Positions 1-64,000 of a stretch of 64,000 nucleotides of DNA are shown here, in pieces. How positions within the stretch are numbered: position 1 is the stretch's first letter; each line of letters begins with the position of its first letter. The notes beneath the pieces were generated by a model, which was not told the DNA's origin, did no database searches, and was given only the letters and a program-made list of their open reading frames with translations. The position numbers were made by a program, and so were the translations under genes. Where the stretch lies: positions 672,001 through 736,000 of the forward strand of contig CAWHVC010000003.1 of NCBI GenBank assembly GCA_963832745.1. The letters are read 5' to 3'. The stretch comes from Candidatus Bathyarchaeota archaeon (GTDB lineage Archaea > Thermoproteota > Bathyarchaeia > Bathyarchaeales > Bathycorpusculaceae).

Positions 1-3
1 GCA

Positions 4-219
4 ATGAAACGTAATGTTCTTAAAATCCAGCACTTAAAATCTGGCGGTTACGAGATAGAAACCGAAATGCTTGTGAAAACCGCAAAAAGCCATTATCGAG
101 TGCTGGAAGTGCCCATCAGTTTTGAGCAACGCACTTATGGGCGGTCTGGAGTTGACCCGCTGCGGGATGGCTCAAGAATTCTTATCTCAATAATTTCAGC
201 ACGACTGAGGGGAGTGTAA
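4..219 (+). CDS. Glycosyltransferase family 2, C-terminal part (probably truncated by window start)
   Basis: GYEIETEMLVK...EVPISFEQRTYGRS...LRDG is the typical C-terminus of DPM1-like GT2 enzymes; first of three co-oriented GT genes. Confidence 0.75.
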   Translation: MKRNVLKIQHLKSGGYEIETEMLVKTAKSHYRVLEVPISFEQRTYGRSGVDPLRDGSRILISIISARLRGV

Positions 220-221
220 AA

Positions 222-1211
222 TTGGCTGACGCCGCTCTTCCAAAAGTGTCGATAGTTGTGGCTTCAATGAATAACGAGGAAACCATTGAAGACTGCCTAA
301 AAGCCCTGCTTGCACAGAATTACCCAGCTGACCATCTGGAGATAATTTTGATGGATGGCGTCTCAAAAGATAGGACTGTTGAAATTGCCAAAAGGTACCC
401 CGTCAGGGTATATTCCATCCGACTGAATTGCCCTGCAGCTTACAATTATGCACAAAAAATCGCAAGCCATCCCATCTTGGGCTTTGTCGATTCCGACGCC
501 AAGGTTGAGGTGGATTGGCTAAAAAAACTTGTAACCCGTTTAGACGAGCCAAACGTAGCGGGCGTAAGCGGCTCCATAGATACTTGGAACAACGATAATC
601 CGTGGGCTAGAAGCATCGGTTACGAACTGAAAACCCGTTACCGCCGCATAGGAAAATACACAGGCAGAATCGCTACTATGAACTTACTGCTCAAAAAAGG
701 TGTCATCGAAGAGGTTGGCGGTTGGGCGGAGGATATGCCAAGTCAATACGACACAGAATTCGGTTACCGCCTCGTTGCGAAGGGCTACAAAATCGCGTAT
801 GAACCCACAGCAGTATGTTACCATTTTAATCGTCCCACGTTGAAGGCGTTTTATCGGCAGCAGCTTCAGTACGGCAAAAACACTTTAAGGTTGTACTTTA
901 AGCATGGACGCCTTGCGAAGGGTGACGAGATTACTGATGTGGGCATGAACATTCAACCCATCTGGATGCTAGCAATTGTAGCAAGTTTCCTTCTGGGAAT
1001 AGTGCCACTTCTACGACCATTATGGTACGTTACGGGCGTTCTGCTTGTAGCTATGCTTGCTTACTACATTTATTCGGCAGCTAAAATCGTTGTTGAATTC
1101 AAAGACCGTTCGGCAATGCGGCTTATAGTGCTTTATTATGTGCGTTCAGTTGCTTGGTTTAACGGCGCCGTAATCATAACTACGTCGTATCTTGGAGGCA
1201 GACTCAAATGA
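222..1211 (+). CDS. Glycosyltransferase family 2 with C-terminal membrane helices
   Basis: VSIVVASMNNEETI, DGVSKDRT, FVDSD (DxD) motifs; hydrophobic C-terminus. Confidence 0.9.
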   Translation: MADAALPKVSIVVASMNNEETIEDCLKALLAQNYPADHLEIILMDGVSKDRTVEIAKRYPVRVYSIRLNCPAAYNYAQKIASHPILGFVDSDAKVEVDWLKKLVTRLDEPNVAGVSGSIDTWNNDNPWARSIGYELKTRYRRIGKYTGRIATMNLLLKKGVIEEVGGWAEDMPSQYDTEFGYRLVAKGYKIAYEPTAVCYHFNRPTLKAFYRQQLQYGKNTLRLYFKHGRLAKGDEITDVGMNIQPIWMLAIVASFLLGIVPLLRPLWYVTGVLLVAMLAYYIYSAAKIVVEFKDRSAMRLIVLYYVRSVAWFNGAVIITTSYLGGRLK

Positions 1212-2407
1212 CAAACCGAAACATCTGCTTTATTTCGCCTGAATACTGGCCACTCGCTGGTGGAACAGGCGCCTATGTCTACTACTTATCTAACGAATTA
1301 ATGAAAAACGGTTACAAAGCCACCATTGTAACTGGGTCAAACCAGAATCTTGAACGGCAGGTTAACCAGCAACTTAAAGTGTATTTTCAGAAAATACCCA
1401 AAGTTCCAATCGTAAAATCGTTCATGCTCGCAGGCGCCAGCTACCGAAAACTCAACAGCATCCGCAACACCGCAAACATTGATATTACCCATCCACAGTT
1501 GCCGTTAACTCCAAGCTTTGCCGTGCCCCCCAACTTTGGAAAAACACTGGTATGCACAGTTCACTCTACATGGAAAGGTGAAGCAGAAGCTATCAGTGGT
1601 GAACCGTATAGCAGATTAAATGCGAACGAGAAATTTCTTGTCAGCTTCAACTGGTTCCTGCGCTTTTTTGAAGTTGGAATGATTAAGCGTGCCAGCCGCG
1701 TCATTGCGGTAAGTGACTTCACACGACGTGAACTAAGAAAATATTATGATATTCCCGAAAGCCGCATCCGAGTAATCCACAACGGAGTTGACACCCACAA
1801 ATTCCAACCAGCCACCGATAAACGAAAAATCAAGGCGGAACTCGGCTTAAACCCCGACGACATTGCAATCTTATCAGTGGGTAGACTTTACGCCCGCAAA
1901 GGCCTCTTCACTCTGATTGAAGCTATGCCGCCTGTGGTTAAACGGTTCAGAAATGCCAAGTTCGTAATTAGCGGCAAAGGCCAAAGCGACGAAATGGCAA
2001 AACTCAATGCGCACGCCGAACAGTTAGGCGTAAAAGACAACATCGTCTTTACTGGTTATTACCCTGATAAGAAGCTCCCTAAACTCTATCAAGCCGCAGA
2101 CGTGTTTGCGTTCTCAACCTTCTATGAGCATCACCCGTTTGCTGTGCTCGAAGCGCTCGCAACGGGGTTGCCAGTAGTGACAACGACTGTGGGCGGAATA
2201 GCTGAAACCATAGAAACAGGCAAAAACGGCTTGTTAGTGCAACCATTCAATTCAAAACAGTTCTCTGATGCAATCTTGTATTTGCTTGAGCATCCAGCGG
2301 AAGCGGCAGAAATGGGCGCCAAAGCAAGAAGAACCATCATAAACGAGTATGATTGGAGTATTGTGGTTAAGCAGGCATTGAAAGTGTATGATGAAGCCCT
2401 ACGCTAA
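1208..2407 (+). CDS. Glycosyltransferase family 4 (GT-B)
   Basis: PEYWPLAGG, VIHNGVD, SVGRLYARKG, EALATGLPVV; ATGA overlap with upstream gene. Confidence 0.92.
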   Translation: MTNRNICFISPEYWPLAGGTGAYVYYLSNELMKNGYKATIVTGSNQNLERQVNQQLKVYFQKIPKVPIVKSFMLAGASYRKLNSIRNTANIDITHPQLPLTPSFAVPPNFGKTLVCTVHSTWKGEAEAISGEPYSRLNANEKFLVSFNWFLRFFEVGMIKRASRVIAVSDFTRRELRKYYDIPESRIRVIHNGVDTHKFQPATDKRKIKAELGLNPDDIAILSVGRLYARKGLFTLIEAMPPVVKRFRNAKFVISGKGQSDEMAKLNAHAEQLGVKDNIVFTGYYPDKKLPKLYQAADVFAFSTFYEHHPFAVLEALATGLPVVTTTVGGIAETIETGKNGLLVQPFNSKQFSDAILYLLEHPAEAAEMGAKARRTIINEYDWSIVVKQALKVYDEALR

Positions 2408-3363
2408 GCGACTTCTATCGGTTCTTTCCTGTAAGCTTTAGTTATTCGCTGGAACAGGTGAACTATGTCAAGTGAGCAGAACAGCACTTTGGTCAAGTAT
2501 TCATGGTGGTAAATGATGATTTGGGCTTTAACTGGCAAATCAATGCGTGGCGGCTCAAATTGGCGAGCAACCGCGGCTACTGGGACGCCTTCTTCTTTAA
2601 TGTCGCTTTCTTGCACGCCAGTTTTTCGGGCGATGTAGCTTAGGTATGTTTCTTTCCAGTTGAGTTTCATGATTTTAGCGGCGACAATGTCCAAGGCTAA
2701 GGCGTCTGTGCTGGTCAGCATAAGGTTCATTTCCACTGGTTTCCCTTTTGTTGGTCCATTGCCTTCGATGCCTGTTCGTGCATCCATAATGGTCAAGGCT
2801 GGCTTGAACAGGGTGTAGAGTCGGTAGAATACTTCGGGTAGGTACGGGTGCAGATAAATGCGTTTGTTGCTGGGTATGCAGCCGAACAGGTTTTTGATTG
2901 CACCACTGTAAGCCATAAACTCGTGCGTCTTCATCAATGGTAAATCGACTACGGCGTCGGCGTCAAGGATAGTTTTAGGCAGAAACAGTCGTTTTAGGGG
3001 CGTGTTGGTGTCTGGAAATTTGACTTCTACAATTTTATCTTCGGAAAGGTTGATTGCGGTTCCGCCTGCTTTCTCGACTGATTTTTGCATGCCGGTTTTG
3101 TCAAAGGCTGTCCAGCAGGGGTAATTAAAGCCGTTGGATTCGCCTACGATTACCTCGCTGTTTTGGTCTCGTAGAAGCCCGATTAGTTCGTTGGTTAATT
3201 CTGGGCTGGTGACTACACCGGGCAGGTATTCGGGGTGGCTAAGGTTAGGCTTTATGAAAATCCGTTTTTTACCCCGCAGGTTCGCTGAGGCAACGGCTTC
3301 TTTTAGGATGTCACTTATGGAGGTGTCTTCTGTACGGTAAACCTTCACTGGTTTAGGCGTCAT
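2404..3363 (-). CDS. DUF362 domain-containing protein
   Basis: IFIKPNL, VVTSPE, VIVGES, LPLMKTH, GAIKNLFG, GIEGNGP motifs; start moved to ATG 3363 which overlaps the radical SAM stop (ATGA). Confidence 0.85.
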   Translation of the reverse strand: MTPKPVKVYRTEDTSISDILKEAVASANLRGKKRIFIKPNLSHPEYLPGVVTSPELTNELIGLLRDQNSEVIVGESNGFNYPCWTAFDKTGMQKSVEKAGGTAINLSEDKIVEVKFPDTNTPLKRLFLPKTILDADAVVDLPLMKTHEFMAYSGAIKNLFGCIPSNKRIYLHPYLPEVFYRLYTLFKPALTIMDARTGIEGNGPTKGKPVEMNLMLTSTDALALDIVAAKIMKLNWKETYLSYIARKTGVQESDIKEEGVPVAAVARQFEPPRIDLPVKAQIIIYHHEYLTKVLFCSLDIVHLFQRITKAYRKEPIEVA

Positions 3364-4781
3364 TGGCTGTTTTTCACTCCCATAATGCATCCTGGATCGC
3401 CGCAAAGGGTGTCACCGTTATGGTACGCCGCAGAACGTGCCCTGCAGCCGCCGCAGATGTACTTGTAATCGCATTTACTGCAGGACCCCTTCAGGTTAGC
3501 CCGATTTCGGAAAGCATTAAACAGTGGCGCGTTAAGCCAAATATCCTTGAATTTGCGTGTTTTTAGGTTGCCCACATTTTCGGGCAAGAAAACGCAGGGG
3601 CGCACGTCGCCTTGTGGGGAAATTGCGCAGTACAGTCTGCCAGCACCGCATCCGCCGATAAACTCGCCAAGAGGTACCGCCTTTTTGGTTACTCTCACGG
3701 TTTGCATGTGAGCAAGCGCCAAGGTAACTTCGCCTGTACCGTTGTCTCCTTGACATTGTGCCGCAACACGCGCCAATTGTGGCGCCGTGGCAAGAATCGT
3801 GGTTTTGCATCCTGCTGACATGCGATTTAGCAGGTAACGCATTACTTCTTCGCGTTCCTGTGGGGAAAGGTCTTGGTCTGCGTGGTCTTTGCCGCGTCCA
3901 GCAGGAATGAAGTTGAAATATGTGAATCGTTCGGCTTGAAACTTTTCTGCCAAATCTATTATTGCAGGCAATTCTGCCATGTTATTTTTACCTACCGTTG
4001 TGGCGATGCAAGTGCAAATGTCTGCATCTACACAGTTCTTAAGACCCAAAATTGCTTTTTCAAAAGCGCCTGGAACACCGCGGAAATCGTCATGTGTTTT
4101 GGCGGTTGCTCCATCAATGCTAATGTCAACATAGTTGACTTTGGCTTCTTTGAGTTTCTGAACGTTTTCTTTAGTGAAAAGCGTGCCGTTAGACGCCAAT
4201 GAAACGTACAGTCCGCGGTCGGCTGCGTAACGGGCTACCTTAAAAAAGTCACTGCGAGTCAATGGTTCACCCCCGCTAAACGCCAACGCCGTTACATGCG
4301 CATCAGCAAGCTGGTCCACAACTGCCAACGCTTGTTCGGTGGTTAATTCTTCCTCTTCAACTTCTCCACTGTTTGAGTAGCAGTGTTTGCAGCGAAGGTT
4401 GCATTTGTGTGTAAAATCCCATACCACCAAGAATGGGGCAACAAGTGACATGGGCTTTTTGATACCGAAATGCTCAAAGGATTCGACAAGGTTTAACACG
4501 GCGTTTCGTGCATACTTGTCTGTTAATAGCTGCTCTACTTTTGCCCGTTTAAATCCAAGGGCTCTGCGTAGGAATTCTATCCAAAAGGCGATGATTTGAT
4601 TGTAAAGGGGACTGCATTTTTCGCATGCCTTGTCGGTTTTGCCGCCGTAATTGTCCAATGCTGCTTCAAGAACCGTTCGTCCGCAGACATTGCATTTGCG
4701 TAGTGAAAGCTGAAGCATCTTTTTTGTCATGGGCATGCTGACTATGGCGTTCCAGAAGCTGTCGTGACTAAGTATACTCAT
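3360..4781 (-). CDS. Radical SAM protein with C-terminal SPASM domain and N-terminal CxxC...CxxC extension (possibly GMGT synthase-like)
   Basis: CNLRCKHC, FSGGEP, GCGAGRLYCAISPQGDVRPC...CSKCDYKYICGGCRAR; N-terminal CNVC...CEKC. Confidence 0.85.
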   Translation of the reverse strand: MSILSHDSFWNAIVSMPMTKKMLQLSLRKCNVCGRTVLEAALDNYGGKTDKACEKCSPLYNQIIAFWIEFLRRALGFKRAKVEQLLTDKYARNAVLNLVESFEHFGIKKPMSLVAPFLVVWDFTHKCNLRCKHCYSNSGEVEEEELTTEQALAVVDQLADAHVTALAFSGGEPLTRSDFFKVARYAADRGLYVSLASNGTLFTKENVQKLKEAKVNYVDISIDGATAKTHDDFRGVPGAFEKAILGLKNCVDADICTCIATTVGKNNMAELPAIIDLAEKFQAERFTYFNFIPAGRGKDHADQDLSPQEREEVMRYLLNRMSAGCKTTILATAPQLARVAAQCQGDNGTGEVTLALAHMQTVRVTKKAVPLGEFIGGCGAGRLYCAISPQGDVRPCVFLPENVGNLKTRKFKDIWLNAPLFNAFRNRANLKGSCSKCDYKYICGGCRARSAAYHNGDTLCGDPGCIMGVKNSQ

Positions 4782-4955
4782 GCGGGTGGGTTCTCCTAAA
4801 GCAAGTGTACTATTTGGCGTGCAGGGAATGTTAAATATTTCTCTAAAACCCTCAATTGAGCGACCAAAGATTTTGGCGCTGAAAAAATGGGTACGTATTA
4901 TTCAAAAAACTAAATAAGCAAACGAGTTTACATACTGACTTACGGGTTTAGAAAC

Positions 4956-5684
4956 ATGAAACAAGCTGCTGCTTTGGCTGTTGTTGCTTTAACATTTCTT
5001 TTCTTATCAACTGCAGAATTGGCGGTTGCCAACCCGATAATGGCGCCTGTGGTTGACGTTGAATCACCCGTAAACAACCAAGTTTACCCAGCAAGCGATG
5101 TTGAACTAAAATTCTCTCCACTTTCATGGTACACCTTTTCAGAGTACTACTACGTTCTTGATGACCAAGCGCCAACGCCGATAAACAGCACAGCAACCCT
5201 GACTGGATTGTCCGCTGGTTCGCATATGCTAAAAATCTACGGCAACGGCACCCTAACTATATCGTCTCCTCCAAGCCATACATTCCAAAGTAATGACGAA
5301 CTAGTCAGCGTTATCTATTTCAGCACATTCTTCTCTACAGCATGGGTCATATTCGCTGCCGTGATTGTTTTTATTTTCACGGCAATTCCGTTTGTGATCT
5401 ATAAGAAACGCGTACAAATCAAATCGGCGTTTAAAGGTGAAAAAAACGCTATTTTTTCCGTTGGTTTGGTTCTGTTTGTTCTTTCCAGTTTAGCCTTTGT
5501 CTCTTTTGCTTGGCAGGTTGTAAGTAATTTTCTGTTTCCTTACTGGCCACCACGAGCCCTCACTCCCAACTATAATATTCCATTTGTTTTGAGCCTGTTC
5601 TTCCTAAGTTTGGGATTACTGATAATGTGGTTAAGTACCGTAAAACGGCAGCCGCACCCAAAACCCATGCAGGCTAACGTTTAG
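4956..5684 (+). CDS. Secreted/membrane protein: signal peptide, Ig-like domain, three C-terminal TM helices
   Basis: Hydrophobic N-terminus, ESPVNNQVY...LTGLSAGSHMLKIY Ig-like pattern, three hydrophobic segments. Confidence 0.65.
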   Translation: MKQAAALAVVALTFLFLSTAELAVANPIMAPVVDVESPVNNQVYPASDVELKFSPLSWYTFSEYYYVLDDQAPTPINSTATLTGLSAGSHMLKIYGNGTLTISSPPSHTFQSNDELVSVIYFSTFFSTAWVIFAAVIVFIFTAIPFVIYKKRVQIKSAFKGEKNAIFSVGLVLFVLSSLAFVSFAWQVVSNFLFPYWPPRALTPNYNIPFVLSLFFLSLGLLIMWLSTVKRQPHPKPMQANV

Positions 5685-6285
5685 CAATAATGCACTCAGC
5701 TATCTGCAACTCTTTAGGCGTGTTAACATTCACAGCCAACTCGTCAGTATCAAACAGAAAAATGTCTTGATCAAGCCACTCGTCACCATACCGTTTGCCG
5801 CCGTCAATCACATTAATGCCCGTAGGGACCACGTCCTTGTCATCCATTTTAAACGAGTACTCCACGCTCATGCCCATACGGGTTTTAGTTTCAATAGGCA
5901 CCGCAACAGTTAACGCTGGTTTTCCACAGTTTTCATAATGCTCCACAATGCGGTCCAAAATTTCGCCTGTAACTAACGGCAAATCCGCGGCTACAGCCAA
6001 AAACTTGCCCAGTTTTAGGGTTTGAGTAGCATAACCCATGTCTGACACGTAATCCTGCCCCGGTGTCATAACAATTTGAACGTTAGATTCCCGCATTAAC
6101 TGGGCAGTTTTAGGTGTACGTTCGGTTACGGCAACATAGACTTTGTCAATCTTTTTAGCACTCTTTAAGGCATCAAGCACGTATTCGATGACGGGTTTAC
6201 CGCACACCTTAATCAATGGTTTTTCTTGGGTGGAGCCCATGCGTGTGCCTTTGCCGCCAGCCATTACTAACGCGGGAACAGTCAT
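5674..6285 (-). CDS. cobY: Adenosylcobinamide-phosphate guanylyltransferase (archaeal CobY)
   Basis: LVMAGGKGTRM, EKPLI, ADLPL, VNVNTPKEL NTP-transferase motifs; coupled downstream of cobS. Confidence 0.85.
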   Translation of the reverse strand: MTVPALVMAGGKGTRMGSTQEKPLIKVCGKPVIEYVLDALKSAKKIDKVYVAVTERTPKTAQLMRESNVQIVMTPGQDYVSDMGYATQTLKLGKFLAVAADLPLVTGEILDRIVEHYENCGKPALTVAVPIETKTRMGMSVEYSFKMDDKDVVPTGINVIDGGKRYGDEWLDQDIFLFDTDELAVNVNTPKELQIAECIIAKR

Positions 6286-7127
6286 ATTATCAGCAACACT
6301 CCCGCAAGCAACACAAGCGTAACTGCTCTTGAAACCTCGTTAGTTGCTCCTATAACGTCGCCTGAAACACCGCCGAAAACTTTCTCAGCTACTTTTTCCA
6401 TCACCCACGCGACTGGAAGGCTGACAAACACCAATGCGATTCCTAAGACACCGTAGACTGGGTCAACCGCTAAACTAAACAATACAAAAGCAATTACGGC
6501 TGAAACGACGTAGGCAACTATGTTCAGTTTCTTTTTTGCTTTCTTTAAGAAAATGGAGCCTAAACCTTTGTGAGTAGGCTTTCCAATCCAAACAACTGTA
6601 ACCATAGCAAGTTTAGCTGAGATTTCCGCAGCAATAATGGCGGCAAAAATTATCGCTATGTTAGTGAAGGCTGGTACAAGCAAGAACAAGCCTAAAAACG
6701 CTGCAAACTCGACAATCATGGCAAAAACTGCGCCTGAATAGTTCACGGTCCAAGCATGGGCAGCCATTTTTCTGTCATGTTCACTTCGATAACCTAAAGC
6801 GTTGCCAAGGTCGATTAAGCCGTCAAAATGTTGCAGTCCAGTCAATACCAGCAGAAACGCCACCGTCATAGCTGCAGATGCGAATCTTGCCAAAAAATCA
6901 ACAGGCAAAGCCACAACGCTGTTAACTAGACCAAGCAGGAACTGGAGGACAAAATTGCTGCCGATGAAATACGCCGCTGCAAGGGTTCCTATGAAGCCGC
7001 CGATTAAGGGAAAAAGGTACATGTTCTCTGCTGAAGTGAAAACGAAGTCTTCTTTTCCGCCCATTGGGATTATAGTTAGGAAAGCAAGCAAATCCCTAAA
7101 AGTTTTTATAGCTTTTGCTGGCGACAT
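6282..7127 (-). CDS. cobS: Adenosylcobinamide-GDP ribazoletransferase (cobalamin synthase)
   Basis: AFLTIIP, LTGLQHFDGLID, FGGVSGDVIGATNE motifs; multi-TM. Confidence 0.93.
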   Translation of the reverse strand: MSPAKAIKTFRDLLAFLTIIPMGGKEDFVFTSAENMYLFPLIGGFIGTLAAAYFIGSNFVLQFLLGLVNSVVALPVDFLARFASAAMTVAFLLVLTGLQHFDGLIDLGNALGYRSEHDRKMAAHAWTVNYSGAVFAMIVEFAAFLGLFLLVPAFTNIAIIFAAIIAAEISAKLAMVTVVWIGKPTHKGLGSIFLKKAKKKLNIVAYVVSAVIAFVLFSLAVDPVYGVLGIALVFVSLPVAWVMEKVAEKVFGGVSGDVIGATNEVSRAVTLVLLAGVLLII

Positions 7128-7166
7128 ATAACCTTACACTATATACGTAGGAATATAGACTTTGTC

Positions 7167-8111
7167 GTGATTTGGATGGCAGAACTTAATGGTAAAAAAG
7201 TGATGGTTACAGGTGGAGCAGGCTTTATTGGTTTCCACTTGTCAAAGAAACTCTCCAGTTTAACCGGTGACTTGACAATTTATGATAACTTGTCAAGCGG
7301 AAAAATAGAAAATGTCAACGATGTTCCCAAAGCCAAATTTTTTAAAGGCGACATCTTAGACCTTAAAACTTTGCTGTCACAGCCAAAAATGGATTTAATT
7401 TACCATTTAGCAGCCCAAGTCGTTGTCCCCTACTCCATGGAGAACCCAATGGAAGATTTTGACACAAACGCTAAAGGCACCCTTAGTGTTCTTGAAAAAG
7501 CCCGTAAAGACGATGCTAAACTGGTCTTTGCTTCAAGCGCCGCCGTCTATGGCAACCCATCCGTTTTTCCTACACCTGAAAGTTACGGTTTTCACCCATT
7601 CAGCTGTTACGGTTTATCCAAAGTAGTCGGCGAAGAATACTGTCAAATGTACCGTGAACAATACGGTTTAGATATTGCAATAACCCGTTTCGCCAACGTT
7701 TACGGTTCAAGATGTCACGGCGTAATTCACGACTTCTTAGACAAACTGGCTAAAGACCCAAACAAGCTTGTAATTATCGGTACTGGTCAGCAATGCCGCG
7801 ACTTCGTTCATGTTTCTGATGTAGTTGATGCGTTGGTTAAAGTTGGGACTATGGATTCCGCAGACGGCGAAGTTTACAATCTTGGTTACGGCAAAACCAT
7901 TTCTATTCTTGAACTTGCCAAAATGATGTTGACAATTCTTAATCTTCAAGATAAAACCGAAGTAACCACAACTAACGTTTCTTGGCAGGGTGATGTAACC
8001 AAAATATGGTTCGATATATCCAAAGCAAAGAAAGAGTTAAATTGGAATCCTAAGGTTAGTCTTGAAGATAACATAAAAGAAATCATCGCTGAGAGGAAAC
8101 TGACTAAATGA
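7167..8111 (+). CDS. NAD-dependent nucleotide-sugar epimerase/dehydratase (extended SDR)
   Basis: VTGGAGFIG, HLAAQ, ASSAAVYG, YGLSK, RFANVYG. Confidence 0.92.
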   Translation: MIWMAELNGKKVMVTGGAGFIGFHLSKKLSSLTGDLTIYDNLSSGKIENVNDVPKAKFFKGDILDLKTLLSQPKMDLIYHLAAQVVVPYSMENPMEDFDTNAKGTLSVLEKARKDDAKLVFASSAAVYGNPSVFPTPESYGFHPFSCYGLSKVVGEEYCQMYREQYGLDIAITRFANVYGSRCHGVIHDFLDKLAKDPNKLVIIGTGQQCRDFVHVSDVVDALVKVGTMDSADGEVYNLGYGKTISILELAKMMLTILNLQDKTEVTTTNVSWQGDVTKIWFDISKAKKELNWNPKVSLEDNIKEIIAERKLTK

Positions 8112-8992
8112 CAACGTCACCAGCTAGAGGGTTACTTTCACTTTTAAGAATGCCCTACTGGCTGATGACTGGTGGATTATCACTTTTAACCGCTTTTGCC
8201 ATCACAAAAAGCATTATTGCACCTGAACAAATAGTGCTTATCTTCTTTTCGATGGCTTTCATTACAAGTGCCGGCTTTGCCATCAACGATTATTTTGACC
8301 GCGAAAGCGACGCAGTAATAAAACCTAAACGTCCAATCCCAGCAGGAGCGTTAACACTTAAACAGGTAATTGCAGTTTCAAGCTTACTTTTTGCTGTAGG
8401 CTTAATTATGTCCTACTTTATCAATTGGCTTAGCTTCACAATTATTGCCGCTGACTCGCTTCTGCTGCTTTTGTACTCGTATCTTGTAAAACGGAAATCT
8501 GGATTTGCCGCAAACATTCTTGTTGGCATCTTAACAGGCACTGCTTTCATGTTCGGTCAAGCAACAGTTCAAAACGAAATTACTCTTGCCTCGTTAAGCC
8601 TTTACCCAATAGCGTTTGGCACAATAGGTGGAAACGTTCTGCGTGACATATTAAGTTTAGAAGGCGACTCAAAAGTAGGTTACCCAACGTTGCCTCAAAA
8701 GGTTGGCAGTGTCAGCGCAGCAAAGGTTGGAGCTTTATTCTTCCTGTTAACTGGATTGCTTGCACCTTTACCTTACTTTATAACCCAATATACTGGTTTT
8801 ACGTTTTACTATTTGCCCCTTATTCTGTTGTGGAGTGCCCTTTTGATTTACTCTTCAATACGTCTTGCTACTTCTGCATCCACAATACAAAACGTGCGTA
8901 AATATGAACGCATAGTTACTATGTCAATGATTCTTCTTCCTTTAGCCCTGATAGTTGAAGCAATAGCTGGAATAGTTGGAATGCTAATATGA
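8108..8992 (+). CDS. UbiA-family prenyltransferase, likely digeranylgeranylglyceryl phosphate (DGGGP) synthase
   Basis: INDYFDRESDAVIKPKRPIPAG and RDILSLEGD...TLP Asp-rich motifs; multi-TM; coupled to tes. Confidence 0.8.
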   Translation: MTTSPARGLLSLLRMPYWLMTGGLSLLTAFAITKSIIAPEQIVLIFFSMAFITSAGFAINDYFDRESDAVIKPKRPIPAGALTLKQVIAVSSLLFAVGLIMSYFINWLSFTIIAADSLLLLLYSYLVKRKSGFAANILVGILTGTAFMFGQATVQNEITLASLSLYPIAFGTIGGNVLRDILSLEGDSKVGYPTLPQKVGSVSAAKVGALFFLLTGLLAPLPYFITQYTGFTFYYLPLILLWSALLIYSSIRLATSASTIQNVRKYERIVTMSMILLPLALIVEAIAGIVGMLI

Positions 8993-10491
8993 GCGAAACC
9001 AAAAGCATCTGCCCCGAATGCCAAAAGAAAATTGATGCCCAATTAAGCGAAGCAAACGGTAAAATACAAATTACCAAACAATGTCCTGAACATGGCGAAT
9101 TCCATGCAACCCATTGGCAAAGCAAACCAATCTTTGAACACATGAAAAAATATGACCAATTCCAGTATCTTGGCGACTTAAACGCACCCAAAAACCCTGA
9201 AGGTTGCCCATACGTTTGCGAAACCTGCCATAACCATGCGTCAGGCACAGTCATCGGCGTAATAGACGTAACTAAACGTTGTAACTTCAGGTGTGCAGTG
9301 TGCTTTTCAACTTTTCCTGGACAGGGCGATGATTATGAGCCAACTAAGCAAGCGCTCATAGAAATGCTTGAGTTCGCTGCAAAAGCAAACCCTAAGCCTC
9401 CTGCAATCTTGTTCAGCGGCGGTGAACCCTTAGAACGGGAAGATATGCCTGAAATCATCGCTGCAGCTCACGAATTAAAATTCATGACTATTCTGGCAAC
9501 CAACGGCACACACTTAGTTGACACGCCAGGTTTAGCTCAAAGGCTAAAAGACGCAGGATTAAACATTGTCTACTTATCTTTTGATAGCTTCCACGAAGAA
9601 TTTAACAAGAAAATCCGCGGTTTACCTCTTGTAGACCTGAAACTAAAAGCCCTTGATGTTTGCCGAAAATACGACATAGAAGTCATCCTTGTTAACACTT
9701 TAATGAAAAGCCTCAACGACGAAGAAGTCGGCGACATGATAAGATTTGCAGCTAAAAACACTGACATTGTGCGCGGCTTAATTTTCCAGCCTATCGCGTT
9801 TACTGGCAGAGCAACCGAGAATCCGTTCCGTGAAAACTTCCGTGAATGGAGTTTTGCTGAAGATGTGGAAAAGCAAACTAACGGTGAAATCAAAACTACT
9901 GACCTGTTTCCAATGTCAGTTATGACTTCACCGCTTAAAATCATGCGGCAGTTCATGCAGAAACCTTGGCCACTCTTTAGCTGTAGTCCACAATGTGGCA
10001 TCGTTAACTGGGTTTATGTTTCTCCACATTCGGGCAAAATGTTTCCAATTAACCGTTTCGTGAACTTTGACCGATTCTTTAACACTATCCGTAAAACCGC
10101 TGAGAACGCTGAATCCAAAAGCAAAATTCGACTGCTTGCACCACTGTTTATGGGCGCCATGATTTCAATGAACATGCTGCTGGTTACCAAAGAAGTGGGC
10201 ACCTTTACATTGATGAAAAGCATCATGCAAATGCACATGAGCCCCAACTATAAGTCGTTGGGTAAAATTCGTAGACGCATATTTCTGCTTGGATGCATGG
10301 CGTTTATGGATAGCTACAACTTTGACGTTAACCGTGTCCGCCGCTGTGTAGTTCATTATATTACGCCTGACAAGAAGATTATTCCCTTCTGCGCTTATAA
10401 CAACGTGCACCGAGTACAAATTGAAAAAGAATACATTGAATGTAACCAACAGAAAACTCCACAAAAAATAAAGGTTAAAGCTAAAGCTTAA
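8989..10491 (+). CDS. tes: Tetraether lipid synthase (Tes / GDGT-MAS, MJ0619 family radical SAM)
   Basis: N-terminal CPEC...CPEHG rubredoxin-like site, CPYVCETCHNH cluster motif, CNFRCAVC radical SAM motif, SCSPQCG and CMAFMD...RRCVVHY...IPFCAYN; Met and Tyr spaced as M439/Y459 of MJ0619 (from recollection of that sequence). Confidence 0.88.
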   Translation: MSETKSICPECQKKIDAQLSEANGKIQITKQCPEHGEFHATHWQSKPIFEHMKKYDQFQYLGDLNAPKNPEGCPYVCETCHNHASGTVIGVIDVTKRCNFRCAVCFSTFPGQGDDYEPTKQALIEMLEFAAKANPKPPAILFSGGEPLEREDMPEIIAAAHELKFMTILATNGTHLVDTPGLAQRLKDAGLNIVYLSFDSFHEEFNKKIRGLPLVDLKLKALDVCRKYDIEVILVNTLMKSLNDEEVGDMIRFAAKNTDIVRGLIFQPIAFTGRATENPFRENFREWSFAEDVEKQTNGEIKTTDLFPMSVMTSPLKIMRQFMQKPWPLFSCSPQCGIVNWVYVSPHSGKMFPINRFVNFDRFFNTIRKTAENAESKSKIRLLAPLFMGAMISMNMLLVTKEVGTFTLMKSIMQMHMSPNYKSLGKIRRRIFLLGCMAFMDSYNFDVNRVRRCVVHYITPDKKIIPFCAYNNVHRVQIEKEYIECNQQKTPQKIKVKAKA

Positions 10492-11000
10492 GCTGAACTT
10501 GAAACTACGTCAATGTGCAACACGCAGTAATTGTTTGTAAAAACGTTATCTGCGTACAGTTCAAACACGACGCTGTAACTTCCCAGTGTGTTAATGCTTA
10601 TTGGTGCCTGCTCACTCCATGTTTCACCATTTTTTAAACTAAATTCGTAGGTTTTTTCTGCGGCTGTGTCAACTGGGAAACTGATTGTGTCTTGTACAAT
10701 TTTTACTTGTACCTGATAATTTGCAGTTTTTTGGGGGTCCTTTGGGTCATATAAGTGGTTTGCTACAAAGATTTGCTGGTTATAAGTACTGTTCTGGTTA
10801 GCCACAAGAACTTGAGAGTAATCGTTTGCGCTATTTTGTGAATCAAGAAGGTACATTTCGCTGTAACCTGACGGTTGCGGCGCATAAACAACAAAGTACA
10901 CTGCAACTACGCTGCAGACAACGATGAGTGCAATGGCGACTGCTGCAATGTAGCCTTTCTCAAGTTTTAACGTGACTGTTTGGCTGTTGTTGTTTTCCAT
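10488..11000 (-). CDS. DUF1616-like membrane-anchored protein
   Basis: Single TM followed by YSEMYLL...ANDY...VANH...YQVQV...VFELY pattern; often next to archaeal GT genes. Confidence 0.6.
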   Translation of the reverse strand: MENNNSQTVTLKLEKGYIAAVAIALIVVCSVVAVYFVVYAPQPSGYSEMYLLDSQNSANDYSQVLVANQNSTYNQQIFVANHLYDPKDPQKTANYQVQVKIVQDTISFPVDTAAEKTYEFSLKNGETWSEQAPISINTLGSYSVVFELYADNVFTNNYCVLHIDVVSSSA

Positions 11001-11007
11001 ACAGGTT

Positions 11008-11709
11008 TCACTTGTTTACTAAGCCTTTAACCATGGTGGTGAATATTTCTATTGTTGACTTAAACTTTTGCAGTTTAGGCTTGCCGTACCTTCGAATTTT
11101 GTAAGTGCTTTTAACTTCAACCATTTTGTAGTTTTTCTTTGTAAATTTGATAAGCATTTCAGTGGCAAAAGCCATGTCGCCCTCAACCAATTTTACGTTG
11201 TCGATGGCTTCATGTGATATTGCTCTAAATCCTGACTGGGTGTCACTAAGGTACTGGCTGTAAAGGAAGTCAAAACAGAAAGTGATAACTTTGTTACCAA
11301 TAAAATTGAAAAAGCCCATTGCTTTGTTTGGGTCATACATGCGGGTGGCAAGGACCATGTCGGCGTCTTCTTGAACCATTTTGTCAAGCATGCGACCGAT
11401 GTGTTTTACTTCGTAGGTTCCGTCGCCGTCTACCATTATGATAATGTTGCCTTTGGCGTTGTTCATTCCGGTTTTCAAGGCTCGTCCATAGCCGCGTCTG
11501 GGTTCAATGATTAGCCTGCAAAAGTTTGTGTCTCTAACGATTTCTTGTGTTCCGTCGGTAGAGTTTCCGTCAACAACAATTATTTCTTTTGGGTAATCTA
11601 GTTCTTTATAGATTGTTGTTACAGCTTCCAGTATGTTGCCTGCTTCATTGAGTGTTGGAATCACTATCGATACTAGTTCTACCTTTGATGTCATTCCCCA
11701 TCTTCCCAT
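11008..11709 (-). CDS. Glycosyltransferase family 2 (Dol-P-Man synthase-like)
   Basis: VSIVIPTLNE, VVDGNSTDGT, RGYGRA, VDGDGTY, DTQSGFRA. Confidence 0.92.
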   Translation of the reverse strand: MGRWGMTSKVELVSIVIPTLNEAGNILEAVTTIYKELDYPKEIIVVDGNSTDGTQEIVRDTNFCRLIIEPRRGYGRALKTGMNNAKGNIIIMVDGDGTYEVKHIGRMLDKMVQEDADMVLATRMYDPNKAMGFFNFIGNKVITFCFDFLYSQYLSDTQSGFRAISHEAIDNVKLVEGDMAFATEMLIKFTKKNYKMVEVKSTYKIRRYGKPKLQKFKSTIEIFTTMVKGLVNK

Positions 11710-11739
11710 ATTGAAAGGCTATATAGTGTCCGTGTTAGG

Positions 11740-12897
11740 TTAAATAAGCTCTTCGTATATTTCGATAAGCTGCTCCACATTCTTGTCCCAACCATAATTT
11801 TCCTCAACAACTAAACGCAATTCACCCTTACTTTCTTGAAAGTTGATTTCTGCAAATTCAACGATAGCTTCTGCCATTGCTTCTGAATCGTTTGCCCGAA
11901 CCAGTTTCCCGTAACCTTTCACCATTATTTCGCTTATTCCACCAACATTAGTAGCTACAACTGGCAAACCGCACGCCATTGCTTCCTGTGCAACAAGCGG
12001 TAAGCCTTCACCTGATTTTGACGGCAAAACAAACAGGTCTGCCGTGTTATAATAAAGGTGCAATTCTTCGTCGGGAACAAACCCTGCAAGCTTAAAATTG
12101 CGCTCCAAACCTAACTGTTTAATCTGCTGCTGTACACTGCTCATGTCGGGGCCTTTGCCCACGGCAAGAAAAACGATTTTATGGTTCTTTTTGGTTGCCA
12201 AACTGGCGCTTTCGATTAAGGTGTCTATGCCGTTCTTGTAAACCAGCCGTCGAACAGTCAAAACAACCCTTGCATCTTGCGGAATGCCCAGTTTTTTTCG
12301 CATTTCTGCTTTAACGTGGGGTAATGGTTTGAAACGTTGTAGGTCAACGCCGTTATGAATCACTTTAACTTTACTTGATTTGGCGCCGAGGCTTAGAACA
12401 TAGTTTTTGGTTGCATTGCTTATTGCTATGACCCTGTCTGCTTCATGCAAGGTCTGTTTGCCTACAGTTAAATCGTTTAGGCGTTCAACTTGGTCAAAAA
12501 TGTTATTGTAATCTATGTAGGTGTTGTGTTGGGTTAACACGAAGGGTTTACCATACTGTTTTGCAAGTTTTCCTGCTAAAAGCGAGCTTAAGTAGGGGTG
12601 ACCATGGGCATGTACGATTCGGGCGCCTTTAACGGCTTTAGTGAATACGCCAAGGCTTGCAACTGAGGGGAACACGTAAGGTATCCCAAGGCGGAAACCT
12701 AAATTCATAGAGTTGTAACATTGAACATTTATGCCTTCCACTTTATAGCATGGGGCTGTTTGGATACGGCTGGTTACAACCTGAGGCTCAAAACTCTTTT
12801 TTAGCAATCTTTTGCTTTGCTCATACACAACTTTTTCTATTCCACCCACATGAGGCAGAAACGTATGCGTAACAATGCAAAGCCTGTTTTGACCCAT
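11740..12897 (-). CDS. Glycosyltransferase family 4 (GT-B)
   Basis: FLPHVGGIE, VIHNGVD, RLVYKNG, EGLPLVAQEAMACGLPVV; start set at ATG 12897 (track extension to 13077 overlaps cobZ). Confidence 0.9.
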   Translation of the reverse strand: MGQNRLCIVTHTFLPHVGGIEKVVYEQSKRLLKKSFEPQVVTSRIQTAPCYKVEGINVQCYNSMNLGFRLGIPYVFPSVASLGVFTKAVKGARIVHAHGHPYLSSLLAGKLAKQYGKPFVLTQHNTYIDYNNIFDQVERLNDLTVGKQTLHEADRVIAISNATKNYVLSLGAKSSKVKVIHNGVDLQRFKPLPHVKAEMRKKLGIPQDARVVLTVRRLVYKNGIDTLIESASLATKKNHKIVFLAVGKGPDMSSVQQQIKQLGLERNFKLAGFVPDEELHLYYNTADLFVLPSKSGEGLPLVAQEAMACGLPVVATNVGGISEIMVKGYGKLVRANDSEAMAEAIVEFAEINFQESKGELRLVVEENYGWDKNVEQLIEIYEELI

Positions 12898-13021
12898 GAA
12901 GCTCCAACTTGTAATTCCCTCAATACGCAACCTAATAAGGTTATGGCTAAACCTGCAAACACATATTTTTGAAGTGAAAATAGCAATAAAATGAAAAATT
13001 AAGAAGAAAAACGGTGTTTTG

Positions 13022-13501
13022 TTAGGGCTTAGCGTTTCTAACTGAACGTGTGTACATGTTTGATGATGCACCTGCAATCAATGCACCAATCGGGTCATTG
13101 GTGAGTGGACCGAGTTTTTTGAGGATGCCGGGTTTTGCTTGGTCGAAACGGACAAACTCAAACATGCCTTTAGCGCCTGCAATGTACGTGGCTATGGCGA
13201 TGCCGAAGAGTTCGTCAGCAACTAAGCCGGGTCTGCCCATAAAGTATTCCATGCTTAAGCCTGGGATTAAGCCTTTTTCTGCGTCATCTTGTGCGTGGAA
13301 AGCTGCGGTGATTAGGGTTGCAATGTTGGGGTCAGTTAATGCTGCAATGAGTTCTTCTTTTAGTACTTCAGCAGCTTTTTCTGGGGTTTCGATGCCGGGG
13401 TGTGGCACGTACATTTCAAGTGCAGAGTCAATTAGGTCTTGCATGGTGATGCCGTGCTGTTCGAGCCATTTTAGCATCGGCGGGTTCTCGTTAGTACTCA
13501 T
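13022..13501 (-). CDS. cobZ: Alpha-ribazole phosphatase CobZ (PgpA-like fold, archaeal type)
   Basis: LEMYVPHPGIET, DPNIATL, LVADELFG, EFVRFDQAKPGIL, IGALIAG match archaeal CobZ; cobS/cobY nearby. Confidence 0.82.
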   Translation of the reverse strand: MSTNENPPMLKWLEQHGITMQDLIDSALEMYVPHPGIETPEKAAEVLKEELIAALTDPNIATLITAAFHAQDDAEKGLIPGLSMEYFMGRPGLVADELFGIAIATYIAGAKGMFEFVRFDQAKPGILKKLGPLTNDPIGALIAGASSNMYTRSVRNAKP

Positions 13502-13604
13502 AACTGTTACCTAACCGTCTAACCGAACTGTTTGCTTTAAAGTTTTATCAGCAAACCAACATGTGCTTACAATGTTTCTATGGGCAAGTTTGTTTCCTAC
13601 TGAA

Positions 13605-13702
13605 TTTTAACATGTTAATGATGCTTTTTTCAACCATTAGCACCTACCCCCTATAGGTTTTAACATAGAACCACTAATAGGAGCCTAATAGGTTGGTGAA
13701 AA
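13605..13702. repeat. ~95-bp intergenic element, intact (empty) copy
   Basis: Left half matches 37662-37709, right half matches 38618-38677; contains palindrome TTAACATGTTAA (13607-13618), ACCTA-N7-TAGGT (13642-13658) and two CTAATAGG repeats. Confidence 0.85.
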
Positions 13703-13818
13703 TGGTTGTTTGTCTTCAAACTTTTCAGTTGAATCAAAAGTATGTTGCAGTTTCGGTTTTTGGATGAAGTGTTTTTAAGCAGACAATGCAAACTTATTTG
13801 CGTCGAGGGAAAGAGCAA

Positions 13819-14202
13819 ATGATGGAAGGAGCCGACCGCGCCAACGTAATTAAAGAAGAATTAACCGATAAAGAAACTCGGTTTTTGGCGGTTTATGTTG
13901 AAGCAAAAAACAGTTGCCTAATCTTGCTTAGTGAAAACGAGGACAAGATGGGTACGATGGCTATTGCGGTCCCCAGAGGAAACGAGTCAATGGGATTAGC
14001 TTCTTCTTCGATTCTTGTTGGAGACAGAAACGTTATCAGCGCCCGAATGTTTGCCGAGTACGTGGCATCAAAAAAGAACAAGGTCGCAATGGTCTCAGTT
14101 TACCTTGAAAAGTTTGATGAGATGCAGGCGCAAAAATTTTTTATGAAACTGCTTGAAAAAGTTATGCAGTTAGAAACTAAAAAGCAGCCAACAGCAACAT
14201 AA
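13819..14202 (+). CDS. Hypothetical protein, weak resemblance to proteasome assembly chaperone 4 (PAC4)-like family
   Basis: Intact ORF; KMGTMAIAVP...SSSILVG...ARMFAEYVASKKNKVAMVSV pattern. Confidence 0.5.
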   Translation: MMEGADRANVIKEELTDKETRFLAVYVEAKNSCLILLSENEDKMGTMAIAVPRGNESMGLASSSILVGDRNVISARMFAEYVASKKNKVAMVSVYLEKFDEMQAQKFFMKLLEKVMQLETKKQPTAT

Positions 14203-14257
14203 ACCTTTATACAAAACGTAGCTTCGTAGCTTACTTCGAGGCAGCAGGCGAAAAAGA

Positions 14258-14752
14258 ATGATAACTAAGCTGGCAGAAGGCGACTTTGACGTTATTTTTC
14301 ACGTAATTAACGAAGCCGCAGTTGCTTACAAAGGCGTGATTCCTGCTGACTGTTGGAAAGACCCTTACATGACAACAGAAGAACTCAAAGAAGAAATCGA
14401 TTGTGGTGTTCAGTTTTACGGGTTAAAAGAAAATGACCGTTTAGTTGCAGTTATGGGTATTCAATCAGTTAAAGATGTCACGTTAATCAGGCACGCCTAC
14501 GTACTCACAAGCCAACAACGTAAAGGCTACGGCGAGAAACTCTTCAAGTATCTTATCAGTTTAGCCACAACACCCGTGGTGTTGGTGGGAACTTGGAAAG
14601 CCGCTTATTGGGCAGTGAACTTTTACGTTAAACAAGGTTTCAAAATGGTTTCTGAAGAGGAAAAGAATAAGCTGCTGCAAACTTACTGGAGTATCTCTGA
14701 ACGCCAAGTTGAAACGTCAACCGTACTCAAAACAGAAAGGCAAAAACAATGA
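14258..14752 (+). CDS. GNAT family N-acetyltransferase
   Basis: YVLTSQQRKGYG acetyl-CoA motif, AVNFYVKQGF. Confidence 0.88.
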   Translation: MITKLAEGDFDVIFHVINEAAVAYKGVIPADCWKDPYMTTEELKEEIDCGVQFYGLKENDRLVAVMGIQSVKDVTLIRHAYVLTSQQRKGYGEKLFKYLISLATTPVVLVGTWKAAYWAVNFYVKQGFKMVSEEEKNKLLQTYWSISERQVETSTVLKTERQKQ

Positions 14753-15807
14753 AAAACACAATAATCCTAAAAGTCGACTTCCAACACCCGAATCCTGAAA
14801 AGATTCAGGTTGCCGCCGACATCATCAAAAAAGGCGGATTAGTAGCGTTTCCAACCGAAACCGTTTATGGACTTGGTGCTGACGCACTTAACTCGGCGGC
14901 TGTGCTGGCGTTGTTTAAAGCTAAAAACAGGCCGCTGGATAACCCGCCGATTCTGCATATTTCTCACATAAACAATGTCTACACTCTGGCAAAGCGTGTT
15001 CCCAAAAACGCTGAAGTCTTAATGAAACGGTTCTGGCCTGGACCCTTAACCCTGATTTTCACTCGTTCTGAAACAGTGCCTAAAGAAACCGTTGCAGGCC
15101 TTGATACGGTTGCTATCCGAATGCCCAAACACAACATTGCCCTTGCATTAATCAAACGAAGCGAAACACCAATAGCAGCTCCAAGCGCGAACCTTTCAGG
15201 AAAACCCAGCCCAACCACTGCCCAACACGTTTACAATGACCTGAACGGCAGAATCGACGCAATCATTGACGGCGGCGCCACAAACATAGGTGTTGAATCC
15301 ACAGTTTTGGATTTAAGCGTTGACCCGCCAATGGTGTTGCGTCCTGGCGGAACCCCCTTCGAGGCGATTCAGAAGATGCTGCCTAGCGTGGTGTTGCATC
15401 CTTTTGTTGCTTCCGAACGTGAAGTTGAGGTTGGTCAAGCTAAGTCGCCGGGGATGATGCATAAACATTACGCGCCAAACGCCGAAGTGGTGCTTATTGA
15501 GGGCGCAGTTCCAGCGGTAATTGCCAAAATCAAGACACTTTCAGAACAATATCGTCTTGAAGGCAAAAAAGTGGGCATACTGGCAACTGACGAAACCCAA
15601 AAAGAGTACACTGCTGACGTGGTAAAATCCATGGGTAGCCGTTTTAACCTTGATACGGTTGCAAGAAGCTTGTTTAGGGAACTTCGAGAGTTTAACGATG
15701 CGTCTGTGGATGTTATTTTGGCGGAAGGCGTTCCGTTAGAAGGCATGGGGTTAGCAGTGATGAATAGGCTGAGGAAAGCTTCAGGTTACAACATAATCAA
15801 AGCCTAA
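14749..15807 (+). CDS. sua5: L-threonylcarbamoyladenylate synthase (Sua5: YrdC + SUA5 domains)
   Basis: VAFPTETVYGLGA, KNRPLDNP, FWPGPLT, AAPSANLSG, SPGMMHKHYAP. Confidence 0.96.
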   Translation: MKNTIILKVDFQHPNPEKIQVAADIIKKGGLVAFPTETVYGLGADALNSAAVLALFKAKNRPLDNPPILHISHINNVYTLAKRVPKNAEVLMKRFWPGPLTLIFTRSETVPKETVAGLDTVAIRMPKHNIALALIKRSETPIAAPSANLSGKPSPTTAQHVYNDLNGRIDAIIDGGATNIGVESTVLDLSVDPPMVLRPGGTPFEAIQKMLPSVVLHPFVASEREVEVGQAKSPGMMHKHYAPNAEVVLIEGAVPAVIAKIKTLSEQYRLEGKKVGILATDETQKEYTADVVKSMGSRFNLDTVARSLFRELREFNDASVDVILAEGVPLEGMGLAVMNRLRKASGYNIIKA

Positions 15808-16703
15808 GAAATAATTGACGCAAGCAACTTATCAAGCGTAATAGTTGCAACATTAAGTGAACTGTCACCGCCTCCATAATACACAAACAACTTGTCATCC
15901 ATCAATGCGTCACCGCAACTGAAAACCACGTTGGGCACTTTGCCGAAGCGTTCATAATTAGCCTTAGGAGACAAAACTGGTTCTTTTGAGCGGTGAAGAA
16001 TTTGTTCTGGATTGTTTTTATCCATCATTATTACGCCAAGGTGGTAAACGTTATCCATGTTGACGCCGTGATAAAGCGTAAGCCAGCCTTCGTTTAATTC
16101 AAAAGGCGTGCCTGCGACGCCAATTTTTAAGTCATCCCAGCCTTCCGCTCTGGGTTTCATTATACAACGGATGTCACACCAACTATCAAGATTCGCCGAG
16201 TAAGCAATACAAAGGTCAGGTTCAATTCGATGAAGCATTACGTATCTGCCGTTGACTTTCTTAGGAAAAACTGCCGCATCTTTATTTCTGATTCCCGGAA
16301 ATGGAAGCCTTCGAGCTCCCCAATTCCACTTTTGATTTTCAAAATCAGCTAAATCTAGTGACGTCAAAGCAACCTGAAAAACCTGTCTGTGACCGAACTC
16401 TTTCACTGCCGTGTAAGTCATGAAAAGTTGGTTTTCACATTTTACCACTCTTGGGTCTTCTACACCATTTGTTTCTGCATCGTTAGCAGGTTCAAAAACT
16501 GGGTCCGGCAAACGTTCATCAATATGGAAACCGTCTGTGGTTTTTGCGTAGCCGATTCTAGAAACGCTATCGTTTCCAAATGCTCGGTAAAAAATGTGGA
16601 TTGCACCTTTATGATAGATTACGCCAGCGTTTAATACTCCACGAGACTCCCACGGGTGCTCAGGGATGGGGTGAAGTATAGGGTTGCCTGAAAAGCGTTC
16701 CAT
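15804..16703 (-). CDS. Glycoside hydrolase family 130 (beta-mannoside phosphorylase/hydrolase-like)
   Basis: NPIL, VLNAG, YRA, GVEDPR, NKDAAVFP, YHGV, VPNVVFSCG, YYGGGD. Confidence 0.88.
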   Translation of the reverse strand: MERFSGNPILHPIPEHPWESRGVLNAGVIYHKGAIHIFYRAFGNDSVSRIGYAKTTDGFHIDERLPDPVFEPANDAETNGVEDPRVVKCENQLFMTYTAVKEFGHRQVFQVALTSLDLADFENQKWNWGARRLPFPGIRNKDAAVFPKKVNGRYVMLHRIEPDLCIAYSANLDSWCDIRCIMKPRAEGWDDLKIGVAGTPFELNEGWLTLYHGVNMDNVYHLGVIMMDKNNPEQILHRSKEPVLSPKANYERFGKVPNVVFSCGDALMDDKLFVYYGGGDSSLNVATITLDKLLASIIS

Positions 16704-16714
16704 AAGCTCTCACT

Positions 16715-17116
16715 TCATGTTGGTACCTGCGCGGTTGTTTTCATGCCGAATACTTCATCAACAAAAGCCCTAAACGAGAAGAGCCCGATTAGTTTGCCTT
16801 CTTTATCGGTAACTGGCAGATGCCTGATTTTGTGTGAAAGCAGCAGATCCTTTGCTTCATCAAACGAGGATTCGAACCCGATAGTGGCTACATGTGTACT
16901 CATAACTTTACTTAACGGTTCATCAAGACTCATTCTTTGAGCAACCACGCGGATAGCGTCCCGTTCAGTAAAAATGCCTATGCACTTGTTTTCGTCGTCA
17001 ACTATAACCATTGAACCTACATGGCGTTCATCAAGCAGTTTAACGGCATCCAAAATAGACATGTTCTCTTTAGCGACTACTACATTCTTACACATAATAT
17101 CCTTAATTTTAAACAC
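16715..17116 (-). CDS. CBS domain pair protein
   Basis: IKDIM, VGSMVIVD, GIFTERD, IRHLPV. Confidence 0.9.
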   Translation of the reverse strand: MFKIKDIMCKNVVVAKENMSILDAVKLLDERHVGSMVIVDDENKCIGIFTERDAIRVVAQRMSLDEPLSKVMSTHVATIGFESSFDEAKDLLLSHKIRHLPVTDKEGKLIGLFSFRAFVDEVFGMKTTAQVPT

Positions 17117-17183
17117 AATTTTTCCTCCTTAAAAATAAAAATTAATCTTAACCATTCAAGGAAGCCTCTTCCGCCATTTTTTT

Positions 17184-18221
17184 CTATCCTGAAAACCGTT
17201 GCAGTTCATCAAGTTTAAGCCGCGCCATCAAATACGAAATCGAAGACTCCGACCCCTGATTCCAATTCGCCGAATCAGCTGTTAACCCGTCAAAGCAGCC
17301 TCCGGTTTCAGGATTATACATTACAAACTGGCGCGTGTTTCTACCCAGAAACCATTCAAAAGCCACAACAGCAGCCTCTAAGTATCGAGTTTGCCGTGTC
17401 GCGTAAAAGGCGTCGGCTGCGGCGTCAACAAGTGCAGCTGCTTCAAGGGGTTGCTGGTCATAAATCGCCCGTTGCCCGCCATAAGTGTACCAGCCCTTGT
17501 TGCCTATGGGAACAAATTTGTCATCAATGACAAGTGTGTCAAGAATAAAATCCACGGATGTTTGGGCAACATCAAGATAAACTTGTTTTTTGGTTACCAT
17601 GTACGCGTTAAATAGTGCTTGAGGCAAACGGGCGTTGTCGTAGGTTAAGTAAGGTTCAAACCAGCGCCAGTCAGGTTTAGCTTCATTTTGGTATTGCTGC
17701 ACTATACTGTCAGCCAGTTTTTCGGTGTTTTCACGCAGGTCATCAGCCGGTTTAGCCTTGTAACAGTTATAGAGCCCCAAAATTGCGCCTGCGTAGGCTC
17801 GAAGTGAAATTGACCTTGCCAAGCAGGGCAGTGCATTGTCAAAAATTTCTTTAGCTACCAGTTTAGTGTCACTAGGCAGCTTCGAGTTTACGGTTCGTCC
17901 ACACCCCCACAATGCTCTACCCAAGCAGTCATCAGAACCATCCACATCCAGAAAACGCCTGTTGTAACTAAGGTAATTGTGAAAGTTGCCATCAGGTTTC
18001 TGCATGTGATTAAGAAACGCCAAGTAAATGCTTGCTAATTTTTTGATTTGCTGATCACTTTTTATATTGCTGTATTGTGCACAGGCAACTAAGGCTCTGG
18101 CGTTGTCGTCTGTTGTGTAGCCTTCTTCACGTTTGGGGATGCAATGTCTTGCATGCTGAAAAACGCCTGTGTCATCCGTAAAAGATTGTAAGTAATCAAT
18201 TTTTATAGCGGGTAACCGCAT
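17184..18221 (-). CDS. Six-hairpin glycosidase-like (alpha/alpha barrel) protein, usually the C-terminal domain of a bacterial GT4 fusion
   Basis: TDDTGVFQHA, GYTTDDNARAL, WFEPYLTYDNARLPQA, DQQPLEA, GGCFDGL...NQGSES. Confidence 0.75.
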   Translation of the reverse strand: MRLPAIKIDYLQSFTDDTGVFQHARHCIPKREEGYTTDDNARALVACAQYSNIKSDQQIKKLASIYLAFLNHMQKPDGNFHNYLSYNRRFLDVDGSDDCLGRALWGCGRTVNSKLPSDTKLVAKEIFDNALPCLARSISLRAYAGAILGLYNCYKAKPADDLRENTEKLADSIVQQYQNEAKPDWRWFEPYLTYDNARLPQALFNAYMVTKKQVYLDVAQTSVDFILDTLVIDDKFVPIGNKGWYTYGGQRAIYDQQPLEAAALVDAAADAFYATRQTRYLEAAVVAFEWFLGRNTRQFVMYNPETGGCFDGLTADSANWNQGSESSISYLMARLKLDELQRFSG

Positions 18222-19426
18222 TGAACCTCATCCTTTGGCTGATTTGTAAGTTCATTATACAGATCAAGATACTTTTCAGCAACTAACGGCCAAGTAAAAT
18301 TACGGCTATACAAGTAAGAGTTTTGTTCCAGTGACTGCCGCAACGGCTTGTTTTCCATAATCTCCAATGCCTTTTCTGCAATGGATTCTGAATCGTGAAA
18401 TTCACAAAACACGCCTCGACCATCACCCAAAGCCTCTTTTGCATGAAGGTAAGGTGTTGAAACAATCGCTTTTCCAGCACCCAACGCGTAGGATAACGTG
18501 CCGCTGCTAACTTGGTTGGGTGAAAGATACGGTGTAATGTAAATGTCAGTTGCCTGCAGGTAATTGAGCAGTTCAGGTTTAGACAAGAACCGGTTAAGAA
18601 ATTTAACATGACTACTGACGCCTAACTTTTTAGCTTTAAGCATAAGCATGTTTCGGTAAGATTCGCCTTCGTAACTTCTAACTTGAGGATGCGTAACCCC
18701 AAGCACGTAATAAACAACTCTTGGCTCCTTTTTCACGATTTCGGGTAAAGCTTCAATCACGTACTCGATGCCTTTACCACGGCTAAGCAACCCAAAAGTT
18801 GACAAAACAACCCTGTTTTTTAGGCCTAAATCCTTTTTTGCATTGTCGCTGGGTACCAAGGGAATATCTGGGCAACCGTGAGGAATCATTTTTAGCTTTT
18901 TACCTGAAACGCCTAACTGTTTAAGCAGGTCTTTGGTTGTTTGGTTCATAACTACGATAGCATCGCTGCAGGATACTATTTGGTTAAACACTTTTTTTGT
19001 AGCATCTTCAAAACTTGGAAGAACTGTATGCAATGTAGTTGAAACAGGTTTTTTGAGTTTTTCCAAGAAATTACAGATGTAACTCCCGTTTTCTCCCCCA
19101 AAAATCCCAAATTCATGCTGCAAATTTACAACATCAACCGGTGACCTATTCAAAAGGCCAGCCATAACTTCATAGTCTTCAGAAAAGTCTCGACCAATTT
19201 TATGCTGGATTTGTCCAAAGGCTGACTTAAAAATTCGTCTCCCATCTATTGGAATTACTGTTTGCCCCTCAAGTTTACCAAGTTGGCTTGTTGACTTAAC
19301 CAAGTCAGCGGTAAAAGTTGCTATGCCGCATTTGCGTGGAGGATACGTGCTTACATAGGCAACTTCTTTAACGCTAGCCAATGTGGGGTTACCTATAATA
19401 TGCTTTGCCAACAAAACGTCACGCAT
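18203..19426 (-). CDS. Glycosyltransferase family 4
   Basis: STYPPRKCGIATFT, QHEFGIFGG, IPHG, TFGLLSRGKGIE, SGTLSYALGAGKAIVSTPY. Confidence 0.9.
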   Translation of the reverse strand: MRDVLLAKHIIGNPTLASVKEVAYVSTYPPRKCGIATFTADLVKSTSQLGKLEGQTVIPIDGRRIFKSAFGQIQHKIGRDFSEDYEVMAGLLNRSPVDVVNLQHEFGIFGGENGSYICNFLEKLKKPVSTTLHTVLPSFEDATKKVFNQIVSCSDAIVVMNQTTKDLLKQLGVSGKKLKMIPHGCPDIPLVPSDNAKKDLGLKNRVVLSTFGLLSRGKGIEYVIEALPEIVKKEPRVVYYVLGVTHPQVRSYEGESYRNMLMLKAKKLGVSSHVKFLNRFLSKPELLNYLQATDIYITPYLSPNQVSSGTLSYALGAGKAIVSTPYLHAKEALGDGRGVFCEFHDSESIAEKALEIMENKPLRQSLEQNSYLYSRNFTWPLVAEKYLDLYNELTNQPKDEVQCGYPL

Positions 19427-19559
19427 TTATTAGAGTTTCAGCGGTCTTTAAGCGCATGTGATTGTAGTATTACAGTCACAACGACAAAATTTAACATACG
19501 ATACAACCATCTTTATATGCCGCCATAACAACATGCTTTTTTCTTGAAGGGAGAGGGAT

Positions 19560-20453
19560 ATGAATCGTTTTAAAGGCAATCCCATATTAGAACCCAACCT
19601 AAAGAACAGTTGGGAAAACTATGCAGTATTCAACGCAGCCGCCATTTATGGCAACAGCCAAGTGCACATAGTTTACCGTGCAATGGGCACCGACAATATC
19701 TCACGTCTAGGCTATGCAACCTCCAACGACGGTTTCACCATTACGGAACGGCTTGATGAACCAGTCTTTTTACCTGCAATCCACGCTGAAAGCTCTGGAT
19801 GTGAAGACCCACGCTTAACAATCCTTGGCGACCAATGCTTAATGGCTTACACCGCCTACAGAAACCATGATTACCCCGTAATCTTTCAAATCGCGTTAAC
19901 CTCAATTGGTTTAAACGATTTGATTAACCAGAAATGGAATTGGAATGAACGAATTTTGCCGTTTCCAAACGTGAGAAATAAGGATGCCTTGATTCTTCCG
20001 GGAAAAGTCGATGGCAAATACGTTATGTTCCACCGTATAGAGCCAAGCATTTGTGTTGCCTACTCTGAAGACCTAAAGCAGTGGCATGGTTTCAAATCGA
20101 TTATGGAGCCACGGGATAAAATGTGGGACAGCCAAAAAATTGGCGCCGCCGGAACACCAATAGAACTCAACGAGGGTTACCTGTTCATTTACCACGGCGT
20201 AGATGACAACAAGAATTACTCGCTTGGCGCAGCATTGCTGGACAAGAAAGACCCCGAGAAAGTTTTATACCGAACTGAAAAGCCGATTTTAACACCATGT
20301 GAAGGCTATGAATGTGTTGGCCAAGTGCCAAACGTGGTTTTCAGCTGTGGAAACGTGCTGCTTGATGACCAAGTAATAGTTTACTATGGCGGAGCAGACA
20401 GCGTTTTATGTGCAGCAAGCTATGAGCTTAACGAGTTACTTCCAGCAAAGTAA
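19560..20453 (+). CDS. Glycoside hydrolase family 130, second paralog
   Basis: GNPIL, VFNAA, GCEDPR, RNKDA, YHGV, VPNVVFSCG, YYGGAD. Confidence 0.88.
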   Translation: MNRFKGNPILEPNLKNSWENYAVFNAAAIYGNSQVHIVYRAMGTDNISRLGYATSNDGFTITERLDEPVFLPAIHAESSGCEDPRLTILGDQCLMAYTAYRNHDYPVIFQIALTSIGLNDLINQKWNWNERILPFPNVRNKDALILPGKVDGKYVMFHRIEPSICVAYSEDLKQWHGFKSIMEPRDKMWDSQKIGAAGTPIELNEGYLFIYHGVDDNKNYSLGAALLDKKDPEKVLYRTEKPILTPCEGYECVGQVPNVVFSCGNVLLDDQVIVYYGGADSVLCAASYELNELLPAK

Positions 20454-20678
20454 CTCCTTTTTTGTTTGCTTTTTCATTTTTCATGTTGACTTGACGGGCA
20501 ACCACACATTTTTAAATCACGCATAACATAGAAAATTATTGTACACCTAAGAACTATCAAAAAATGCTGATAAAAATTCAAAGTTGTAGATTTCTGTTAC
20601 TTTGAAAGCTCAGCAGTTTGTTTTTGTTTTTGACGTCAACAGTTGAAATTTAGGTGTCTTTTACGGAGGTGAAAGGAG

Positions 20679-21212
20679 TTGCCTGAGTCTTACAGTGAAG
20701 TTGACAACAATTCTGATATCCAAAACACTGTTCAAAAAATAGAAACAGCAAACGAAAATGAAGAACCAAATGCTGTTACAGGTACCCAAGAAGGCGTGGA
20801 AGACTGGAAAAGCGGAGAATCTCAGGTTGCTGGAAGAATGACTGGAACCATGGAGGACTTAGAGAGAATGCAGGAAACTGAGTTCTTAATGAGTGAAGTG
20901 CGGGAATGCATTCAAGATTGTTTAGACTGTTTCCGAATCTGTAACCAAACATTGATTAGATGTTTAAGCATGGGCGGCAAGCACGCTGAAGTTGAGCATT
21001 TAAACCTCTTAATGGATTGTGCCAAAATCTGCAATACAAACGCTGATTTTATGCTAAGGAACTCGGCATATTACCCTCAAATCTGCGGTTTTACAGCTGA
21101 TATTTGTGACGAATGCAGTGACGTTTTTGACCGATTCGAGGACGATTTTATGAAAGAGTGCGCCAGCGTTTGTCGACGCTGTGCTGAATCGTGCAGGGAA
21201 ATGGCTAGGTGA
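20679..21212 (+). CDS. Cys-rich four-helix bundle copper-binding protein (DUF326/Csp3-like) with acidic N-terminal extension
   Basis: Repeated CxxxC/CxxC helices (CIQDCLDCFRIC, DCAKIC, ECASVCRRCAESC); GGAGGTGA SD upstream. Confidence 0.8.
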   Translation: MPESYSEVDNNSDIQNTVQKIETANENEEPNAVTGTQEGVEDWKSGESQVAGRMTGTMEDLERMQETEFLMSEVRECIQDCLDCFRICNQTLIRCLSMGGKHAEVEHLNLLMDCAKICNTNADFMLRNSAYYPQICGFTADICDECSDVFDRFEDDFMKECASVCRRCAESCREMAR

Positions 21213-21727
21213 CTTGTAAACCTGCCGTGTTTTTGGAGGTGAAATTTTTGAGTGGACAAGCGGATATTAAAGAAAAAATTGACGTTACATCTGGTTATGG
21301 CATTTACGAATTGCTAAAACAGGATCACGATGCTGTTAAGAGCATGTTTAAGCAGATGCTAGAGTCAGGTAAGTTTGATGCTGGCTCTTATGCCCAAATT
21401 GAGCAGGCTTTGAGGATGCATCTTGCGGGGGAAGAGAAGCTGTTTTATTCACGAATTGAAAATAACCCCGAAATGCGTACACTTGTTTTGGAAGCTTATG
21501 AAGCGCATGATTTAGGAAAACAGATAATGATTGACATTGATATGTCAGAAAACTTGTCGGCTGATTGGTTGTTTGCTAAGGTTAAATTGTTAAATGAAGC
21601 TGTTGATTTGCATTTTAAAGAAGAAGAGGATGACCTTTTCAAGAGGACAAAAAACGTTTTTTCTGTTGATGATGAGGCTGCATTAGGCAAGCTTTTTGCA
21701 CAAGAAAAAAACGCTATCGTGAAATAA
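21209..21727 (+). CDS. Hemerythrin HHE cation-binding domain protein
   Basis: LLKQDH, HLAGEEKLFY, EAYEAH, HFKEEEDDLF. Confidence 0.82.
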   Translation: MTCKPAVFLEVKFLSGQADIKEKIDVTSGYGIYELLKQDHDAVKSMFKQMLESGKFDAGSYAQIEQALRMHLAGEEKLFYSRIENNPEMRTLVLEAYEAHDLGKQIMIDIDMSENLSADWLFAKVKLLNEAVDLHFKEEEDDLFKRTKNVFSVDDEAALGKLFAQEKNAIVK

Positions 21728-21775
21728 CCCTTTTCCAGTTTCTCAAAGGTTACTATGTTTTGGGGTGGTGATTGT

Positions 21776-21934
21776 TTGCCTCCACGTGGAGTGGAAAGTG
21801 ATAAACGAAAACGGCAATATGAGCACATAAAAGAGTCAGAGCTTAAGCGTGGTGCTTCTGAAGAGGATGCTGAACGCATAGCTGCAGCAACTACTAATAA
21901 GACTCGTCGAGAAAAAGGTGAAACCCGGTCTTGA
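21776..21934 (+). CDS. Small basic protein (52 aa), MPPRGVESDKRKRQYEHIKESELKRGASEEDAERIAAATTNKTRREKGETRS
   Basis: Hand-translated (below the ORF-track cutoff); TTG start after GGTGGTGA SD; RQYEHIKES...AERIAAAT(V/T)NK resembles small bacterial stress-associated proteins. Confidence 0.75.
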   Translation: MPPRGVESDKRKRQYEHIKESELKRGASEEDAERIAAATTNKTRREKGETRS

Positions 21935-22078
21935 CCTGTTTTCTGAATGTTTTTGATTATTTTTTAATGGATTAGCATTTAGATTGTTCATTGATATACT
22001 GGGAAAAATTTATATGTCCTGTTTGATTGTTCCAATTTACTAAATCTATAATCAGATTAAACATACTTGGTGAATATT

Positions 22079-23758
22079 ATGTCAACACAAGGTGGACAAG
22101 TTCCAGTTCTAGTGCTAAAAGAAGGTACTGGAAGATCAACTGGACGTGAAGCACAAAGAAGTAACATTATGGCTGCAAAAATTGTGGCTGAAACAGTTAA
22201 AACCACATTAGGTCCCTGCGGAATGGACAAAATGCTTGTGACAAGCATGGGAGACGTCGCAATTACCAACGACGGTGCAACTATAATGAAGGAGCTAGAC
22301 GTTCAGCATCCAGCAGCAAAAATGCTTGTAGAAGTAGCAAAAGCCCAAGACAATGAAGTCGGCGACGGCACAACAACCGCAGTCGTACTGTCAGGCGAGT
22401 TGCTTTCAAAAGCTGAAAGTTTACTAGATCGAAACGTACACCCAATCGTTATAATTGAAGGCTATAAGAAAGCAAGCGAAAAAGCCCAAGAAATTCTTAA
22501 CAACATTGCAATGCCAGTAGCATTTGATGATGACAAGACCTTAAGGCAAATCGCTATGACTTCACTTAACAGCAAAGGCATTAATGTCGCTCAAGACCAC
22601 TTCACAAAACTACTTGTTGACGCAGTCAAGCAGGTTGCGGAAAAAGTAGACAACAAATACAAGGCCGACCTTGACCTGATTAAGGTTGTTAAAAAGCACG
22701 GTAAAAGCCTTGACGAATCTGAACTAGTCAAAGGCATGGTTCTTGACAAAGAAGTTGCAAGCTCACAAATGCCAAAAATCATCGACAATGCCAAAATTGC
22801 TCTGCTTAATGCCAAACTTGAAATAGAAAAAACAGAGTTCGACGCTAAAATTAACATTGAAAGCCCAGACCAAATGCAACGCTTCTTAGATGAAGAAGAA
22901 CGCATGATAAAAGAAATGGTTACAACCATCCAAAAGTCAGGCGCAAACGTTCTTTTCTGCGAGAAAGGTATCGACGACATGGCGCTTCACTTCCTTGGCA
23001 AAGCAGGCATCTTAGCAGTTAAAAGCGTAAGCAGCAGTGACATCGAAAAACTTGCTCGTGCAACAGGCGGAAGTATCGCTGCAAGCGTAAAAGACCTTAC
23101 AGCAGACACTTTGGGTAACGCTAAACGTGTTGAAGAAGTCAAAATTGGTGAGGACAAACTTCTCTATATTCGTGACTGCAAGAATCCCAAAGCAGTAACT
23201 CTTGTCATTCGTGGTGCATCCAAAAACGTGATTGATGAAGCTGAACGCAGCCTACACGACGGTTTATGTGTCGTTCGAAACGTAATTGAGGACGGCAAAA
23301 TTGTTGCAGGCGGCGGCGCACCAGAAGCTGAACTCGCAAAAGGCTTACGCGCATATGCAGTAAAAGTGGGCGGACGCGAACAACTCGCAATTGAAGCATT
23401 CGCTGAAGCAGTAGAAGCAATCCCATTGACCCTTGCAGAAAACGCAGGCTTAGACCCAATCGACATCATGGTAGCATTGCGCAGTGAACACGAAAAGAAA
23501 GACAGTAAATACATGGGCATCGACGTTACCACAGGCAAAATCGTAAGCATGTGCGATAAACTAATCCTTGAACCCTTGCGTGTTAAACAGCAAGTAATCA
23601 AGTCAGCGACTGAAGCCACTAACATGATACTGAAAATCGATGATTTAATCAGTATCAAAGGCGGCGCAGGCGGAAGAATGCCTCCAATGCCCCCAGGAGG
23701 AATGGGCGGAATGGGAGGTATGGGTGGCATGGGCGGTATGGGCGGAATGCCCTACTAA
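22079..23758 (+). CDS. ths: Thermosome subunit (group II chaperonin)
   Basis: [29 protein letters not shown]; C-terminal GGM repeats; ATG 22079 follows GGTGA SD. Confidence 0.97.
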
Positions 23759-23760
23759 AA

Positions 23761-23788
23761 CCCCCAAACTTTCTTTCTTTTATTATTT
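23761..23788 (+). terminator. Putative C-run/T-run intrinsic terminator after thermosome
   Basis: CCCCCAAACTTTCTTTCTTTT right after the stop; same style as after the pilin genes. Confidence 0.5.
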
Positions 23789-23911
23789 TAACGCTTAACC
23801 TAAAAAAACGAATGTTTACTTCTCTCTCCTGATACCTCAAAAATGTGTCTGCGCTATTTTGTTCCATAACCTATAAAAATTAGGTGAATTGATTTTTATT
23901 TTGGACAAAAA

Positions 23912-25456
23912 ATGCGCAAAACTGTTTCTTCTTCGCTTACAATTTTCTTGGCTCTTAGTGCGTTATTTCTGACTGGAAGCACATTTGGCGTTTATTCTAC
24001 AAATGCTCAATCGATTAATACTAGTTTTGAAGAAATCCACATTACCGCTGACGGAAGCATCGTCCCTTCAACAGCGCCAATTCAACGAAATGGCAACACC
24101 TATACTTTGACCGCCGACATAATCAGCGCTTTTGGAGCAAACGGAATCATCGTGGAAAGAAATAACATTATTTTGGATGGTGCTGGTCACAAGATAGAAA
24201 GCGAAGGCTGCGAACGTCCATGGGAAAGAAAAATCTACCACACTGCAGGTATAGACTTAACAAACGATTCAAACGTTACAGTCGTAAACACTGAAATTAA
24301 CCTATTCTATAATTCCATTATTCTTAGTTGCTCTTCCAACAATAAAATAATCGACAACGAAATAAATGTCAGTCAAGATGGCGAGCATGGAATTGACATT
24401 CGACCAAGCTGTGAAGAGAACTATATCTCTGGAAACAAAATAATTTCACCTCATTATGGCATCAGTTTCGTTCTGTCTGGAAATAATAAAATTATTGAAA
24501 ATGACTTAACGGGTGATATACTTCTTCAGAATTCCAATAATAACGAAATTTCCTATAACAGCATTAAAGCTCAAGCGCGGGGTCTTGCTTTAGAATCTTC
24601 ACATAATAACAAGCTGAGAGGAAATACGTTCAGCATTTATGCACTAGAAATATCAGGCAGTAGCATCTCAGATTTTATGAATGACGTTGATACATCAAAC
24701 AAGTATGCCGGCAAACCAATCTATTATTGGGTCAACGTGCATGACCAAAAAATTCCCTCAGACGCCATATATGTATGCCTTGTAAGCTGTTCAGGTATAA
24801 CGATCGAAAATCTACGTTACGAATTCTCAGGACCCAGAATCTTGCTGGTCAATACGACAAATTCCTTAATTACTAAAAACTATGCCAAAGGAACCGACAT
24901 TTATTTCCTAAATCTTACTTACTCCGACAACAACAGCGTCATCGAGAACTGCATAGATAGAAATATGATAGGAATATTTCTTGGGTATTCCTCACAGAAT
25001 ATAATCTCTGAAAACAACATAGTTAACAACTATAAGGGTATTGTTTTATTTTCATCTTCTCAAAATACCCTATCTCAAAATAATGTTTCGGCAAACAATA
25101 TCGAAGGAATATCAAACGGGCTTTCTTTTGAATATTCTTCTGAAAACAACGTCTTCAATAACAGTATAGTCAGTAACTGTGGTTTTGGTATTGAATTAAT
25201 CTCCTCTTTTGGAAACAAGTTCTATCACAACAGCATCATAAACAATATTCAACAAGTCTCATGCGTTAATTCCACAAACGTTTGGGATGATGGCTCAGCT
25301 TCAGGAGGCAACTATTGGAGTGACTTAGCTAATGGAGAATCAATCTACGCTATAGATGCTAATAACCAAGACAATTATCCGCTTAATAATTTTGGTAAAC
25401 AGAGTATTTTTTTGTTAGAGATTATTCTTGTGCTGATTTTAGTGGTTTTACTGTAA
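23912..25456 (+). CDS. Secreted right-handed beta-helix (NosD/CASH-type) surface protein with C-terminal TM anchor
   Basis: Signal peptide, ITADGSIVPSTAPIQRNGNTYTLT, repeated SSNNxIxxNxI coils, GNYWSD...DNYPL; the tail appears to continue in another frame to ~25511. Confidence 0.85.
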   Translation: MRKTVSSSLTIFLALSALFLTGSTFGVYSTNAQSINTSFEEIHITADGSIVPSTAPIQRNGNTYTLTADIISAFGANGIIVERNNIILDGAGHKIESEGCERPWERKIYHTAGIDLTNDSNVTVVNTEINLFYNSIILSCSSNNKIIDNEINVSQDGEHGIDIRPSCEENYISGNKIISPHYGISFVLSGNNKIIENDLTGDILLQNSNNNEISYNSIKAQARGLALESSHNNKLRGNTFSIYALEISGSSISDFMNDVDTSNKYAGKPIYYWVNVHDQKIPSDAIYVCLVSCSGITIENLRYEFSGPRILLVNTTNSLITKNYAKGTDIYFLNLTYSDNNSVIENCIDRNMIGIFLGYSSQNIISENNIVNNYKGIVLFSSSQNTLSQNNVSANNIEGISNGLSFEYSSENNVFNNSIVSNCGFGIELISSFGNKFYHNSIINNIQQVSCVNSTNVWDDGSASGGNYWSDLANGESIYAIDANNQDNYPLNNFGKQSIFLLEIILVLILVVLL

Positions 25457-25636
25457 GTTTTACAATTATCTATTTCACGGTAGTTAGAAGAAAGGCTCGA
25501 TATAATAGTTAACCATCAAAACTAACCTACTGTGGCTAAACAGCCTACGAGCAGCAACCTTATAGAGACTTAAGAGCTTGAGGGTGTTAACCTTATATTG
25601 AGTTAAATAGACATACTCAGTAATCGGAGAAGCCGC

Positions 25637-26362
25637 ATGAAACACGTAAAGATTTCAGCGTTTGATTGCCCTGATGCTTGGTTTAAAACTATAAGCAGAA
25701 TCTGGTATGAGGGTGACATTTTTCCTGTCGGTTTTGGGTCTGAAGAAACAGAAACAAAGAAGCTGAATCTTTCAATCGAAATTGAGCATCCAGAAAACAG
25801 GCCGCTTGTAAGTGACAAAGCATCCTGCGACTTCAAGTACGTGCAAGGTTATGCGCTTGAATACTTATGGAGCGGCGAGTGCGCGGAAACCGAAGTTTAC
25901 ACTTACGGCAGCCGACTTAACAAGCCAATAAATCAAATCGAGGAAGCTGTTAAGCGGTATGCTGAAGAGCAAAGAGACCGCCAAGTCACTATGGTGATTC
26001 GTCTCCCTTCAGACATCAAAAAGTTTGATGAAAACAATAAAAAAAGTGAGCCGCCCTGCCTAAGCTTAATTGACACCGAAATTTCCGACGGCAAACTCCA
26101 CCTGACTTGCTACTTCCGCAGTTGGGACGCTTTTGCCGGTTTACCCGCAAATATCGCTGGTTTGCAACTTTTCAATGAAGCGTTTGTGAGCGAAATAAAT
26201 GAGAAGGGTGGCTTGAATTTGAAGACGGGTAAAATGATTTTTCACAGCAAAAACTGCCACATTTACCAGCGTCAATACAACTTAGTCAAGGAGCTGCTGG
26301 AGCCTAAAGATAACACAAAACGTTTAGCAAAAGCCTTGAAAGACCAGGAAAAGGAAGCTTAA
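25637..26362 (+). CDS. thyA: Thymidylate synthase, archaeal ThyA type
   Basis: YTYGSRL, PPCL, YFRSWD...GLPAN, HSKNCHIY. Confidence 0.85.
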   Translation: MKHVKISAFDCPDAWFKTISRIWYEGDIFPVGFGSEETETKKLNLSIEIEHPENRPLVSDKASCDFKYVQGYALEYLWSGECAETEVYTYGSRLNKPINQIEEAVKRYAEEQRDRQVTMVIRLPSDIKKFDENNKKSEPPCLSLIDTEISDGKLHLTCYFRSWDAFAGLPANIAGLQLFNEAFVSEINEKGGLNLKTGKMIFHSKNCHIYQRQYNLVKELLEPKDNTKRLAKALKDQEKEA

Positions 26363-27735
26363 GTTACCTTTTTTATTGGGTACTCCAAGTTTTTCCAGGC
26401 TGTCATGCCTCCAAGCATGTTTAGGACCTTGCTAAAGCCTTGCTTTTTAAGTAAACTTATAGCAATGCTTGAACGTTCACCGACAGAACAAACCACAACT
26501 ACAGGCTTATCTTTTGGTAAGGCTGCTGCTTTTTGAGGTAATTCTGGGAAAAACATTAACTCAGCACCTTCTATGACGCCGTCTTCTTCCCATTCGCTTG
26601 GTTCCCGCACATCAACAAGCGTAAACTCGCCCTTGCCAAAACTTGCATACACTTCTTTAGGCGTTATCGTACAGTTGCCATCAAAAGGTTTGCCGGCTTC
26701 CATCCAAGTTCTCATGCCGCCGCAAAGGTAACCGCACAAATTGTCAAACCCAAGCCTATGTAGGTGCGCTGTGGCTCTCTGGATGTCTTGAGCGCATTCA
26801 AGAATGAACAGGATGTACTGGTCTGGGTCAAGTAGCCAGCCGGGATAAACGCTGGTTCCTCCAAGCCACATGCTAAGTGAGCTGGGGATGTGGGCTCCCG
26901 CAAAACTGTAATGGTTGCGTGTATCCATCACTGTCATGTTATGTTCAGCCATTTCTTCCTCAAAAGTTTCCAAAGTTAACGCTTTGGGATAGGATAATTC
27001 GCTTAGTAAGGGTGGACCGTTAAGGTTGAGTTCTTCCATTTTGCGGAAGTAACGTGGCAAAACATGTTTTGTCTGCACAGCCCTCTTAACAAAATCTTCT
27101 TTGTCCAGTTGTAGGTAAGGGTTGGTTTTGCGTTCATACCCGATAGTTGTAGGTTCTTGGTTGCTTATGCCTTTACCGCAAACGCTGCCTTCACCATGCG
27201 CTGGGTAAACGAGTACGTGGTCACCAAGCGGTAACAATTTTTCATGTAAGCTGTTGTAAAGTTTTTCAGATTGAACTGGGTATGCTTCTTTGCCGTAAAG
27301 GTCGGTTCGACCCACTGAACCCGCAAACAATGTGTCGCCTGTGAAAACCATTAAGGCTTCCTTGTTGCCTGAAGGATAAACCGCGTAACACATGGACTCG
27401 TTAGTATGTCCTGAAGTGTAAATTGCTTTGATTTTGAAGTCGCCAGCGTTGAGGATGTCGCCGTCGTCAAGCTTATGTTCGCCATACTTGAAGCCTAAAG
27501 CGTTGCTGTGGCCAATTTCTGCCTCAGTCATGTTCTGCAGTTCCAAAGAGCCGATAACGTAGTCTTCATTTCTATGGGTTTCAAGAATGTAACGGATTTT
27601 TACGCATTCTTCCTTAGCAAGCTCCGTGTAGACTTCACAGTCCCTGCGTGGGTCAATAACTATGGCTTCACCTTTACTGGAAATAAAATAACTGTTATGC
27701 GCTAGCCCTTCAGACTTTACAGTTTGAATCTTCAA
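26359..27735 (-). CDS. MBL-fold metallohydrolase fused to two rhodanese domains
   Basis: IDPRRD, ETHRNEDY, GHT, FTGDTLFAGSVGRTDL, PAHG, DVREPSEW, CSVGERS. Confidence 0.88.
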   Translation of the reverse strand: MKIQTVKSEGLAHNSYFISSKGEAIVIDPRRDCEVYTELAKEECVKIRYILETHRNEDYVIGSLELQNMTEAEIGHSNALGFKYGEHKLDDGDILNAGDFKIKAIYTSGHTNESMCYAVYPSGNKEALMVFTGDTLFAGSVGRTDLYGKEAYPVQSEKLYNSLHEKLLPLGDHVLVYPAHGEGSVCGKGISNQEPTTIGYERKTNPYLQLDKEDFVKRAVQTKHVLPRYFRKMEELNLNGPPLLSELSYPKALTLETFEEEMAEHNMTVMDTRNHYSFAGAHIPSSLSMWLGGTSVYPGWLLDPDQYILFILECAQDIQRATAHLHRLGFDNLCGYLCGGMRTWMEAGKPFDGNCTITPKEVYASFGKGEFTLVDVREPSEWEEDGVIEGAELMFFPELPQKAAALPKDKPVVVVCSVGERSSIAISLLKKQGFSKVLNMLGGMTAWKNLEYPIKKVT

Positions 27736-27850
27736 AATAAATCACCCAAAACTTACCAAAACAGTAGGCAACTTAACGATTTATTCTTTCCGCCAAGCCC
27801 TTTCGTTGTTAAACCTTTATAGCATCTGACTTGACTATCAATATATTGGA

Positions 27851-28393
27851 GTGGCATTTATGGGTCACACTATGGCGGCTTGGAAAACTCTTGAAGACCT
27901 CCTAATCGAGTTGCGCACTAAAAACGTGCAGATTCCAGTGAACGTCCTTGAGGATTTGAGGGCAGCAAGGTCCATGATTGAATTGTCCTGCAAAGAAGGC
28001 GTCCATGGAGAAGCTGTAGCGAAGGCTGAAGAGTACACTGCCAACGTTGAAGCCTACCTGATAACTAAAGCTCAAGAAGTTTTAGAGCCAAAAGAAGTTG
28101 ATGGATGGTTTAAACGCCTTGAAGCTGCAAACGCACCCTCAGTCTGTATTGTCGGGCAAGAGGCAATGGATAACGGCAAAAAGTTTGTAGTTGGTGTTCC
28201 GCGAGGCCAGAAATGGATTCGCATTGAAACAGACAGTAAGTTCCCTGAGGAATATATCTTCAAATTGGCTGAGAAATACAATTTGACAGTTAACAAGCAG
28301 GCTGATGGACGCCTTATAGTGTATGGTCAACCGGACGATGTTAAAGCGTTCGTTAAACAAGTTGCCGCTGAAACAGCTCCACCGAAGCCCTAA
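27851..28393 (+). CDS. DUF2096-like archaeal conserved protein
   Basis: WKTLEDLLIELR...DLRAARSMI and GVPRGQKWIRI patterns. Confidence 0.6.
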   Translation: MAFMGHTMAAWKTLEDLLIELRTKNVQIPVNVLEDLRAARSMIELSCKEGVHGEAVAKAEEYTANVEAYLITKAQEVLEPKEVDGWFKRLEAANAPSVCIVGQEAMDNGKKFVVGVPRGQKWIRIETDSKFPEEYIFKLAEKYNLTVNKQADGRLIVYGQPDDVKAFVKQVAAETAPPKP

Positions 28394-28565
28394 TTTACAT
28401 TTTTCTTGTTTTCTGCACTCATTGTTTTTTACGGTCAAATTGTGTTGTCCGGTTAAAGCTTATTAAATCGTAAACCTATCAAACGTGATAAGCAGAAAAC
28501 ATTAAGAGGCAAAATTTGTGCCTACTTGCCCATACCCTAAACCTGTTTCAGGAGAAAAATGTTAA

Positions 28566-29939
28566 TTGATTTTGTTAATGACCACTGCGCCGCCTTCTAA
28601 CGCTCCATGGTTTCATGGAAAAAGGCTTCCACCCCTTGGACTAATGTATGTTGCCGCTGCACTCGAAAAAGCAGGCTATGAAGTGCAGATGCTTGATAAT
28701 TACCTAATGCAGCAAAGCACCCAAGAAGTTCAGCAGTTAGCGCTTAAACTTCAACCAGCTATAGTTGGCATAACCTGTGGAAGCGCTACATACAAAAAAT
28801 GCGTAGAAACCGCAAAAGCCATAAAACAAGTGGTGCCCAACTGCAAAATAGTTGTTGGCGGATGGCATGCGTCTTACATGCCTGAAAGTCTACTGGAAAC
28901 CCCTGAGATTGATTACGCGGTTATGGGTGAAGGTGAACGTGCAATTGTGGAGCTTGCCGCTTTCATAATGAAAGGCGACACTATTGGAGCATCTACAGTT
29001 GCCGGAGTAGTCTCCAGAAGCACATCAGGCGTCATAAAGAACGAATGTAAATTCATGAACATGGACGAGTTACCTTTCCCAGCCCGACACCTTTTGCCAC
29101 TTGAAAAGTATGACCGTAACATCGAATTCTTAAAAGCCAAACCAGCCGACATAATGAGCATCAGCCGAGGTTGCACCTTTAGTTGCGGTTTCTGTGAAAC
29201 CAAAAAATTGTGGGGAAACATCAACCGTCAATTCAGCCCCCAACGTGTCATGGCAGAAGTAAACGACCTTGTCGCCAAATACGGTACAAGAGGCATCTAT
29301 TTTATCAACGACAACTTTACCATGCGCAAAAACCAAACCGCTGAACTCTGCGATTTAATGATTAAAAGTAAACTGGACCTTGAATGGGTCTGCGATACCA
29401 GAGTTAACCTTGTAGATCAAGAAATCCTAAACAAAATGGCGTCTGCAGGCTGCAAAACCATATGGTTCGGCGTAGAATCTGGCTCCCAAAAGGTTCTTGA
29501 CCACATTAATAGAGGCATAACGCTTGAGCAAACTGAAGAGGCTTTCAAGATGTGCCGAAAAGCAGGAATCCAAGTAGCCTGCTCCTTCATGTTAGGTATG
29601 CCAAGCGAAACCAAAGAAGACTTAATGGCGTCATACCGTTTTGCAGACAAACTTGACGCTGACTGGTGCCAATTCAACGTCTTCATCGCTTATCCCGACA
29701 GCCCACTTTGGCGTGAAATGCTTGAAACAGGCAAATACACACAGCTGGACGATTTTCTTTACAGTTACAAAACCGACGAATTCGACTACGACGAGTTGAT
29801 GCGAATACAGAAACAGTTCTTCAGAGACTACCACCGAGCGCCAAAACGAATCCTAAAACGTATCCAACGCGAAGGCGTCCTAAACTTTGCCAAACGCCGG
29901 CTCCACCCAACCCCAGTTGACAACGCAGGCATGGCTTAG
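28566..29939 (+). CDS. Cobalamin-binding radical SAM protein (class B-type), paralog 1
   Basis: PPLGLMYVAA, VGGWHAS, GEGE, SRGCTFSCGFC, FGVESG. Confidence 0.9.
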   Translation: MILLMTTAPPSNAPWFHGKRLPPLGLMYVAAALEKAGYEVQMLDNYLMQQSTQEVQQLALKLQPAIVGITCGSATYKKCVETAKAIKQVVPNCKIVVGGWHASYMPESLLETPEIDYAVMGEGERAIVELAAFIMKGDTIGASTVAGVVSRSTSGVIKNECKFMNMDELPFPARHLLPLEKYDRNIEFLKAKPADIMSISRGCTFSCGFCETKKLWGNINRQFSPQRVMAEVNDLVAKYGTRGIYFINDNFTMRKNQTAELCDLMIKSKLDLEWVCDTRVNLVDQEILNKMASAGCKTIWFGVESGSQKVLDHINRGITLEQTEEAFKMCRKAGIQVACSFMLGMPSETKEDLMASYRFADKLDADWCQFNVFIAYPDSPLWREMLETGKYTQLDDFLYSYKTDEFDYDELMRIQKQFFRDYHRAPKRILKRIQREGVLNFAKRRLHPTPVDNAGMA

Positions 29940-29951
29940 GCAGGAAAGACG

Positions 29952-31037
29952 ATGCAGAAGCGAAGGCTTGGACGAACAAACCTTCAAGTATCCATCGTTG
30001 GCTTCGGCGGAACATGGATATCTGAAATAGACAAGCCAACCGCTACAGCCGTTGTCCAAAAAGCGTTTGAGTCTGGCATTAACTTTTTTGACACCGCCCG
30101 CTGGGACGGAGACAGCGAAGAAAAAATCGGGGTTGCCCTAAAAGACGTCCGTGACCAATGCGTTATCGCTACGAAAACGGGTTCTCGCACCAAAAAGGAG
30201 TCGCTTGAAGACTTCAAAAACAGCCTTAAACTTCTTCAAACAGGCCACGTAGACATCATTCAACTTCACGGTATCGACGACGAGAAAACTCTTGATAAGG
30301 CTATGGGTCCTGATGGTGCACTGCAAACCTGCAAAGAAGCACAAAAAGAAGGCTTAGCCACTTTTATCGGCATAACAGGGCACAAACCCAACGTTTTAAC
30401 TAAGGCAATCAAGACAGGCGAATTCGATACGGTGCTTGTTCCACTCAATGTCGTAACTCGTCAGGCTGAAGAGACGCTTTTGCCAGCTGCCAAAGCCCTT
30501 GACGTCGGCGTTGTAGCTATGAAGCCTCTGTCAGCAAAAACCTCTAACCTCATCACCTGCCTGTATCAGCCTTCGCTTTCGCTGGTTTCTGAAGAACCCG
30601 AACTTAAAGTGCTCCTTGGGCAAACCAGCGCCGAAATGGTTTCTAGCCTGCTCAGATACAACTTGTCAAAGAACATTGCTTCCACGATTCCGGGTTTACG
30701 GTCAATTGCCGAAGTTGAAACAGCTGCTAAAGCAGGACAAAACTATCAAGGCTTAACCCTGCAGGAACAAAAACATTTCAGTTTCCAACTTGGCAAGTAC
30801 TGCCGTGACTGCGGTTTGTGCATGCCTTGCCCAGAAAAAGTAAACATCCCTGCTACACTGCGCTTTGAATCATTCTTTTCAGTTTACGGCTTAAAGAATT
30901 GGGCGCGTAAACTTTATGGCGGATTGGAAGTTAAAGCCGACAAATGCACAAACTGTGGTGAATGCCAACAAAAATGTCCCTACAACCTGCCCATAGAAAG
31001 CATGCTTAGAGAAACACATGAAAAGTTAACTGCCTAA
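29952..31037 (+). CDS. Aldo/keto reductase with C-terminal 4Fe-4S dicluster
   Basis: RRLGRT, GINFFDTA, ATKT, QLHG; CRDCGLCMPCP and CTNCGECQQKCP. Confidence 0.9.
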   Translation: MQKRRLGRTNLQVSIVGFGGTWISEIDKPTATAVVQKAFESGINFFDTARWDGDSEEKIGVALKDVRDQCVIATKTGSRTKKESLEDFKNSLKLLQTGHVDIIQLHGIDDEKTLDKAMGPDGALQTCKEAQKEGLATFIGITGHKPNVLTKAIKTGEFDTVLVPLNVVTRQAEETLLPAAKALDVGVVAMKPLSAKTSNLITCLYQPSLSLVSEEPELKVLLGQTSAEMVSSLLRYNLSKNIASTIPGLRSIAEVETAAKAGQNYQGLTLQEQKHFSFQLGKYCRDCGLCMPCPEKVNIPATLRFESFFSVYGLKNWARKLYGGLEVKADKCTNCGECQQKCPYNLPIESMLRETHEKLTA

Positions 31038-31741
31038 TTCTTTTGGAATAGGCAAATGAATGTTGCTGTTGGCGCACCCCATTCTGGCGAGAACGTTTTT
31101 GACTGCAGCAGAGTGAATTTTTTGCCAAGCATATGCTGGAACCGTTCCGTGGTAAACCAGTTCTTGTGCGCATCATAACGCAATCCTTCGATGCCTTCAG
31201 GCGCTTCCAAAATCAACAAGCCCTTAGGTTTCAGAACACGGTAGGCGTCGTCAAGGAACTTTTGAGGATTCCAAAGGTGCTCAACCACTTCTGAAGCTAA
31301 AACCACATCGAAAGTTTCTGGTATGAACGCCAAGTTTTCAGCATCCCCCGAAAAAACACTGGAAACGTGCCGTTTGTGAGCCATTGGTGTGATTGTTGGC
31401 AAATCGAAGCCTGTTACTGTGTTGCCTTGTTTTGCGATGGGTTCGCTTAAGACTCCGTCGCCGCAACCGACATCAAGAACCATCAAGTTTTTTCCGCCCC
31501 TGCTTATCATTTCAAGGAAAACTTGGATTCTTGCCTGATTTAGTGGCCTTGCGTAGGATACGGCTGTGCTGTGTTGGAATGCGGCTGTGTAGGTGTCGTA
31601 TTTTTGCCATTCAATCCAGCCTTCTCTACTGGTGTTTCTGTGGCGGTAAAGCGTTTCACGTATGATAAGATGCTGAATCTGCTTTGGATTCCGGAGAAGC
31701 CACATTATACCGTGAATGTGGTTTTTGATGCCGCTTGACAT
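31034..31741 (-). CDS. Class I SAM-dependent methyltransferase
   Basis: VLDVGCGDG, GDAENL, FDVVLASEVVEHL, RVLKPKG. Confidence 0.88.
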   Translation of the reverse strand: MSSGIKNHIHGIMWLLRNPKQIQHLIIRETLYRHRNTSREGWIEWQKYDTYTAAFQHSTAVSYARPLNQARIQVFLEMISRGGKNLMVLDVGCGDGVLSEPIAKQGNTVTGFDLPTITPMAHKRHVSSVFSGDAENLAFIPETFDVVLASEVVEHLWNPQKFLDDAYRVLKPKGLLILEAPEGIEGLRYDAHKNWFTTERFQHMLGKKFTLLQSKTFSPEWGAPTATFICLFQKN

Positions 31742-32017
31742 TGGCTTCTAAATTGATTAACTCTAATTTAAGGCTTACAGCATCAAAACAAAACTCGAAA
31801 ACCATCTGGAAACAGCAGACAAAAATTCTACACAGCAACCGTTCTTTTTGATTCTTACTGCTTAAGTCGCAAATCGTTGACTAAGTACCCTCTTTACGTG
31901 AAATCCCTGCAGTTTTTGCTCATTCACTGTTTCTCCCAGCAAAAAGCCTTAATCAAAAACCTATATTAATCAAAATAGCCCATCTATCAAACGAAATATA
32001 GAGATAGGGGAAAAAGT

Positions 32018-33403
32018 TTGAAGCCTCACGTAACATTTGTTAATCCACCTTATCCACAAGGAGCACACCAGCATCCACCATTCATTCCACTTGGAATCGG
32101 CTATTTGGCTGCTGTACTTGAGAAAGCTGGCTATCAAGTTGACGTTATTGATTGCCAAGCAATGAAACTAACTTATGACCAGTTCAGAGAAGAACTAGCC
32201 AAACGCAACCCTGACATTGTAGGCATGACCGCAACAACACTAATTTACAAGTCAGGCGCTGAATGTGCAAGAATCGCTAAAGAAGTAAACCCCAAAATCA
32301 TAACCATGATTGGCGGTTCACACGTTTCATTCTGGGATGAAAACGCCCTAAAAGAGTATCCACAACTTGACGTTGTTGTACGTAAAGAGGGCGAAGAAAC
32401 CCTTCTTGAATTAGTGCAAAGAATAGAGGCAGGAAAACCCTACTATGACGTAATAGGTACCACATGCAGAAACGGTGACCAAATCGTCAAAAACCCCGAC
32501 CGCCCCTACATCCAAGACCTCGACTCTCTACCCTTTCCAGCACATCACCTTTTCCCACTTGACTACCTAAACAAGTTCGGCGTAGTCATCTTCCCAGTGT
32601 ACACAAGCCGAGGCTGCACTTTCTGGTGCAACTTCTGCTCAGCAGTGCGCATGTTCGGCAGAGGCTACCGCATGAGAAGCCCCAAAAACGTCGTCGACGA
32701 ACTAGAACATCTAGTAAAAGACTTCGGCGCTGAACAATTCACTTTCTATGACGACGCGTTCTCAGTTGACCAAAACCGTGTCCGCGAAATTTGCCGCCTC
32801 ATCAAAGAAAGAGGCTTAAAGATCAAGTGGGACTGCGAAACCCGTGTTGACATGGTTGACCGTGACTTACTGCAAACCATGAAGGACGCTGGCTGCATTG
32901 CAGTCTGGTTTGGCGTTGAGGCTGGTTCACAAATGGTTATTGACGCTATGGGCAAAGGTTACAAGCTTGAAACGATTAAGAAGTCTTTCAAGTTAGCCCA
33001 AGATGTCGGTTTAATGACTGTTGCAAGCGTCGTACTTGGCTTCCCAGAGGAAACACCTGAAACCCTGCGGGAAACAACCAAATTCATCGAAGAACTCAAC
33101 CCCGACGACGTAGGCTACTACATTGCTACCCCGTATCCCGGCACCCCAATGCATGAACTTGTTGTGAAAAAGGGTTGGCTGAAAATCACGGACTTTAACC
33201 ATTACGACACTGCCCAACCAATCTTTGAAACACCCTACATCAGCTCAAAGCAGCTTAAAGAAATGCGTGAAAAAGCCTTCCAAAGCTTCTACATACGTCC
33301 AAGCTACATTTACAAGATGTGGAGAAAAGGCGGCGTTTACGGAAAATCAGCAACGAGAACAGCACTGGCGCACCTGCGAAGAAAAATTAAGCAATCTGTC
33401 TAA
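32018..33403 (+). CDS. Cobalamin-binding radical SAM protein, paralog 2
   Basis: PLGIGYLAA, GGSHVS, EGE, SRGCTFWCNFC, FGVEAG, TPYPGT. Confidence 0.92.
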   Translation: MKPHVTFVNPPYPQGAHQHPPFIPLGIGYLAAVLEKAGYQVDVIDCQAMKLTYDQFREELAKRNPDIVGMTATTLIYKSGAECARIAKEVNPKIITMIGGSHVSFWDENALKEYPQLDVVVRKEGEETLLELVQRIEAGKPYYDVIGTTCRNGDQIVKNPDRPYIQDLDSLPFPAHHLFPLDYLNKFGVVIFPVYTSRGCTFWCNFCSAVRMFGRGYRMRSPKNVVDELEHLVKDFGAEQFTFYDDAFSVDQNRVREICRLIKERGLKIKWDCETRVDMVDRDLLQTMKDAGCIAVWFGVEAGSQMVIDAMGKGYKLETIKKSFKLAQDVGLMTVASVVLGFPEETPETLRETTKFIEELNPDDVGYYIATPYPGTPMHELVVKKGWLKITDFNHYDTAQPIFETPYISSKQLKEMREKAFQSFYIRPSYIYKMWRKGGVYGKSATRTALAHLRRKIKQSV

Positions 33404-33440
33404 TTTTTCCTTTTTGCGCACTTGATGGTGTAAAACAATA

Positions 33441-34826
33441 ATGGGCACAACTGCAAAAGTAGCATTGGTTAATCCTCCCGCGTTACAAGGCGTTTTTCAT
33501 CATCATCCCTACCTGCCAATGGGACTAGCCTATTTGGCGGCCGTGCTTGAAGAGAAAGGCAACCACGTAATAGTCTTTGACTGCCTAGCAGAAGGCATAA
33601 ACCAAGACCAACTCAAACAGAAACTTGCCGAGTTTAACCCAGATGTGGTTGGTATAAGTTCTATGACTCCAATGGCGCTTTCAACTATGATGGCTGCAAA
33701 AGGTGCAAAAGAAGCCTGCCCAAACGCCACCGTTGTCCTTGGGGGTCCACATGCCACTTTTATGGACAAAGAAATCCTCGCCACTGAACCATCCGTTGAC
33801 GTGATTGTCCGCGGAGAAGGCGAAGTAACCCTTGCAGAATTAACCCAACGAATCGTAAACGGCGTCGGCTTAAACTCTGCTGACGGCATAACCTACCGCC
33901 ATCAAGGGCAAATCGTGCAAAACCCCGACCGCCCTTTCATTCAGAACCTTGACGAGTTGCCGTTTCCAGCTTACAAGCATTTTCCGCTTGAAAAATATCG
34001 TCTGTTTGGCAAACTCTTTTTCCCAGTTATCACCAGTCGAGGCTGCCCATTCCAATGCAACTTCTGCACTACCAGCCGCATTCTTGGCAAACAGTACCGT
34101 GTACGCAGCCCCCAAAACATCGGTCACGAACTTGAATTGCTTAAACGCGAATACGACGCGGACTCTTTCACCTTCTACGATGACACCTTAACTTTAGACA
34201 AGAAGCGCCTCTATGACATCTGCGACGAAATAAAAAGCCGAAAACTCAACATTCCATGGGACTGCCAAACCCGCGTAGACCAAATCAGCGAAGAAATGTT
34301 CGCAAAAATGAAAGCCACCAACTGTCAACAAGTCTTTTTTGGTGCTGAATCAGGCTGCCAAAGTGTGCTTAAAGCTGTTAACAAACGTACCACTGTGGAG
34401 CAGAATGAAGCTGCGATCAAGATGGCTAAGAAGGCTGGCTTGTTTGTTGCAATATCCATTATTATCGGTTATCCTGGTGAAACGGTAGAGATGCGTAAAG
34501 AAACCTTCGATTTTCTGCGGCGCGCTGAACCCGATGACGTGTACCTTTGCATTGCAACGCCTTATCCTGGCACCGAATTGCGCAGGGAAGTTGAACGGCT
34601 TGGCTACAAGATGTCTTCTGACTGGAGCCGTTATGACACAACAACTCCCGTCTTTGAGAACCCCTTGCTGCCAGACGAAGAAGCCCTGCAGCTACGCAAA
34701 CAATTCTACGACAGTTTCTACTCGCCAAAATACGCATTGCGTCACATGTTTAAACGCAACTTTTATAGTCGCGTTATGTCCCGTGTCGCTGTTAACCATT
34801 TGATTTGGCGTATAAAAGGCCATTAA
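33441..34826 (+). CDS. Cobalamin-binding radical SAM protein, paralog 3
   Basis: PMGLAYLAA, GGPHAT, GEGE, SRGCPFQCNFC, FGAESG, TPYPGT. Confidence 0.92.
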   Translation: MGTTAKVALVNPPALQGVFHHHPYLPMGLAYLAAVLEEKGNHVIVFDCLAEGINQDQLKQKLAEFNPDVVGISSMTPMALSTMMAAKGAKEACPNATVVLGGPHATFMDKEILATEPSVDVIVRGEGEVTLAELTQRIVNGVGLNSADGITYRHQGQIVQNPDRPFIQNLDELPFPAYKHFPLEKYRLFGKLFFPVITSRGCPFQCNFCTTSRILGKQYRVRSPQNIGHELELLKREYDADSFTFYDDTLTLDKKRLYDICDEIKSRKLNIPWDCQTRVDQISEEMFAKMKATNCQQVFFGAESGCQSVLKAVNKRTTVEQNEAAIKMAKKAGLFVAISIIIGYPGETVEMRKETFDFLRRAEPDDVYLCIATPYPGTELRREVERLGYKMSSDWSRYDTTTPVFENPLLPDEEALQLRKQFYDSFYSPKYALRHMFKRNFYSRVMSRVAVNHLIWRIKGH

Positions 34827-34927
34827 TCAAGGTCTGCTCTTTCGTAAAAATCCTTTTCATTTTACAGTTTTGGCAAAAGTTTTTCAGACTCAAATAGCCT
34901 ATCTTCGGCTTAAGAGATGCCAGTTAG

Positions 34928-36394
34928 ATGCGTGTTTGCCTCATTAACCCGCCCCGAATTCAACCTAAAGCTTGGGGAAAACCAAGCGTTTACCAACCAA
35001 TGGACCTTGCCTATATTGCAGCTGTACTTGAACAGAAACACGAAATTCTAGTTATTGATGTTCCGAACGAGGGTTGGGAGATGCTGGAAGAGATTGATGG
35101 AGGAAAATATCGACAGGGTCTGCCAAATTCTGAAATTGCCGCTCGAATCAAACGGTTTGAGCCTAAACTGGTGGTTATGGCGATTCCCTATTCAGGTTGG
35201 GCTAGCTCGGCTTTTACGGTTGCCAAAACCGTCAAGGACGTTGACAGAAACATCAAGATTGCACTTACCGGGCTACATCCGTCCTCACGTCCCAACGAAT
35301 GTCTCAAAGAGCCTAACGTGGATTTTGTAGTGATTGGCGAGCAGGAAATGACCACGCTTGAGCTTGCCGACACTTTAGAGAAGAGCGCAATTGCGGATTT
35401 GAAGAACGTTAAGGGCTTGGGCTTTATTGAAAACGGCAAAGTCATAATCACGCCGCCACGACCCGTAATTGAAGATCTTGACTCGATGCCTTTCCCCGCA
35501 CGGCACCTGTTGCCTATGAAAGAGTTCTTTGAAGCAGCCCGAAAAATTCCCATCAGCGGCAACCTCAAAAAACCTTCAATTCGCATGCTAACCACACGAG
35601 GCTGCCCCTATGGCTGCATATTCTGTTCAAACCACATTGTGATGGGACGAAAATGGCGGGCACGGAGCGCCGAAAACGTTGTCGCCGAAATCGAACAAAT
35701 CGTCAAAACCTACCACGTACACCAAATCGACTTCCTCGACGACAACATCGCCTTCAACCGCGAACGCCTCGTTAAAATCTGCAATATGTTGATTGAAAAG
35801 AAGTTGAATATTGAATGGTGTACCCCTAACGGTGTCCGCGCAGACTCTTTAGACCCAGAACTGTTGGCACTAATGCGCAAATCAGGCTGCCAAAAAATCC
35901 TGATAGCACCTGAATCTGGCGTTCAACGCGTTGTTGATGACGTGATTAAGAAGAAGCAGAGCCTAAAACGTGTTGAAGAAGCCGTTAGCGCCGCTCACAA
36001 AGTAGGCATCAAGGTTGGGTGCTTCTTTATTTTGGGTATGATTGGCGAAACTAAAGAGGACATGAAAGAAACCATAGCCTTTGCCCATAAACTGCGCAGT
36101 TTAGGCGCTGAATACTTCTACTTTAGCTATGCCACACCATTGTACGGGACGGAATTATATCGTCTGGCTAAAGAAGGCAACTACCTAACAAGCGACTTCA
36201 GCGATGACGCACTTTCAGCTGTGCAGCCCCTCATCGAAACTCCAGAATTCACCGCCGATGACTTGCGCTGTTTAGCTATGGAAGCGAACCTTGTTAATCC
36301 AACAGTGACTCGTGACCGTGTATTGCGAGCCATTCGCGACCCTAAGAAGGCAATTGAAATTCTAATATTTAGAAGTAAGGCAAACAAAAAGTAA
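34928..36394 (+). CDS. Cobalamin-binding radical SAM protein, paralog 4
   Basis: PMDLAYIAA, TGLHPS, GEQE, TRGCPYGCIFC, APESG, TPLYGT. Confidence 0.9.
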   Translation: MRVCLINPPRIQPKAWGKPSVYQPMDLAYIAAVLEQKHEILVIDVPNEGWEMLEEIDGGKYRQGLPNSEIAARIKRFEPKLVVMAIPYSGWASSAFTVAKTVKDVDRNIKIALTGLHPSSRPNECLKEPNVDFVVIGEQEMTTLELADTLEKSAIADLKNVKGLGFIENGKVIITPPRPVIEDLDSMPFPARHLLPMKEFFEAARKIPISGNLKKPSIRMLTTRGCPYGCIFCSNHIVMGRKWRARSAENVVAEIEQIVKTYHVHQIDFLDDNIAFNRERLVKICNMLIEKKLNIEWCTPNGVRADSLDPELLALMRKSGCQKILIAPESGVQRVVDDVIKKKQSLKRVEEAVSAAHKVGIKVGCFFILGMIGETKEDMKETIAFAHKLRSLGAEYFYFSYATPLYGTELYRLAKEGNYLTSDFSDDALSAVQPLIETPEFTADDLRCLAMEANLVNPTVTRDRVLRAIRDPKKAIEILIFRSKANKK

Positions 36395-36400
36395 CAATTT

Positions 36401-36763
36401 TTAAGTTGTTACTGTTTCTAAAAGTTCTTCGGGTTCAAATGGTTTGGCAACAAATCCTTTGGCGCCAAGCTTTAAAACCTTGTTAATTAAGGCTTTTTGG
36501 TTTAAGGCGCTGACAATAAAAATTTTGGCTGAAGGGTCAACACTTAAAATTTCTTTTAACGCGTCAACTCCTGTTTGAGCAGTATCTATAGGCTTTAACA
36601 CAACATCCAACAACACAACGTCTGGATGTAACGCTTTGTATTTCTTTACTGCCTCTTCTGCACTTGCCGCTTGGCCAACAACGTTGTGGCCTGCGCTTGT
36701 CAAAACCATTTTTAGCACATCTTTGACGTAATCTGAATCATCTACTAAGAGAATGCTAACCAA
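36401..36763 (-). CDS. Orphan single-domain response regulator (CheY-like)
   Basis: LLVDD, PDVVLLD, conserved Ser, KPF; resembles cheY at 61111. Confidence 0.9.
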   Translation of the reverse strand: MVSILLVDDSDYVKDVLKMVLTSAGHNVVGQAASAEEAVKKYKALHPDVVLLDVVLKPIDTAQTGVDALKEILSVDPSAKIFIVSALNQKALINKVLKLGAKGFVAKPFEPEELLETVTT

Positions 36764-36897
36764 CTTTTACCACTAAACAAGGTTAACTTGTTTTTATATA
36801 AAATAGTTTATGAATTATCAATATCCATTTTTAGCAAAAAATGTTGCAAACGATTCTGAACAGGCGCATACTTGACGTTTAAACTGTTTTTGGCCGT

Positions 36898-37557
36898 TTA
36901 TAGTTTGTCTTTGGTTTGAAGGCTTGCCTTTTTGATCAGGTAGTAACCTTTGGTGTTTTTCCATTCCGTCTTGGCTTTCTCGACAGCAATTTTTTGTTTG
37001 TAAATTGGGCAATCAACCACGAGCGTATGGTATTCCCCCCATTCGCCGATTGGATTGATTTTTTTCTCGGCAACCCTCTGCTTGATTTCGTCAAGGATAT
37101 CTTTGTCTATTACTTTGCCAAGCCAATCCTTGTTAGCGCCAAGTGCAGTGTCAACTTCAATGACTAAACATTTGAAGCCGAGCTGCTGCATCTCGTCAAG
37201 CCCAACAATTGGGTCTTTACCAAACAGGGGAGCATACTGTTTGACGCCGATTGGATCCAAAATCCCCTTGTAATAGTCTAAGTGTTCGGGTGTGGTGGTT
37301 ACGCCTGAAACCAAAAGGTCTGCGCCAAGCTTTTTCAGCGCCTTTCCGACATCTTGAGGCTTTTTTCCGACAACCACTGCAGGAATGCCGGTCGCTTCAG
37401 AAATCAATTCAATCATTTTCTTGTTTTCAAGGTGAGCTTTGCCGCCTGTCTGAATAAACATTAAGTGTTTAACGTTTAAGCCTTCTTTAAGCGCCGAATA
37501 CAATGCGTATACGGAGTCTTTTCCGCCTGAAAGTGAAACAACCACGTGGTCTGCCAT
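36898..37557 (-). CDS. dph6: Diphthine--ammonia ligase family (PP-loop ATP pyrophosphatase)
   Basis: SLSGGKDS, APLFG, WLGK, PIGEWGEYHTLVVDCP. Confidence 0.75.
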   Translation of the reverse strand: MADHVVVSLSGGKDSVYALYSALKEGLNVKHLMFIQTGGKAHLENKKMIELISEATGIPAVVVGKKPQDVGKALKKLGADLLVSGVTTTPEHLDYYKGILDPIGVKQYAPLFGKDPIVGLDEMQQLGFKCLVIEVDTALGANKDWLGKVIDKDILDEIKQRVAEKKINPIGEWGEYHTLVVDCPIYKQKIAVEKAKTEWKNTKGYYLIKKASLQTKDKL

Positions 37558-37661
37558 TAAGATGCACCCTAAATTTTGATTGCTGTCTTATTGTTTTTTG
37601 GAAAATAAAAACCTACACCCCACAAGCCTGCTGATAACTGCAGAGCGTGTTTTTGCAGGCT

Positions 37662-37710
37662 TTTTCAACATATTAATGAGCGCTTTTTCAACCAATAGCA
37701 CCTACCCCCC
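37662..37710. repeat. Left half of the 13.6-kb element, ending in core ACCTACCCCC
   Basis: TTTTCAACATATTAATGAGCGCTTTTTCAACCAATAGCACCTACCCCCC aligns with 13605-13651. Confidence 0.85.
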
Positions 37711-37782
37711 TTAGTATTTTTGAAAAAGAGAAGTGTTTACTAAATTTAGTAAACAAACCTTTACGAGTACCCTTTTATCCTA

Positions 37783-38607
37783 ATGATTTCGTTTAAACTA
37801 AGTATGCGCAACACAAGCAAAACACTCGCATTACTACTAACACTAACTATCATATTGTCAGGCTTAACTTTGCTGATGATAAAACCTGCAAACGCTCAAA
37901 CAGTGCCATCTGTGCCTGAATTCACTGCAAAACTTGTTGTCCAATCTTATGACACACCCGCAACAACTCCAACATACACAATAGACCCATATTCAGGCGA
38001 ACAAAAACAAGTTTATCCAGGCTCTCCAAGCTACCATGTTGAAAACAAATGGATAGAACTTACCATTAAAAATCAACCGTTCACCCCATACAATGATTCA
38101 GAAGGCAGACAAGTCAGTTTGTACTATAACATTAGGTACAAGGGATATTTTGGAACTGACTGGTCATACGACCCATTTAACCCCGACGGGGTATCTTCGA
38201 AATCCTACGGCGGAATCGATATGACGTATCTTGTTCCTTATACGCCCTCAAACTCTGAATACACTACAATAACCTACAATTTAGGCACATCAGGTATTCC
38301 AACTTACGGAGAACTAGATTTTCAAGTACAAACACAAATAGGCTACATCCAAACAAGCGAAAACTCCTATATTCAAAGAGTCTTCGGTGCAACCTACCAT
38401 TTCACTGGAGAATCAAGTAGTTGGAGCCCCACACAAACAGTATCAATAACTAAAACATCTGACCCAAGTTCTACCTCAACATTGACACCTGCACCAACCC
38501 CTTCCGTACCAGAATATTCTTGGTTTGCAGTCGTACCCTTGATTCTATCTTTGATACCTGTGGCGTTAATTGTTAGACAACGAAAAACCGTCAACAAAAA
38601 CCCGTAG
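37783..38607 (+). CDS. Secreted surface protein with VPEY (PEF-CTERM-like) motif, TM helix and basic tail; carried as a single-gene cassette
   Basis: Signal peptide ...KPANAQ, PSVPEFT, S/T/P linker, VPEYSW + TM + RQRK. Confidence 0.75.
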   Translation: MISFKLSMRNTSKTLALLLTLTIILSGLTLLMIKPANAQTVPSVPEFTAKLVVQSYDTPATTPTYTIDPYSGEQKQVYPGSPSYHVENKWIELTIKNQPFTPYNDSEGRQVSLYYNIRYKGYFGTDWSYDPFNPDGVSSKSYGGIDMTYLVPYTPSNSEYTTITYNLGTSGIPTYGELDFQVQTQIGYIQTSENSYIQRVFGATYHFTGESSSWSPTQTVSITKTSDPSSTSTLTPAPTPSVPEYSWFAVVPLILSLIPVALIVRQRKTVNKNP

Positions 38608-38617
38608 GTTGACTCTG

Positions 38618-38677
38618 ACCTACCCCCTATAGGTTTCTGCATAGAACCTCTAATAGGCGCCTAATAGGTTGGTAAAA
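38618..38677. repeat. Right half of the 13.6-kb element, beginning with core ACCTACCCCC
   Basis: ACCTACCCCCTATAGGTTTCTGCATAGAACCTCTAATAGGCGCCTAATAGGTTGGTAAAA aligns with 13642-13701. Confidence 0.88.
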
Positions 38678-38709
38678 GATTAAAAAATAAAAATTGGGTT
38701 TAGCTTAAT

Positions 38710-39627
38710 TTAGTACATTGAAACTAAATCGTTTGCGTAAGGCAAGCCTGCCCTTGCGCCCATTGCCGTTACGCTTCTGGCTGCTACAAAATTGCCTATT
38801 CTGCCGCACTCGTAGAGATTTATTTTATTGTCTAAGAGTCCGTAGAGAAAGCCTGCGTTGAAAGCGTCGCCTGCCCCCGTGGTGTCAACTGCTTGAACTG
38901 GAAAAGCATCGACTATGAACTGTTCTTGTCCATCCGTAACATAACAGCCTTTTTCGCCAAGTTTAACAGCTACGATTTTGACGCCCATTTCAAGTATGAA
39001 GTCTGCGCCTTTACGGTAGTCAACCTCGCCTGTTAACTCTTCAAGTTCCAAGGCGTTGGGCATAAACAGGTATGAGCTTCTAATCAGGGGTTCTATTGCA
39101 GTAAGGCCTTTTTGGGCATAGAGGGCGCCGGGGTCGAAGCTGACTTTAATGTTTTTTGGCAACATGCCTGCAAGCTTTTTCTGTGCACGGAACGGTCTAT
39201 CGCCAACAAACGATGAAAGATGCAGAAAACTGGTTTGGGCAATATACTCCAGATTGATTTCTCTTGATTCTAAGGTGTCGTTCACGCCGGGGTTAATGTA
39301 TAAGGCTCTTGCGCCTTTCTTATCGACAAACCCCAGACAGACGCCGCTTTTGCCCTTTTTTGAGTGAATAATGCCGTTAGTATCAACACCTTCACTGCTA
39401 AAACAGTCAATTTGTATTTGCCCTTCATGGTCGTCGGCGATTTTTCCGATAAAACCTGCTTTACATCCAAGCCTAGCTAAACCAACCATGGTGTTTGCTG
39501 CTGAACCACCGCACGCTTCGGTGTAGTTTTCGATGAAACTTTCTTCCTCTGGACCTGCAATGCGTTCAACTTTTAGGAGAGTATCAACGTTTAATGCGCC
39601 AAAACCTATTACGTCAAGTTTATTCAT
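38710..39627 (-). CDS. PfkB-family carbohydrate/nucleoside kinase (EhaT-like)
   Basis: GGSAANT, SFDPG, VKLGEKG, VDTTGAGDAF. Confidence 0.9.
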   Translation of the reverse strand: MNKLDVIGFGALNVDTLLKVERIAGPEEESFIENYTEACGGSAANTMVGLARLGCKAGFIGKIADDHEGQIQIDCFSSEGVDTNGIIHSKKGKSGVCLGFVDKKGARALYINPGVNDTLESREINLEYIAQTSFLHLSSFVGDRPFRAQKKLAGMLPKNIKVSFDPGALYAQKGLTAIEPLIRSSYLFMPNALELEELTGEVDYRKGADFILEMGVKIVAVKLGEKGCYVTDGQEQFIVDAFPVQAVDTTGAGDAFNAGFLYGLLDNKINLYECGRIGNFVAARSVTAMGARAGLPYANDLVSMY

Positions 39628-40554
39628 TTATAACATCTCACTGAATGGGATTTTGTATTGTCCAAGTTTGCCGCCGTAGTTGCCTGCTGAAATGCGTACG
39701 ACGCCTTCAACATCAAGCACTGCTCGGATTCCGGCTTTAATGGCTTTTTTAACTGCATCCTCGTTTACGCCGTCGATGACTAGTTCCGCTATATAGTTTA
39801 CCCCGTCTGGAACAAGGGATTCCTTACCCAACCTTGCTTTGAGCGATGGGCAGTAGACATGGTTAGTTGTGGGACCAATTTCCGGGAAACGGGTTTCAGG
39901 TTTGGAGCCTGCTGAGCAAACATCAAACGACGTGACTACGCCTGGAACCGTGTGCATTGCTGCAAGAGACTTTTTCCCAGCCTCTTTCAGCGCCTGCTTG
40001 GTTGTGCACATAACCCAAAAGTTGCCGCCCATAATACCACGGGCATAGCCGATGTAGTGTTCAATTATAAAGTCTGGAACCATCAAAGGCACAACGATAA
40101 CTTCTCTGCCATAACGTTGCTCTACCCATTCATAGCCGTCGCCGCAGTGACCGACACGCGGCATCATGTCCATTTTGCCTTCTGCGTTAGGCAGGGCGTC
40201 GAAAACTGCTGTGAATGGTTTAACCAAGATATCTTGACGGATTTTGTAAGAAAGCTCTTTCTCAAACTTTTCAAGACATTTCTCAAAGCCCTTTTTCTCG
40301 TTAAGTTCTCCCCAAAACTGTAAGATTGCGCCTACTCTGCCGTCTGGGGTTTCTTTTTCGGTGAGGTAGCGTTCTACTCCTCCTTCTGTTCTGCCAATAA
40401 CGACTGACGGGGTGGCTGTTGAATCGTTAGCTGCCGCAGTCAGTGTTTCCATGTCGTCCGCGGTTACGATTACGCGGCTAAAAATTCCCTGAAACGCTTC
40501 AACAAAGGTATCATCAATAGTAACTTTCTGATTCAATTTATCCAAGTCTCCCAA
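39628..40554 (-). CDS. ftr: Formylmethanofuran--H4MPT N-formyltransferase family protein (Ftr/EhaS-like paralog)
   Basis: [52 protein letters not shown]. Confidence 0.88.
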
Positions 40555-41617
40555 TAGCTACGCCACGAACCTTCTTTCGAAATTCGCTACTTTCAGTAAC
40601 TATTGAGTTCATATTTTCGCTTGTAACTATTTGAACCTTCGGCAACACATTCGAAGACCCAAATACTTGTTTAACCAACTCTGAACCTACTCTGGCGGAT
40701 TCCAACGCTGCTTGACTCCAAGTTTCCACTGCATTAATTGTCTGGTTCCTGCCTAACCGACAGAACATGTCGGTTATGGCAGCGGTTACAAGGTTGCTCT
40801 CCGATATTACAGCAACATCGGCATTTCTAACAGCATAACTGTTACCATTAAACGAAACCGCCAAACCCCCATTTTCCCGTACCAAACGGAATGCTTCAAC
40901 ATCTGTTATGCTGTCGCCAACATACATCACGTTCTCCAATCGCCCATTAAGACGTTTGACAACGTCGCGGATGGCTTCAGCTTTCTGTTCTCCTCCGACC
41001 GTAATAACGTCGCTGAGGGCTGTTCCGACAGTCATTTTAGGAATTTCAACCCAGAAAATCTCGTCCAGCCGTTTGATAAAGGCTTGGTCTTTTGCTGAAA
41101 AGTTTTTGAGGCTTTTAGCGTTTGCTGGAATCTCAATCAGGGGCATTTGACTGATTTCTTGCGCCATTCCCCTTAGTTGGTCTCTTTCTTGCGCCGTTAT
41201 GGGTGCCTTGTCGAGGCTGACCTTGGTGCAATACGTGTTTTTGTATGGAAAATCTACTGCTTTGCATAGCGCTTTAATGTAATGCTCATAACTGGTGCTA
41301 ACAATGTAGGCGTCAGCGATTGATTGAACATGCTTAAGTGTAGTTTGTGTGCCAGCGATTAGTATGATGTTTTCAGCAGAAAACTTTTCCATCTGCTGGT
41401 CAGTTAAGCCGTAAGCCTTCAAAAAAGGCAAAATCAACCTCAAAGTGCCGCCTGCACAGTAGCCTTTTTTCTTTAAAACATCCGCCAACACGTCATCGTA
41501 CCTGCTGACGTTGCAGAAGAAGGTGTCGCCGTTTGGAATAAAATTGGCAGCTAACTCGTAGGCGTTGTCGTTTTTTGAAATTGGTCCTTCACAGTCGGAA
41601 ACAAAGATGCTCTTCAC
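40538..41617 (-). CDS. HAD-superfamily hydrolase (EhaR-like)
   Basis: [13 protein letters not shown] (HAD motif I-like), [20 protein letters not shown]; GTG start at 41617 overlaps the purD stop. Confidence 0.75.
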
Positions 41618-43029
41618 GCTTTGTTCCTCAGCTTGTCCATGTGGCTGATGCTTCTGGCAATGTGCTGCTGAGTTGCGATGTCTGTTCGGTTCCATAATCC
41701 GCCACCGCTGATGGCTCGGGCGCCTTCTTGACTAATTTGGCGTGCCTCTTCAATGCTGTCGCCGATGCCTAAAACGCCGACAGCCCGTGATTTCAAAGCG
41801 TAGTTTTTGCCGCTTCTGATTTCCATCGAACCTGGATAAACTCGTATTTTACTGCCATATTTTTTGGCTAACTCATAAGCTTTGGAAAGGTCAACTGGCG
41901 AATCAATGTCGGATTTAACAACTCTGTCGGGAAAAACGTTCATGAATCCGCCATAATCAGGTGGAACTTTGTAGGTTAAAACCGTGGCTGCTTTCTCTAA
42001 TCCGACACTTCCCAAGTTTCCCTCAATCATTTTATAGCACACATCGACAAAATCGTCCTTGATTATAGGGAAAAGGTTGATGCTTTCAGGGTCACCTGGA
42101 CGACTGTTAATTTCCAAAATTTTTGTGCCATGTCCCGTGTGCATAAACGCCAAGTACAAGGGTACTCCGCGGAGTGCTGTGGAATCGTTAATTTGTTTGC
42201 TCCAGCCATCAAACACTTTGTTTGCTAACGTAATCTCGTTTTGGTGTTCGGCCGCGGTTAAGAAGGGTAGTTTGTCGCCGACGTCTTTGTAGGAGCCCAT
42301 TCCGCCAGTGTTTGGTCCACGGTCATCGTCAAAAGCTCGTTTGTAATCGCGAGTTTCAGGGAGCGGTATAAAGTGTTTTCCGTCACAGAATGCCATGCAA
42401 CTGGATTCTTCGCCGTCAACTTTCTCTTCGATAATAACGGCGCTGTACTGGAAGTTAGACATAAAATGTTCAAACAGCTCTTCACGGTTGGCAAAATGGT
42501 CACCCCAGACGCCAACACCTTTGCCTGCTGCAGGTTTGTCGGGTTTAACTACGGCTTGATTGTCAAGTTCATCCAGCCATTTGTAAACATCCACTTTAAC
42601 CGCTGCTATGTCTTGGTAGTCTTTAGGGTCAAAAATTTTGAACCGCGGATTAGCTTCAGGAGCTATTTCTTCAAAAAGCAAGCGCTGTTTAACCTTGCTT
42701 TCTTCGATAGCGTAATCTTTTTTGGGGCAAACAACCGGAATGCCTGTTTCGGCTTCGATGAGGTCACGTAAGCCGTCAATAATTGGTTTTTCGGAGCCTA
42801 CAATTGCAAAGTCAAGTTTGTCTTTGTAGGTTTGTGCAAACCTGCATATGTCTTGGATGTTTAGATTGGGGATTACAACATGTTTCGTGGCTCTTTCAGC
42901 ATTGAAAGGGTTAAGCTGCTTGTCTGCAATGTAAAATTGCACTTTGTAGTTTTGGCTTCTCGCAAGCGCGTCAACCATGGCGGCTTCTCGTGCACCGTAC
43001 GAAACGACTAATACACCTATTGTTTCCAT
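41614..43029 (-). CDS. purD: Phosphoribosylamine--glycine ligase
   Basis: YGAREAA, VKPDKPAAGKGV, IEEKVDGEE, DYKRAFDDDRGPNTGGMGS, EINSRPGDPE. Confidence 0.9.
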   Translation of the reverse strand: METIGVLVVSYGAREAAMVDALARSQNYKVQFYIADKQLNPFNAERATKHVVIPNLNIQDICRFAQTYKDKLDFAIVGSEKPIIDGLRDLIEAETGIPVVCPKKDYAIEESKVKQRLLFEEIAPEANPRFKIFDPKDYQDIAAVKVDVYKWLDELDNQAVVKPDKPAAGKGVGVWGDHFANREELFEHFMSNFQYSAVIIEEKVDGEESSCMAFCDGKHFIPLPETRDYKRAFDDDRGPNTGGMGSYKDVGDKLPFLTAAEHQNEITLANKVFDGWSKQINDSTALRGVPLYLAFMHTGHGTKILEINSRPGDPESINLFPIIKDDFVDVCYKMIEGNLGSVGLEKAATVLTYKVPPDYGGFMNVFPDRVVKSDIDSPVDLSKAYELAKKYGSKIRVYPGSMEIRSGKNYALKSRAVGVLGIGDSIEEARQISQEGARAISGGGLWNRTDIATQQHIARSISHMDKLRNKA

Positions 43030-43067
43030 CCAATGACACCGTTTGATTGATAGGAAAGATTGGGGGC

Positions 43068-44567
43068 TTAATTTGCTTTTTTGCCGTCGGTATGTGTTTC
43101 TTCGACTTCGTAGATACGGTTTTTCTCCTCGTACCCTTTGAGGAACTTCTGTTTCATCTCGTCAGCCATTTTTTGAGCTAAAGGCGTTGGGTACTTGCCG
43201 GTAACACATGCCATGCAAAGCTGGTCTTGGTTTTGTCCGGTGGCTTCAATGAGTTTCTCGTGGGATTGGTAACATACGCCGTCTGCGCCTATGATTTTTG
43301 CGATTTCTTCTGGACTGTTTCTTGAGCCGATAAGTTGACCGTAAGTGGACATGTCAATGCCGTAGAAGCATGGTCCAATGATTCTTGGGAAAGTCACGAA
43401 AACGTAAACTTTTTTGGCGCCTGACTTGCGTAGTTTATCAATGATGACTTTGGTTGTATCTCCACGTACGATGCTGTCTTCACAGATTATAACATTTTTT
43501 CCAGCTACTTTGGAGCCTAAAATGTTAATTTTCTTGTCAATAGTTGAGAAACGTTCATTGTTAAGCAGGATGAAAGCTCGTTCGGTAACGTAACGGTGTC
43601 TCCTTGACGCTCGTTCCCACCGTAGCCCTGAAGCTTCATGAACACCCATGGCTGGGTCATCACCAGTTTCAGGTACGGAAAGAATGATATCGCATTCTTT
43701 TACAATATCGGGGTTTTCATAAACGATGTTTCTTCCAAAAGCTTCACGGATTTCGTAAACGTATTTACCGTTAAACCTTGAGTCTGGCCTTGCAAAGTAA
43801 GCGTATTCGAAAGCGCAAAAGGCATGCTTTGACTTTTCGATGATTTGTTGGCGGACAAAGCCGTCTTTTGTAGCGATTACTAGTTCGCCTGGAAGTAATT
43901 CAAAGTCGCGTTCAAGACTGTTCATGTCTAAACTGACTGTTTCAGACGAAAAAGCCACTGTCTGATGATCTTGGCTGTGTCCAGCGCATAAGGGTTTAAT
44001 GCCGTTGGGGTCTTTAAAAGCGAAAAAGGTTCCGTCATCTAAAATGCCTGTTACCGAAAACGCGCCGTCTAAACTTTCCATGACTCCACGTACGGCTCCG
44101 GCTAGGTCTTTTCCTTCTTTAAATCCAAGTAGGAGTTTGTGGCAGACAATGTCGGAGTCACAGGTGTAGTTGAAGTTTGAAAAGTTCTTGTACATTTCTT
44201 CTTTTAACTGTGAAGTGCTCACGATGTTGCCGTTGAATGATAATGCAAGTTTTATTTTGTCTGTTGAGCCGGTGACGGGTTGTGTTCCTTGAATTATTGA
44301 TGATTCGTCACATTTTCCTGAGGTTGTATACCTAACGTTTCCGATTCCGATTGAACCGGGGAGTCTTCCAAACCATTCGTTTATTGCTTTTGTTTTAATT
44401 TTTGGAACAAGGTCTAAGTTCTTGTAGCTGAAGAACTGGCCGTTGTTGTAGGTTAAAAAGCCGTGTGATTGGTGGCCTCGATGGTTTTGTGCTCGAAGTC
44501 CCCAGTAAACGAATGGGAAAACTGGTTGATTATTATAGTTTTTTACACCAAATATGCCGCAGCCTAT
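43068..44567 (-). CDS. purF: Amidophosphoribosyltransferase (full length, apparent ATA start)
   Basis: Hand translation extends the track ORF 115 codons upstream without a stop: (I)GCGIFG...NHRG...GNVRYTTSG...QP...NGNI; later CAFEYAYFARPDS, EDSIVRGDT, CFYGIDM, CMAC. Confidence 0.92.
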   Translation of the reverse strand: MGCGIFGVKNYNNQPVFPFVYWGLRAQNHRGHQSHGFLTYNNGQFFSYKNLDLVPKIKTKAINEWFGRLPGSIGIGNVRYTTSGKCDESSIIQGTQPVTGSTDKIKLALSFNGNIVSTSQLKEEMYKNFSNFNYTCDSDIVCHKLLLGFKEGKDLAGAVRGVMESLDGAFSVTGILDDGTFFAFKDPNGIKPLCAGHSQDHQTVAFSSETVSLDMNSLERDFELLPGELVIATKDGFVRQQIIEKSKHAFCAFEYAYFARPDSRFNGKYVYEIREAFGRNIVYENPDIVKECDIILSVPETGDDPAMGVHEASGLRWERASRRHRYVTERAFILLNNERFSTIDKKINILGSKVAGKNVIICEDSIVRGDTTKVIIDKLRKSGAKKVYVFVTFPRIIGPCFYGIDMSTYGQLIGSRNSPEEIAKIIGADGVCYQSHEKLIEATGQNQDQLCMACVTGKYPTPLAQKMADEMKQKFLKGYEEKNRIYEVEETHTDGKKAN

Positions 44568-45033
44568 GTTTGGTCCCTCTAAAGCAGTGTAAACGAAATG
44601 TAGTTGAAAAGGGGTTTATCAGCTTTTAGTACAAATTTGGCTAAAACTCATGGGGTTTTTTACATATCCTGCTGGATACTTGTTGGTGTTTGGCGTCGGC
44701 TTGTTTTGTTGTGTGTAAACTGTTGTACGGACAAAGGTTAAAAACGATTTTTCGAAGTATTATGGGTGGTTCGAAGAGTTTCGATTTTTTGCTTCGATAG
44801 TCAGTATATTGATTCGTAAGATATATTTTAAACACTAGAAAGTGAATATTGAATCTTACGACAGAAGGCATTTATAAGAAAAACGTCAAGTTGATTCCAA
44901 AGATGAGTCGGCGATGAACAAGAATATGAAAATAATCAAAATTAAAAATCAAAAACCGAAAAGACTCAAATTTGCGATTACAAACCCAACGGGCTCATCA
45001 CCCAACAATAAACCTAGGAGGTGAATGAAGACA

Positions 45034-45693
45034 ATGAACTACAACGTATTCCACAGATTAATGAAAAACCGCTATGCACTAAGCACAGTCGTCACCACCC
45101 TGATTATCCTCGTCATTTCAGTGCTACTCGCCAGCGTCGTAACTTACTTCGCCATCAACGTCGTAAGCACTCGTGTTCAGGAAGAAAGCTTAGCACTTAA
45201 CAAACAGCACATATGGCTACAACCCCGCAGCAGCACCAGGGACCCAGATTATTCATTAAGCATCACTAATGGTCGTTAACACTGGTGGCAGAGACATCGT
45301 AATTGACAAATTAGCAGTTAGAGGACAGGAAAGCCCCTGGAACGATGTCTGACGAAGATGGAAACGGTAAATTCGTAGTCTACTCGATCACAACAAACCC
45401 AATCTCTGAAGATATGGGATTCGTTGGAACATTCACCACCACTCCAGTAGCCCCTGAAGGTGAGCCAGCAGCTGATGACGACAACGTAGTCGTGTTCGGT
45501 GCATCAAACTATCTAATGCGTGTAACAGATAACGACTTGTCCTTCCATCAGGAACACAATGATCCTCTACATAATCAACCCAGACTCAATCACAATCAAC
45601 GACATTGGCCTAACAGTCAGCATCACACTATACACAGCACAAGCAATGTACTACCGAGAAGCAAACGTCCAAGCATACACAGCATTAGCATAA
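45034..45693 (+). pseudogene. Type IV pilin copy 1 (several indels; may be intact in vivo)
   Basis: KNRYA|LSTVVTTLIILV class III-like signal; NTGGRDIVIDKL and PDSITINDIGLTV...QAMYYREANVQAY recovered in shifted frames; GGAGGTGA SD. Confidence 0.8.
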
Positions 45694-45750
45694 ACATAAA
45701 ATCCCCTCTTCTTTCGTTTTATTTTTTCTTTTAAGTGTCATAGATTTTTC

Positions 45751-45775
45751 TTACACACAAGTTTACTTATTCCAA
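45751..45775 (+). promoter_or_regulatory. Conserved upstream motif TTAC(A/G)CACAA, 58 nt before the pilin 2 start
   Basis: Same motif at 46537, 47297 and 48072. Confidence 0.55.
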
Positions 45776-45808
45776 ATTAACGTTAAGTGCTTTTTAAAGT
45801 GAAAATCT

Positions 45809-46401
45809 ATGAGAAAGTCTACTTAGAAATCGTTTGGCTTTAAGTACAGTTGTTACAACTCTAATTATACTCGTTGTTTCAGTGTTGCTCGCTGGTGTCG
45901 TAACCTACTTTGCTATCAATGTTACTAGTACTCGTGTTCAGGAAGAAAGCTTGCATCTTACCAAGCAACATGTTTGGTACGATGAGAGCCCACAGTGAAT
46001 CTGTTGCAGCTATTATGATCATTAATACTGGTGGTCGTGATGTTGTCATTGATAAATTAACAGTCAGAGGCCAAGAAGTGGCATGGGCAGGAAATCCACA
46101 AAAAGTCTACTACGCAATCACTACTGAATCAATATCAAGCGACCTTATATTCCACACATCAGCTCAACTTGCAGTCGAGGGTGGAATAGATCTAAAGGTT
46201 GACTTAACAGAACTCCAAGCAGTAACAAAACTCGGTGCAGCAGCAAGTGACTTAACTTTGCCATCAGGTCAAACAATGATCATCTACATTACAAGTCCTG
46301 ACAGCATCACAATCAACGACATTGGTCTAACAGTTGCAGTCACAGTTTTCACAAGCCAGGCTATGTACTATAAAGAAACTAACGTTCAAGCATACGTCTA
46401 A
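45809..46401 (+). pseudogene. Type IV pilin copy 2 (two +1 frameshifts)
   Basis: 5' ~160 nt identical to copy 3 except an extra A after ATGAGA; second extra base near 45990; C-terminus PDSITINDIGLTVAVTVFTSQAMYYKETNVQAYV. Confidence 0.85.
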
Positions 46402-46419
46402 TCCATTTAAGTTATCCTT

Positions 46420-46442
46420 CCCCCCCACACTTTCTTTTCTTT
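46420..46442 (+). terminator. CCCCCCCACACTTTCTTTT putative terminator after pilin 2
   Basis: Nearly identical motif after copies 3 and 4; oligo-T tract. Confidence 0.55.
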
Positions 46443-46521
46443 GCACTAAAATTTTTTTGTTTATTTAATTCAAACTAGTTTATTCTTTGATTCTAAAGCT
46501 ACTCTAAAACTTCTGTGCTGC

Positions 46522-46561
46522 TTGTTGTAAATTATTTTACGCACAAATTATCATATCCAAA
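46522..46561 (+). promoter_or_regulatory. Imperfect palindrome TTGTTGTAAA-TTAT-TTTACGCACAA upstream of pilin 3
   Basis: TTACGCACAA 56 nt before the ATG; same arrangement upstream of copy 4. Confidence 0.55.
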
Positions 46562-46592
46562 ACTATCGTACTTGTTTTTAAAGTGAAAATCT

Positions 46593-47186
46593 ATGAGAAG
46601 TCTACTTAGAAATCGTTTGGCTTTAAGTACAGTTGTTACAACTCTAATTATACTCGTTGTTTCAGTGTTGCTCGCTGGTGTCGTAACCTACTTTGCTATC
46701 AATGTTACTAGTACTCGTGTTCAGGAAGAAAGCTTACACCTTACCAAGCAACATGTTTGGTATGATGCGGATGGCGAAATGTCTCAAGCAGCTATTATGA
46801 TCATTAATACTGGCGGTAGAGACGTAGTCATTGACAAGCTTACAGTTCGAGGCCAAGAAATTACTTGGGCAGGTGCCAACCAAAAAGTTTTCTATGCAAT
46901 CACAACTCAATCAATCTCTGAAGATTTACCATTCCTAGTCTACGACCCAACAGCAGACCCAGTAGAAGACATGGCTGACGGTGACCTTACAGGCGTAGGC
47001 GACGGAAACATTGTTATTGCAGCGGCAACAAGCGACATAACTTTACCCTCAGGACAAACATTGATAGCTTATATTCAAAGCCCTGACAGCATTACCATTA
47101 ACGACATTGGCTTAACAGTTGCTATTACAGTGTTTACTAGCCAAGCGATGTACTATAAAGAAACTAACGTACAAGCATACGTCTAA
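46593..47186 (+). CDS. Type IV pilin copy 3 (only intact copy in this assembly)
   Basis: RNRLA|LSTVVTTLIILVVSVLLAGVVTYFA hydrophobic helix, INTGGRDVVIDKLTVRG; pilin-like rather than archaellin-like N-terminus. Confidence 0.88.
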   Translation: MRSLLRNRLALSTVVTTLIILVVSVLLAGVVTYFAINVTSTRVQEESLHLTKQHVWYDADGEMSQAAIMIINTGGRDVVIDKLTVRGQEITWAGANQKVFYAITTQSISEDLPFLVYDPTADPVEDMADGDLTGVGDGNIVIAAATSDITLPSGQTLIAYIQSPDSITINDIGLTVAITVFTSQAMYYKETNVQAYV

Positions 47187-47203
47187 GTCAAATAAACTAA
47201 AAT

Positions 47204-47224
47204 CCCCCCCACACTTTCTTTTTT
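47204..47224 (+). terminator. CCCCCCCACACTTTCTTTTTT putative terminator after pilin 3
   Basis: Repeated motif with oligo-T. Confidence 0.55.
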
Positions 47225-47281
47225 ACATAATTTTAAGTTTGATTATCTTAGTTTGGTTTGATTTTTAATTCAAATCTGTTT

Positions 47282-47322
47282 TTGTTGTAGAATTTTTTAC
47301 GCACAAATCATCTTATTTCAAA
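47282..47322 (+). promoter_or_regulatory. Imperfect palindrome TTGTTGTAGAATTTTTTACGCACAA upstream of pilin 4
   Basis: TTACGCACAA 57 nt before the ATG. Confidence 0.55.
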
Positions 47323-47353
47323 TTATCCTACATTGTTTTCAAGTGAAATTAAA

Positions 47354-47925
47354 ATGAGAAAGTCTACTTAAAAATCGTTTGGCTTTAAGTACAGTTGTAA
47401 CAACTCTAATTATCCTCGTTGTTTCAGTGTTGCTCGCTGGTGTCGTCACCTACTTTGCAATCAACGTCACTAGTACACGTGTCCAGGAAGAAAGCTTGAC
47501 ACCTAACCAAACAACATGTCTGGTATGATGAAAATACCGACACGATGCAGCAATTATGATCATTAATACTGGCGGTAGAGACGTAGTCATTGATAAAGTA
47601 TCAGTCGAGGCCAAGAAGTGGTATGGGCAATGTAACACAAAAGTTTACTATGAAAGCACTTCAGCATCAATCTCCGCAGATCTTGACATGTAGCCAAAGC
47701 AACTTAACGCAAAGGTACCTAAACGCACAATCGGTTAGGTCGCGATACATTGGTGACTAAGTCCTGCAGCAGATGACTTAACACTCCATCAGGCAAACAA
47801 TGATACATCTACATCCAAAGCCCAGACAGCATCACAATCAACGACATCGGCTTAACAGTTGCAATCACAGTCTTCACAGCCAAGCAATGTACTACAAAGA
47901 AACCAACGTTCAAGCAGCTAAATAA
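47354..47925 (+). pseudogene. Type IV pilin copy 4 (many indels)
   Basis: Pilin N-terminus at DNA level with the same extra A after ATGAGA; ends QAMYYKETNVQAAK-stop; no ORF-track call on +. Confidence 0.8.
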
Positions 47926-47942
47926 GGTAATCATAAAAAGAA

Positions 47943-47963
47943 CCCCCCCACACTTTCTTTTTT
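47943..47963 (+). terminator. CCCCCCCACACTTTCTTTTTT putative terminator after pilin 4
   Basis: Repeated motif with oligo-T. Confidence 0.55.
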
Positions 47964-48147
47964 ACTCTAAAAATAATTTATTGCTCGAGCGTTTTTTATC
48001 ATGTTTTTAAATCAAATTGCATTTTTCCGGCTTTTTTGGCATACAGATTCACTACTTGTACAATACTTCTGTTACACACAAACAATCATAATCCAAAATC
48101 CAGACCTAAAGAATCAATCAAACAATGGAAAAGGGATTTGGATAGAA

Positions 48148-48979
48148 ATGAAGCTAAACACGTCATTAAGGAAGTTTTGGCGCTCAACAAAAGCGTTGGC
48201 GATTCCAATGACGTTTCTGATTCTTGCTTGTTTCCATGTTATGCATGATCTCAGTAACTTACTATTTTGCGGTAGAAAAAGTAAACAGCCGTGCTTCAAT
48301 ACTAAAAGTTTCCATAGCCAAAGAAGAAATGCTAACGTTTAGCCAGGACACTGTTCCGATTCTTTGGCAGCCTGGCTCAGCATGCACTTTTGAATTCAGC
48401 GATTCAGGCGGAAAACTCAACGTTCAACCCAACAATAACACCTTGACAGTAAACGTTTCAGGCCAAAGCATTTCCAGTGTCCTTTTTAACGAAACAGTGG
48501 GGCAAGTAACTTACGAGTTGCCTTATTCTGGATCAGCGGAAACAGATGTTTACCTTAAAGGCGACAGCCGATCAATTACTAATCAAAGCGGTTCAGTCTT
48601 AACACAATTGAGCATTGCAAACGGTGAAGACCATCCCGAAATTCAGTTACGGTACCGACCAACCGTATTCATACGTGACTGCTAGGTTTAGAGGACGGTA
48701 AAACAGTCAACAATATCCGAGTCTATATAGTTAACTTGAATGCTTCACAAGAATTTGGTTTGTATGGTAAACTACCCATAAAAGCCTCCTGCCTTAACAC
48801 CCAAATATCCACAACCACATACACCGTCACTTCCGCAGTTCAAGCCCTAACTTTTAGTGCAACATTAAACGGAATTACTGGCCAAGTCAACATCCCCATA
48901 GAAACACACCGCCTCAGGCGCTGTCATCAACATACAACTGGTGCAGTCAAGCATTCAAATCGCGAGGTGCCTACTTTAA
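48148..48979 (+). pseudogene. Minor pilin-like protein (about three indels; probably an intact gene)
   Basis: MKLNTSLRKFWRSTKA|LAIPMTFLIL class III-like leader joins track fragments 48224-48685 and 48736-48993, ending ...IQIARCLL-stop at 48979. Confidence 0.65.
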
Positions 48980-48980
48980 A

Positions 48981-49427
48981 GTGCCCTCTATAGTGCCATC
49001 CTACATTTACGTACTTTTTGCTTCAATCATCGTGGGAACCATAATAATCGGTGTATGCGGCGTTTCAACATTGGAAATAAAAAACAACGCTGACAAACAG
49101 CAATTATCAAACTTAGCCGATTATGTAACAGCACAAAGCAACATGCTTATTCTGCAAGCAACCAGAGACACAGCAAACTCTACAGTTTATCTTAACTTGC
49201 CCTCAACAATTGGAAACCAAAAATATTGGATCCAAATAGAAAACGACACCTCAAAAGCTTGGGTAACCGCAGGTTTTGGTTCAATTCAAACTAGCAGTCA
49301 ACAGCGAACTTACCTTCCTGTAGATGTTTCTGGTTCAGGCGTTTACACGAGTTATTCAGGAATTGCAGTTTTGAAATGTGAAACTGACGGTTCAAAAGTG
49401 ACTTTATCGATTAATGGAGAAAACTAG
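48981..49427 (+). CDS. Pilus accessory / minor pilin-like protein
   Basis: N-terminal TM helix, QQLSNLADYV...LNLPSTIGNQKYWIQI; directly upstream of the assembly ATPase. Confidence 0.6.
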   Translation: MPSIVPSYIYVLFASIIVGTIIIGVCGVSTLEIKNNADKQQLSNLADYVTAQSNMLILQATRDTANSTVYLNLPSTIGNQKYWIQIENDTSKAWVTAGFGSIQTSSQQRTYLPVDVSGSGVYTSYSGIAVLKCETDGSKVTLSINGEN

Positions 49428-49428
49428 A

Positions 49429-51009
49429 ATGCCGTTTGGAAAAAAGAAGAATGAAATAGAGGAAGTAAAAGAGAAAATTTCAAGCGAAGACTTAATCGGC
49501 TATTTAGGCATCCAAGGCTGCCGTGTACCTGAAGGGTACGTTCAAATAGAAAGTTACCCCCTTAAACCGCCTTTTTCGTACGCTTGGATTTTCCAGGATG
49601 AATCTGAAGGCAGCTACTTCTACGTTGTTGACGAGTTATCCTTGTCAAAAACTGAACGTGAATGCTACAAACGGTTAAAGAACATTTTAGAATACGAACT
49701 CAAGGCTCCACGGATTGATGAAACGCTTGAAGCATCTTTCCGCAGACAACTTCCCAGTATAATAGAAGACCACAGTACCGTGCTCGCTGACACTGACAGT
49801 GTAGGCATAAAAAAAATCAACTATTTTCTTGAACGTGACCTGATTGGTTACGGCAAAATTGACGGTTTAATCAACGACCCCTTCATTGAAGATATCAGCT
49901 GTTTAGGTGTAAACAAGCCCGTCTACTTGTGGCACCGCAAATACGAAAGCGCCAAAACCAACGTAATGTACACTGACGAAGAAGAACTCGACGATTTCAT
50001 AACAAGAATAGTGCACCGCCAAGGAAAACACGTCAGCATCGCAAGACCAATCGTAGACATTACATTGCCCGGTAAACACCGTCTTGCAGTAGCGTTTGGA
50101 AAAGAAACTACTCCCGCAGGAACAAGCTTTACCATCAGAAAATTCCGAGACGACCCAATCACAATCGTTGACCTAATCATGAATGAAACAATCGACGAAA
50201 ACATAGGCGCATACCTTTGGCTGCTTATGGAAAACAAAATGTCCATGATGATTGTGGGTCCCACGGGCGCTGGAAAAACAACTGCATTAAACGCGATTGC
50301 CTGCCTGGTTAAACCGGACTTCAAAATCATCTCGGTTGAAGAGGTTTCAGAAATTAATTTGCCTCAAGAAAACTGGGTTTCCACAATTGCCCGTCCCGGT
50401 TTTGGAGGCGACAGCGAAGGCGAAGTAACCCTTTATGACCTTATCAAGTCGGCTGTGCGGCATCGTCCATCACTTATTGTTGTAGGCGAAATTAGAGGTG
50501 AAGAAGCATACGTGCTTTTCCAGGCCTTAGCAACGGGTCACGGTGGTTTATGTACCACTCACGCTGAGGATGTTGAAACTGTCGTTCAGCGTCTTACCCA
50601 GCCTCCGATGAACATTCCTCAAGGTATCTTGCCGTTAATGAACTGCGTCATCGTCGTTAAACAGGTGAAAACGCCAAACTACATTGCTCTTGACCGAAAA
50701 ATCACTGCAAGAAAATTTGTCCGCATTTCAGAAATCAATCAAAGTGGTGGTATCGTTGACTCCTTCAATTGGAACGCTAACACTGACACTTTCCAACAAA
50801 ATATTGACGAAAGCTATCTGCTAAATAAAATCGCAAAACACCTTGATGTACCATTTAGCGTAGTCCTTCAAGAGCTGGAACGAAGAAAACAGATACTTCT
50901 GAAAATGGTTGAAAAGAACCTTCGAGACTTCAAGAGTGTTCACCGGGCATTAAGCAGCGAAATTAACCTTCCAGATACTGAAGTTGCAGAAAAAGCTAGG
51001 GAGCATTAA
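49429..51009 (+). CDS. Type IV pilus / type II-IV secretion assembly ATPase (PilB/VirB11/ArlI superfamily)
   Basis: IEDISC, FTIRKF, GPTGAGKTT, IVVGEIRGEEA, ATGHGGLCTTHA. Confidence 0.93.
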   Translation: MPFGKKKNEIEEVKEKISSEDLIGYLGIQGCRVPEGYVQIESYPLKPPFSYAWIFQDESEGSYFYVVDELSLSKTERECYKRLKNILEYELKAPRIDETLEASFRRQLPSIIEDHSTVLADTDSVGIKKINYFLERDLIGYGKIDGLINDPFIEDISCLGVNKPVYLWHRKYESAKTNVMYTDEEELDDFITRIVHRQGKHVSIARPIVDITLPGKHRLAVAFGKETTPAGTSFTIRKFRDDPITIVDLIMNETIDENIGAYLWLLMENKMSMMIVGPTGAGKTTALNAIACLVKPDFKIISVEEVSEINLPQENWVSTIARPGFGGDSEGEVTLYDLIKSAVRHRPSLIVVGEIRGEEAYVLFQALATGHGGLCTTHAEDVETVVQRLTQPPMNIPQGILPLMNCVIVVKQVKTPNYIALDRKITARKFVRISEINQSGGIVDSFNWNANTDTFQQNIDESYLLNKIAKHLDVPFSVVLQELERRKQILLKMVEKNLRDFKSVHRALSSEINLPDTEVAEKAREH

Positions 51010-51014
51010 ACTGC

Positions 51015-52557
51015 ATGACCAAAGCTCCCCCAACCGGCGCATTCGGCAAATTAATTGCAAAACTAAGTAAAGCAACAAGTGAAGAGAAAGAAAACATTGA
51101 ACACGAACTACCCTTCGTGGTAATGATTTTCACTTTGTTAGCTGCCAGCGGAGTATCACCTTACGACAGCTGGAAAAAACTGCGCAAACTATCCTTTTTG
51201 CCTACTTTTAAAAAGGAAGCAGATGAGATAGTTCGGCAGGTTGAGGTTTTAGGGAAAGACCCCCTGACCGTTATGCGTTTGCGTGGGGAATATACAGAAT
51301 CGAAGCTTTATCGCAACTTTTTGGGCGGTTTTGTTTCTTCAGTGCGTAGCGGCGGCAGAATGGTTGATTACTTAAAAAGCGAGTTAAAAACAATTTTTGA
51401 GCTTCGCCATGGAGAAATTACTCGTTCGGTTGAAAAGATAGCTACGCTTGTTGAGGCTTACACTGTCATGTTGATTGTGGTGCTTTGCGTTTACATCCTC
51501 TTTGTGGTGTTTCTCTTCAACAAACACTTTAGACTTGATGGGAGGTATGGCACTTCCCAAATCAGACATCATGACGTATCTTATTGCATTCGTGTTCATG
51601 CCAGTACTTTCAGGCATATTCATCCTCATAGCACATAACATGCAGAAAAGCGCTTTCAGCGACTTAAAAGACCTCTACAAGAAAGCAGTAATCATCCTAG
51701 CCGCTGCTTCAGCTGCACTGCTGGTTTTCGCCTTTATTCCCAACTTAACTGACGCAATCAAGCCAGCTGGTTTGCCTGAAGTAGTCACGATTGGCTTAGT
51801 TGTTGCCTCCGCTATACCTGCAATTCAATACCGAAGAATCGCCACCGTCAACTATAACGCTGAAGACGCCATTCCCTACTTCATACGCGACATCACTGAA
51901 TCGCACAAAATCGGGCTTTCACCAGAAAAAAGCATTATCCAAGCAACCAAACGCAAAAGCTACGGGCACTTCTCTAAGTATCTTGAACTTATGCGTAGCC
52001 AAATCGAATGGGGAGTACCCATCCGCAAAACCTTTGCTAACATTCGCAAAGAAATCCGAAGCTGGTTTGTAACTGTAAACTTTGCAATGATGATTGAAAC
52101 AATCGAAATCGGTGGTAACTCAACCGAATCCTTGGAGATTCTTGCTGAGTATAGCGAAAAAGAACGTGAACAACAAATTAACAAACGTGGCCTGTTAAAG
52201 CCATACATTTTCTTAGCTTTAATCTGGAGTGTACTTATCGCTGTCACTACAGTCATTGTTTCTTTAACTACCACAATGATGACTGGTGTAGTCAGCGATA
52301 GCCTCTCAAGTGTAGCAACATATGCAATGCAAGAAAACCTACGCATCTTCTCTGTTGGCATCATACTGCAATGCTGGATTTCTGGCTTTTTCATTGGAAA
52401 AATCAGTGAAGGAAACTTCGGCGCTGGCTTCCAATACTCTGCAATACTTGCCCTAACCGCTTATGTGTCACTAGTGCTGTCTCAAATGCTGCTCGGTGGA
52501 ATGTTCGGTTTCGTTCCCTCAGGCGCCCTTAACCCTTCTGGAGGAGGCATAACATAA
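51015..52557 (+). CDS. Pilus platform membrane protein (TadC/PilC/ArlJ-like, two T2SSF domains), one apparent +1 frameshift near 51512
   Basis: Track fragments 51015-51638 and 51475-52557 join at TTTGTGGTGTTTCTCTTCA; ELPFVV...ASG, IPYFIRDI...GLS, GFFIGKISEG. Confidence 0.85.
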
Positions 52558-52560
52558 AAA

Positions 52561-53595
52561 GTGCCTACAACCGCAATTGATGGCTTCTTTGCCTGTACCC
52601 TCCTTGTCACGGTAACTCTCATAGTGATTGCTTCATTTGCAGGGGTAATGCAGACAAACCTTGAAGTCCTACAAGGAGTAAACGACCAGAATTACCTCAA
52701 AACAACCGCTGAACGTTTGGTTTGTAGTGTAGGTTCTCCTGTGAATTGGGGCTCAACTAGTGTGGTACCTGATAGTTTTGGTTTAGCCAAACAAGGTGGA
52801 ATCGCTTACGAGTTAGATATCGACAAAGTTTGCAGGTTAAACAGTCAATGCAGCAGTACATTGTTGTTAGACGATGCTTCAAAAGCCGCAAGGCTCTACG
52901 ATTTAGCCTTTGGAATAACCATCACTCAGATGCTTACAATAAATATTAAGCCAATAGGCAACACAACAACTGAAAACGTAACAACCTATAACTTCCAAGT
53001 TTTCACAGCAGCAAACCTTGAACCCACACCCGCAAACCTGCAATGCTACATTATTCAAACAAACCAGGTGAGTAGCGTTTCAACCTCAACTTCAAGCAGT
53101 GGCATAGGCGCCTTTAGTTTTGAGTTGCCCGACTCAGAATCGGGACCAGTTCTACTTGCAGTATTTGCCAAAGCAAACATTGACGAACGTTTAACCGCTT
53201 ATCAAACCTACAGTTTTTCCCACATTTCAGGTGAAGAGGCAAACCAGCAGGTTCTATCTCTAAGTCCTCTAAATAACCAATTAACCATTAACATAAACCA
53301 GCCAGAAACAACCATAAACAAAGTCTACGCCTTCTCCTTTAGTTATCAATCACAACTTACCCAAAACTCTAACGGCACTTACATAATACCAAAATACCTA
53401 GACAAAAGTCCAATAATGCTTGTTGCAGCAGGCCAAAGTCAAAGCGTTGGCTTCCTGGAATTTACTAGTTATCCAACTGTGCCTTTGACTTTCGGTTCAA
53501 ACTTTGCCAATACGGATCAGAACGCATTCATTTACACTGTAACAATTAATGATGTTCTTTACAAGTTAACCATAACTCTTGGAGGTATCACATGA
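52561..53595 (+). CDS. Pilus accessory / minor pilin-like protein
   Basis: N-terminal IDGFFACTLLV TM helix, AERLV...GSPVNWG...FGLA pattern; within the pilus operon. Confidence 0.6.
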   Translation: MPTTAIDGFFACTLLVTVTLIVIASFAGVMQTNLEVLQGVNDQNYLKTTAERLVCSVGSPVNWGSTSVVPDSFGLAKQGGIAYELDIDKVCRLNSQCSSTLLLDDASKAARLYDLAFGITITQMLTINIKPIGNTTTENVTTYNFQVFTAANLEPTPANLQCYIIQTNQVSSVSTSTSSSGIGAFSFELPDSESGPVLLAVFAKANIDERLTAYQTYSFSHISGEEANQQVLSLSPLNNQLTININQPETTINKVYAFSFSYQSQLTQNSNGTYIIPKYLDKSPIMLVAAGQSQSVGFLEFTSYPTVPLTFGSNFANTDQNAFIYTVTINDVLYKLTITLGGIT

Positions 53596-54020
53596 TTAGG
53601 CTGCTTAAAGATAAACGTGGGCAAGTTCGAATAATTGAAGCTTTTTTTGCCGCGATATTGCTGCTTTCCATTTTTGCGATGATTCCTAAACCGCAAAGCA
53701 GTCAAAACGACATAGCTCCCTCCTTAACATCGATAACTCAAAATGCCCTGCTAAGCTTAGACCAAGATGGGCAAATAGGTAACTTAATTAAAAATCAAAA
53801 CTGGAATGAACTAAAAATGCTTATCCAGACAAGCTTGCCTGCTGGTGCATGGTTTAACCTGACTGTTTACGACAAAAACATGAAGGTTCTTAATGATGTG
53901 CCGATCTGTAATGGCAGCCCCGTAAGTGACAGCATAGTTGCCGCAGACTACCCTTGTGCATGTGTCAGTGGAGATTTTTCAGTTTATCTTGTTAGACTTC
54001 AAGTGGCGGTGGCAGATTAA
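53592..54020 (+). CDS. Minor pilin-like protein with class III signal peptide
   Basis: DKRG|QVRIIEAFFAAILLL. Confidence 0.72.
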   Translation: MIRLLKDKRGQVRIIEAFFAAILLLSIFAMIPKPQSSQNDIAPSLTSITQNALLSLDQDGQIGNLIKNQNWNELKMLIQTSLPAGAWFNLTVYDKNMKVLNDVPICNGSPVSDSIVAADYPCACVSGDFSVYLVRLQVAVAD

Positions 54021-54022
54021 AT

Positions 54023-54790
54023 ATGACAAAAAGAAGCCGGGCCAATCAGGGGCAAGTGCTTATTGTCGCCGCCTTAGTAATCGCTATTATGCTGTTATCC
54101 ACAGCGCTTTACATTGCAGACACCCAGAAAACACAGTTGAAAGCTCAAACAGAAACAGGCTTAAGTCTGCCTTTTTACAAGCAGGGTATACAGCACACAA
54201 TGATCAGTGCGCTTGCAAACATTTCAAACGGTGGGAACATTGAAATTCTGCAAAGCGACATAAACAGTTTCAACACTTTTGTTAGCGAGCAATCATTTGG
54301 GGCATTCTTCACTTCTACAGTAACATTGCAGGATTCCGGGGCTTACAATAATGGTGTCTGGTTATCTCAAAACTCAAGTGGCACCTCAATCGTAAGCGCA
54401 TATGCAGACTTAACCGTGGATTCTTCGGGAACTAAAGAGAAAATCCAATCAGCCTTCACGGTAAATGTAACTTCAATGATTCAAACCCAAGGCGTCTACA
54501 GCCAAGGTAACAGTTCAAAACAGGTACAGTTAACCTGCAAAGTCTTCAATGAGGGGCAACCTGCGTTGGCAAGAAACTTTAGCGTCAGAATCGAAAACGA
54601 CGGTTCTCTTGAGTCAGAAAACTGGACAACTATTGAAACACCATTCATCACTGATTATGGAGATGGAACATACGCAATCGCCTTTAACGCCATAACCGAT
54701 CAACCTGAAAATCCATTGTTGATATGGTTAAGTTGTCAGGACCAACGAGAGATAACACTGCAAACCATAGTCGAACCAGTGATGCAATAG
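54023..54790 (+). CDS. Minor pilin-like protein with class III-like signal peptide
   Basis: NQG|QVLIVAALVIAIMLL. Confidence 0.65.
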   Translation: MTKRSRANQGQVLIVAALVIAIMLLSTALYIADTQKTQLKAQTETGLSLPFYKQGIQHTMISALANISNGGNIEILQSDINSFNTFVSEQSFGAFFTSTVTLQDSGAYNNGVWLSQNSSGTSIVSAYADLTVDSSGTKEKIQSAFTVNVTSMIQTQGVYSQGNSSKQVQLTCKVFNEGQPALARNFSVRIENDGSLESENWTTIETPFITDYGDGTYAIAFNAITDQPENPLLIWLSCQDQREITLQTIVEPVMQ

Positions 54791-54902
54791 TTTTTCTTGA
54801 AAAGTGCATTGAAAGGTAATTTCAAATCACTATTTTCAGCCTTAATTGTCATTTCATAAGTGCTAAATTAAATGTCAACCAAAAAATAATGTGGGATGAG
54901 TA

Positions 54903-55064
54903 ATGGAGAACAAACCAAACATTCCATGTGCATTATGTAACCTTTGGGATTCAAACAAAAAATCCTTCTCATGCAACCCAAACAAGTGCCTACGGCTATC
55001 AGGCTGGCTGGAAAAACACGCTTCCCTAAAAAGTAACGAGCAAAGCCTACAATACATCGTATAA
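54903..55064 (+). CDS. Small Cys-rich protein (53 aa; CxxC-x11-C-x4-C)
   Basis: Hand translation MENKPNIPCALCNLWDSNKKSFSCNPNKCLRLSGWLEKHASLKSNEQSLQYIV; purine-rich GGGATGAG upstream; fills the gap on the operon strand. Confidence 0.5.
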   Translation: MENKPNIPCALCNLWDSNKKSFSCNPNKCLRLSGWLEKHASLKSNEQSLQYIV

Positions 55065-55163
55065 AGCAGTGTTGTCTCTCCAGTTTTTTACACAACGATA
55101 AATATCCAACCAACCAACTGATTAGTAATCTAAAGCCAACCAAAACTGCAGAAGAGACCAAAA

Positions 55164-56489
55164 ATGAAGTACCAAGCCCTAACAACCGCGTTAATCCTTG
55201 TCATACTTTTCTCCTTATGTTCCCTGCAAAACCCTGCAGGGGCAGCAGACGACAACGTTGCAATAGGCGGCAGTTTGGTTTGGGAGAAAACCTTCGGCGG
55301 CACCTCAGATGACCGAGCCTTTTACGCTTCGGCAACCGACGGCGGCGTGTTGGTTGTTGGCTCAACCCGTTCAATAATTGTAGACCAGACTGTAGCTTGG
55401 GTCTTAAAACTTGATGATGAAGGTAACCTGTTATGGAACAAAACTTACCCAGCAGGCAAAGGCAGCGAATTCCGTTACATCATTAATTTGCAAGATGGCT
55501 TCTTACTGGTTGGCAACATGTTTCCTGTAGCAGCTGACCCTAACGGTTTCGTAGTAAAAATCGATAGCCAGGGAAACACCCAATGGAACATCACATTAAG
55601 TTCAGAAAAGATTAGCCGAATATTTGGGGCAGCCAAAGCCGCGGACGGTTTTGTGTTTGCAGGTTTAACTCAAACTTCAGACAATGCCCTCACAAACGTT
55701 TGGCTCATAAAAATCAACGAAAACGGTAACATAATTTGGAATAAAACCTTCAACACCTCTAATGATGACGCTGCGCGTTCAATAGCTACACAAGACGGAT
55801 ACACTTTTTTCGTAGCAGGCTACACTGACGCTTTGGGAGATGGAAACTTTGACTTTCTCCTCCTTAAAGTAGACAGCAACGGCAATTTACTGGGAAACCA
55901 AACTTACGGCGGCGCTGAAAGCGACAAAGCATACGCCATAACTCCTGCCGTTGATGGATTCGTGGTTGCAGGTGATACCCGCTCGGAAGGAGCAGGCGAT
56001 AGTGACGCATTACTAATTAAAATTAACCAAGACCTTCAACAACAATGGAGCCGAACCTTTGGCGGCAGCGGTTTTGACAGCCCCACATACATCAAAGCCT
56101 TAACCGACGGCTCTGGGTTTGTAGTCTGCGGTGTAACCTTTTCTTTCGGTAATGGTCTACGCGATTTCTGGCTGTTTACCGTTGATAACTCAGGTAATCA
56201 ACTGGCAAGTTGTACGGTAGGCAGAAGCGGCTATGAGGAATCTTACGCTGCAGTTGAAGTTTCTTATGACAACTTTGTGGTTGCAGGCTGGGTAAGCCAA
56301 ACTGGTCAAGGCTTGCCTTACGATTTTTACGTTGTAAACGTTGAAGTAATAAATAGCGTTCAATGGTGGCAAACCAGCATCGGAGTTGCAGCGATCTTAA
56401 GCGTTTTAGCTGTTTTGGCGGCGGGTTTGCTATTGTTGAATTGGCGCTTTAGTCAAAAAAGGAAAGAGACAAAGATAAGTGGATGTTAG
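55164..56489 (+). CDS. Secreted beta-propeller-like repeat surface protein with C-terminal TM anchor
   Basis: Signal peptide; about seven repeats of W(E/N)KT(F/Y)GG...D...G(F/V)xxxG...WLxKxDxxG; TM + KRK tail. Confidence 0.75.
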   Translation: MKYQALTTALILVILFSLCSLQNPAGAADDNVAIGGSLVWEKTFGGTSDDRAFYASATDGGVLVVGSTRSIIVDQTVAWVLKLDDEGNLLWNKTYPAGKGSEFRYIINLQDGFLLVGNMFPVAADPNGFVVKIDSQGNTQWNITLSSEKISRIFGAAKAADGFVFAGLTQTSDNALTNVWLIKINENGNIIWNKTFNTSNDDAARSIATQDGYTFFVAGYTDALGDGNFDFLLLKVDSNGNLLGNQTYGGAESDKAYAITPAVDGFVVAGDTRSEGAGDSDALLIKINQDLQQQWSRTFGGSGFDSPTYIKALTDGSGFVVCGVTFSFGNGLRDFWLFTVDNSGNQLASCTVGRSGYEESYAAVEVSYDNFVVAGWVSQTGQGLPYDFYVVNVEVINSVQWWQTSIGVAAILSVLAVLAAGLLLLNWRFSQKRKETKISGC

Positions 56490-56535
56490 ACAGGTAGTGT
56501 TTGCTTGGTTTTACTTTAACCTGTGTCTTCATTGC

Positions 56536-57436
56536 TTATTGGCTTCCTGTTTCTTGCAGTTTTGAAAACAGCATCTGCAGTGTCCAAACGAAAGCGTTGT
56601 AGTTGGTCCAAATCGCGCTGGTTTTGTCTTTCTTTTTGTCGCCTGTCTCCGTTGACGTGTCGCTTTCGTGGAAGGCAATAAGTAGTTCGCGTCTGTCTGA
56701 AATCATGAAGCATGGCAAGTTTTCGGTGTGTACTGTTTGACATTTTTGTGCTGGCCACTCCATTTGTTCGATGAAGAAGGCTGCTTTTGCTGAATCCTCA
56801 GTTAGTAGGTTAATGTTTATGGTGCCAAGTTTTTCTCGCAGTGCCTCGGTGAAGTCACTGTAGTAGAGTTGTGACAGATAATCGTCGGGTACGAAGATTT
56901 GGAATTCACTGTTTGTTTTTTCAAGTAATTCTTCGGCTTTGAGTATTACTTGTTGTTCGCCTTGGAGCATTTGGAAGAGTTCTTTTTTGATGGCTTCTGC
57001 CTTGTGTTGGGGTAGTGACATCCACATTTCGACTAGGCTTTCTTTTTCTTTTTCAAGTTGGCGTATCTTCATTTTTTGTGCGTCAACTAGAGAGGTCGAT
57101 TGCTTTGTCTAATGGTACAGCGGTGAATTTGAGTGGCTTCTCGAAAACGGAGAAGAGTATACCTTTCTTTTCTAGGTCGCGTAGGATGCGGTATGTTTCT
57201 GTGCGGTGTAGCGCGATTGCTTCAGCTATTTCGCCGGCTTTCTTTTCGCCTGCTCTTGCTAGGTAGAGGTAAACTTTGATTTCGTTTTTTAGCAGTCCGA
57301 ACCTTGCGAGTGTTTCCTCGATGGTTGAAATCTGCTTTGTGAAGCCTTTGTCTCGTTTGACGAGTTTTAACGTATCATCTTCGTTGTGGATTTTTACTAT
57401 TGTTGGTGTTTTTTCGAATGCTAATTCCATGTTCAT
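56536..57436 (-). CDS. TrmB-family wHTH transcriptional regulator, one apparent +1 frameshift near 57090
   Basis: FGLLKNEIKVYLYL...AGEIAEAIALHRTETYRILRDLEKKG...PLKFTAVP joins MKIRQLE...PCFMISDRRELL...AIWTN after removing one base in GACCTCTCTAGTT. Confidence 0.85.
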
Positions 57437-57591
57437 CTTCCACTTCTAAATCCGAATATGCTACTGATGTTGATTCTTTATATATAATATAATTACGACC
57501 TAACAATCTGAATCCAGAATTCATATTGACAAAACAAGCTTCCAAACAACCCAAAAACAGAACAAAAACTCGAAAAACCTAAAAAAGAGAG

Positions 57592-59304
57592 TTAGGTTTC
57601 AATGGCCTTCTCAGAAGCTGCAATGTAAACGTTAGCAAACCGGCTAACCAAATCCTTCTGAGTATAAACCGAAGTGTTAAGCCGGAAAAAGTTACCCATA
57701 CGGTCAGTCTGAACGCCAATCCCGATCACGATAACGTTTTTTCTTAGCAAATCATCCACGCCTTCCTTGAGTGCAATGGGCATGTTTGCGTAACCGTAAG
57801 GCCAACCGTCCGAAATAACAATTAACACCCGCTGCTCCTCGAAGCGTTTGGCGAGCATTTTGCCTGCCATAAGTACGGCGTCAGGCATGTAGGTTAAGCC
57901 TTCAAACTTTAAGCCCCCAATTCGGGAACGAATCGTTTTAGAGTAAGATTCGTTGCTGTCTTTTAAGACATGTAGGCGATCATTGAAACCAAAAAAGCTC
58001 CAGGATGTCGGGTCGGTCATTAACTCTTTAGCTACTTCACCAACACTAATGGCCAACGCGCGTCCATATTCCCCTCTTACTTTCATGCTGGCGCTCGCAT
58101 CAAAAACAATCGACCAAGCGAAACTTTGCTTTAAATATTCATCTAGATTGAAAACGTCTGTTGCAGGTTTGCCGCAGGCCATAGCCTGTATAACTGCGCT
58201 CAAGTCCAGTTGTCCCATTTCTTGTCTTGGGTCCTCGTCCAAAAGGTCCAAGGCGCTTCGTAAAGCATCCATTAAGCGGCGGCTTGTTCCCTGCATTAAG
58301 TTTCTTGCCCTAAGATACTGAGTATAGTCCTCATCTGGAAAAGAAATTCCCTTAAAACGTGTCCAACCCAAATATGGCGAGAGTCTTTGAAGTATTTTTT
58401 GCTGGCGTTCTTTTCCGTATCTATCTGCGTCGAAAGCTTGTAATGCTTCATTTTCTTGTTCAGGACGCCACAACTGTTCCATGTTGTCGATGGCTGGGAC
58501 TGTTCCACCTAAGGCTTCAAGTGCAAAAATGAATGTACTTTCAAAATCAAAGTTTTCTTCAGGCACACTATAGATGCTGCAGTTGCCTGTGCTTTCGGTG
58601 TTTGGAAGTGATGGCGCCTCCAAGAAGGGCCCATAAGGTTCAAGAACGCTGCTCATAATCTTGATTTTTTCGTTAACAATCTTTCCCAAGTCAAGCTGGT
58701 CGCCCATAAATGTGGATAAGAAAGTCTCTTTAAGAGTTGAAAGTTCCCCCAATATGGTGTTTACTGTTTGGTCGTCTTCTGGGCTCAAGTTTCCTTTGAT
58801 TGCGCCGAGGTTAATTTTTGTCAAAAGTGCAGTCATGACTCTTGTCGAAGGTGAAAAAATGTGGTTGACTGGTTTAATTCTTTGATAGAAACATGTGTTG
58901 GCAAATGCAATGTCAACAAAACGGTCTGGATACCATGCTTGCAGGTAAGCGTTTGTGTAAGTGTCACGTGCAAGAGCTTTACAGTAAGCCTGAAGTGGCG
59001 TGTCTGAATTGTTGTGGTACATTATCTCGTTAGGCAGCATTGTTAGGGTGTGAGTGGTTAAATGCAGAACTGAAGCGCGGAATAATCGTCCAACTCGGAT
59101 TTTGCCCTGGTGGTCAAAGGGAAAAACTTGGCCTAAGTAAGAAATTTGTTTGTTTGGAAGAAACTTAACTGAGGGAAGTTTAATGGTTATTCCGAATTCG
59201 TCGGGCTGAAAGGTTGGTTGCTCAATGTTTGGGTCTTGCAGCATTTTCACTTTGGTGTTATCTTTCTGAAATGAGATTGACCAAGCGTAATCAATAAAAC
59301 CCAT
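57592..59304 (-). CDS. von Willebrand factor A domain protein (NorD/CbbO-like MoxR partner)
   Basis: GQLDL, DASASM (DxSxS MIDAS), GLTYM, VISDGWP, IGIGV. Confidence 0.85.
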   Translation of the reverse strand: MGFIDYAWSISFQKDNTKVKMLQDPNIEQPTFQPDEFGITIKLPSVKFLPNKQISYLGQVFPFDHQGKIRVGRLFRASVLHLTTHTLTMLPNEIMYHNNSDTPLQAYCKALARDTYTNAYLQAWYPDRFVDIAFANTCFYQRIKPVNHIFSPSTRVMTALLTKINLGAIKGNLSPEDDQTVNTILGELSTLKETFLSTFMGDQLDLGKIVNEKIKIMSSVLEPYGPFLEAPSLPNTESTGNCSIYSVPEENFDFESTFIFALEALGGTVPAIDNMEQLWRPEQENEALQAFDADRYGKERQQKILQRLSPYLGWTRFKGISFPDEDYTQYLRARNLMQGTSRRLMDALRSALDLLDEDPRQEMGQLDLSAVIQAMACGKPATDVFNLDEYLKQSFAWSIVFDASASMKVRGEYGRALAISVGEVAKELMTDPTSWSFFGFNDRLHVLKDSNESYSKTIRSRIGGLKFEGLTYMPDAVLMAGKMLAKRFEEQRVLIVISDGWPYGYANMPIALKEGVDDLLRKNVIVIGIGVQTDRMGNFFRLNTSVYTQKDLVSRFANVYIAASEKAIET

Positions 59305-59319
59305 ACTCGCCCACCGAGT

Positions 59320-60348
59320 TTATTGTTGCTCTGTGCCAAATACTCCTTCTAGGATTCTGCGCACATCTGCTTGAACTTCAGGGTTGTCGCTTGTTAAGCC
59401 AATAATGCTTTCTTCTGCAGCACTCATCGGGGTCATGCCGTCAAAACATAAAGTTCCCCAGTTAATCAAGTCACCAAGCGATGGACCATATGGTAGGTCG
59501 CCTGCTTTGTATTGGCGTCTAAGTTCGGCGCCGGCTTGAATAATTTTGTAGGCTGTATCTTTGCTTATTTTGGTTCTTTTCTGTAGCATGTCGACTTCGT
59601 GTGGCGAGATTTTTTCACCTACGCTGAGAAAGTCAAAGTTGATCCACACTGCCATACGTCGACGCATGGCTGCGTTAAGTGGTTTGGTGCCGCTGAATTC
59701 GGCGGTTGCAGGGTTCATGCTAATAATCATGTAACCGTACTTGTGACGTTCGATTACTTCGCTGTCTTTTTCGTTAAGGACAAGGTGTCCTCTGGTGTCT
59801 AGCACAGGGTTGAGTCTTGTGGCAACGTCCTGTTTCATCATGTTTGCTTCGTCGAGATACATGATGCCGCCTTTCCGGAGCCACTGTGTTAAAAGGCCGT
59901 CGACCCAGTTTTCTTTGCCTAAACCGATGAATCTGCCAATCAAGTCGAAGCTGCTGGTGCTTAAACCGCAGTTGACTTCCCAAATGGGTAAGCCTGTTAG
60001 TTCGGCTACTAGGTAGACTATGTGGGTTTTTCCTGTTCCTGATGGACCGATTAAGCTGCATTGTTTGAAATAGTATAGTGCCCTGACGATGCGTTCTACA
60101 TAGTTTAAGCCGTGGTCTAGGTATTCGGGTGTGCCTTTGGGTATCATGCTGTCAAGGTGTTGGAAGCTGTAGTTTGGGTGTAAGTCAAACCTTTGAATGT
60201 TATACTTGTAGTACAATGGTGACGTTGACATTGGACGCTCTTTTTCAAAATTGACCATTACTTTGGCTCTGTCGGCCCGTAATGAGGATACTTCTGTGAT
60301 TCTGCTCGGGTCTGCTTTTTCTCTTAACCCCTGATGTCCATAAACCAT
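59320..60348 (-). CDS. MoxR AAA+ ATPase (CbbQ/NirQ/NorQ/GvpN-like)
   Basis: GPSGTGKT, DLIG, WVDGLL, YLDEAN, SMNP, LNAAMRRR; start set at ATG 60348 after GAGGTGA SD. Confidence 0.88.
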   Translation of the reverse strand: MVYGHQGLREKADPSRITEVSSLRADRAKVMVNFEKERPMSTSPLYYKYNIQRFDLHPNYSFQHLDSMIPKGTPEYLDHGLNYVERIVRALYYFKQCSLIGPSGTGKTHIVYLVAELTGLPIWEVNCGLSTSSFDLIGRFIGLGKENWVDGLLTQWLRKGGIMYLDEANMMKQDVATRLNPVLDTRGHLVLNEKDSEVIERHKYGYMIISMNPATAEFSGTKPLNAAMRRRMAVWINFDFLSVGEKISPHEVDMLQKRTKISKDTAYKIIQAGAELRRQYKAGDLPYGPSLGDLINWGTLCFDGMTPMSAAEESIIGLTSDNPEVQADVRRILEGVFGTEQQ

Positions 60349-60513
60349 TCTGGCGTCACCTCTATGTGTTAAGTGAGAGGCTTCAGCACAACTTATAAGT
60401 ATTATGTAGTATGACTGCAGATACTGGATAACCGTCGAAAATGCGTCTGTAACAAGTGAAACATACAAGCATTTTTCCCCAAACAAACCCATTTAAAAGC
60501 TGCTGAATCCGAA

Positions 60514-60975
60514 TTGACACAAAAAACTCCAGAACAAGAACTTGCCGATTCATTACGAGCCGTGGCAGATGACGTAGGTCAAATAAGCGAGCTTACTTCA
60601 GAAGAAAAAATGCTCGTATCCGAATTCTTTAAAGCCTTTCTGAAATTCATGACTCCACTCTCTCCAGGAATCAGCATATCCAAAACAGCCCTTCCACCTG
60701 AATTCGGCAACGTTGTTAGCGCACACATAGATCCTACAGGTCATTTGGCGTTGGCCTATGAGGATGGTCATTTGGAGTTGAAGGATTTGAGTGATGAGCG
60801 GCACCGTGACCTTCTTGTTGCAGTTGTTCGGGATGCGATTCCAAAATTTAAGCAGTTGACTAACACGCAGAAACGCAAGGTGGAGAACCGGATTAAGTTT
60901 CTTTCTGCTATTACTAAGGATATGCAGAAGATTTCTGGTGCGATTTCGTCAGCTAATTTGTCTGGTCAGCAGTGA
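60514..60975 (+). CDS. Hypothetical protein (helical, C-terminal coiled coil)
   Basis: Intact 153-aa ORF divergent from the MoxR gene, upstream of cheY. Confidence 0.65.
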   Translation: MTQKTPEQELADSLRAVADDVGQISELTSEEKMLVSEFFKAFLKFMTPLSPGISISKTALPPEFGNVVSAHIDPTGHLALAYEDGHLELKDLSDERHRDLLVAVVRDAIPKFKQLTNTQKRKVENRIKFLSAITKDMQKISGAISSANLSGQQ

Positions 60976-61110
60976 TTTTTGGGTTTATTTTTTGGATTCT
61001 TAGTTTGGTTAGGGTTTTTAACTGCATTACTTATATCTTAAGTATTGCTACACAATACTTTTATATTCTGAAACCAAACTAAAAGAACAATCAAAAGTGA
61101 GGCAAAAAAC

Positions 61111-61479
61111 ATGGGAACAGTAATGGTAGTAGACGACGCATCATTCATGCGAGCCGTACTCAAAAAAATCATTCTGCAATCAGGACACGAAGTAATTGCA
61201 GAAGCAGCCAACGGCGACGATGCAATCACACAATTTCAAAACTCAAAACCAGACTTAGTGCTAATGGACATTGTAATGCCTCCGGGAACAAAAGCCAAAG
61301 ATGGCATAGAAGCACTGAAACAAATAGTAACAACAGACCCGGCAGCAAAAATAGTCATGTGTAGTTCAATGGGTCAACAAGCATTAATAGCTGAAGCTCT
61401 CAAAGCAGGCGCAAAAGACTTCGTTGTTAAACCATTCCAACCTCAGAAAGTAATGGAAGTATTATCCAAATACTGCTGA
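61111..61479 (+). CDS. cheY: Chemotaxis response regulator CheY
   Basis: VVDDASFMR, PDLVLMDIVMP, CSSMGQQ, AGAKDFVVKPF; heads the che cluster. Confidence 0.93.
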   Translation: MGTVMVVDDASFMRAVLKKIILQSGHEVIAEAANGDDAITQFQNSKPDLVLMDIVMPPGTKAKDGIEALKQIVTTDPAAKIVMCSSMGQQALIAEALKAGAKDFVVKPFQPQKVMEVLSKYC

Positions 61480-61645
61480 GGCAAAGCCTTTGCAAACCAG
61501 CGCCTTTGGTCCCAATACATGCTCGATAACGGCTGGTCCTTGGGACACAATAACGATTGATGGTCATCGAAGTAAAATCAACGCTTGCACGCAAATCAAA
61601 CCTGTAGCTTACACAACATACAAAACAACCGATGAGTCGTCGCAA

Positions 61646-62134
61646 ATGAGCCAAACGGTGGAAGAAGTTCGCGTGGACATGGCGGATATGAAAGCAGAAA
61701 ATAAGCCAGTTGAATTAGTCACGAGTGTTGGATCATGCATAGCAATATGCTTGTATGACTCCAAAAGCAAGTGTGGGGGGTTGGCTCATATTATGCTTCC
61801 AAACTCTGCTATCGCTCCACATGAGCTTCTTCCATCAAAATTTGCAGACACAGCGGTTCCAGCCTTAGCTAAACTGATCCATAAAATTGGTGGATCTCAA
61901 ATGACGCTTTCAGCAAAAATTGCTGGAGGCGCAAACATGTTCCCAACTTTGAAGAATAATGCGTTAAACATTGGGGCAAAAAACATTGACGCTGTTAAAG
62001 CAGCGTTAAGCCAGCATCATATACGATTAATCAGTGAGGATGTTGGCGGTCAGCATGGCCGCAGAATAACCTTCAATCTGGTAACAGGAATTGCAAAAGT
62101 TAGAAGATTCAACGGGGAGACAAGAGAAATATGA
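61646..62134 (+). CDS. cheD: Chemoreceptor glutamine deamidase CheD
   Basis: VGSCIAICLYD, GGLAHIMLP, KFADTA, AKIAGGANMF, EDVGGQHGR; start set at ATG 61646. Confidence 0.93.
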   Translation: MSQTVEEVRVDMADMKAENKPVELVTSVGSCIAICLYDSKSKCGGLAHIMLPNSAIAPHELLPSKFADTAVPALAKLIHKIGGSQMTLSAKIAGGANMFPTLKNNALNIGAKNIDAVKAALSQHHIRLISEDVGGQHGRRITFNLVTGIAKVRRFNGETREI

Positions 62135-62868
62135 GTGAAAAAATTGATAACTTAAAAATTGCGGATGATAACAAAGGCGTAATATCCTGTCAGGATGACG
62201 ATCCCGCTGATTTAGGAATCCTTCAAGAGGTCGGAAACATTGGAGCTGGGCACGCTGCCACCTCTCTATCCACGGTTCTCCAGCAGGATGTCTCTATAGA
62301 TTTACCAAGAATATGCAGCGTTCCAACACATTTGGTATCAAAATATTATAACATTGGAGATGCTCCAACAACAGCAGTTTTAATGCAGTTACAAAGAGAA
62401 TTCGAATGTGACATCCTCTTGATGTTCGATCTTGCTGAAGCTAAAAAGATTGCTGCATTGATGACTATGGCGCCGTCTGTTGAAGAGCTTGAAGAGTCAA
62501 TGGAGGAATCAGCAATTCAAGAGTTGGCAAACATTGTAATTGGGTCATTTTTGACTGCAATTTCAGACTTTACTGGCGTTCAACTTATACCGACACCGCC
62601 GTTAAGAGTTGTTGACTCGTTTAATTCGATACTTGATAACGTGATTGTGAAGCAGTCGCTTCTTTCCGAGAAAGCGCTGGTTTTCGATGCATGCTTCAAA
62701 CGTCAAGGAACAGACGCAAAATCAATCCTCATTATCTTCCCAAGTGCAGGACTAAAAGCGATACTCATAGAGAAATCCAAAGAAATGATGGGCATTGAAA
62801 TTACTCCTAACGTGGAAATCCAGCCTGCAAATCTGACCCTGCAGGAGCTTCAACAAAACACTCACTGA
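62131..62868 (+). CDS. cheC: CheY-P phosphatase CheC
   Basis: QEVGNIGAGHAATSLS and SAIQELANI, both E-x2-N sites intact. Confidence 0.9.
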   Translation: MSEKIDNLKIADDNKGVISCQDDDPADLGILQEVGNIGAGHAATSLSTVLQQDVSIDLPRICSVPTHLVSKYYNIGDAPTTAVLMQLQREFECDILLMFDLAEAKKIAALMTMAPSVEELEESMEESAIQELANIVIGSFLTAISDFTGVQLIPTPPLRVVDSFNSILDNVIVKQSLLSEKALVFDACFKRQGTDAKSILIIFPSAGLKAILIEKSKEMMGIEITPNVEIQPANLTLQELQQNTH

Positions 62869-62877
62869 GGCAATAAC

Positions 62878-63543
62878 ATGAATAAAAAAAATGTTCAAAA
62901 CTTGTGCTCTGTTTCCGATATCGACATTTTAACTGAACTTGGCAGCATCGGCGCAGGCAACGCAACGGTGGCGCTTTCAAAAATAATTCAGGAATCAATA
63001 AAGATTGAAGTGCCCACAATACATTTGTTACCTCCTCATTTGGTTCCAGGAATCTATGACAAGCATGATACGGTTGTCACTGCAATTTTTATGCAGTTAC
63101 GAGGCGATGCAGACTGTGATATTATGCTAATTTTTGAAGCTCAAGAAGCAACAAAAATTGCTGATTTAATGGCCCATTCTGCTGACTGTGAAAAGCCAGA
63201 GATGGAACAGTCTGCCATTGAAGAGTTGGGTTCTATAATGATTTGTTCATTCCTTAGTGCAATGGGCGACTTTACAGGTACGGAGCTTATACCGAGTCCG
63301 CCCGTGGTTTTGTGTGACTGTTTCGACGCAGTCATTGATAGTTTGCTGCTAAAACAGGCGCTCTGTTCAGATTTAGCAGTTATCTTTGATGCACGTTTCA
63401 AACGAAGCAACAGTTCAGCCGAGGGTTTCCTGATTACTTTCCCAAGTGCAAAGTTACGACAAATGCTTGCAGATAAAGGAAAGAAGTGGCTAGTAGATTG
63501 CACTGAACCTGAAAAAGCCGCAGCGGTAAAACAGACTTCTTAA
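62878..63543 (+). CDS. cheC: CheC-like protein with both catalytic Asn replaced by Ser
   Basis: DILTELGSIGAGNATVALS and SAIEELGSIM. Confidence 0.85.
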   Translation: MNKKNVQNLCSVSDIDILTELGSIGAGNATVALSKIIQESIKIEVPTIHLLPPHLVPGIYDKHDTVVTAIFMQLRGDADCDIMLIFEAQEATKIADLMAHSADCEKPEMEQSAIEELGSIMICSFLSAMGDFTGTELIPSPPVVLCDCFDAVIDSLLLKQALCSDLAVIFDARFKRSNSSAEGFLITFPSAKLRQMLADKGKKWLVDCTEPEKAAAVKQTS

Positions 63544-63567
63544 ACTTACAAAAGGAGGCTTGTTGTT

Positions 63568-64000
63568 TTGGTTGAAACCGTAAAAACTCAAACGCAACCG
63601 GTTGGAGACTTTTTAGAAAACATGTCTTTTCAACGGTTAAAAAAGAACTTGCAGGAAAAAGTGGGTGTTAACTTTAGCGGTTACCGTGACGAGTACCTGA
63701 AACGGCGCATAAATATTCGTTTACGAGCGACTAACAATGAAACTTTGGGTCGTTACCTTCAGTATCTAGCAAAAAACCCTGATGAATATCAAGTATTGCT
63801 TAACGAAATCACTGTAAACTACACTACATTCATGCGTGACAACGACGTTTACCATTACCTTGAATATCAAGTGTTGCCCAAGATTTTCCAGAAGACGCCC
63901 GTACGCATTTGGAGTGCTGGCTGTGCTTCCGGAGAGGAGCCTTACTCACTTGCAATTTTAACGCATAAAATTTTAGGCGATAAACTTGCAAACCACAATG
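63568..64000 (+). CDS. cheR: Chemotaxis methyltransferase CheR (partial, runs off window)
   Basis: Hand translation: YRDEYLKRRI...ITVNYTTFMRD...RIWSAGCASGEEPYSLAI; AAGGAGG SD before TTG 63568. Confidence 0.92.
   Translation, partial: MVETVKTQTQPVGDFLENMSFQRLKKNLQEKVGVNFSGYRDEYLKRRINIRLRATNNETLGRYLQYLAKNPDEYQVLLNEITVNYTTFMRDNDVYHYLEYQVLPKIFQKTPVRIWSAGCASGEEPYSLAILTHKILGDKLANHN

Follow-up and report, generated by a model that had tools for sequence, protein, structure and literature searches.

BOX elements of Streptococcus pneumoniae are composed of boxA, a variable number of boxB copies and boxC, and the BIME/REP elements are mosaics found in enterobacteria. Tyrosine recombinases leave attL and attR sites that share an identical core, and Acinetobacter plasmids carry Xer-dependent dif modules. 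Bathyarchaeia are among the most abundant sediment archaea and, to our knowledge, next to nothing has been learned of the mobile or repeated DNA that they carry. In the 64-kb stretch of DNA analysed here (the window), an intergenic element of about 95 bp occurs once in intact form and once as two halves on either side of a gene. A sequence-only reading had interpreted the second locus as a docking site filled by an integron-like gene cassette, an interpretation that is partly supported by our analysis. The reading that we prefer, with a probability of roughly 55%, is that the element is a BOX/BIME/MITE-like mosaic repeat, the invariant core of which serves as a recurrent junction for recombination between copies.

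The intact copy has one core and occupies positions 13596..13703 on the forward strand (L module, core at 13642-13651, R module; E 8.7e-25 with a full-length profile of 73 intact copies), between a divergent cobZ-like gene (13022-13501, reverse strand) and a hypothetical gene (13786-14202, forward strand). At the split locus, also on the forward strand, the L module with core 1 (37700-37709) extends over 37653..37709 (L profile 37655-37709, E 3.7e-10) and is placed where dph6 (36898-37557, reverse strand) and the enclosed gene diverge, in their promoter region. Core 2 (38618-38627) with the R module covers 38618..38679 (R profile, E 6.8e-20), and the module ends about 30 nt before the stop codon of the convergent pfkB gene (38710-39627, reverse strand). 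CobZ, Dph6 and PfkB were assigned by family-level matches, CobZ and Dph6 under curated cut-offs. The full-element profile recovers both halves (37653-37715, E 1.6e-8; 38615-38679, E 6.8e-21), and the family profiles gave no significant match over the 64-kb window beyond these halves and the intact copy, a total of two L and two R matches. The right half at 38618-38673 is identical to 13642-13697 at 51 of 56 positions (E 1.7e-15), and the left half at 37684-37709 matches 13626-13651 at 25 of 26. The coordinates and strings given for the split element were as claimed, with an intact copy at 13.6 kb and the halves 918 bp apart from core to core (38618-37700).

The exact 10-bp core, ACCTACCCCC, is present in the window at 13642, 37700 and 38618 only, so that it does stand on both sides of the enclosed ORF. 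When one mismatch is allowed, the window holds five matches against 1.29 expected, a number reached in none of 100 shuffles. A third, degenerate core-like motif, ACCTACACCC (one mismatch; 37611..37620, forward strand), precedes the L module by about 35 nt, and such a motif is also found in other copies, for example at loci L010, L062 and L064. The stop codon of the enclosed gene (TAG, 38605-38607) is confirmed to lie within an inverted repeat, GTAGGT-N8-ACCTAC (38604..38623, forward strand), with arms at 38604-38609 and 38618-38623; the repeat covers the stop codon, a 10-nt linker GTTGACTCTG and the first six bases of core 2. It is present in the centroid DNA fold, where the z for the region is only -1.54, and its upstream arm was not seen in other R-unit copies. 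The intact copy contains the motif ACCTA-N7-TAGGT and the 12-bp palindrome TTAACATGTTAA (13607-13618), as first described, but the imperfect terminal complementarity also ascribed to it does not go beyond chance (single-strand DNA fold z = -0.48).

The enclosed gene (37783..38607, forward strand) encodes 274 amino acids, or 267 from the ATG at 37804, and is the only plausible ORF between the cores. The claim that exactly one ORF lies there holds in that sense; an 82-aa antisense ORF (38394..38642) is also listed. The protein has an N-terminal signal-like segment, a Thr/Ser/Pro-rich linker and a C-terminal hydrophobic helix followed by RQRK. It matches no family in Pfam or NCBIfam. The gene belongs to a hypothetical family restricted to Bathyarchaeota, and hypothetical clusters of Bathyarchaeota are its neighbours in the Atlas (scores 0.97). 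A foreign origin was considered and is unsupported, as GC (40.5%, z -1.2) and GC3 (z -1.6) both lie inside the range of the window.

Upstream of the gene, a control region (37735..37781, forward strand) begins with a perfect 20-bp palindrome, GTTTACTAAATTTAGTAAAC (37735-37754), and continues with a promoter-like block, the last part of which is a T-rich TATA-like box (37770-37780). The ATG at 37804 follows after about 25-30 nt. The block, AGTAAA...TTTACGA...CCTTTTATC, is repeated upstream of homologs at L026 and L052, more loosely at L081, and is not recognisable upstream of the homolog at L070. It probably acts as the promoter of the enclosed gene which, with a putative promoter block common to homologs at other loci, appears to be a self-contained unit. 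Among the loci listed, homologs were found at five (L056, L070, L026, L052 and L081), as six homologous ORFs in 5 of at least 115 loci, every one of which had been selected for an element; L052 and L056 are paralogous duplicates. None of these homologs is bracketed by L-core and core-R, and the one at L026 follows an intact element at a distance of 97 nt and is not itself followed by an R, which argues against a shuffling of surface-protein genes among docking sites.

That the element is dispersed in many copies was borne out. An 18-mer made of the core and the following eight bases matched at least 115 loci in 19 assemblies, all of them Bathyarchaeia or Thermoproteota MAGs. Because all loci were obtained through this exact 18-mer, each as an 8-kb block, the counts of forms are biased, and multi-gene cargo longer than a block would escape the set. 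In the loci listed together with the window, the profiles gave 120 L and 163 R matches. Among the 136 R matches with a core, 76 directly abut an L module and thus have one core; the L-to-R gap is 4-30 nt in 3 copies, 31-55 nt in 11, 56-80 nt in 21, 81-1500 nt in 6 and more than 1500 nt in 3, and the remaining 16 have no L in the locus. Two cores separated by a non-coding spacer of 4-80 nt are accordingly present in 35 of the 136, whereas a gene between L-core and core-R is found in the window copy only (1 of 136 among the loci listed). The modules recognised are L, core, R, junction, P and X, with spacers that fall into classes near 40 and 72 nt, and tandem forms occur as R-R' and L-R-L-R arrays. 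The R module carries two to four tandem boxes of about 11 nt, and a unit of the 72-nt class with an X module, 250-330 nt long, is repeated at 70-85% identity within CP170178. Two-core forms are concentrated in five assemblies.

The family is largely intergenic, with 115 of 119 copies (loci listed and window) outside ORFs of at least 90 aa. One copy is open throughout, but a coding function was rejected since the window's intact copy has an in-frame stop codon. At L109 and L094, one ORF stands between a complete element and an R-only copy; R-only copies may directly follow stop codons (L109, L057), and the stop codon is exactly 10 nt before the core both in the window and at L109.

The enclosed gene might also simply be a resident gene that unrelated L-type and R-only partial copies flank by chance. 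Such partial copies do exist, R-only at 16 of 136 and able to directly follow stop codons (L109, L057), and L-only at L052, the single L match of 120 without an R. On the other hand, the window has just two L and two R matches in 64 kb, which makes a same-strand pair within 1 kb unlikely, and for 119 of 120 L matches an R follows on the same strand at a distance of no more than 1500 nt, a count that carries ascertainment bias. We regard such a chance arrangement as very improbable. The halves do, to this extent, occur independently of each other; yet L and R stand apart, each with a core, in 41 of 136 copies (gaps of 4-1500 nt), so that the core is a recurrent breakpoint, as had been proposed.

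What lies next to the core is informative about the meaning of its duplication. The blastn alignment of 37662-37728 with L054, a gene-less copy, continues past the core (86.8% over 68 nt), as does that of 37661-37721 with L083, and the stretch at 37710..37728 (forward strand), CTTAGTATTTTTGAAAAAG, corresponds to a junction module of the family. Exact cores that are not followed by TATAGG have a TTAG/TAAG-type junction in 28 of 30 cases among the loci listed. From these alignments, 37710-37728 is the start of the spacer seen in gene-less two-core copies rather than a sequence specific to the cargo, and a hybrid att junction on the left is accordingly unsupported. Since the junction sequence is common to gene-less copies, duplication of the core is no marker of gene insertion. 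The ends of the spacers beside the cores are conserved: spacers open with a TTAG/TAAG-type sequence and close with a T-run or a GGAAAG-type sequence. The spacers themselves fall into a few recurring classes of size and sequence that are modules of the family. An L-core with a TTAG/TAAG junction is followed by a core-R within 452 nt in 24 of the 25 listed, the window's core-R following at 918 nt, and the two halves thus behave as one unit.

Exchange of the inter-core content was visible between loci. Synteny between L018 and L064 extends to both sides (84-87% identity), and the two loci have the L-core and the last R in common, while their inter-core segments are unrelated, in agreement with the proposal that content varies at one site. 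Synteny also breaks at elements. L053, L109 and L022 have core-R and a right flank of about 300 nt with a small zinc-ribbon ORF in common, and differ in their inter-core content (272 nt at L053, an R and a gene at L109, 53 nt at L022); no left-flank match between L053 and L109 was among the matches listed. The element sites of L037 and L107 project onto window positions without an element, and eight further locus pairs are without a partner copy; most of these synteny comparisons between loci are one-sided.

These observations could be explained by an undiscovered enzyme that recognises the core in trans and swaps inter-core content, as circular cassettes, between L-core-R docking sites scattered in their hundreds, with the short spacers as cargo-less remnants. 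The direct 10-bp cores at every inter-core segment, the conserved core-adjacent spacer ends, the replacement of a segment between fixed cores at L018/L064 and the position of the stop codon 10 nt before the core in the window and at L109 would all be expected from such a system, and the small ACCTA-N7-TAGGT hairpin in which the core lies is shaped like a recombinase core site. If it were true, cassette exchange would be chromosome-wide and array-free, with the window gene a rare gene-sized cassette and the spacers of 30-70 nt minimal ones. However, a single gene in 136 copies, as against 35 spacers of 4-80 nt that are too short for circles, sits poorly with gene cassettes as cargo, since 35 of the 41 gaps are such non-coding spacers, and the spacer size classes are few and amplify with L, R and X as whole units. 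The hairpin has arms of just 5 bp, and the folds of the DNA as a single strand are ordinary (z -0.5 to -1.5; -0.48 for the intact copy to -1.54). RNAalifold on the 73 intact copies found one invariant hairpin of five pairs (-2.9 kcal/mol) with no covarying pairs and hence no attC-like fold, and co-oriented cassette arrays were absent, the copies being singly dispersed with near-random orientation to genes. Cargo homologs are not bracketed in the same way. By blastn, the intact element had no match among phage records, and the complete filled locus had none among phage or plasmid records; the collections searched contain few or no Bathyarchaeia entries.

No recombinase or transposase family was found among the 66 ORFs of the window (Pfam, E <= 1e-5), as the sequence-only reading had stated for recombinases, and there was no tyrosine, serine or HUH enzyme in the 28 ORFs beside or within split or R-only copies, cargo homologs included. 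Clustering of 785 locus ORFs yielded 14 representatives of multi-copy clusters, among which no recombinase or transposase was detected either, and no Y1 or TnpB family member was present in the 66 window ORFs and the 42 locus ORFs scanned. A transposase in the guise of a multi-copy ORF was rejected, as the largest clusters consist of ABC transporters, NosD-like proteins, P-type ATPases, radical SAM enzymes and comparable proteins. The evidence gives no support to a dedicated gene-cassette system, because the repeat is abundant, modular and often has two cores without a gene between them, and we consider exchange by a trans-acting recombinase improbable.

Alternatively, L and R could be the ends of a non-autonomous, MITE- or REP-like transposon, with the 1.03-kb L...R unit and its passenger gene moving as a whole. 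The copies are numerous, intergenic and near random in orientation (upstream gene on the same strand in 64 cases and on the opposite strand in 41, downstream gene in 55 and 53), they form lineage-specific sub-families of about 100 to 330 nt that are repeated within one genome, and they vary in presence at syntenic sites. In 18 copies sampled around the complete genome CP170178, the strands look mixed by eye. A weak terminal inverted repeat, TTTTCAAC on the left and GTTGGTGAAAA on the right, is found in a few copies, among them that of the window and those at L026 and L028, and would fit transposon ends; most copies end differently and lack it, and the ends are fuzzy. No target-site duplication was evident in the 73 copies, where the two flanks of the same copy had a longest common word averaging 4.47, against 4.43 +/- 0.12 for shuffled partners, a test that very short duplications could escape at such ends. 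No transposase was found in the ORFs tested, there is no second gene-bearing unit, the five loci with cargo homologs have other contexts, and the R-only, tandem R and P-R forms are unlike a two-ended transposon. Transposition of the whole unit is therefore possible, but we think it unlikely.

The conservation of the family invites a further explanation, namely that the modules are selected cis-acting DNA (protein-binding arrays, or sequences resembling promoters or terminators) that might punctuate genes rather than record mobility. Core columns are mostly 0.9-1.0 conserved, compared with 0.3-0.8 in most flank columns, and this value is free of ascertainment, coming from 42 L matches whose core lay outside the searched 18-mer. 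Over 19 species there is hardly any variation in the core, which begins the 5-bp hairpin (ACCTA-N7-TAGGT), or in the bases with which R begins, while the remainder of the element drifts. Copies are also retained at syntenic positions between species with flanking sequences of 70-87% identity. The L module has an imperfect palindrome, the two to four R boxes are spaced by about one helical turn, at L029, L039, L068, L073, L078 and L087 the place of L is taken by a strong TATA-like module some 40 nt ahead of the core, and elements often start right at stop codons, all of which would suit a regulatory role. Against such a role, orientation is random and copies occupy the regions between convergent (31), divergent (20) and tandem (47) genes alike, presence/absence and the amplification of whole sub-families are typical of mobile or repeated DNA, and selected cis function alone does not explain the two-core forms. 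R as a general 5' leader was rejected, as only 2 of 55 downstream same-strand ORFs begin inside it, and so was a structured RNA: Rfam had no hit in the window at gathering score and chance-level hits at E <= 1, with no tRNA and no covariation. Selected punctuation as the whole explanation seems to us doubtful, about as much so as transposition.

The mosaic repeat with recombination at the core is thus the reading that we favour. The element of about 95 bp is one copy of an abundant mosaic intergenic repeat family spread across Bathyarchaeia. Its parts are an L module, a C-rich core of 10 bases with which a 5-bp hairpin opens, and an R module, with junction, P and X modules in some copies. One-core copies such as that at 13.6 kb, two-core copies (L, core, junction, spacer, core, R), R-only copies and tandem arrays are forms of the same repeat, the locus at 37.7-38.7 kb being a two-core copy with a complete gene unit (palindrome, promoter and ORF) between the cores, and the duplicated core a part of the family rather than a product of gene insertion. 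That the junction recurs at the core is probably due to its being less variable than any other block common to all copies, and recombination between copies, whether by homologous exchange, gene conversion or slippage, would for that reason resolve there. Such recombination could convert one-core into two-core forms and back, swap inter-core segments, produce breaks in synteny at elements and, now and then, result in a gene with direct repeats on either side. We infer that exchange at the core is the work of general recombination and not of a dedicated enzyme; any account of how the family spreads, and of how this gene reached its place between the cores, is likewise inferential.

Several findings speak against the mosaic reading. 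The spacers of 31-55 and 56-80 nt are not simple tandem duplicates of L, and their conserved ends and the direct 10-bp cores also fit targeted insertion or site-specific recombination. The mosaic reading offers no explanation for so tidy an entry of a gene unit into a spacer of about 30 nt, with the 19-nt junction module and six further bases on the left, 10 nt on the right and the natural stop codon retained. Stretches of 10 to 25 identical bases are short for homologous recombination, although archaea may be able to use homology of this length. A binding protein, or conversion between copies, might be what keeps the core invariant across species.

A published description of this repeat family was not found in the literature on Bathyarchaeia and MITEs or by searching the core motif as text. 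The complete Bathy-6 genome holds at least 18 of the sampled loci, and the paper on it never mentions repeat, transpos-, integron, intergenic or mobile. Since the core is invariant over at least 19 species and marks breaks in synteny, the family is a candidate driver of rearrangement and of breaks in MAG assembly. It may also offer a handle on the protein that recognises the core. For annotation, the locus calls for caution, as direct repeats around single genes are easily taken for att sites.

Compared with integron cassettes, including those of archaea, as presented in the part of 10.1101/2022.02.06.479319 consulted, the window locus is similar in having a single promoter-proximal ORF between repeats with its stop codon near the downstream repeat, and the length of the Bathyarchaeia repeat (about 60-100 nt) is in the range of attC. 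It differs from integrons as that part of the source presents them in that no integrase was seen, there is no attI-adjacent array and no imperfect-palindrome fold, the repeat is split in its middle, the gene has its own promoter and 35 of 41 "filled" copies are gene-less.

As in attL/attR pairs and dif modules, an identical short core surrounds a discrete segment, and an enzyme could act in trans. Unlike in those systems, the inter-core segments are mostly 20-70 nt, the arms of the core are only 5 bp, the cores are direct repeats in a larger family rather than a unique chromosomal site, and no recombinase was seen in the ORFs scanned. The segment between identical cores in the window is one gene of a chromosomal-type family with ordinary GC, and the same two-core layout occurs elsewhere with spacers of 22-73 nt.

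The family resembles prokaryotic MITEs as the consulted portion of PMC10969869 depicts them in being small, non-autonomous, mostly intergenic and variably present, with lineage-specific sub-families; copies are multiple, intergenic and present or absent between relatives, as expected of MITEs, at no fewer than 115 loci in the 19 assemblies. It departs from that depiction in having no detected target-site duplication, weak or absent terminal inverted repeats, no transposase seen, and half-elements and tandem arrays as common forms.

The BOX and BIME/REP families differ from ours, which is archaeal, present in at least 19 species and unrelated to them in module sequence. The Bathyarchaeia modules join at a 10-base invariant core, for which no counterpart is stated in BOX or BIME, and they are without the long palindromes of REP. 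Like BOX and BIME/REP, however, the repeats are short, non-coding and intergenic, number roughly a hundred copies or more per genome, adjoin ordinary genes, and combine fixed ends with a variable interior and no encoded enzyme; few modules in variable number and order, without coding capacity, are what characterises a mosaic repeat, and this is how the Bathyarchaeia family is built.

Both states of the repeat in the window lie where the sequence-only reading had placed them. An intact copy at 13596-13703 (family profile, E 8.7e-25) has the left module L and the right module R fused at one core, whereas the site between dph6 and pfkB is split into halves at 37653-37715 and 38615-38679, both delimited by the family profiles, which gave no other significant match in the 64-kb window. 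The core 10-mer ACCTACCCCC occurs exactly at 13642, 37700 and 38618 only within the window; with at most one mismatch, it has 5 matches there against 1.29 expected, a number reached in 0/100 shuffles. The right half of the filled site is identical to the intact copy at 51/56 bases (E 1.7e-15), and the last 26 bases of the left half at 25/26. The two cores of the filled site are 918 bp apart and enclose, as had been proposed, a single plausible ORF (37783..38607, 274 aa), whose stop codon does lie within the inverted repeat GTAGGT-N8-ACCTAC.

The window is without a tRNA, an Rfam family or a recombinase family. Four paralogous B12-binding radical SAM genes in one orientation (28566-29939, 32018-33403, 33441-34826 and 34928-36394) share the stretch 28566-36394 with genes for an aldo/keto reductase-ferredoxin fusion and for a methyltransferase. 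Small ORFs without family match (45025-56489) surround the genes for a type IV secretion/pilus ATPase (49414-51009) and for a platform protein (51475-52557); with the chemotaxis set that comes next, made up of a response regulator, CheD and two CheC-like genes (61111-63543), they point to a probable archaellum or pilus locus. For the glycosyltransferase gene, the longest ORF (11740-13077) opens with TTG and shares 56 nt with the same-strand cobZ-like gene (13022-13501); because the glycosyltransferase domains begin at residue 77, the true start is probably further downstream.

The family was sampled with one exact 18-mer (the core and the next 8 bases) against genome contigs, which gave at least 115 stretches in at least 19 assemblies, all those listed being Bathyarchaeia or Thermoproteota MAGs. 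In blastn, the window's intact element had no match in phage records, nor had the filled locus in phage or plasmid records. Among the matches listed, assembly ADS1 contributes at least 28 loci and the complete 3.04-Mb genome CP170178 at least 18; the window's own genome is not among them, and the best flank identity to the window is 76%. Profiles of L with the core and of R with the core, run on the listed loci and the window, matched 120 and 163 times, respectively. Among the matches listed, 115 of 119 copies lie outside ORFs of at least 90 aa, in tandem (47), convergent (31) or divergent (20) intergenic regions, and orientation is near random (upstream gene on the same strand 64, opposite 41; downstream 55 and 53). 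The neighbouring genes are ordinary, ribosomal protein L1, AIR synthase, homocitrate synthase and aspartokinase among them. In several loci a contig starts or stops within an element or directly next to it (L069 1-164, L093, L106 1-98 and L026 1-127; handles denote 8-kb blocks around 18-mer matches), which suggests that the family interrupts the short-read assembly of these MAGs.

The census of forms rests on the 136 R matches that include the core among the matches listed and the window; because these come from one exact 18-mer scan and 8-kb blocks, the counts are biased towards copies with perfect core and R, and long cargo would be missed. L abuts R in 76, the 13.6-kb copy among them. In the others, L-core lies upstream of core-R by 4-30 nt (3/136), 31-55 nt (11/136), 56-80 nt (21/136), 81-1500 nt (6/136) or more than 1500 nt (3/136), and the locus of the remaining 16 is devoid of L. 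This gap census gives 35 copies, among the matches listed, with the two-core layout of the filled site, yet with only a short non-coding spacer. Two spacer sizes recur, of about 40 nt and about 63-73 nt (hereafter 40-class and 72-class); both begin with the same junction, and the larger holds a third, degenerate core. Exact cores without TATAGG after them are followed by a TTAG/TAAG-type junction in 28 of 30 cases among the matches listed. The left junction of the filled site had been taken as cargo-specific, a claim that did not survive: CTTAGTATTTTTGAAAAAG (37710-37728), directly after the first core, is the family junction module, since blastn matches to gene-less copies span it (86.8% over 68 nt in L054). 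As judged from these alignments, the duplicated core belongs to the repeat and is not a trace of gene insertion.

Further modules add to this variety. Tandem arrays (R-R' and L-R-L-R) are present, and two-core forms are concentrated in five assemblies among the matches listed. An extension of 70-150 nt, X, follows R in at least 14 loci; it is conserved, non-coding and mostly found in 72-class copies (for example L052 2801-3130; also L027, L054, L007, L056, L079, L001, L021, L081, L095, L105, L091, L002, L102 and L019). Together, 72-class and X make a 250-330 nt unit that recurs within CP170178 and in related assemblies. In some copies a TATA-like module, P, stands in place of L upstream of R cores (L029 4650-4712, L039, L068, L073, L078, L087); it is conserved, with a strong archaeal TATA-like box such as CCCCCTTATTTAAAGG some 40 nt upstream of the core, a distance that would place the predicted transcription start just before the core. 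As the downstream gene is on the same strand in only about half of these copies, R might be transcribed from P as a non-coding RNA.

The enclosed gene is a self-contained unit. Its product runs from a signal-like N-terminus through a Thr/Ser/Pro linker to a C-terminal hydrophobic helix with a basic tail, with no Pfam or NCBIfam match, and its ESM Atlas neighbours are Bathyarchaeota hypothetical clusters; GC is unremarkable (40.5%, z -1.2). The gene is preceded by a promoter-like block (AGTAAA...TTTACGA...CCTTTTATC) and this, in the window, by a perfect 20-bp palindrome (37735-37754); the two together (37735-37781) look like an operator plus promoter common to a secreted-protein family. The same block precedes homologs in L026 (about 70-213) and L052 (about 2040-2154) and, more loosely, in L081. 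None of the homologs, found in five loci among the matches listed, is bracketed as in the window: that of L026 follows an intact one-core element at a distance of 97 nt and has no R behind it, and in the paralogous duplicates L052 and L056 it is convergent with a 72-class element. Among the six gaps of 81-1500 nt (window 918, L094 859, L109 646, L007 367, L053 282, L095 124), L-core and core-R enclose an ORF in the window copy alone. The 165-aa membrane protein of L109, with its stop 10 nt before the core as in the window, has a complete one-core element on one side and an R-only copy on the other, and in L094 a 194-aa ORF on the other strand is flanked by a complete element and an R-only copy; the gaps of L007, L053 and L095 hold no ORF of at least 100 aa.

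The make-up of an element can change while its site stays the same. Between L018 and L064, synteny extends to either side (84-87% identity), and L-core and the last R are common to the two, with unrelated segments between the two cores. L053, L109 and L022 have in common core-R and a right flank of about 300 nt that includes a small zinc-ribbon ORF, and differ between cores (272 nt, R plus a gene, and 53 nt, respectively); no left-flank match of L053 to L109 was found among the matches listed. The left flank of L053 is 91% identical to that of L069 up to the junction and divergent beyond, where L069 reaches its contig end. One-sided comparisons gave further mixed states, such as one-core in L010, L062 and L106 versus 40-class in L083, and the window positions matching the element sites of L037 and L107 are empty. 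The zinc-ribbon ORF (MVPCPRCGK...; L109 1486-1611 and L053 6222-6428, both on the minus strand; region conserved in L022) ends at the outer edge of R in two genomes; in L053 its frame stays open beyond that edge, as a frameshift or changed stop would explain.

The sequence-only reading had proposed an integron-like cassette system with a recombinase acting in trans. A dedicated recombinase may act at the core; the best arguments for it are that spacer ends adjoining direct cores are conserved and that the gene unit fits in so tidily. No transposase or integrase was found in the 66 window ORFs or in the locus ORFs scanned, namely 28 that adjoin or lie within split or R-only copies and 14 that represent the largest of the clusters formed by the 785 locus ORFs. 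An attC-like or RNA fold was limited to a 5-pair invariant hairpin (-2.9 kcal/mol, no covarying pair in 73 intact copies), and single-strand DNA folds of three window pieces gave z of -0.5 to -1.5. There was no sign of target-site duplication (own flanks 4.47 versus 4.43 +/- 0.12 for shuffled partners), and terminal inverted repeats are weak and confined to a minority of copies.

The simplest account would be recombination among the copies of a mosaic repeat family. Conservation within the element is highest at the core, at 0.9-1.0 for most core columns and 0.3-0.8 for most columns of the flanks (42 L matches, with the core outside the searched 18-mer), and we infer that exchanges would resolve there, in the sole block identical in all copies. 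Archaea may be able to recombine on identity this short. Such recombination could produce the one-core and two-core forms, the swapped inter-core segments, the synteny breaks at elements and the occasional gene trapped between direct repeats. In principle, a bracketed gene might even leave as a loop and enter a different copy, which would be the idea of the sequence-only reading minus its dedicated enzyme; the data at hand give no sign of such an event. As a family of this kind, the repeat may be likened to BOX, BIME/REP and dif modules.
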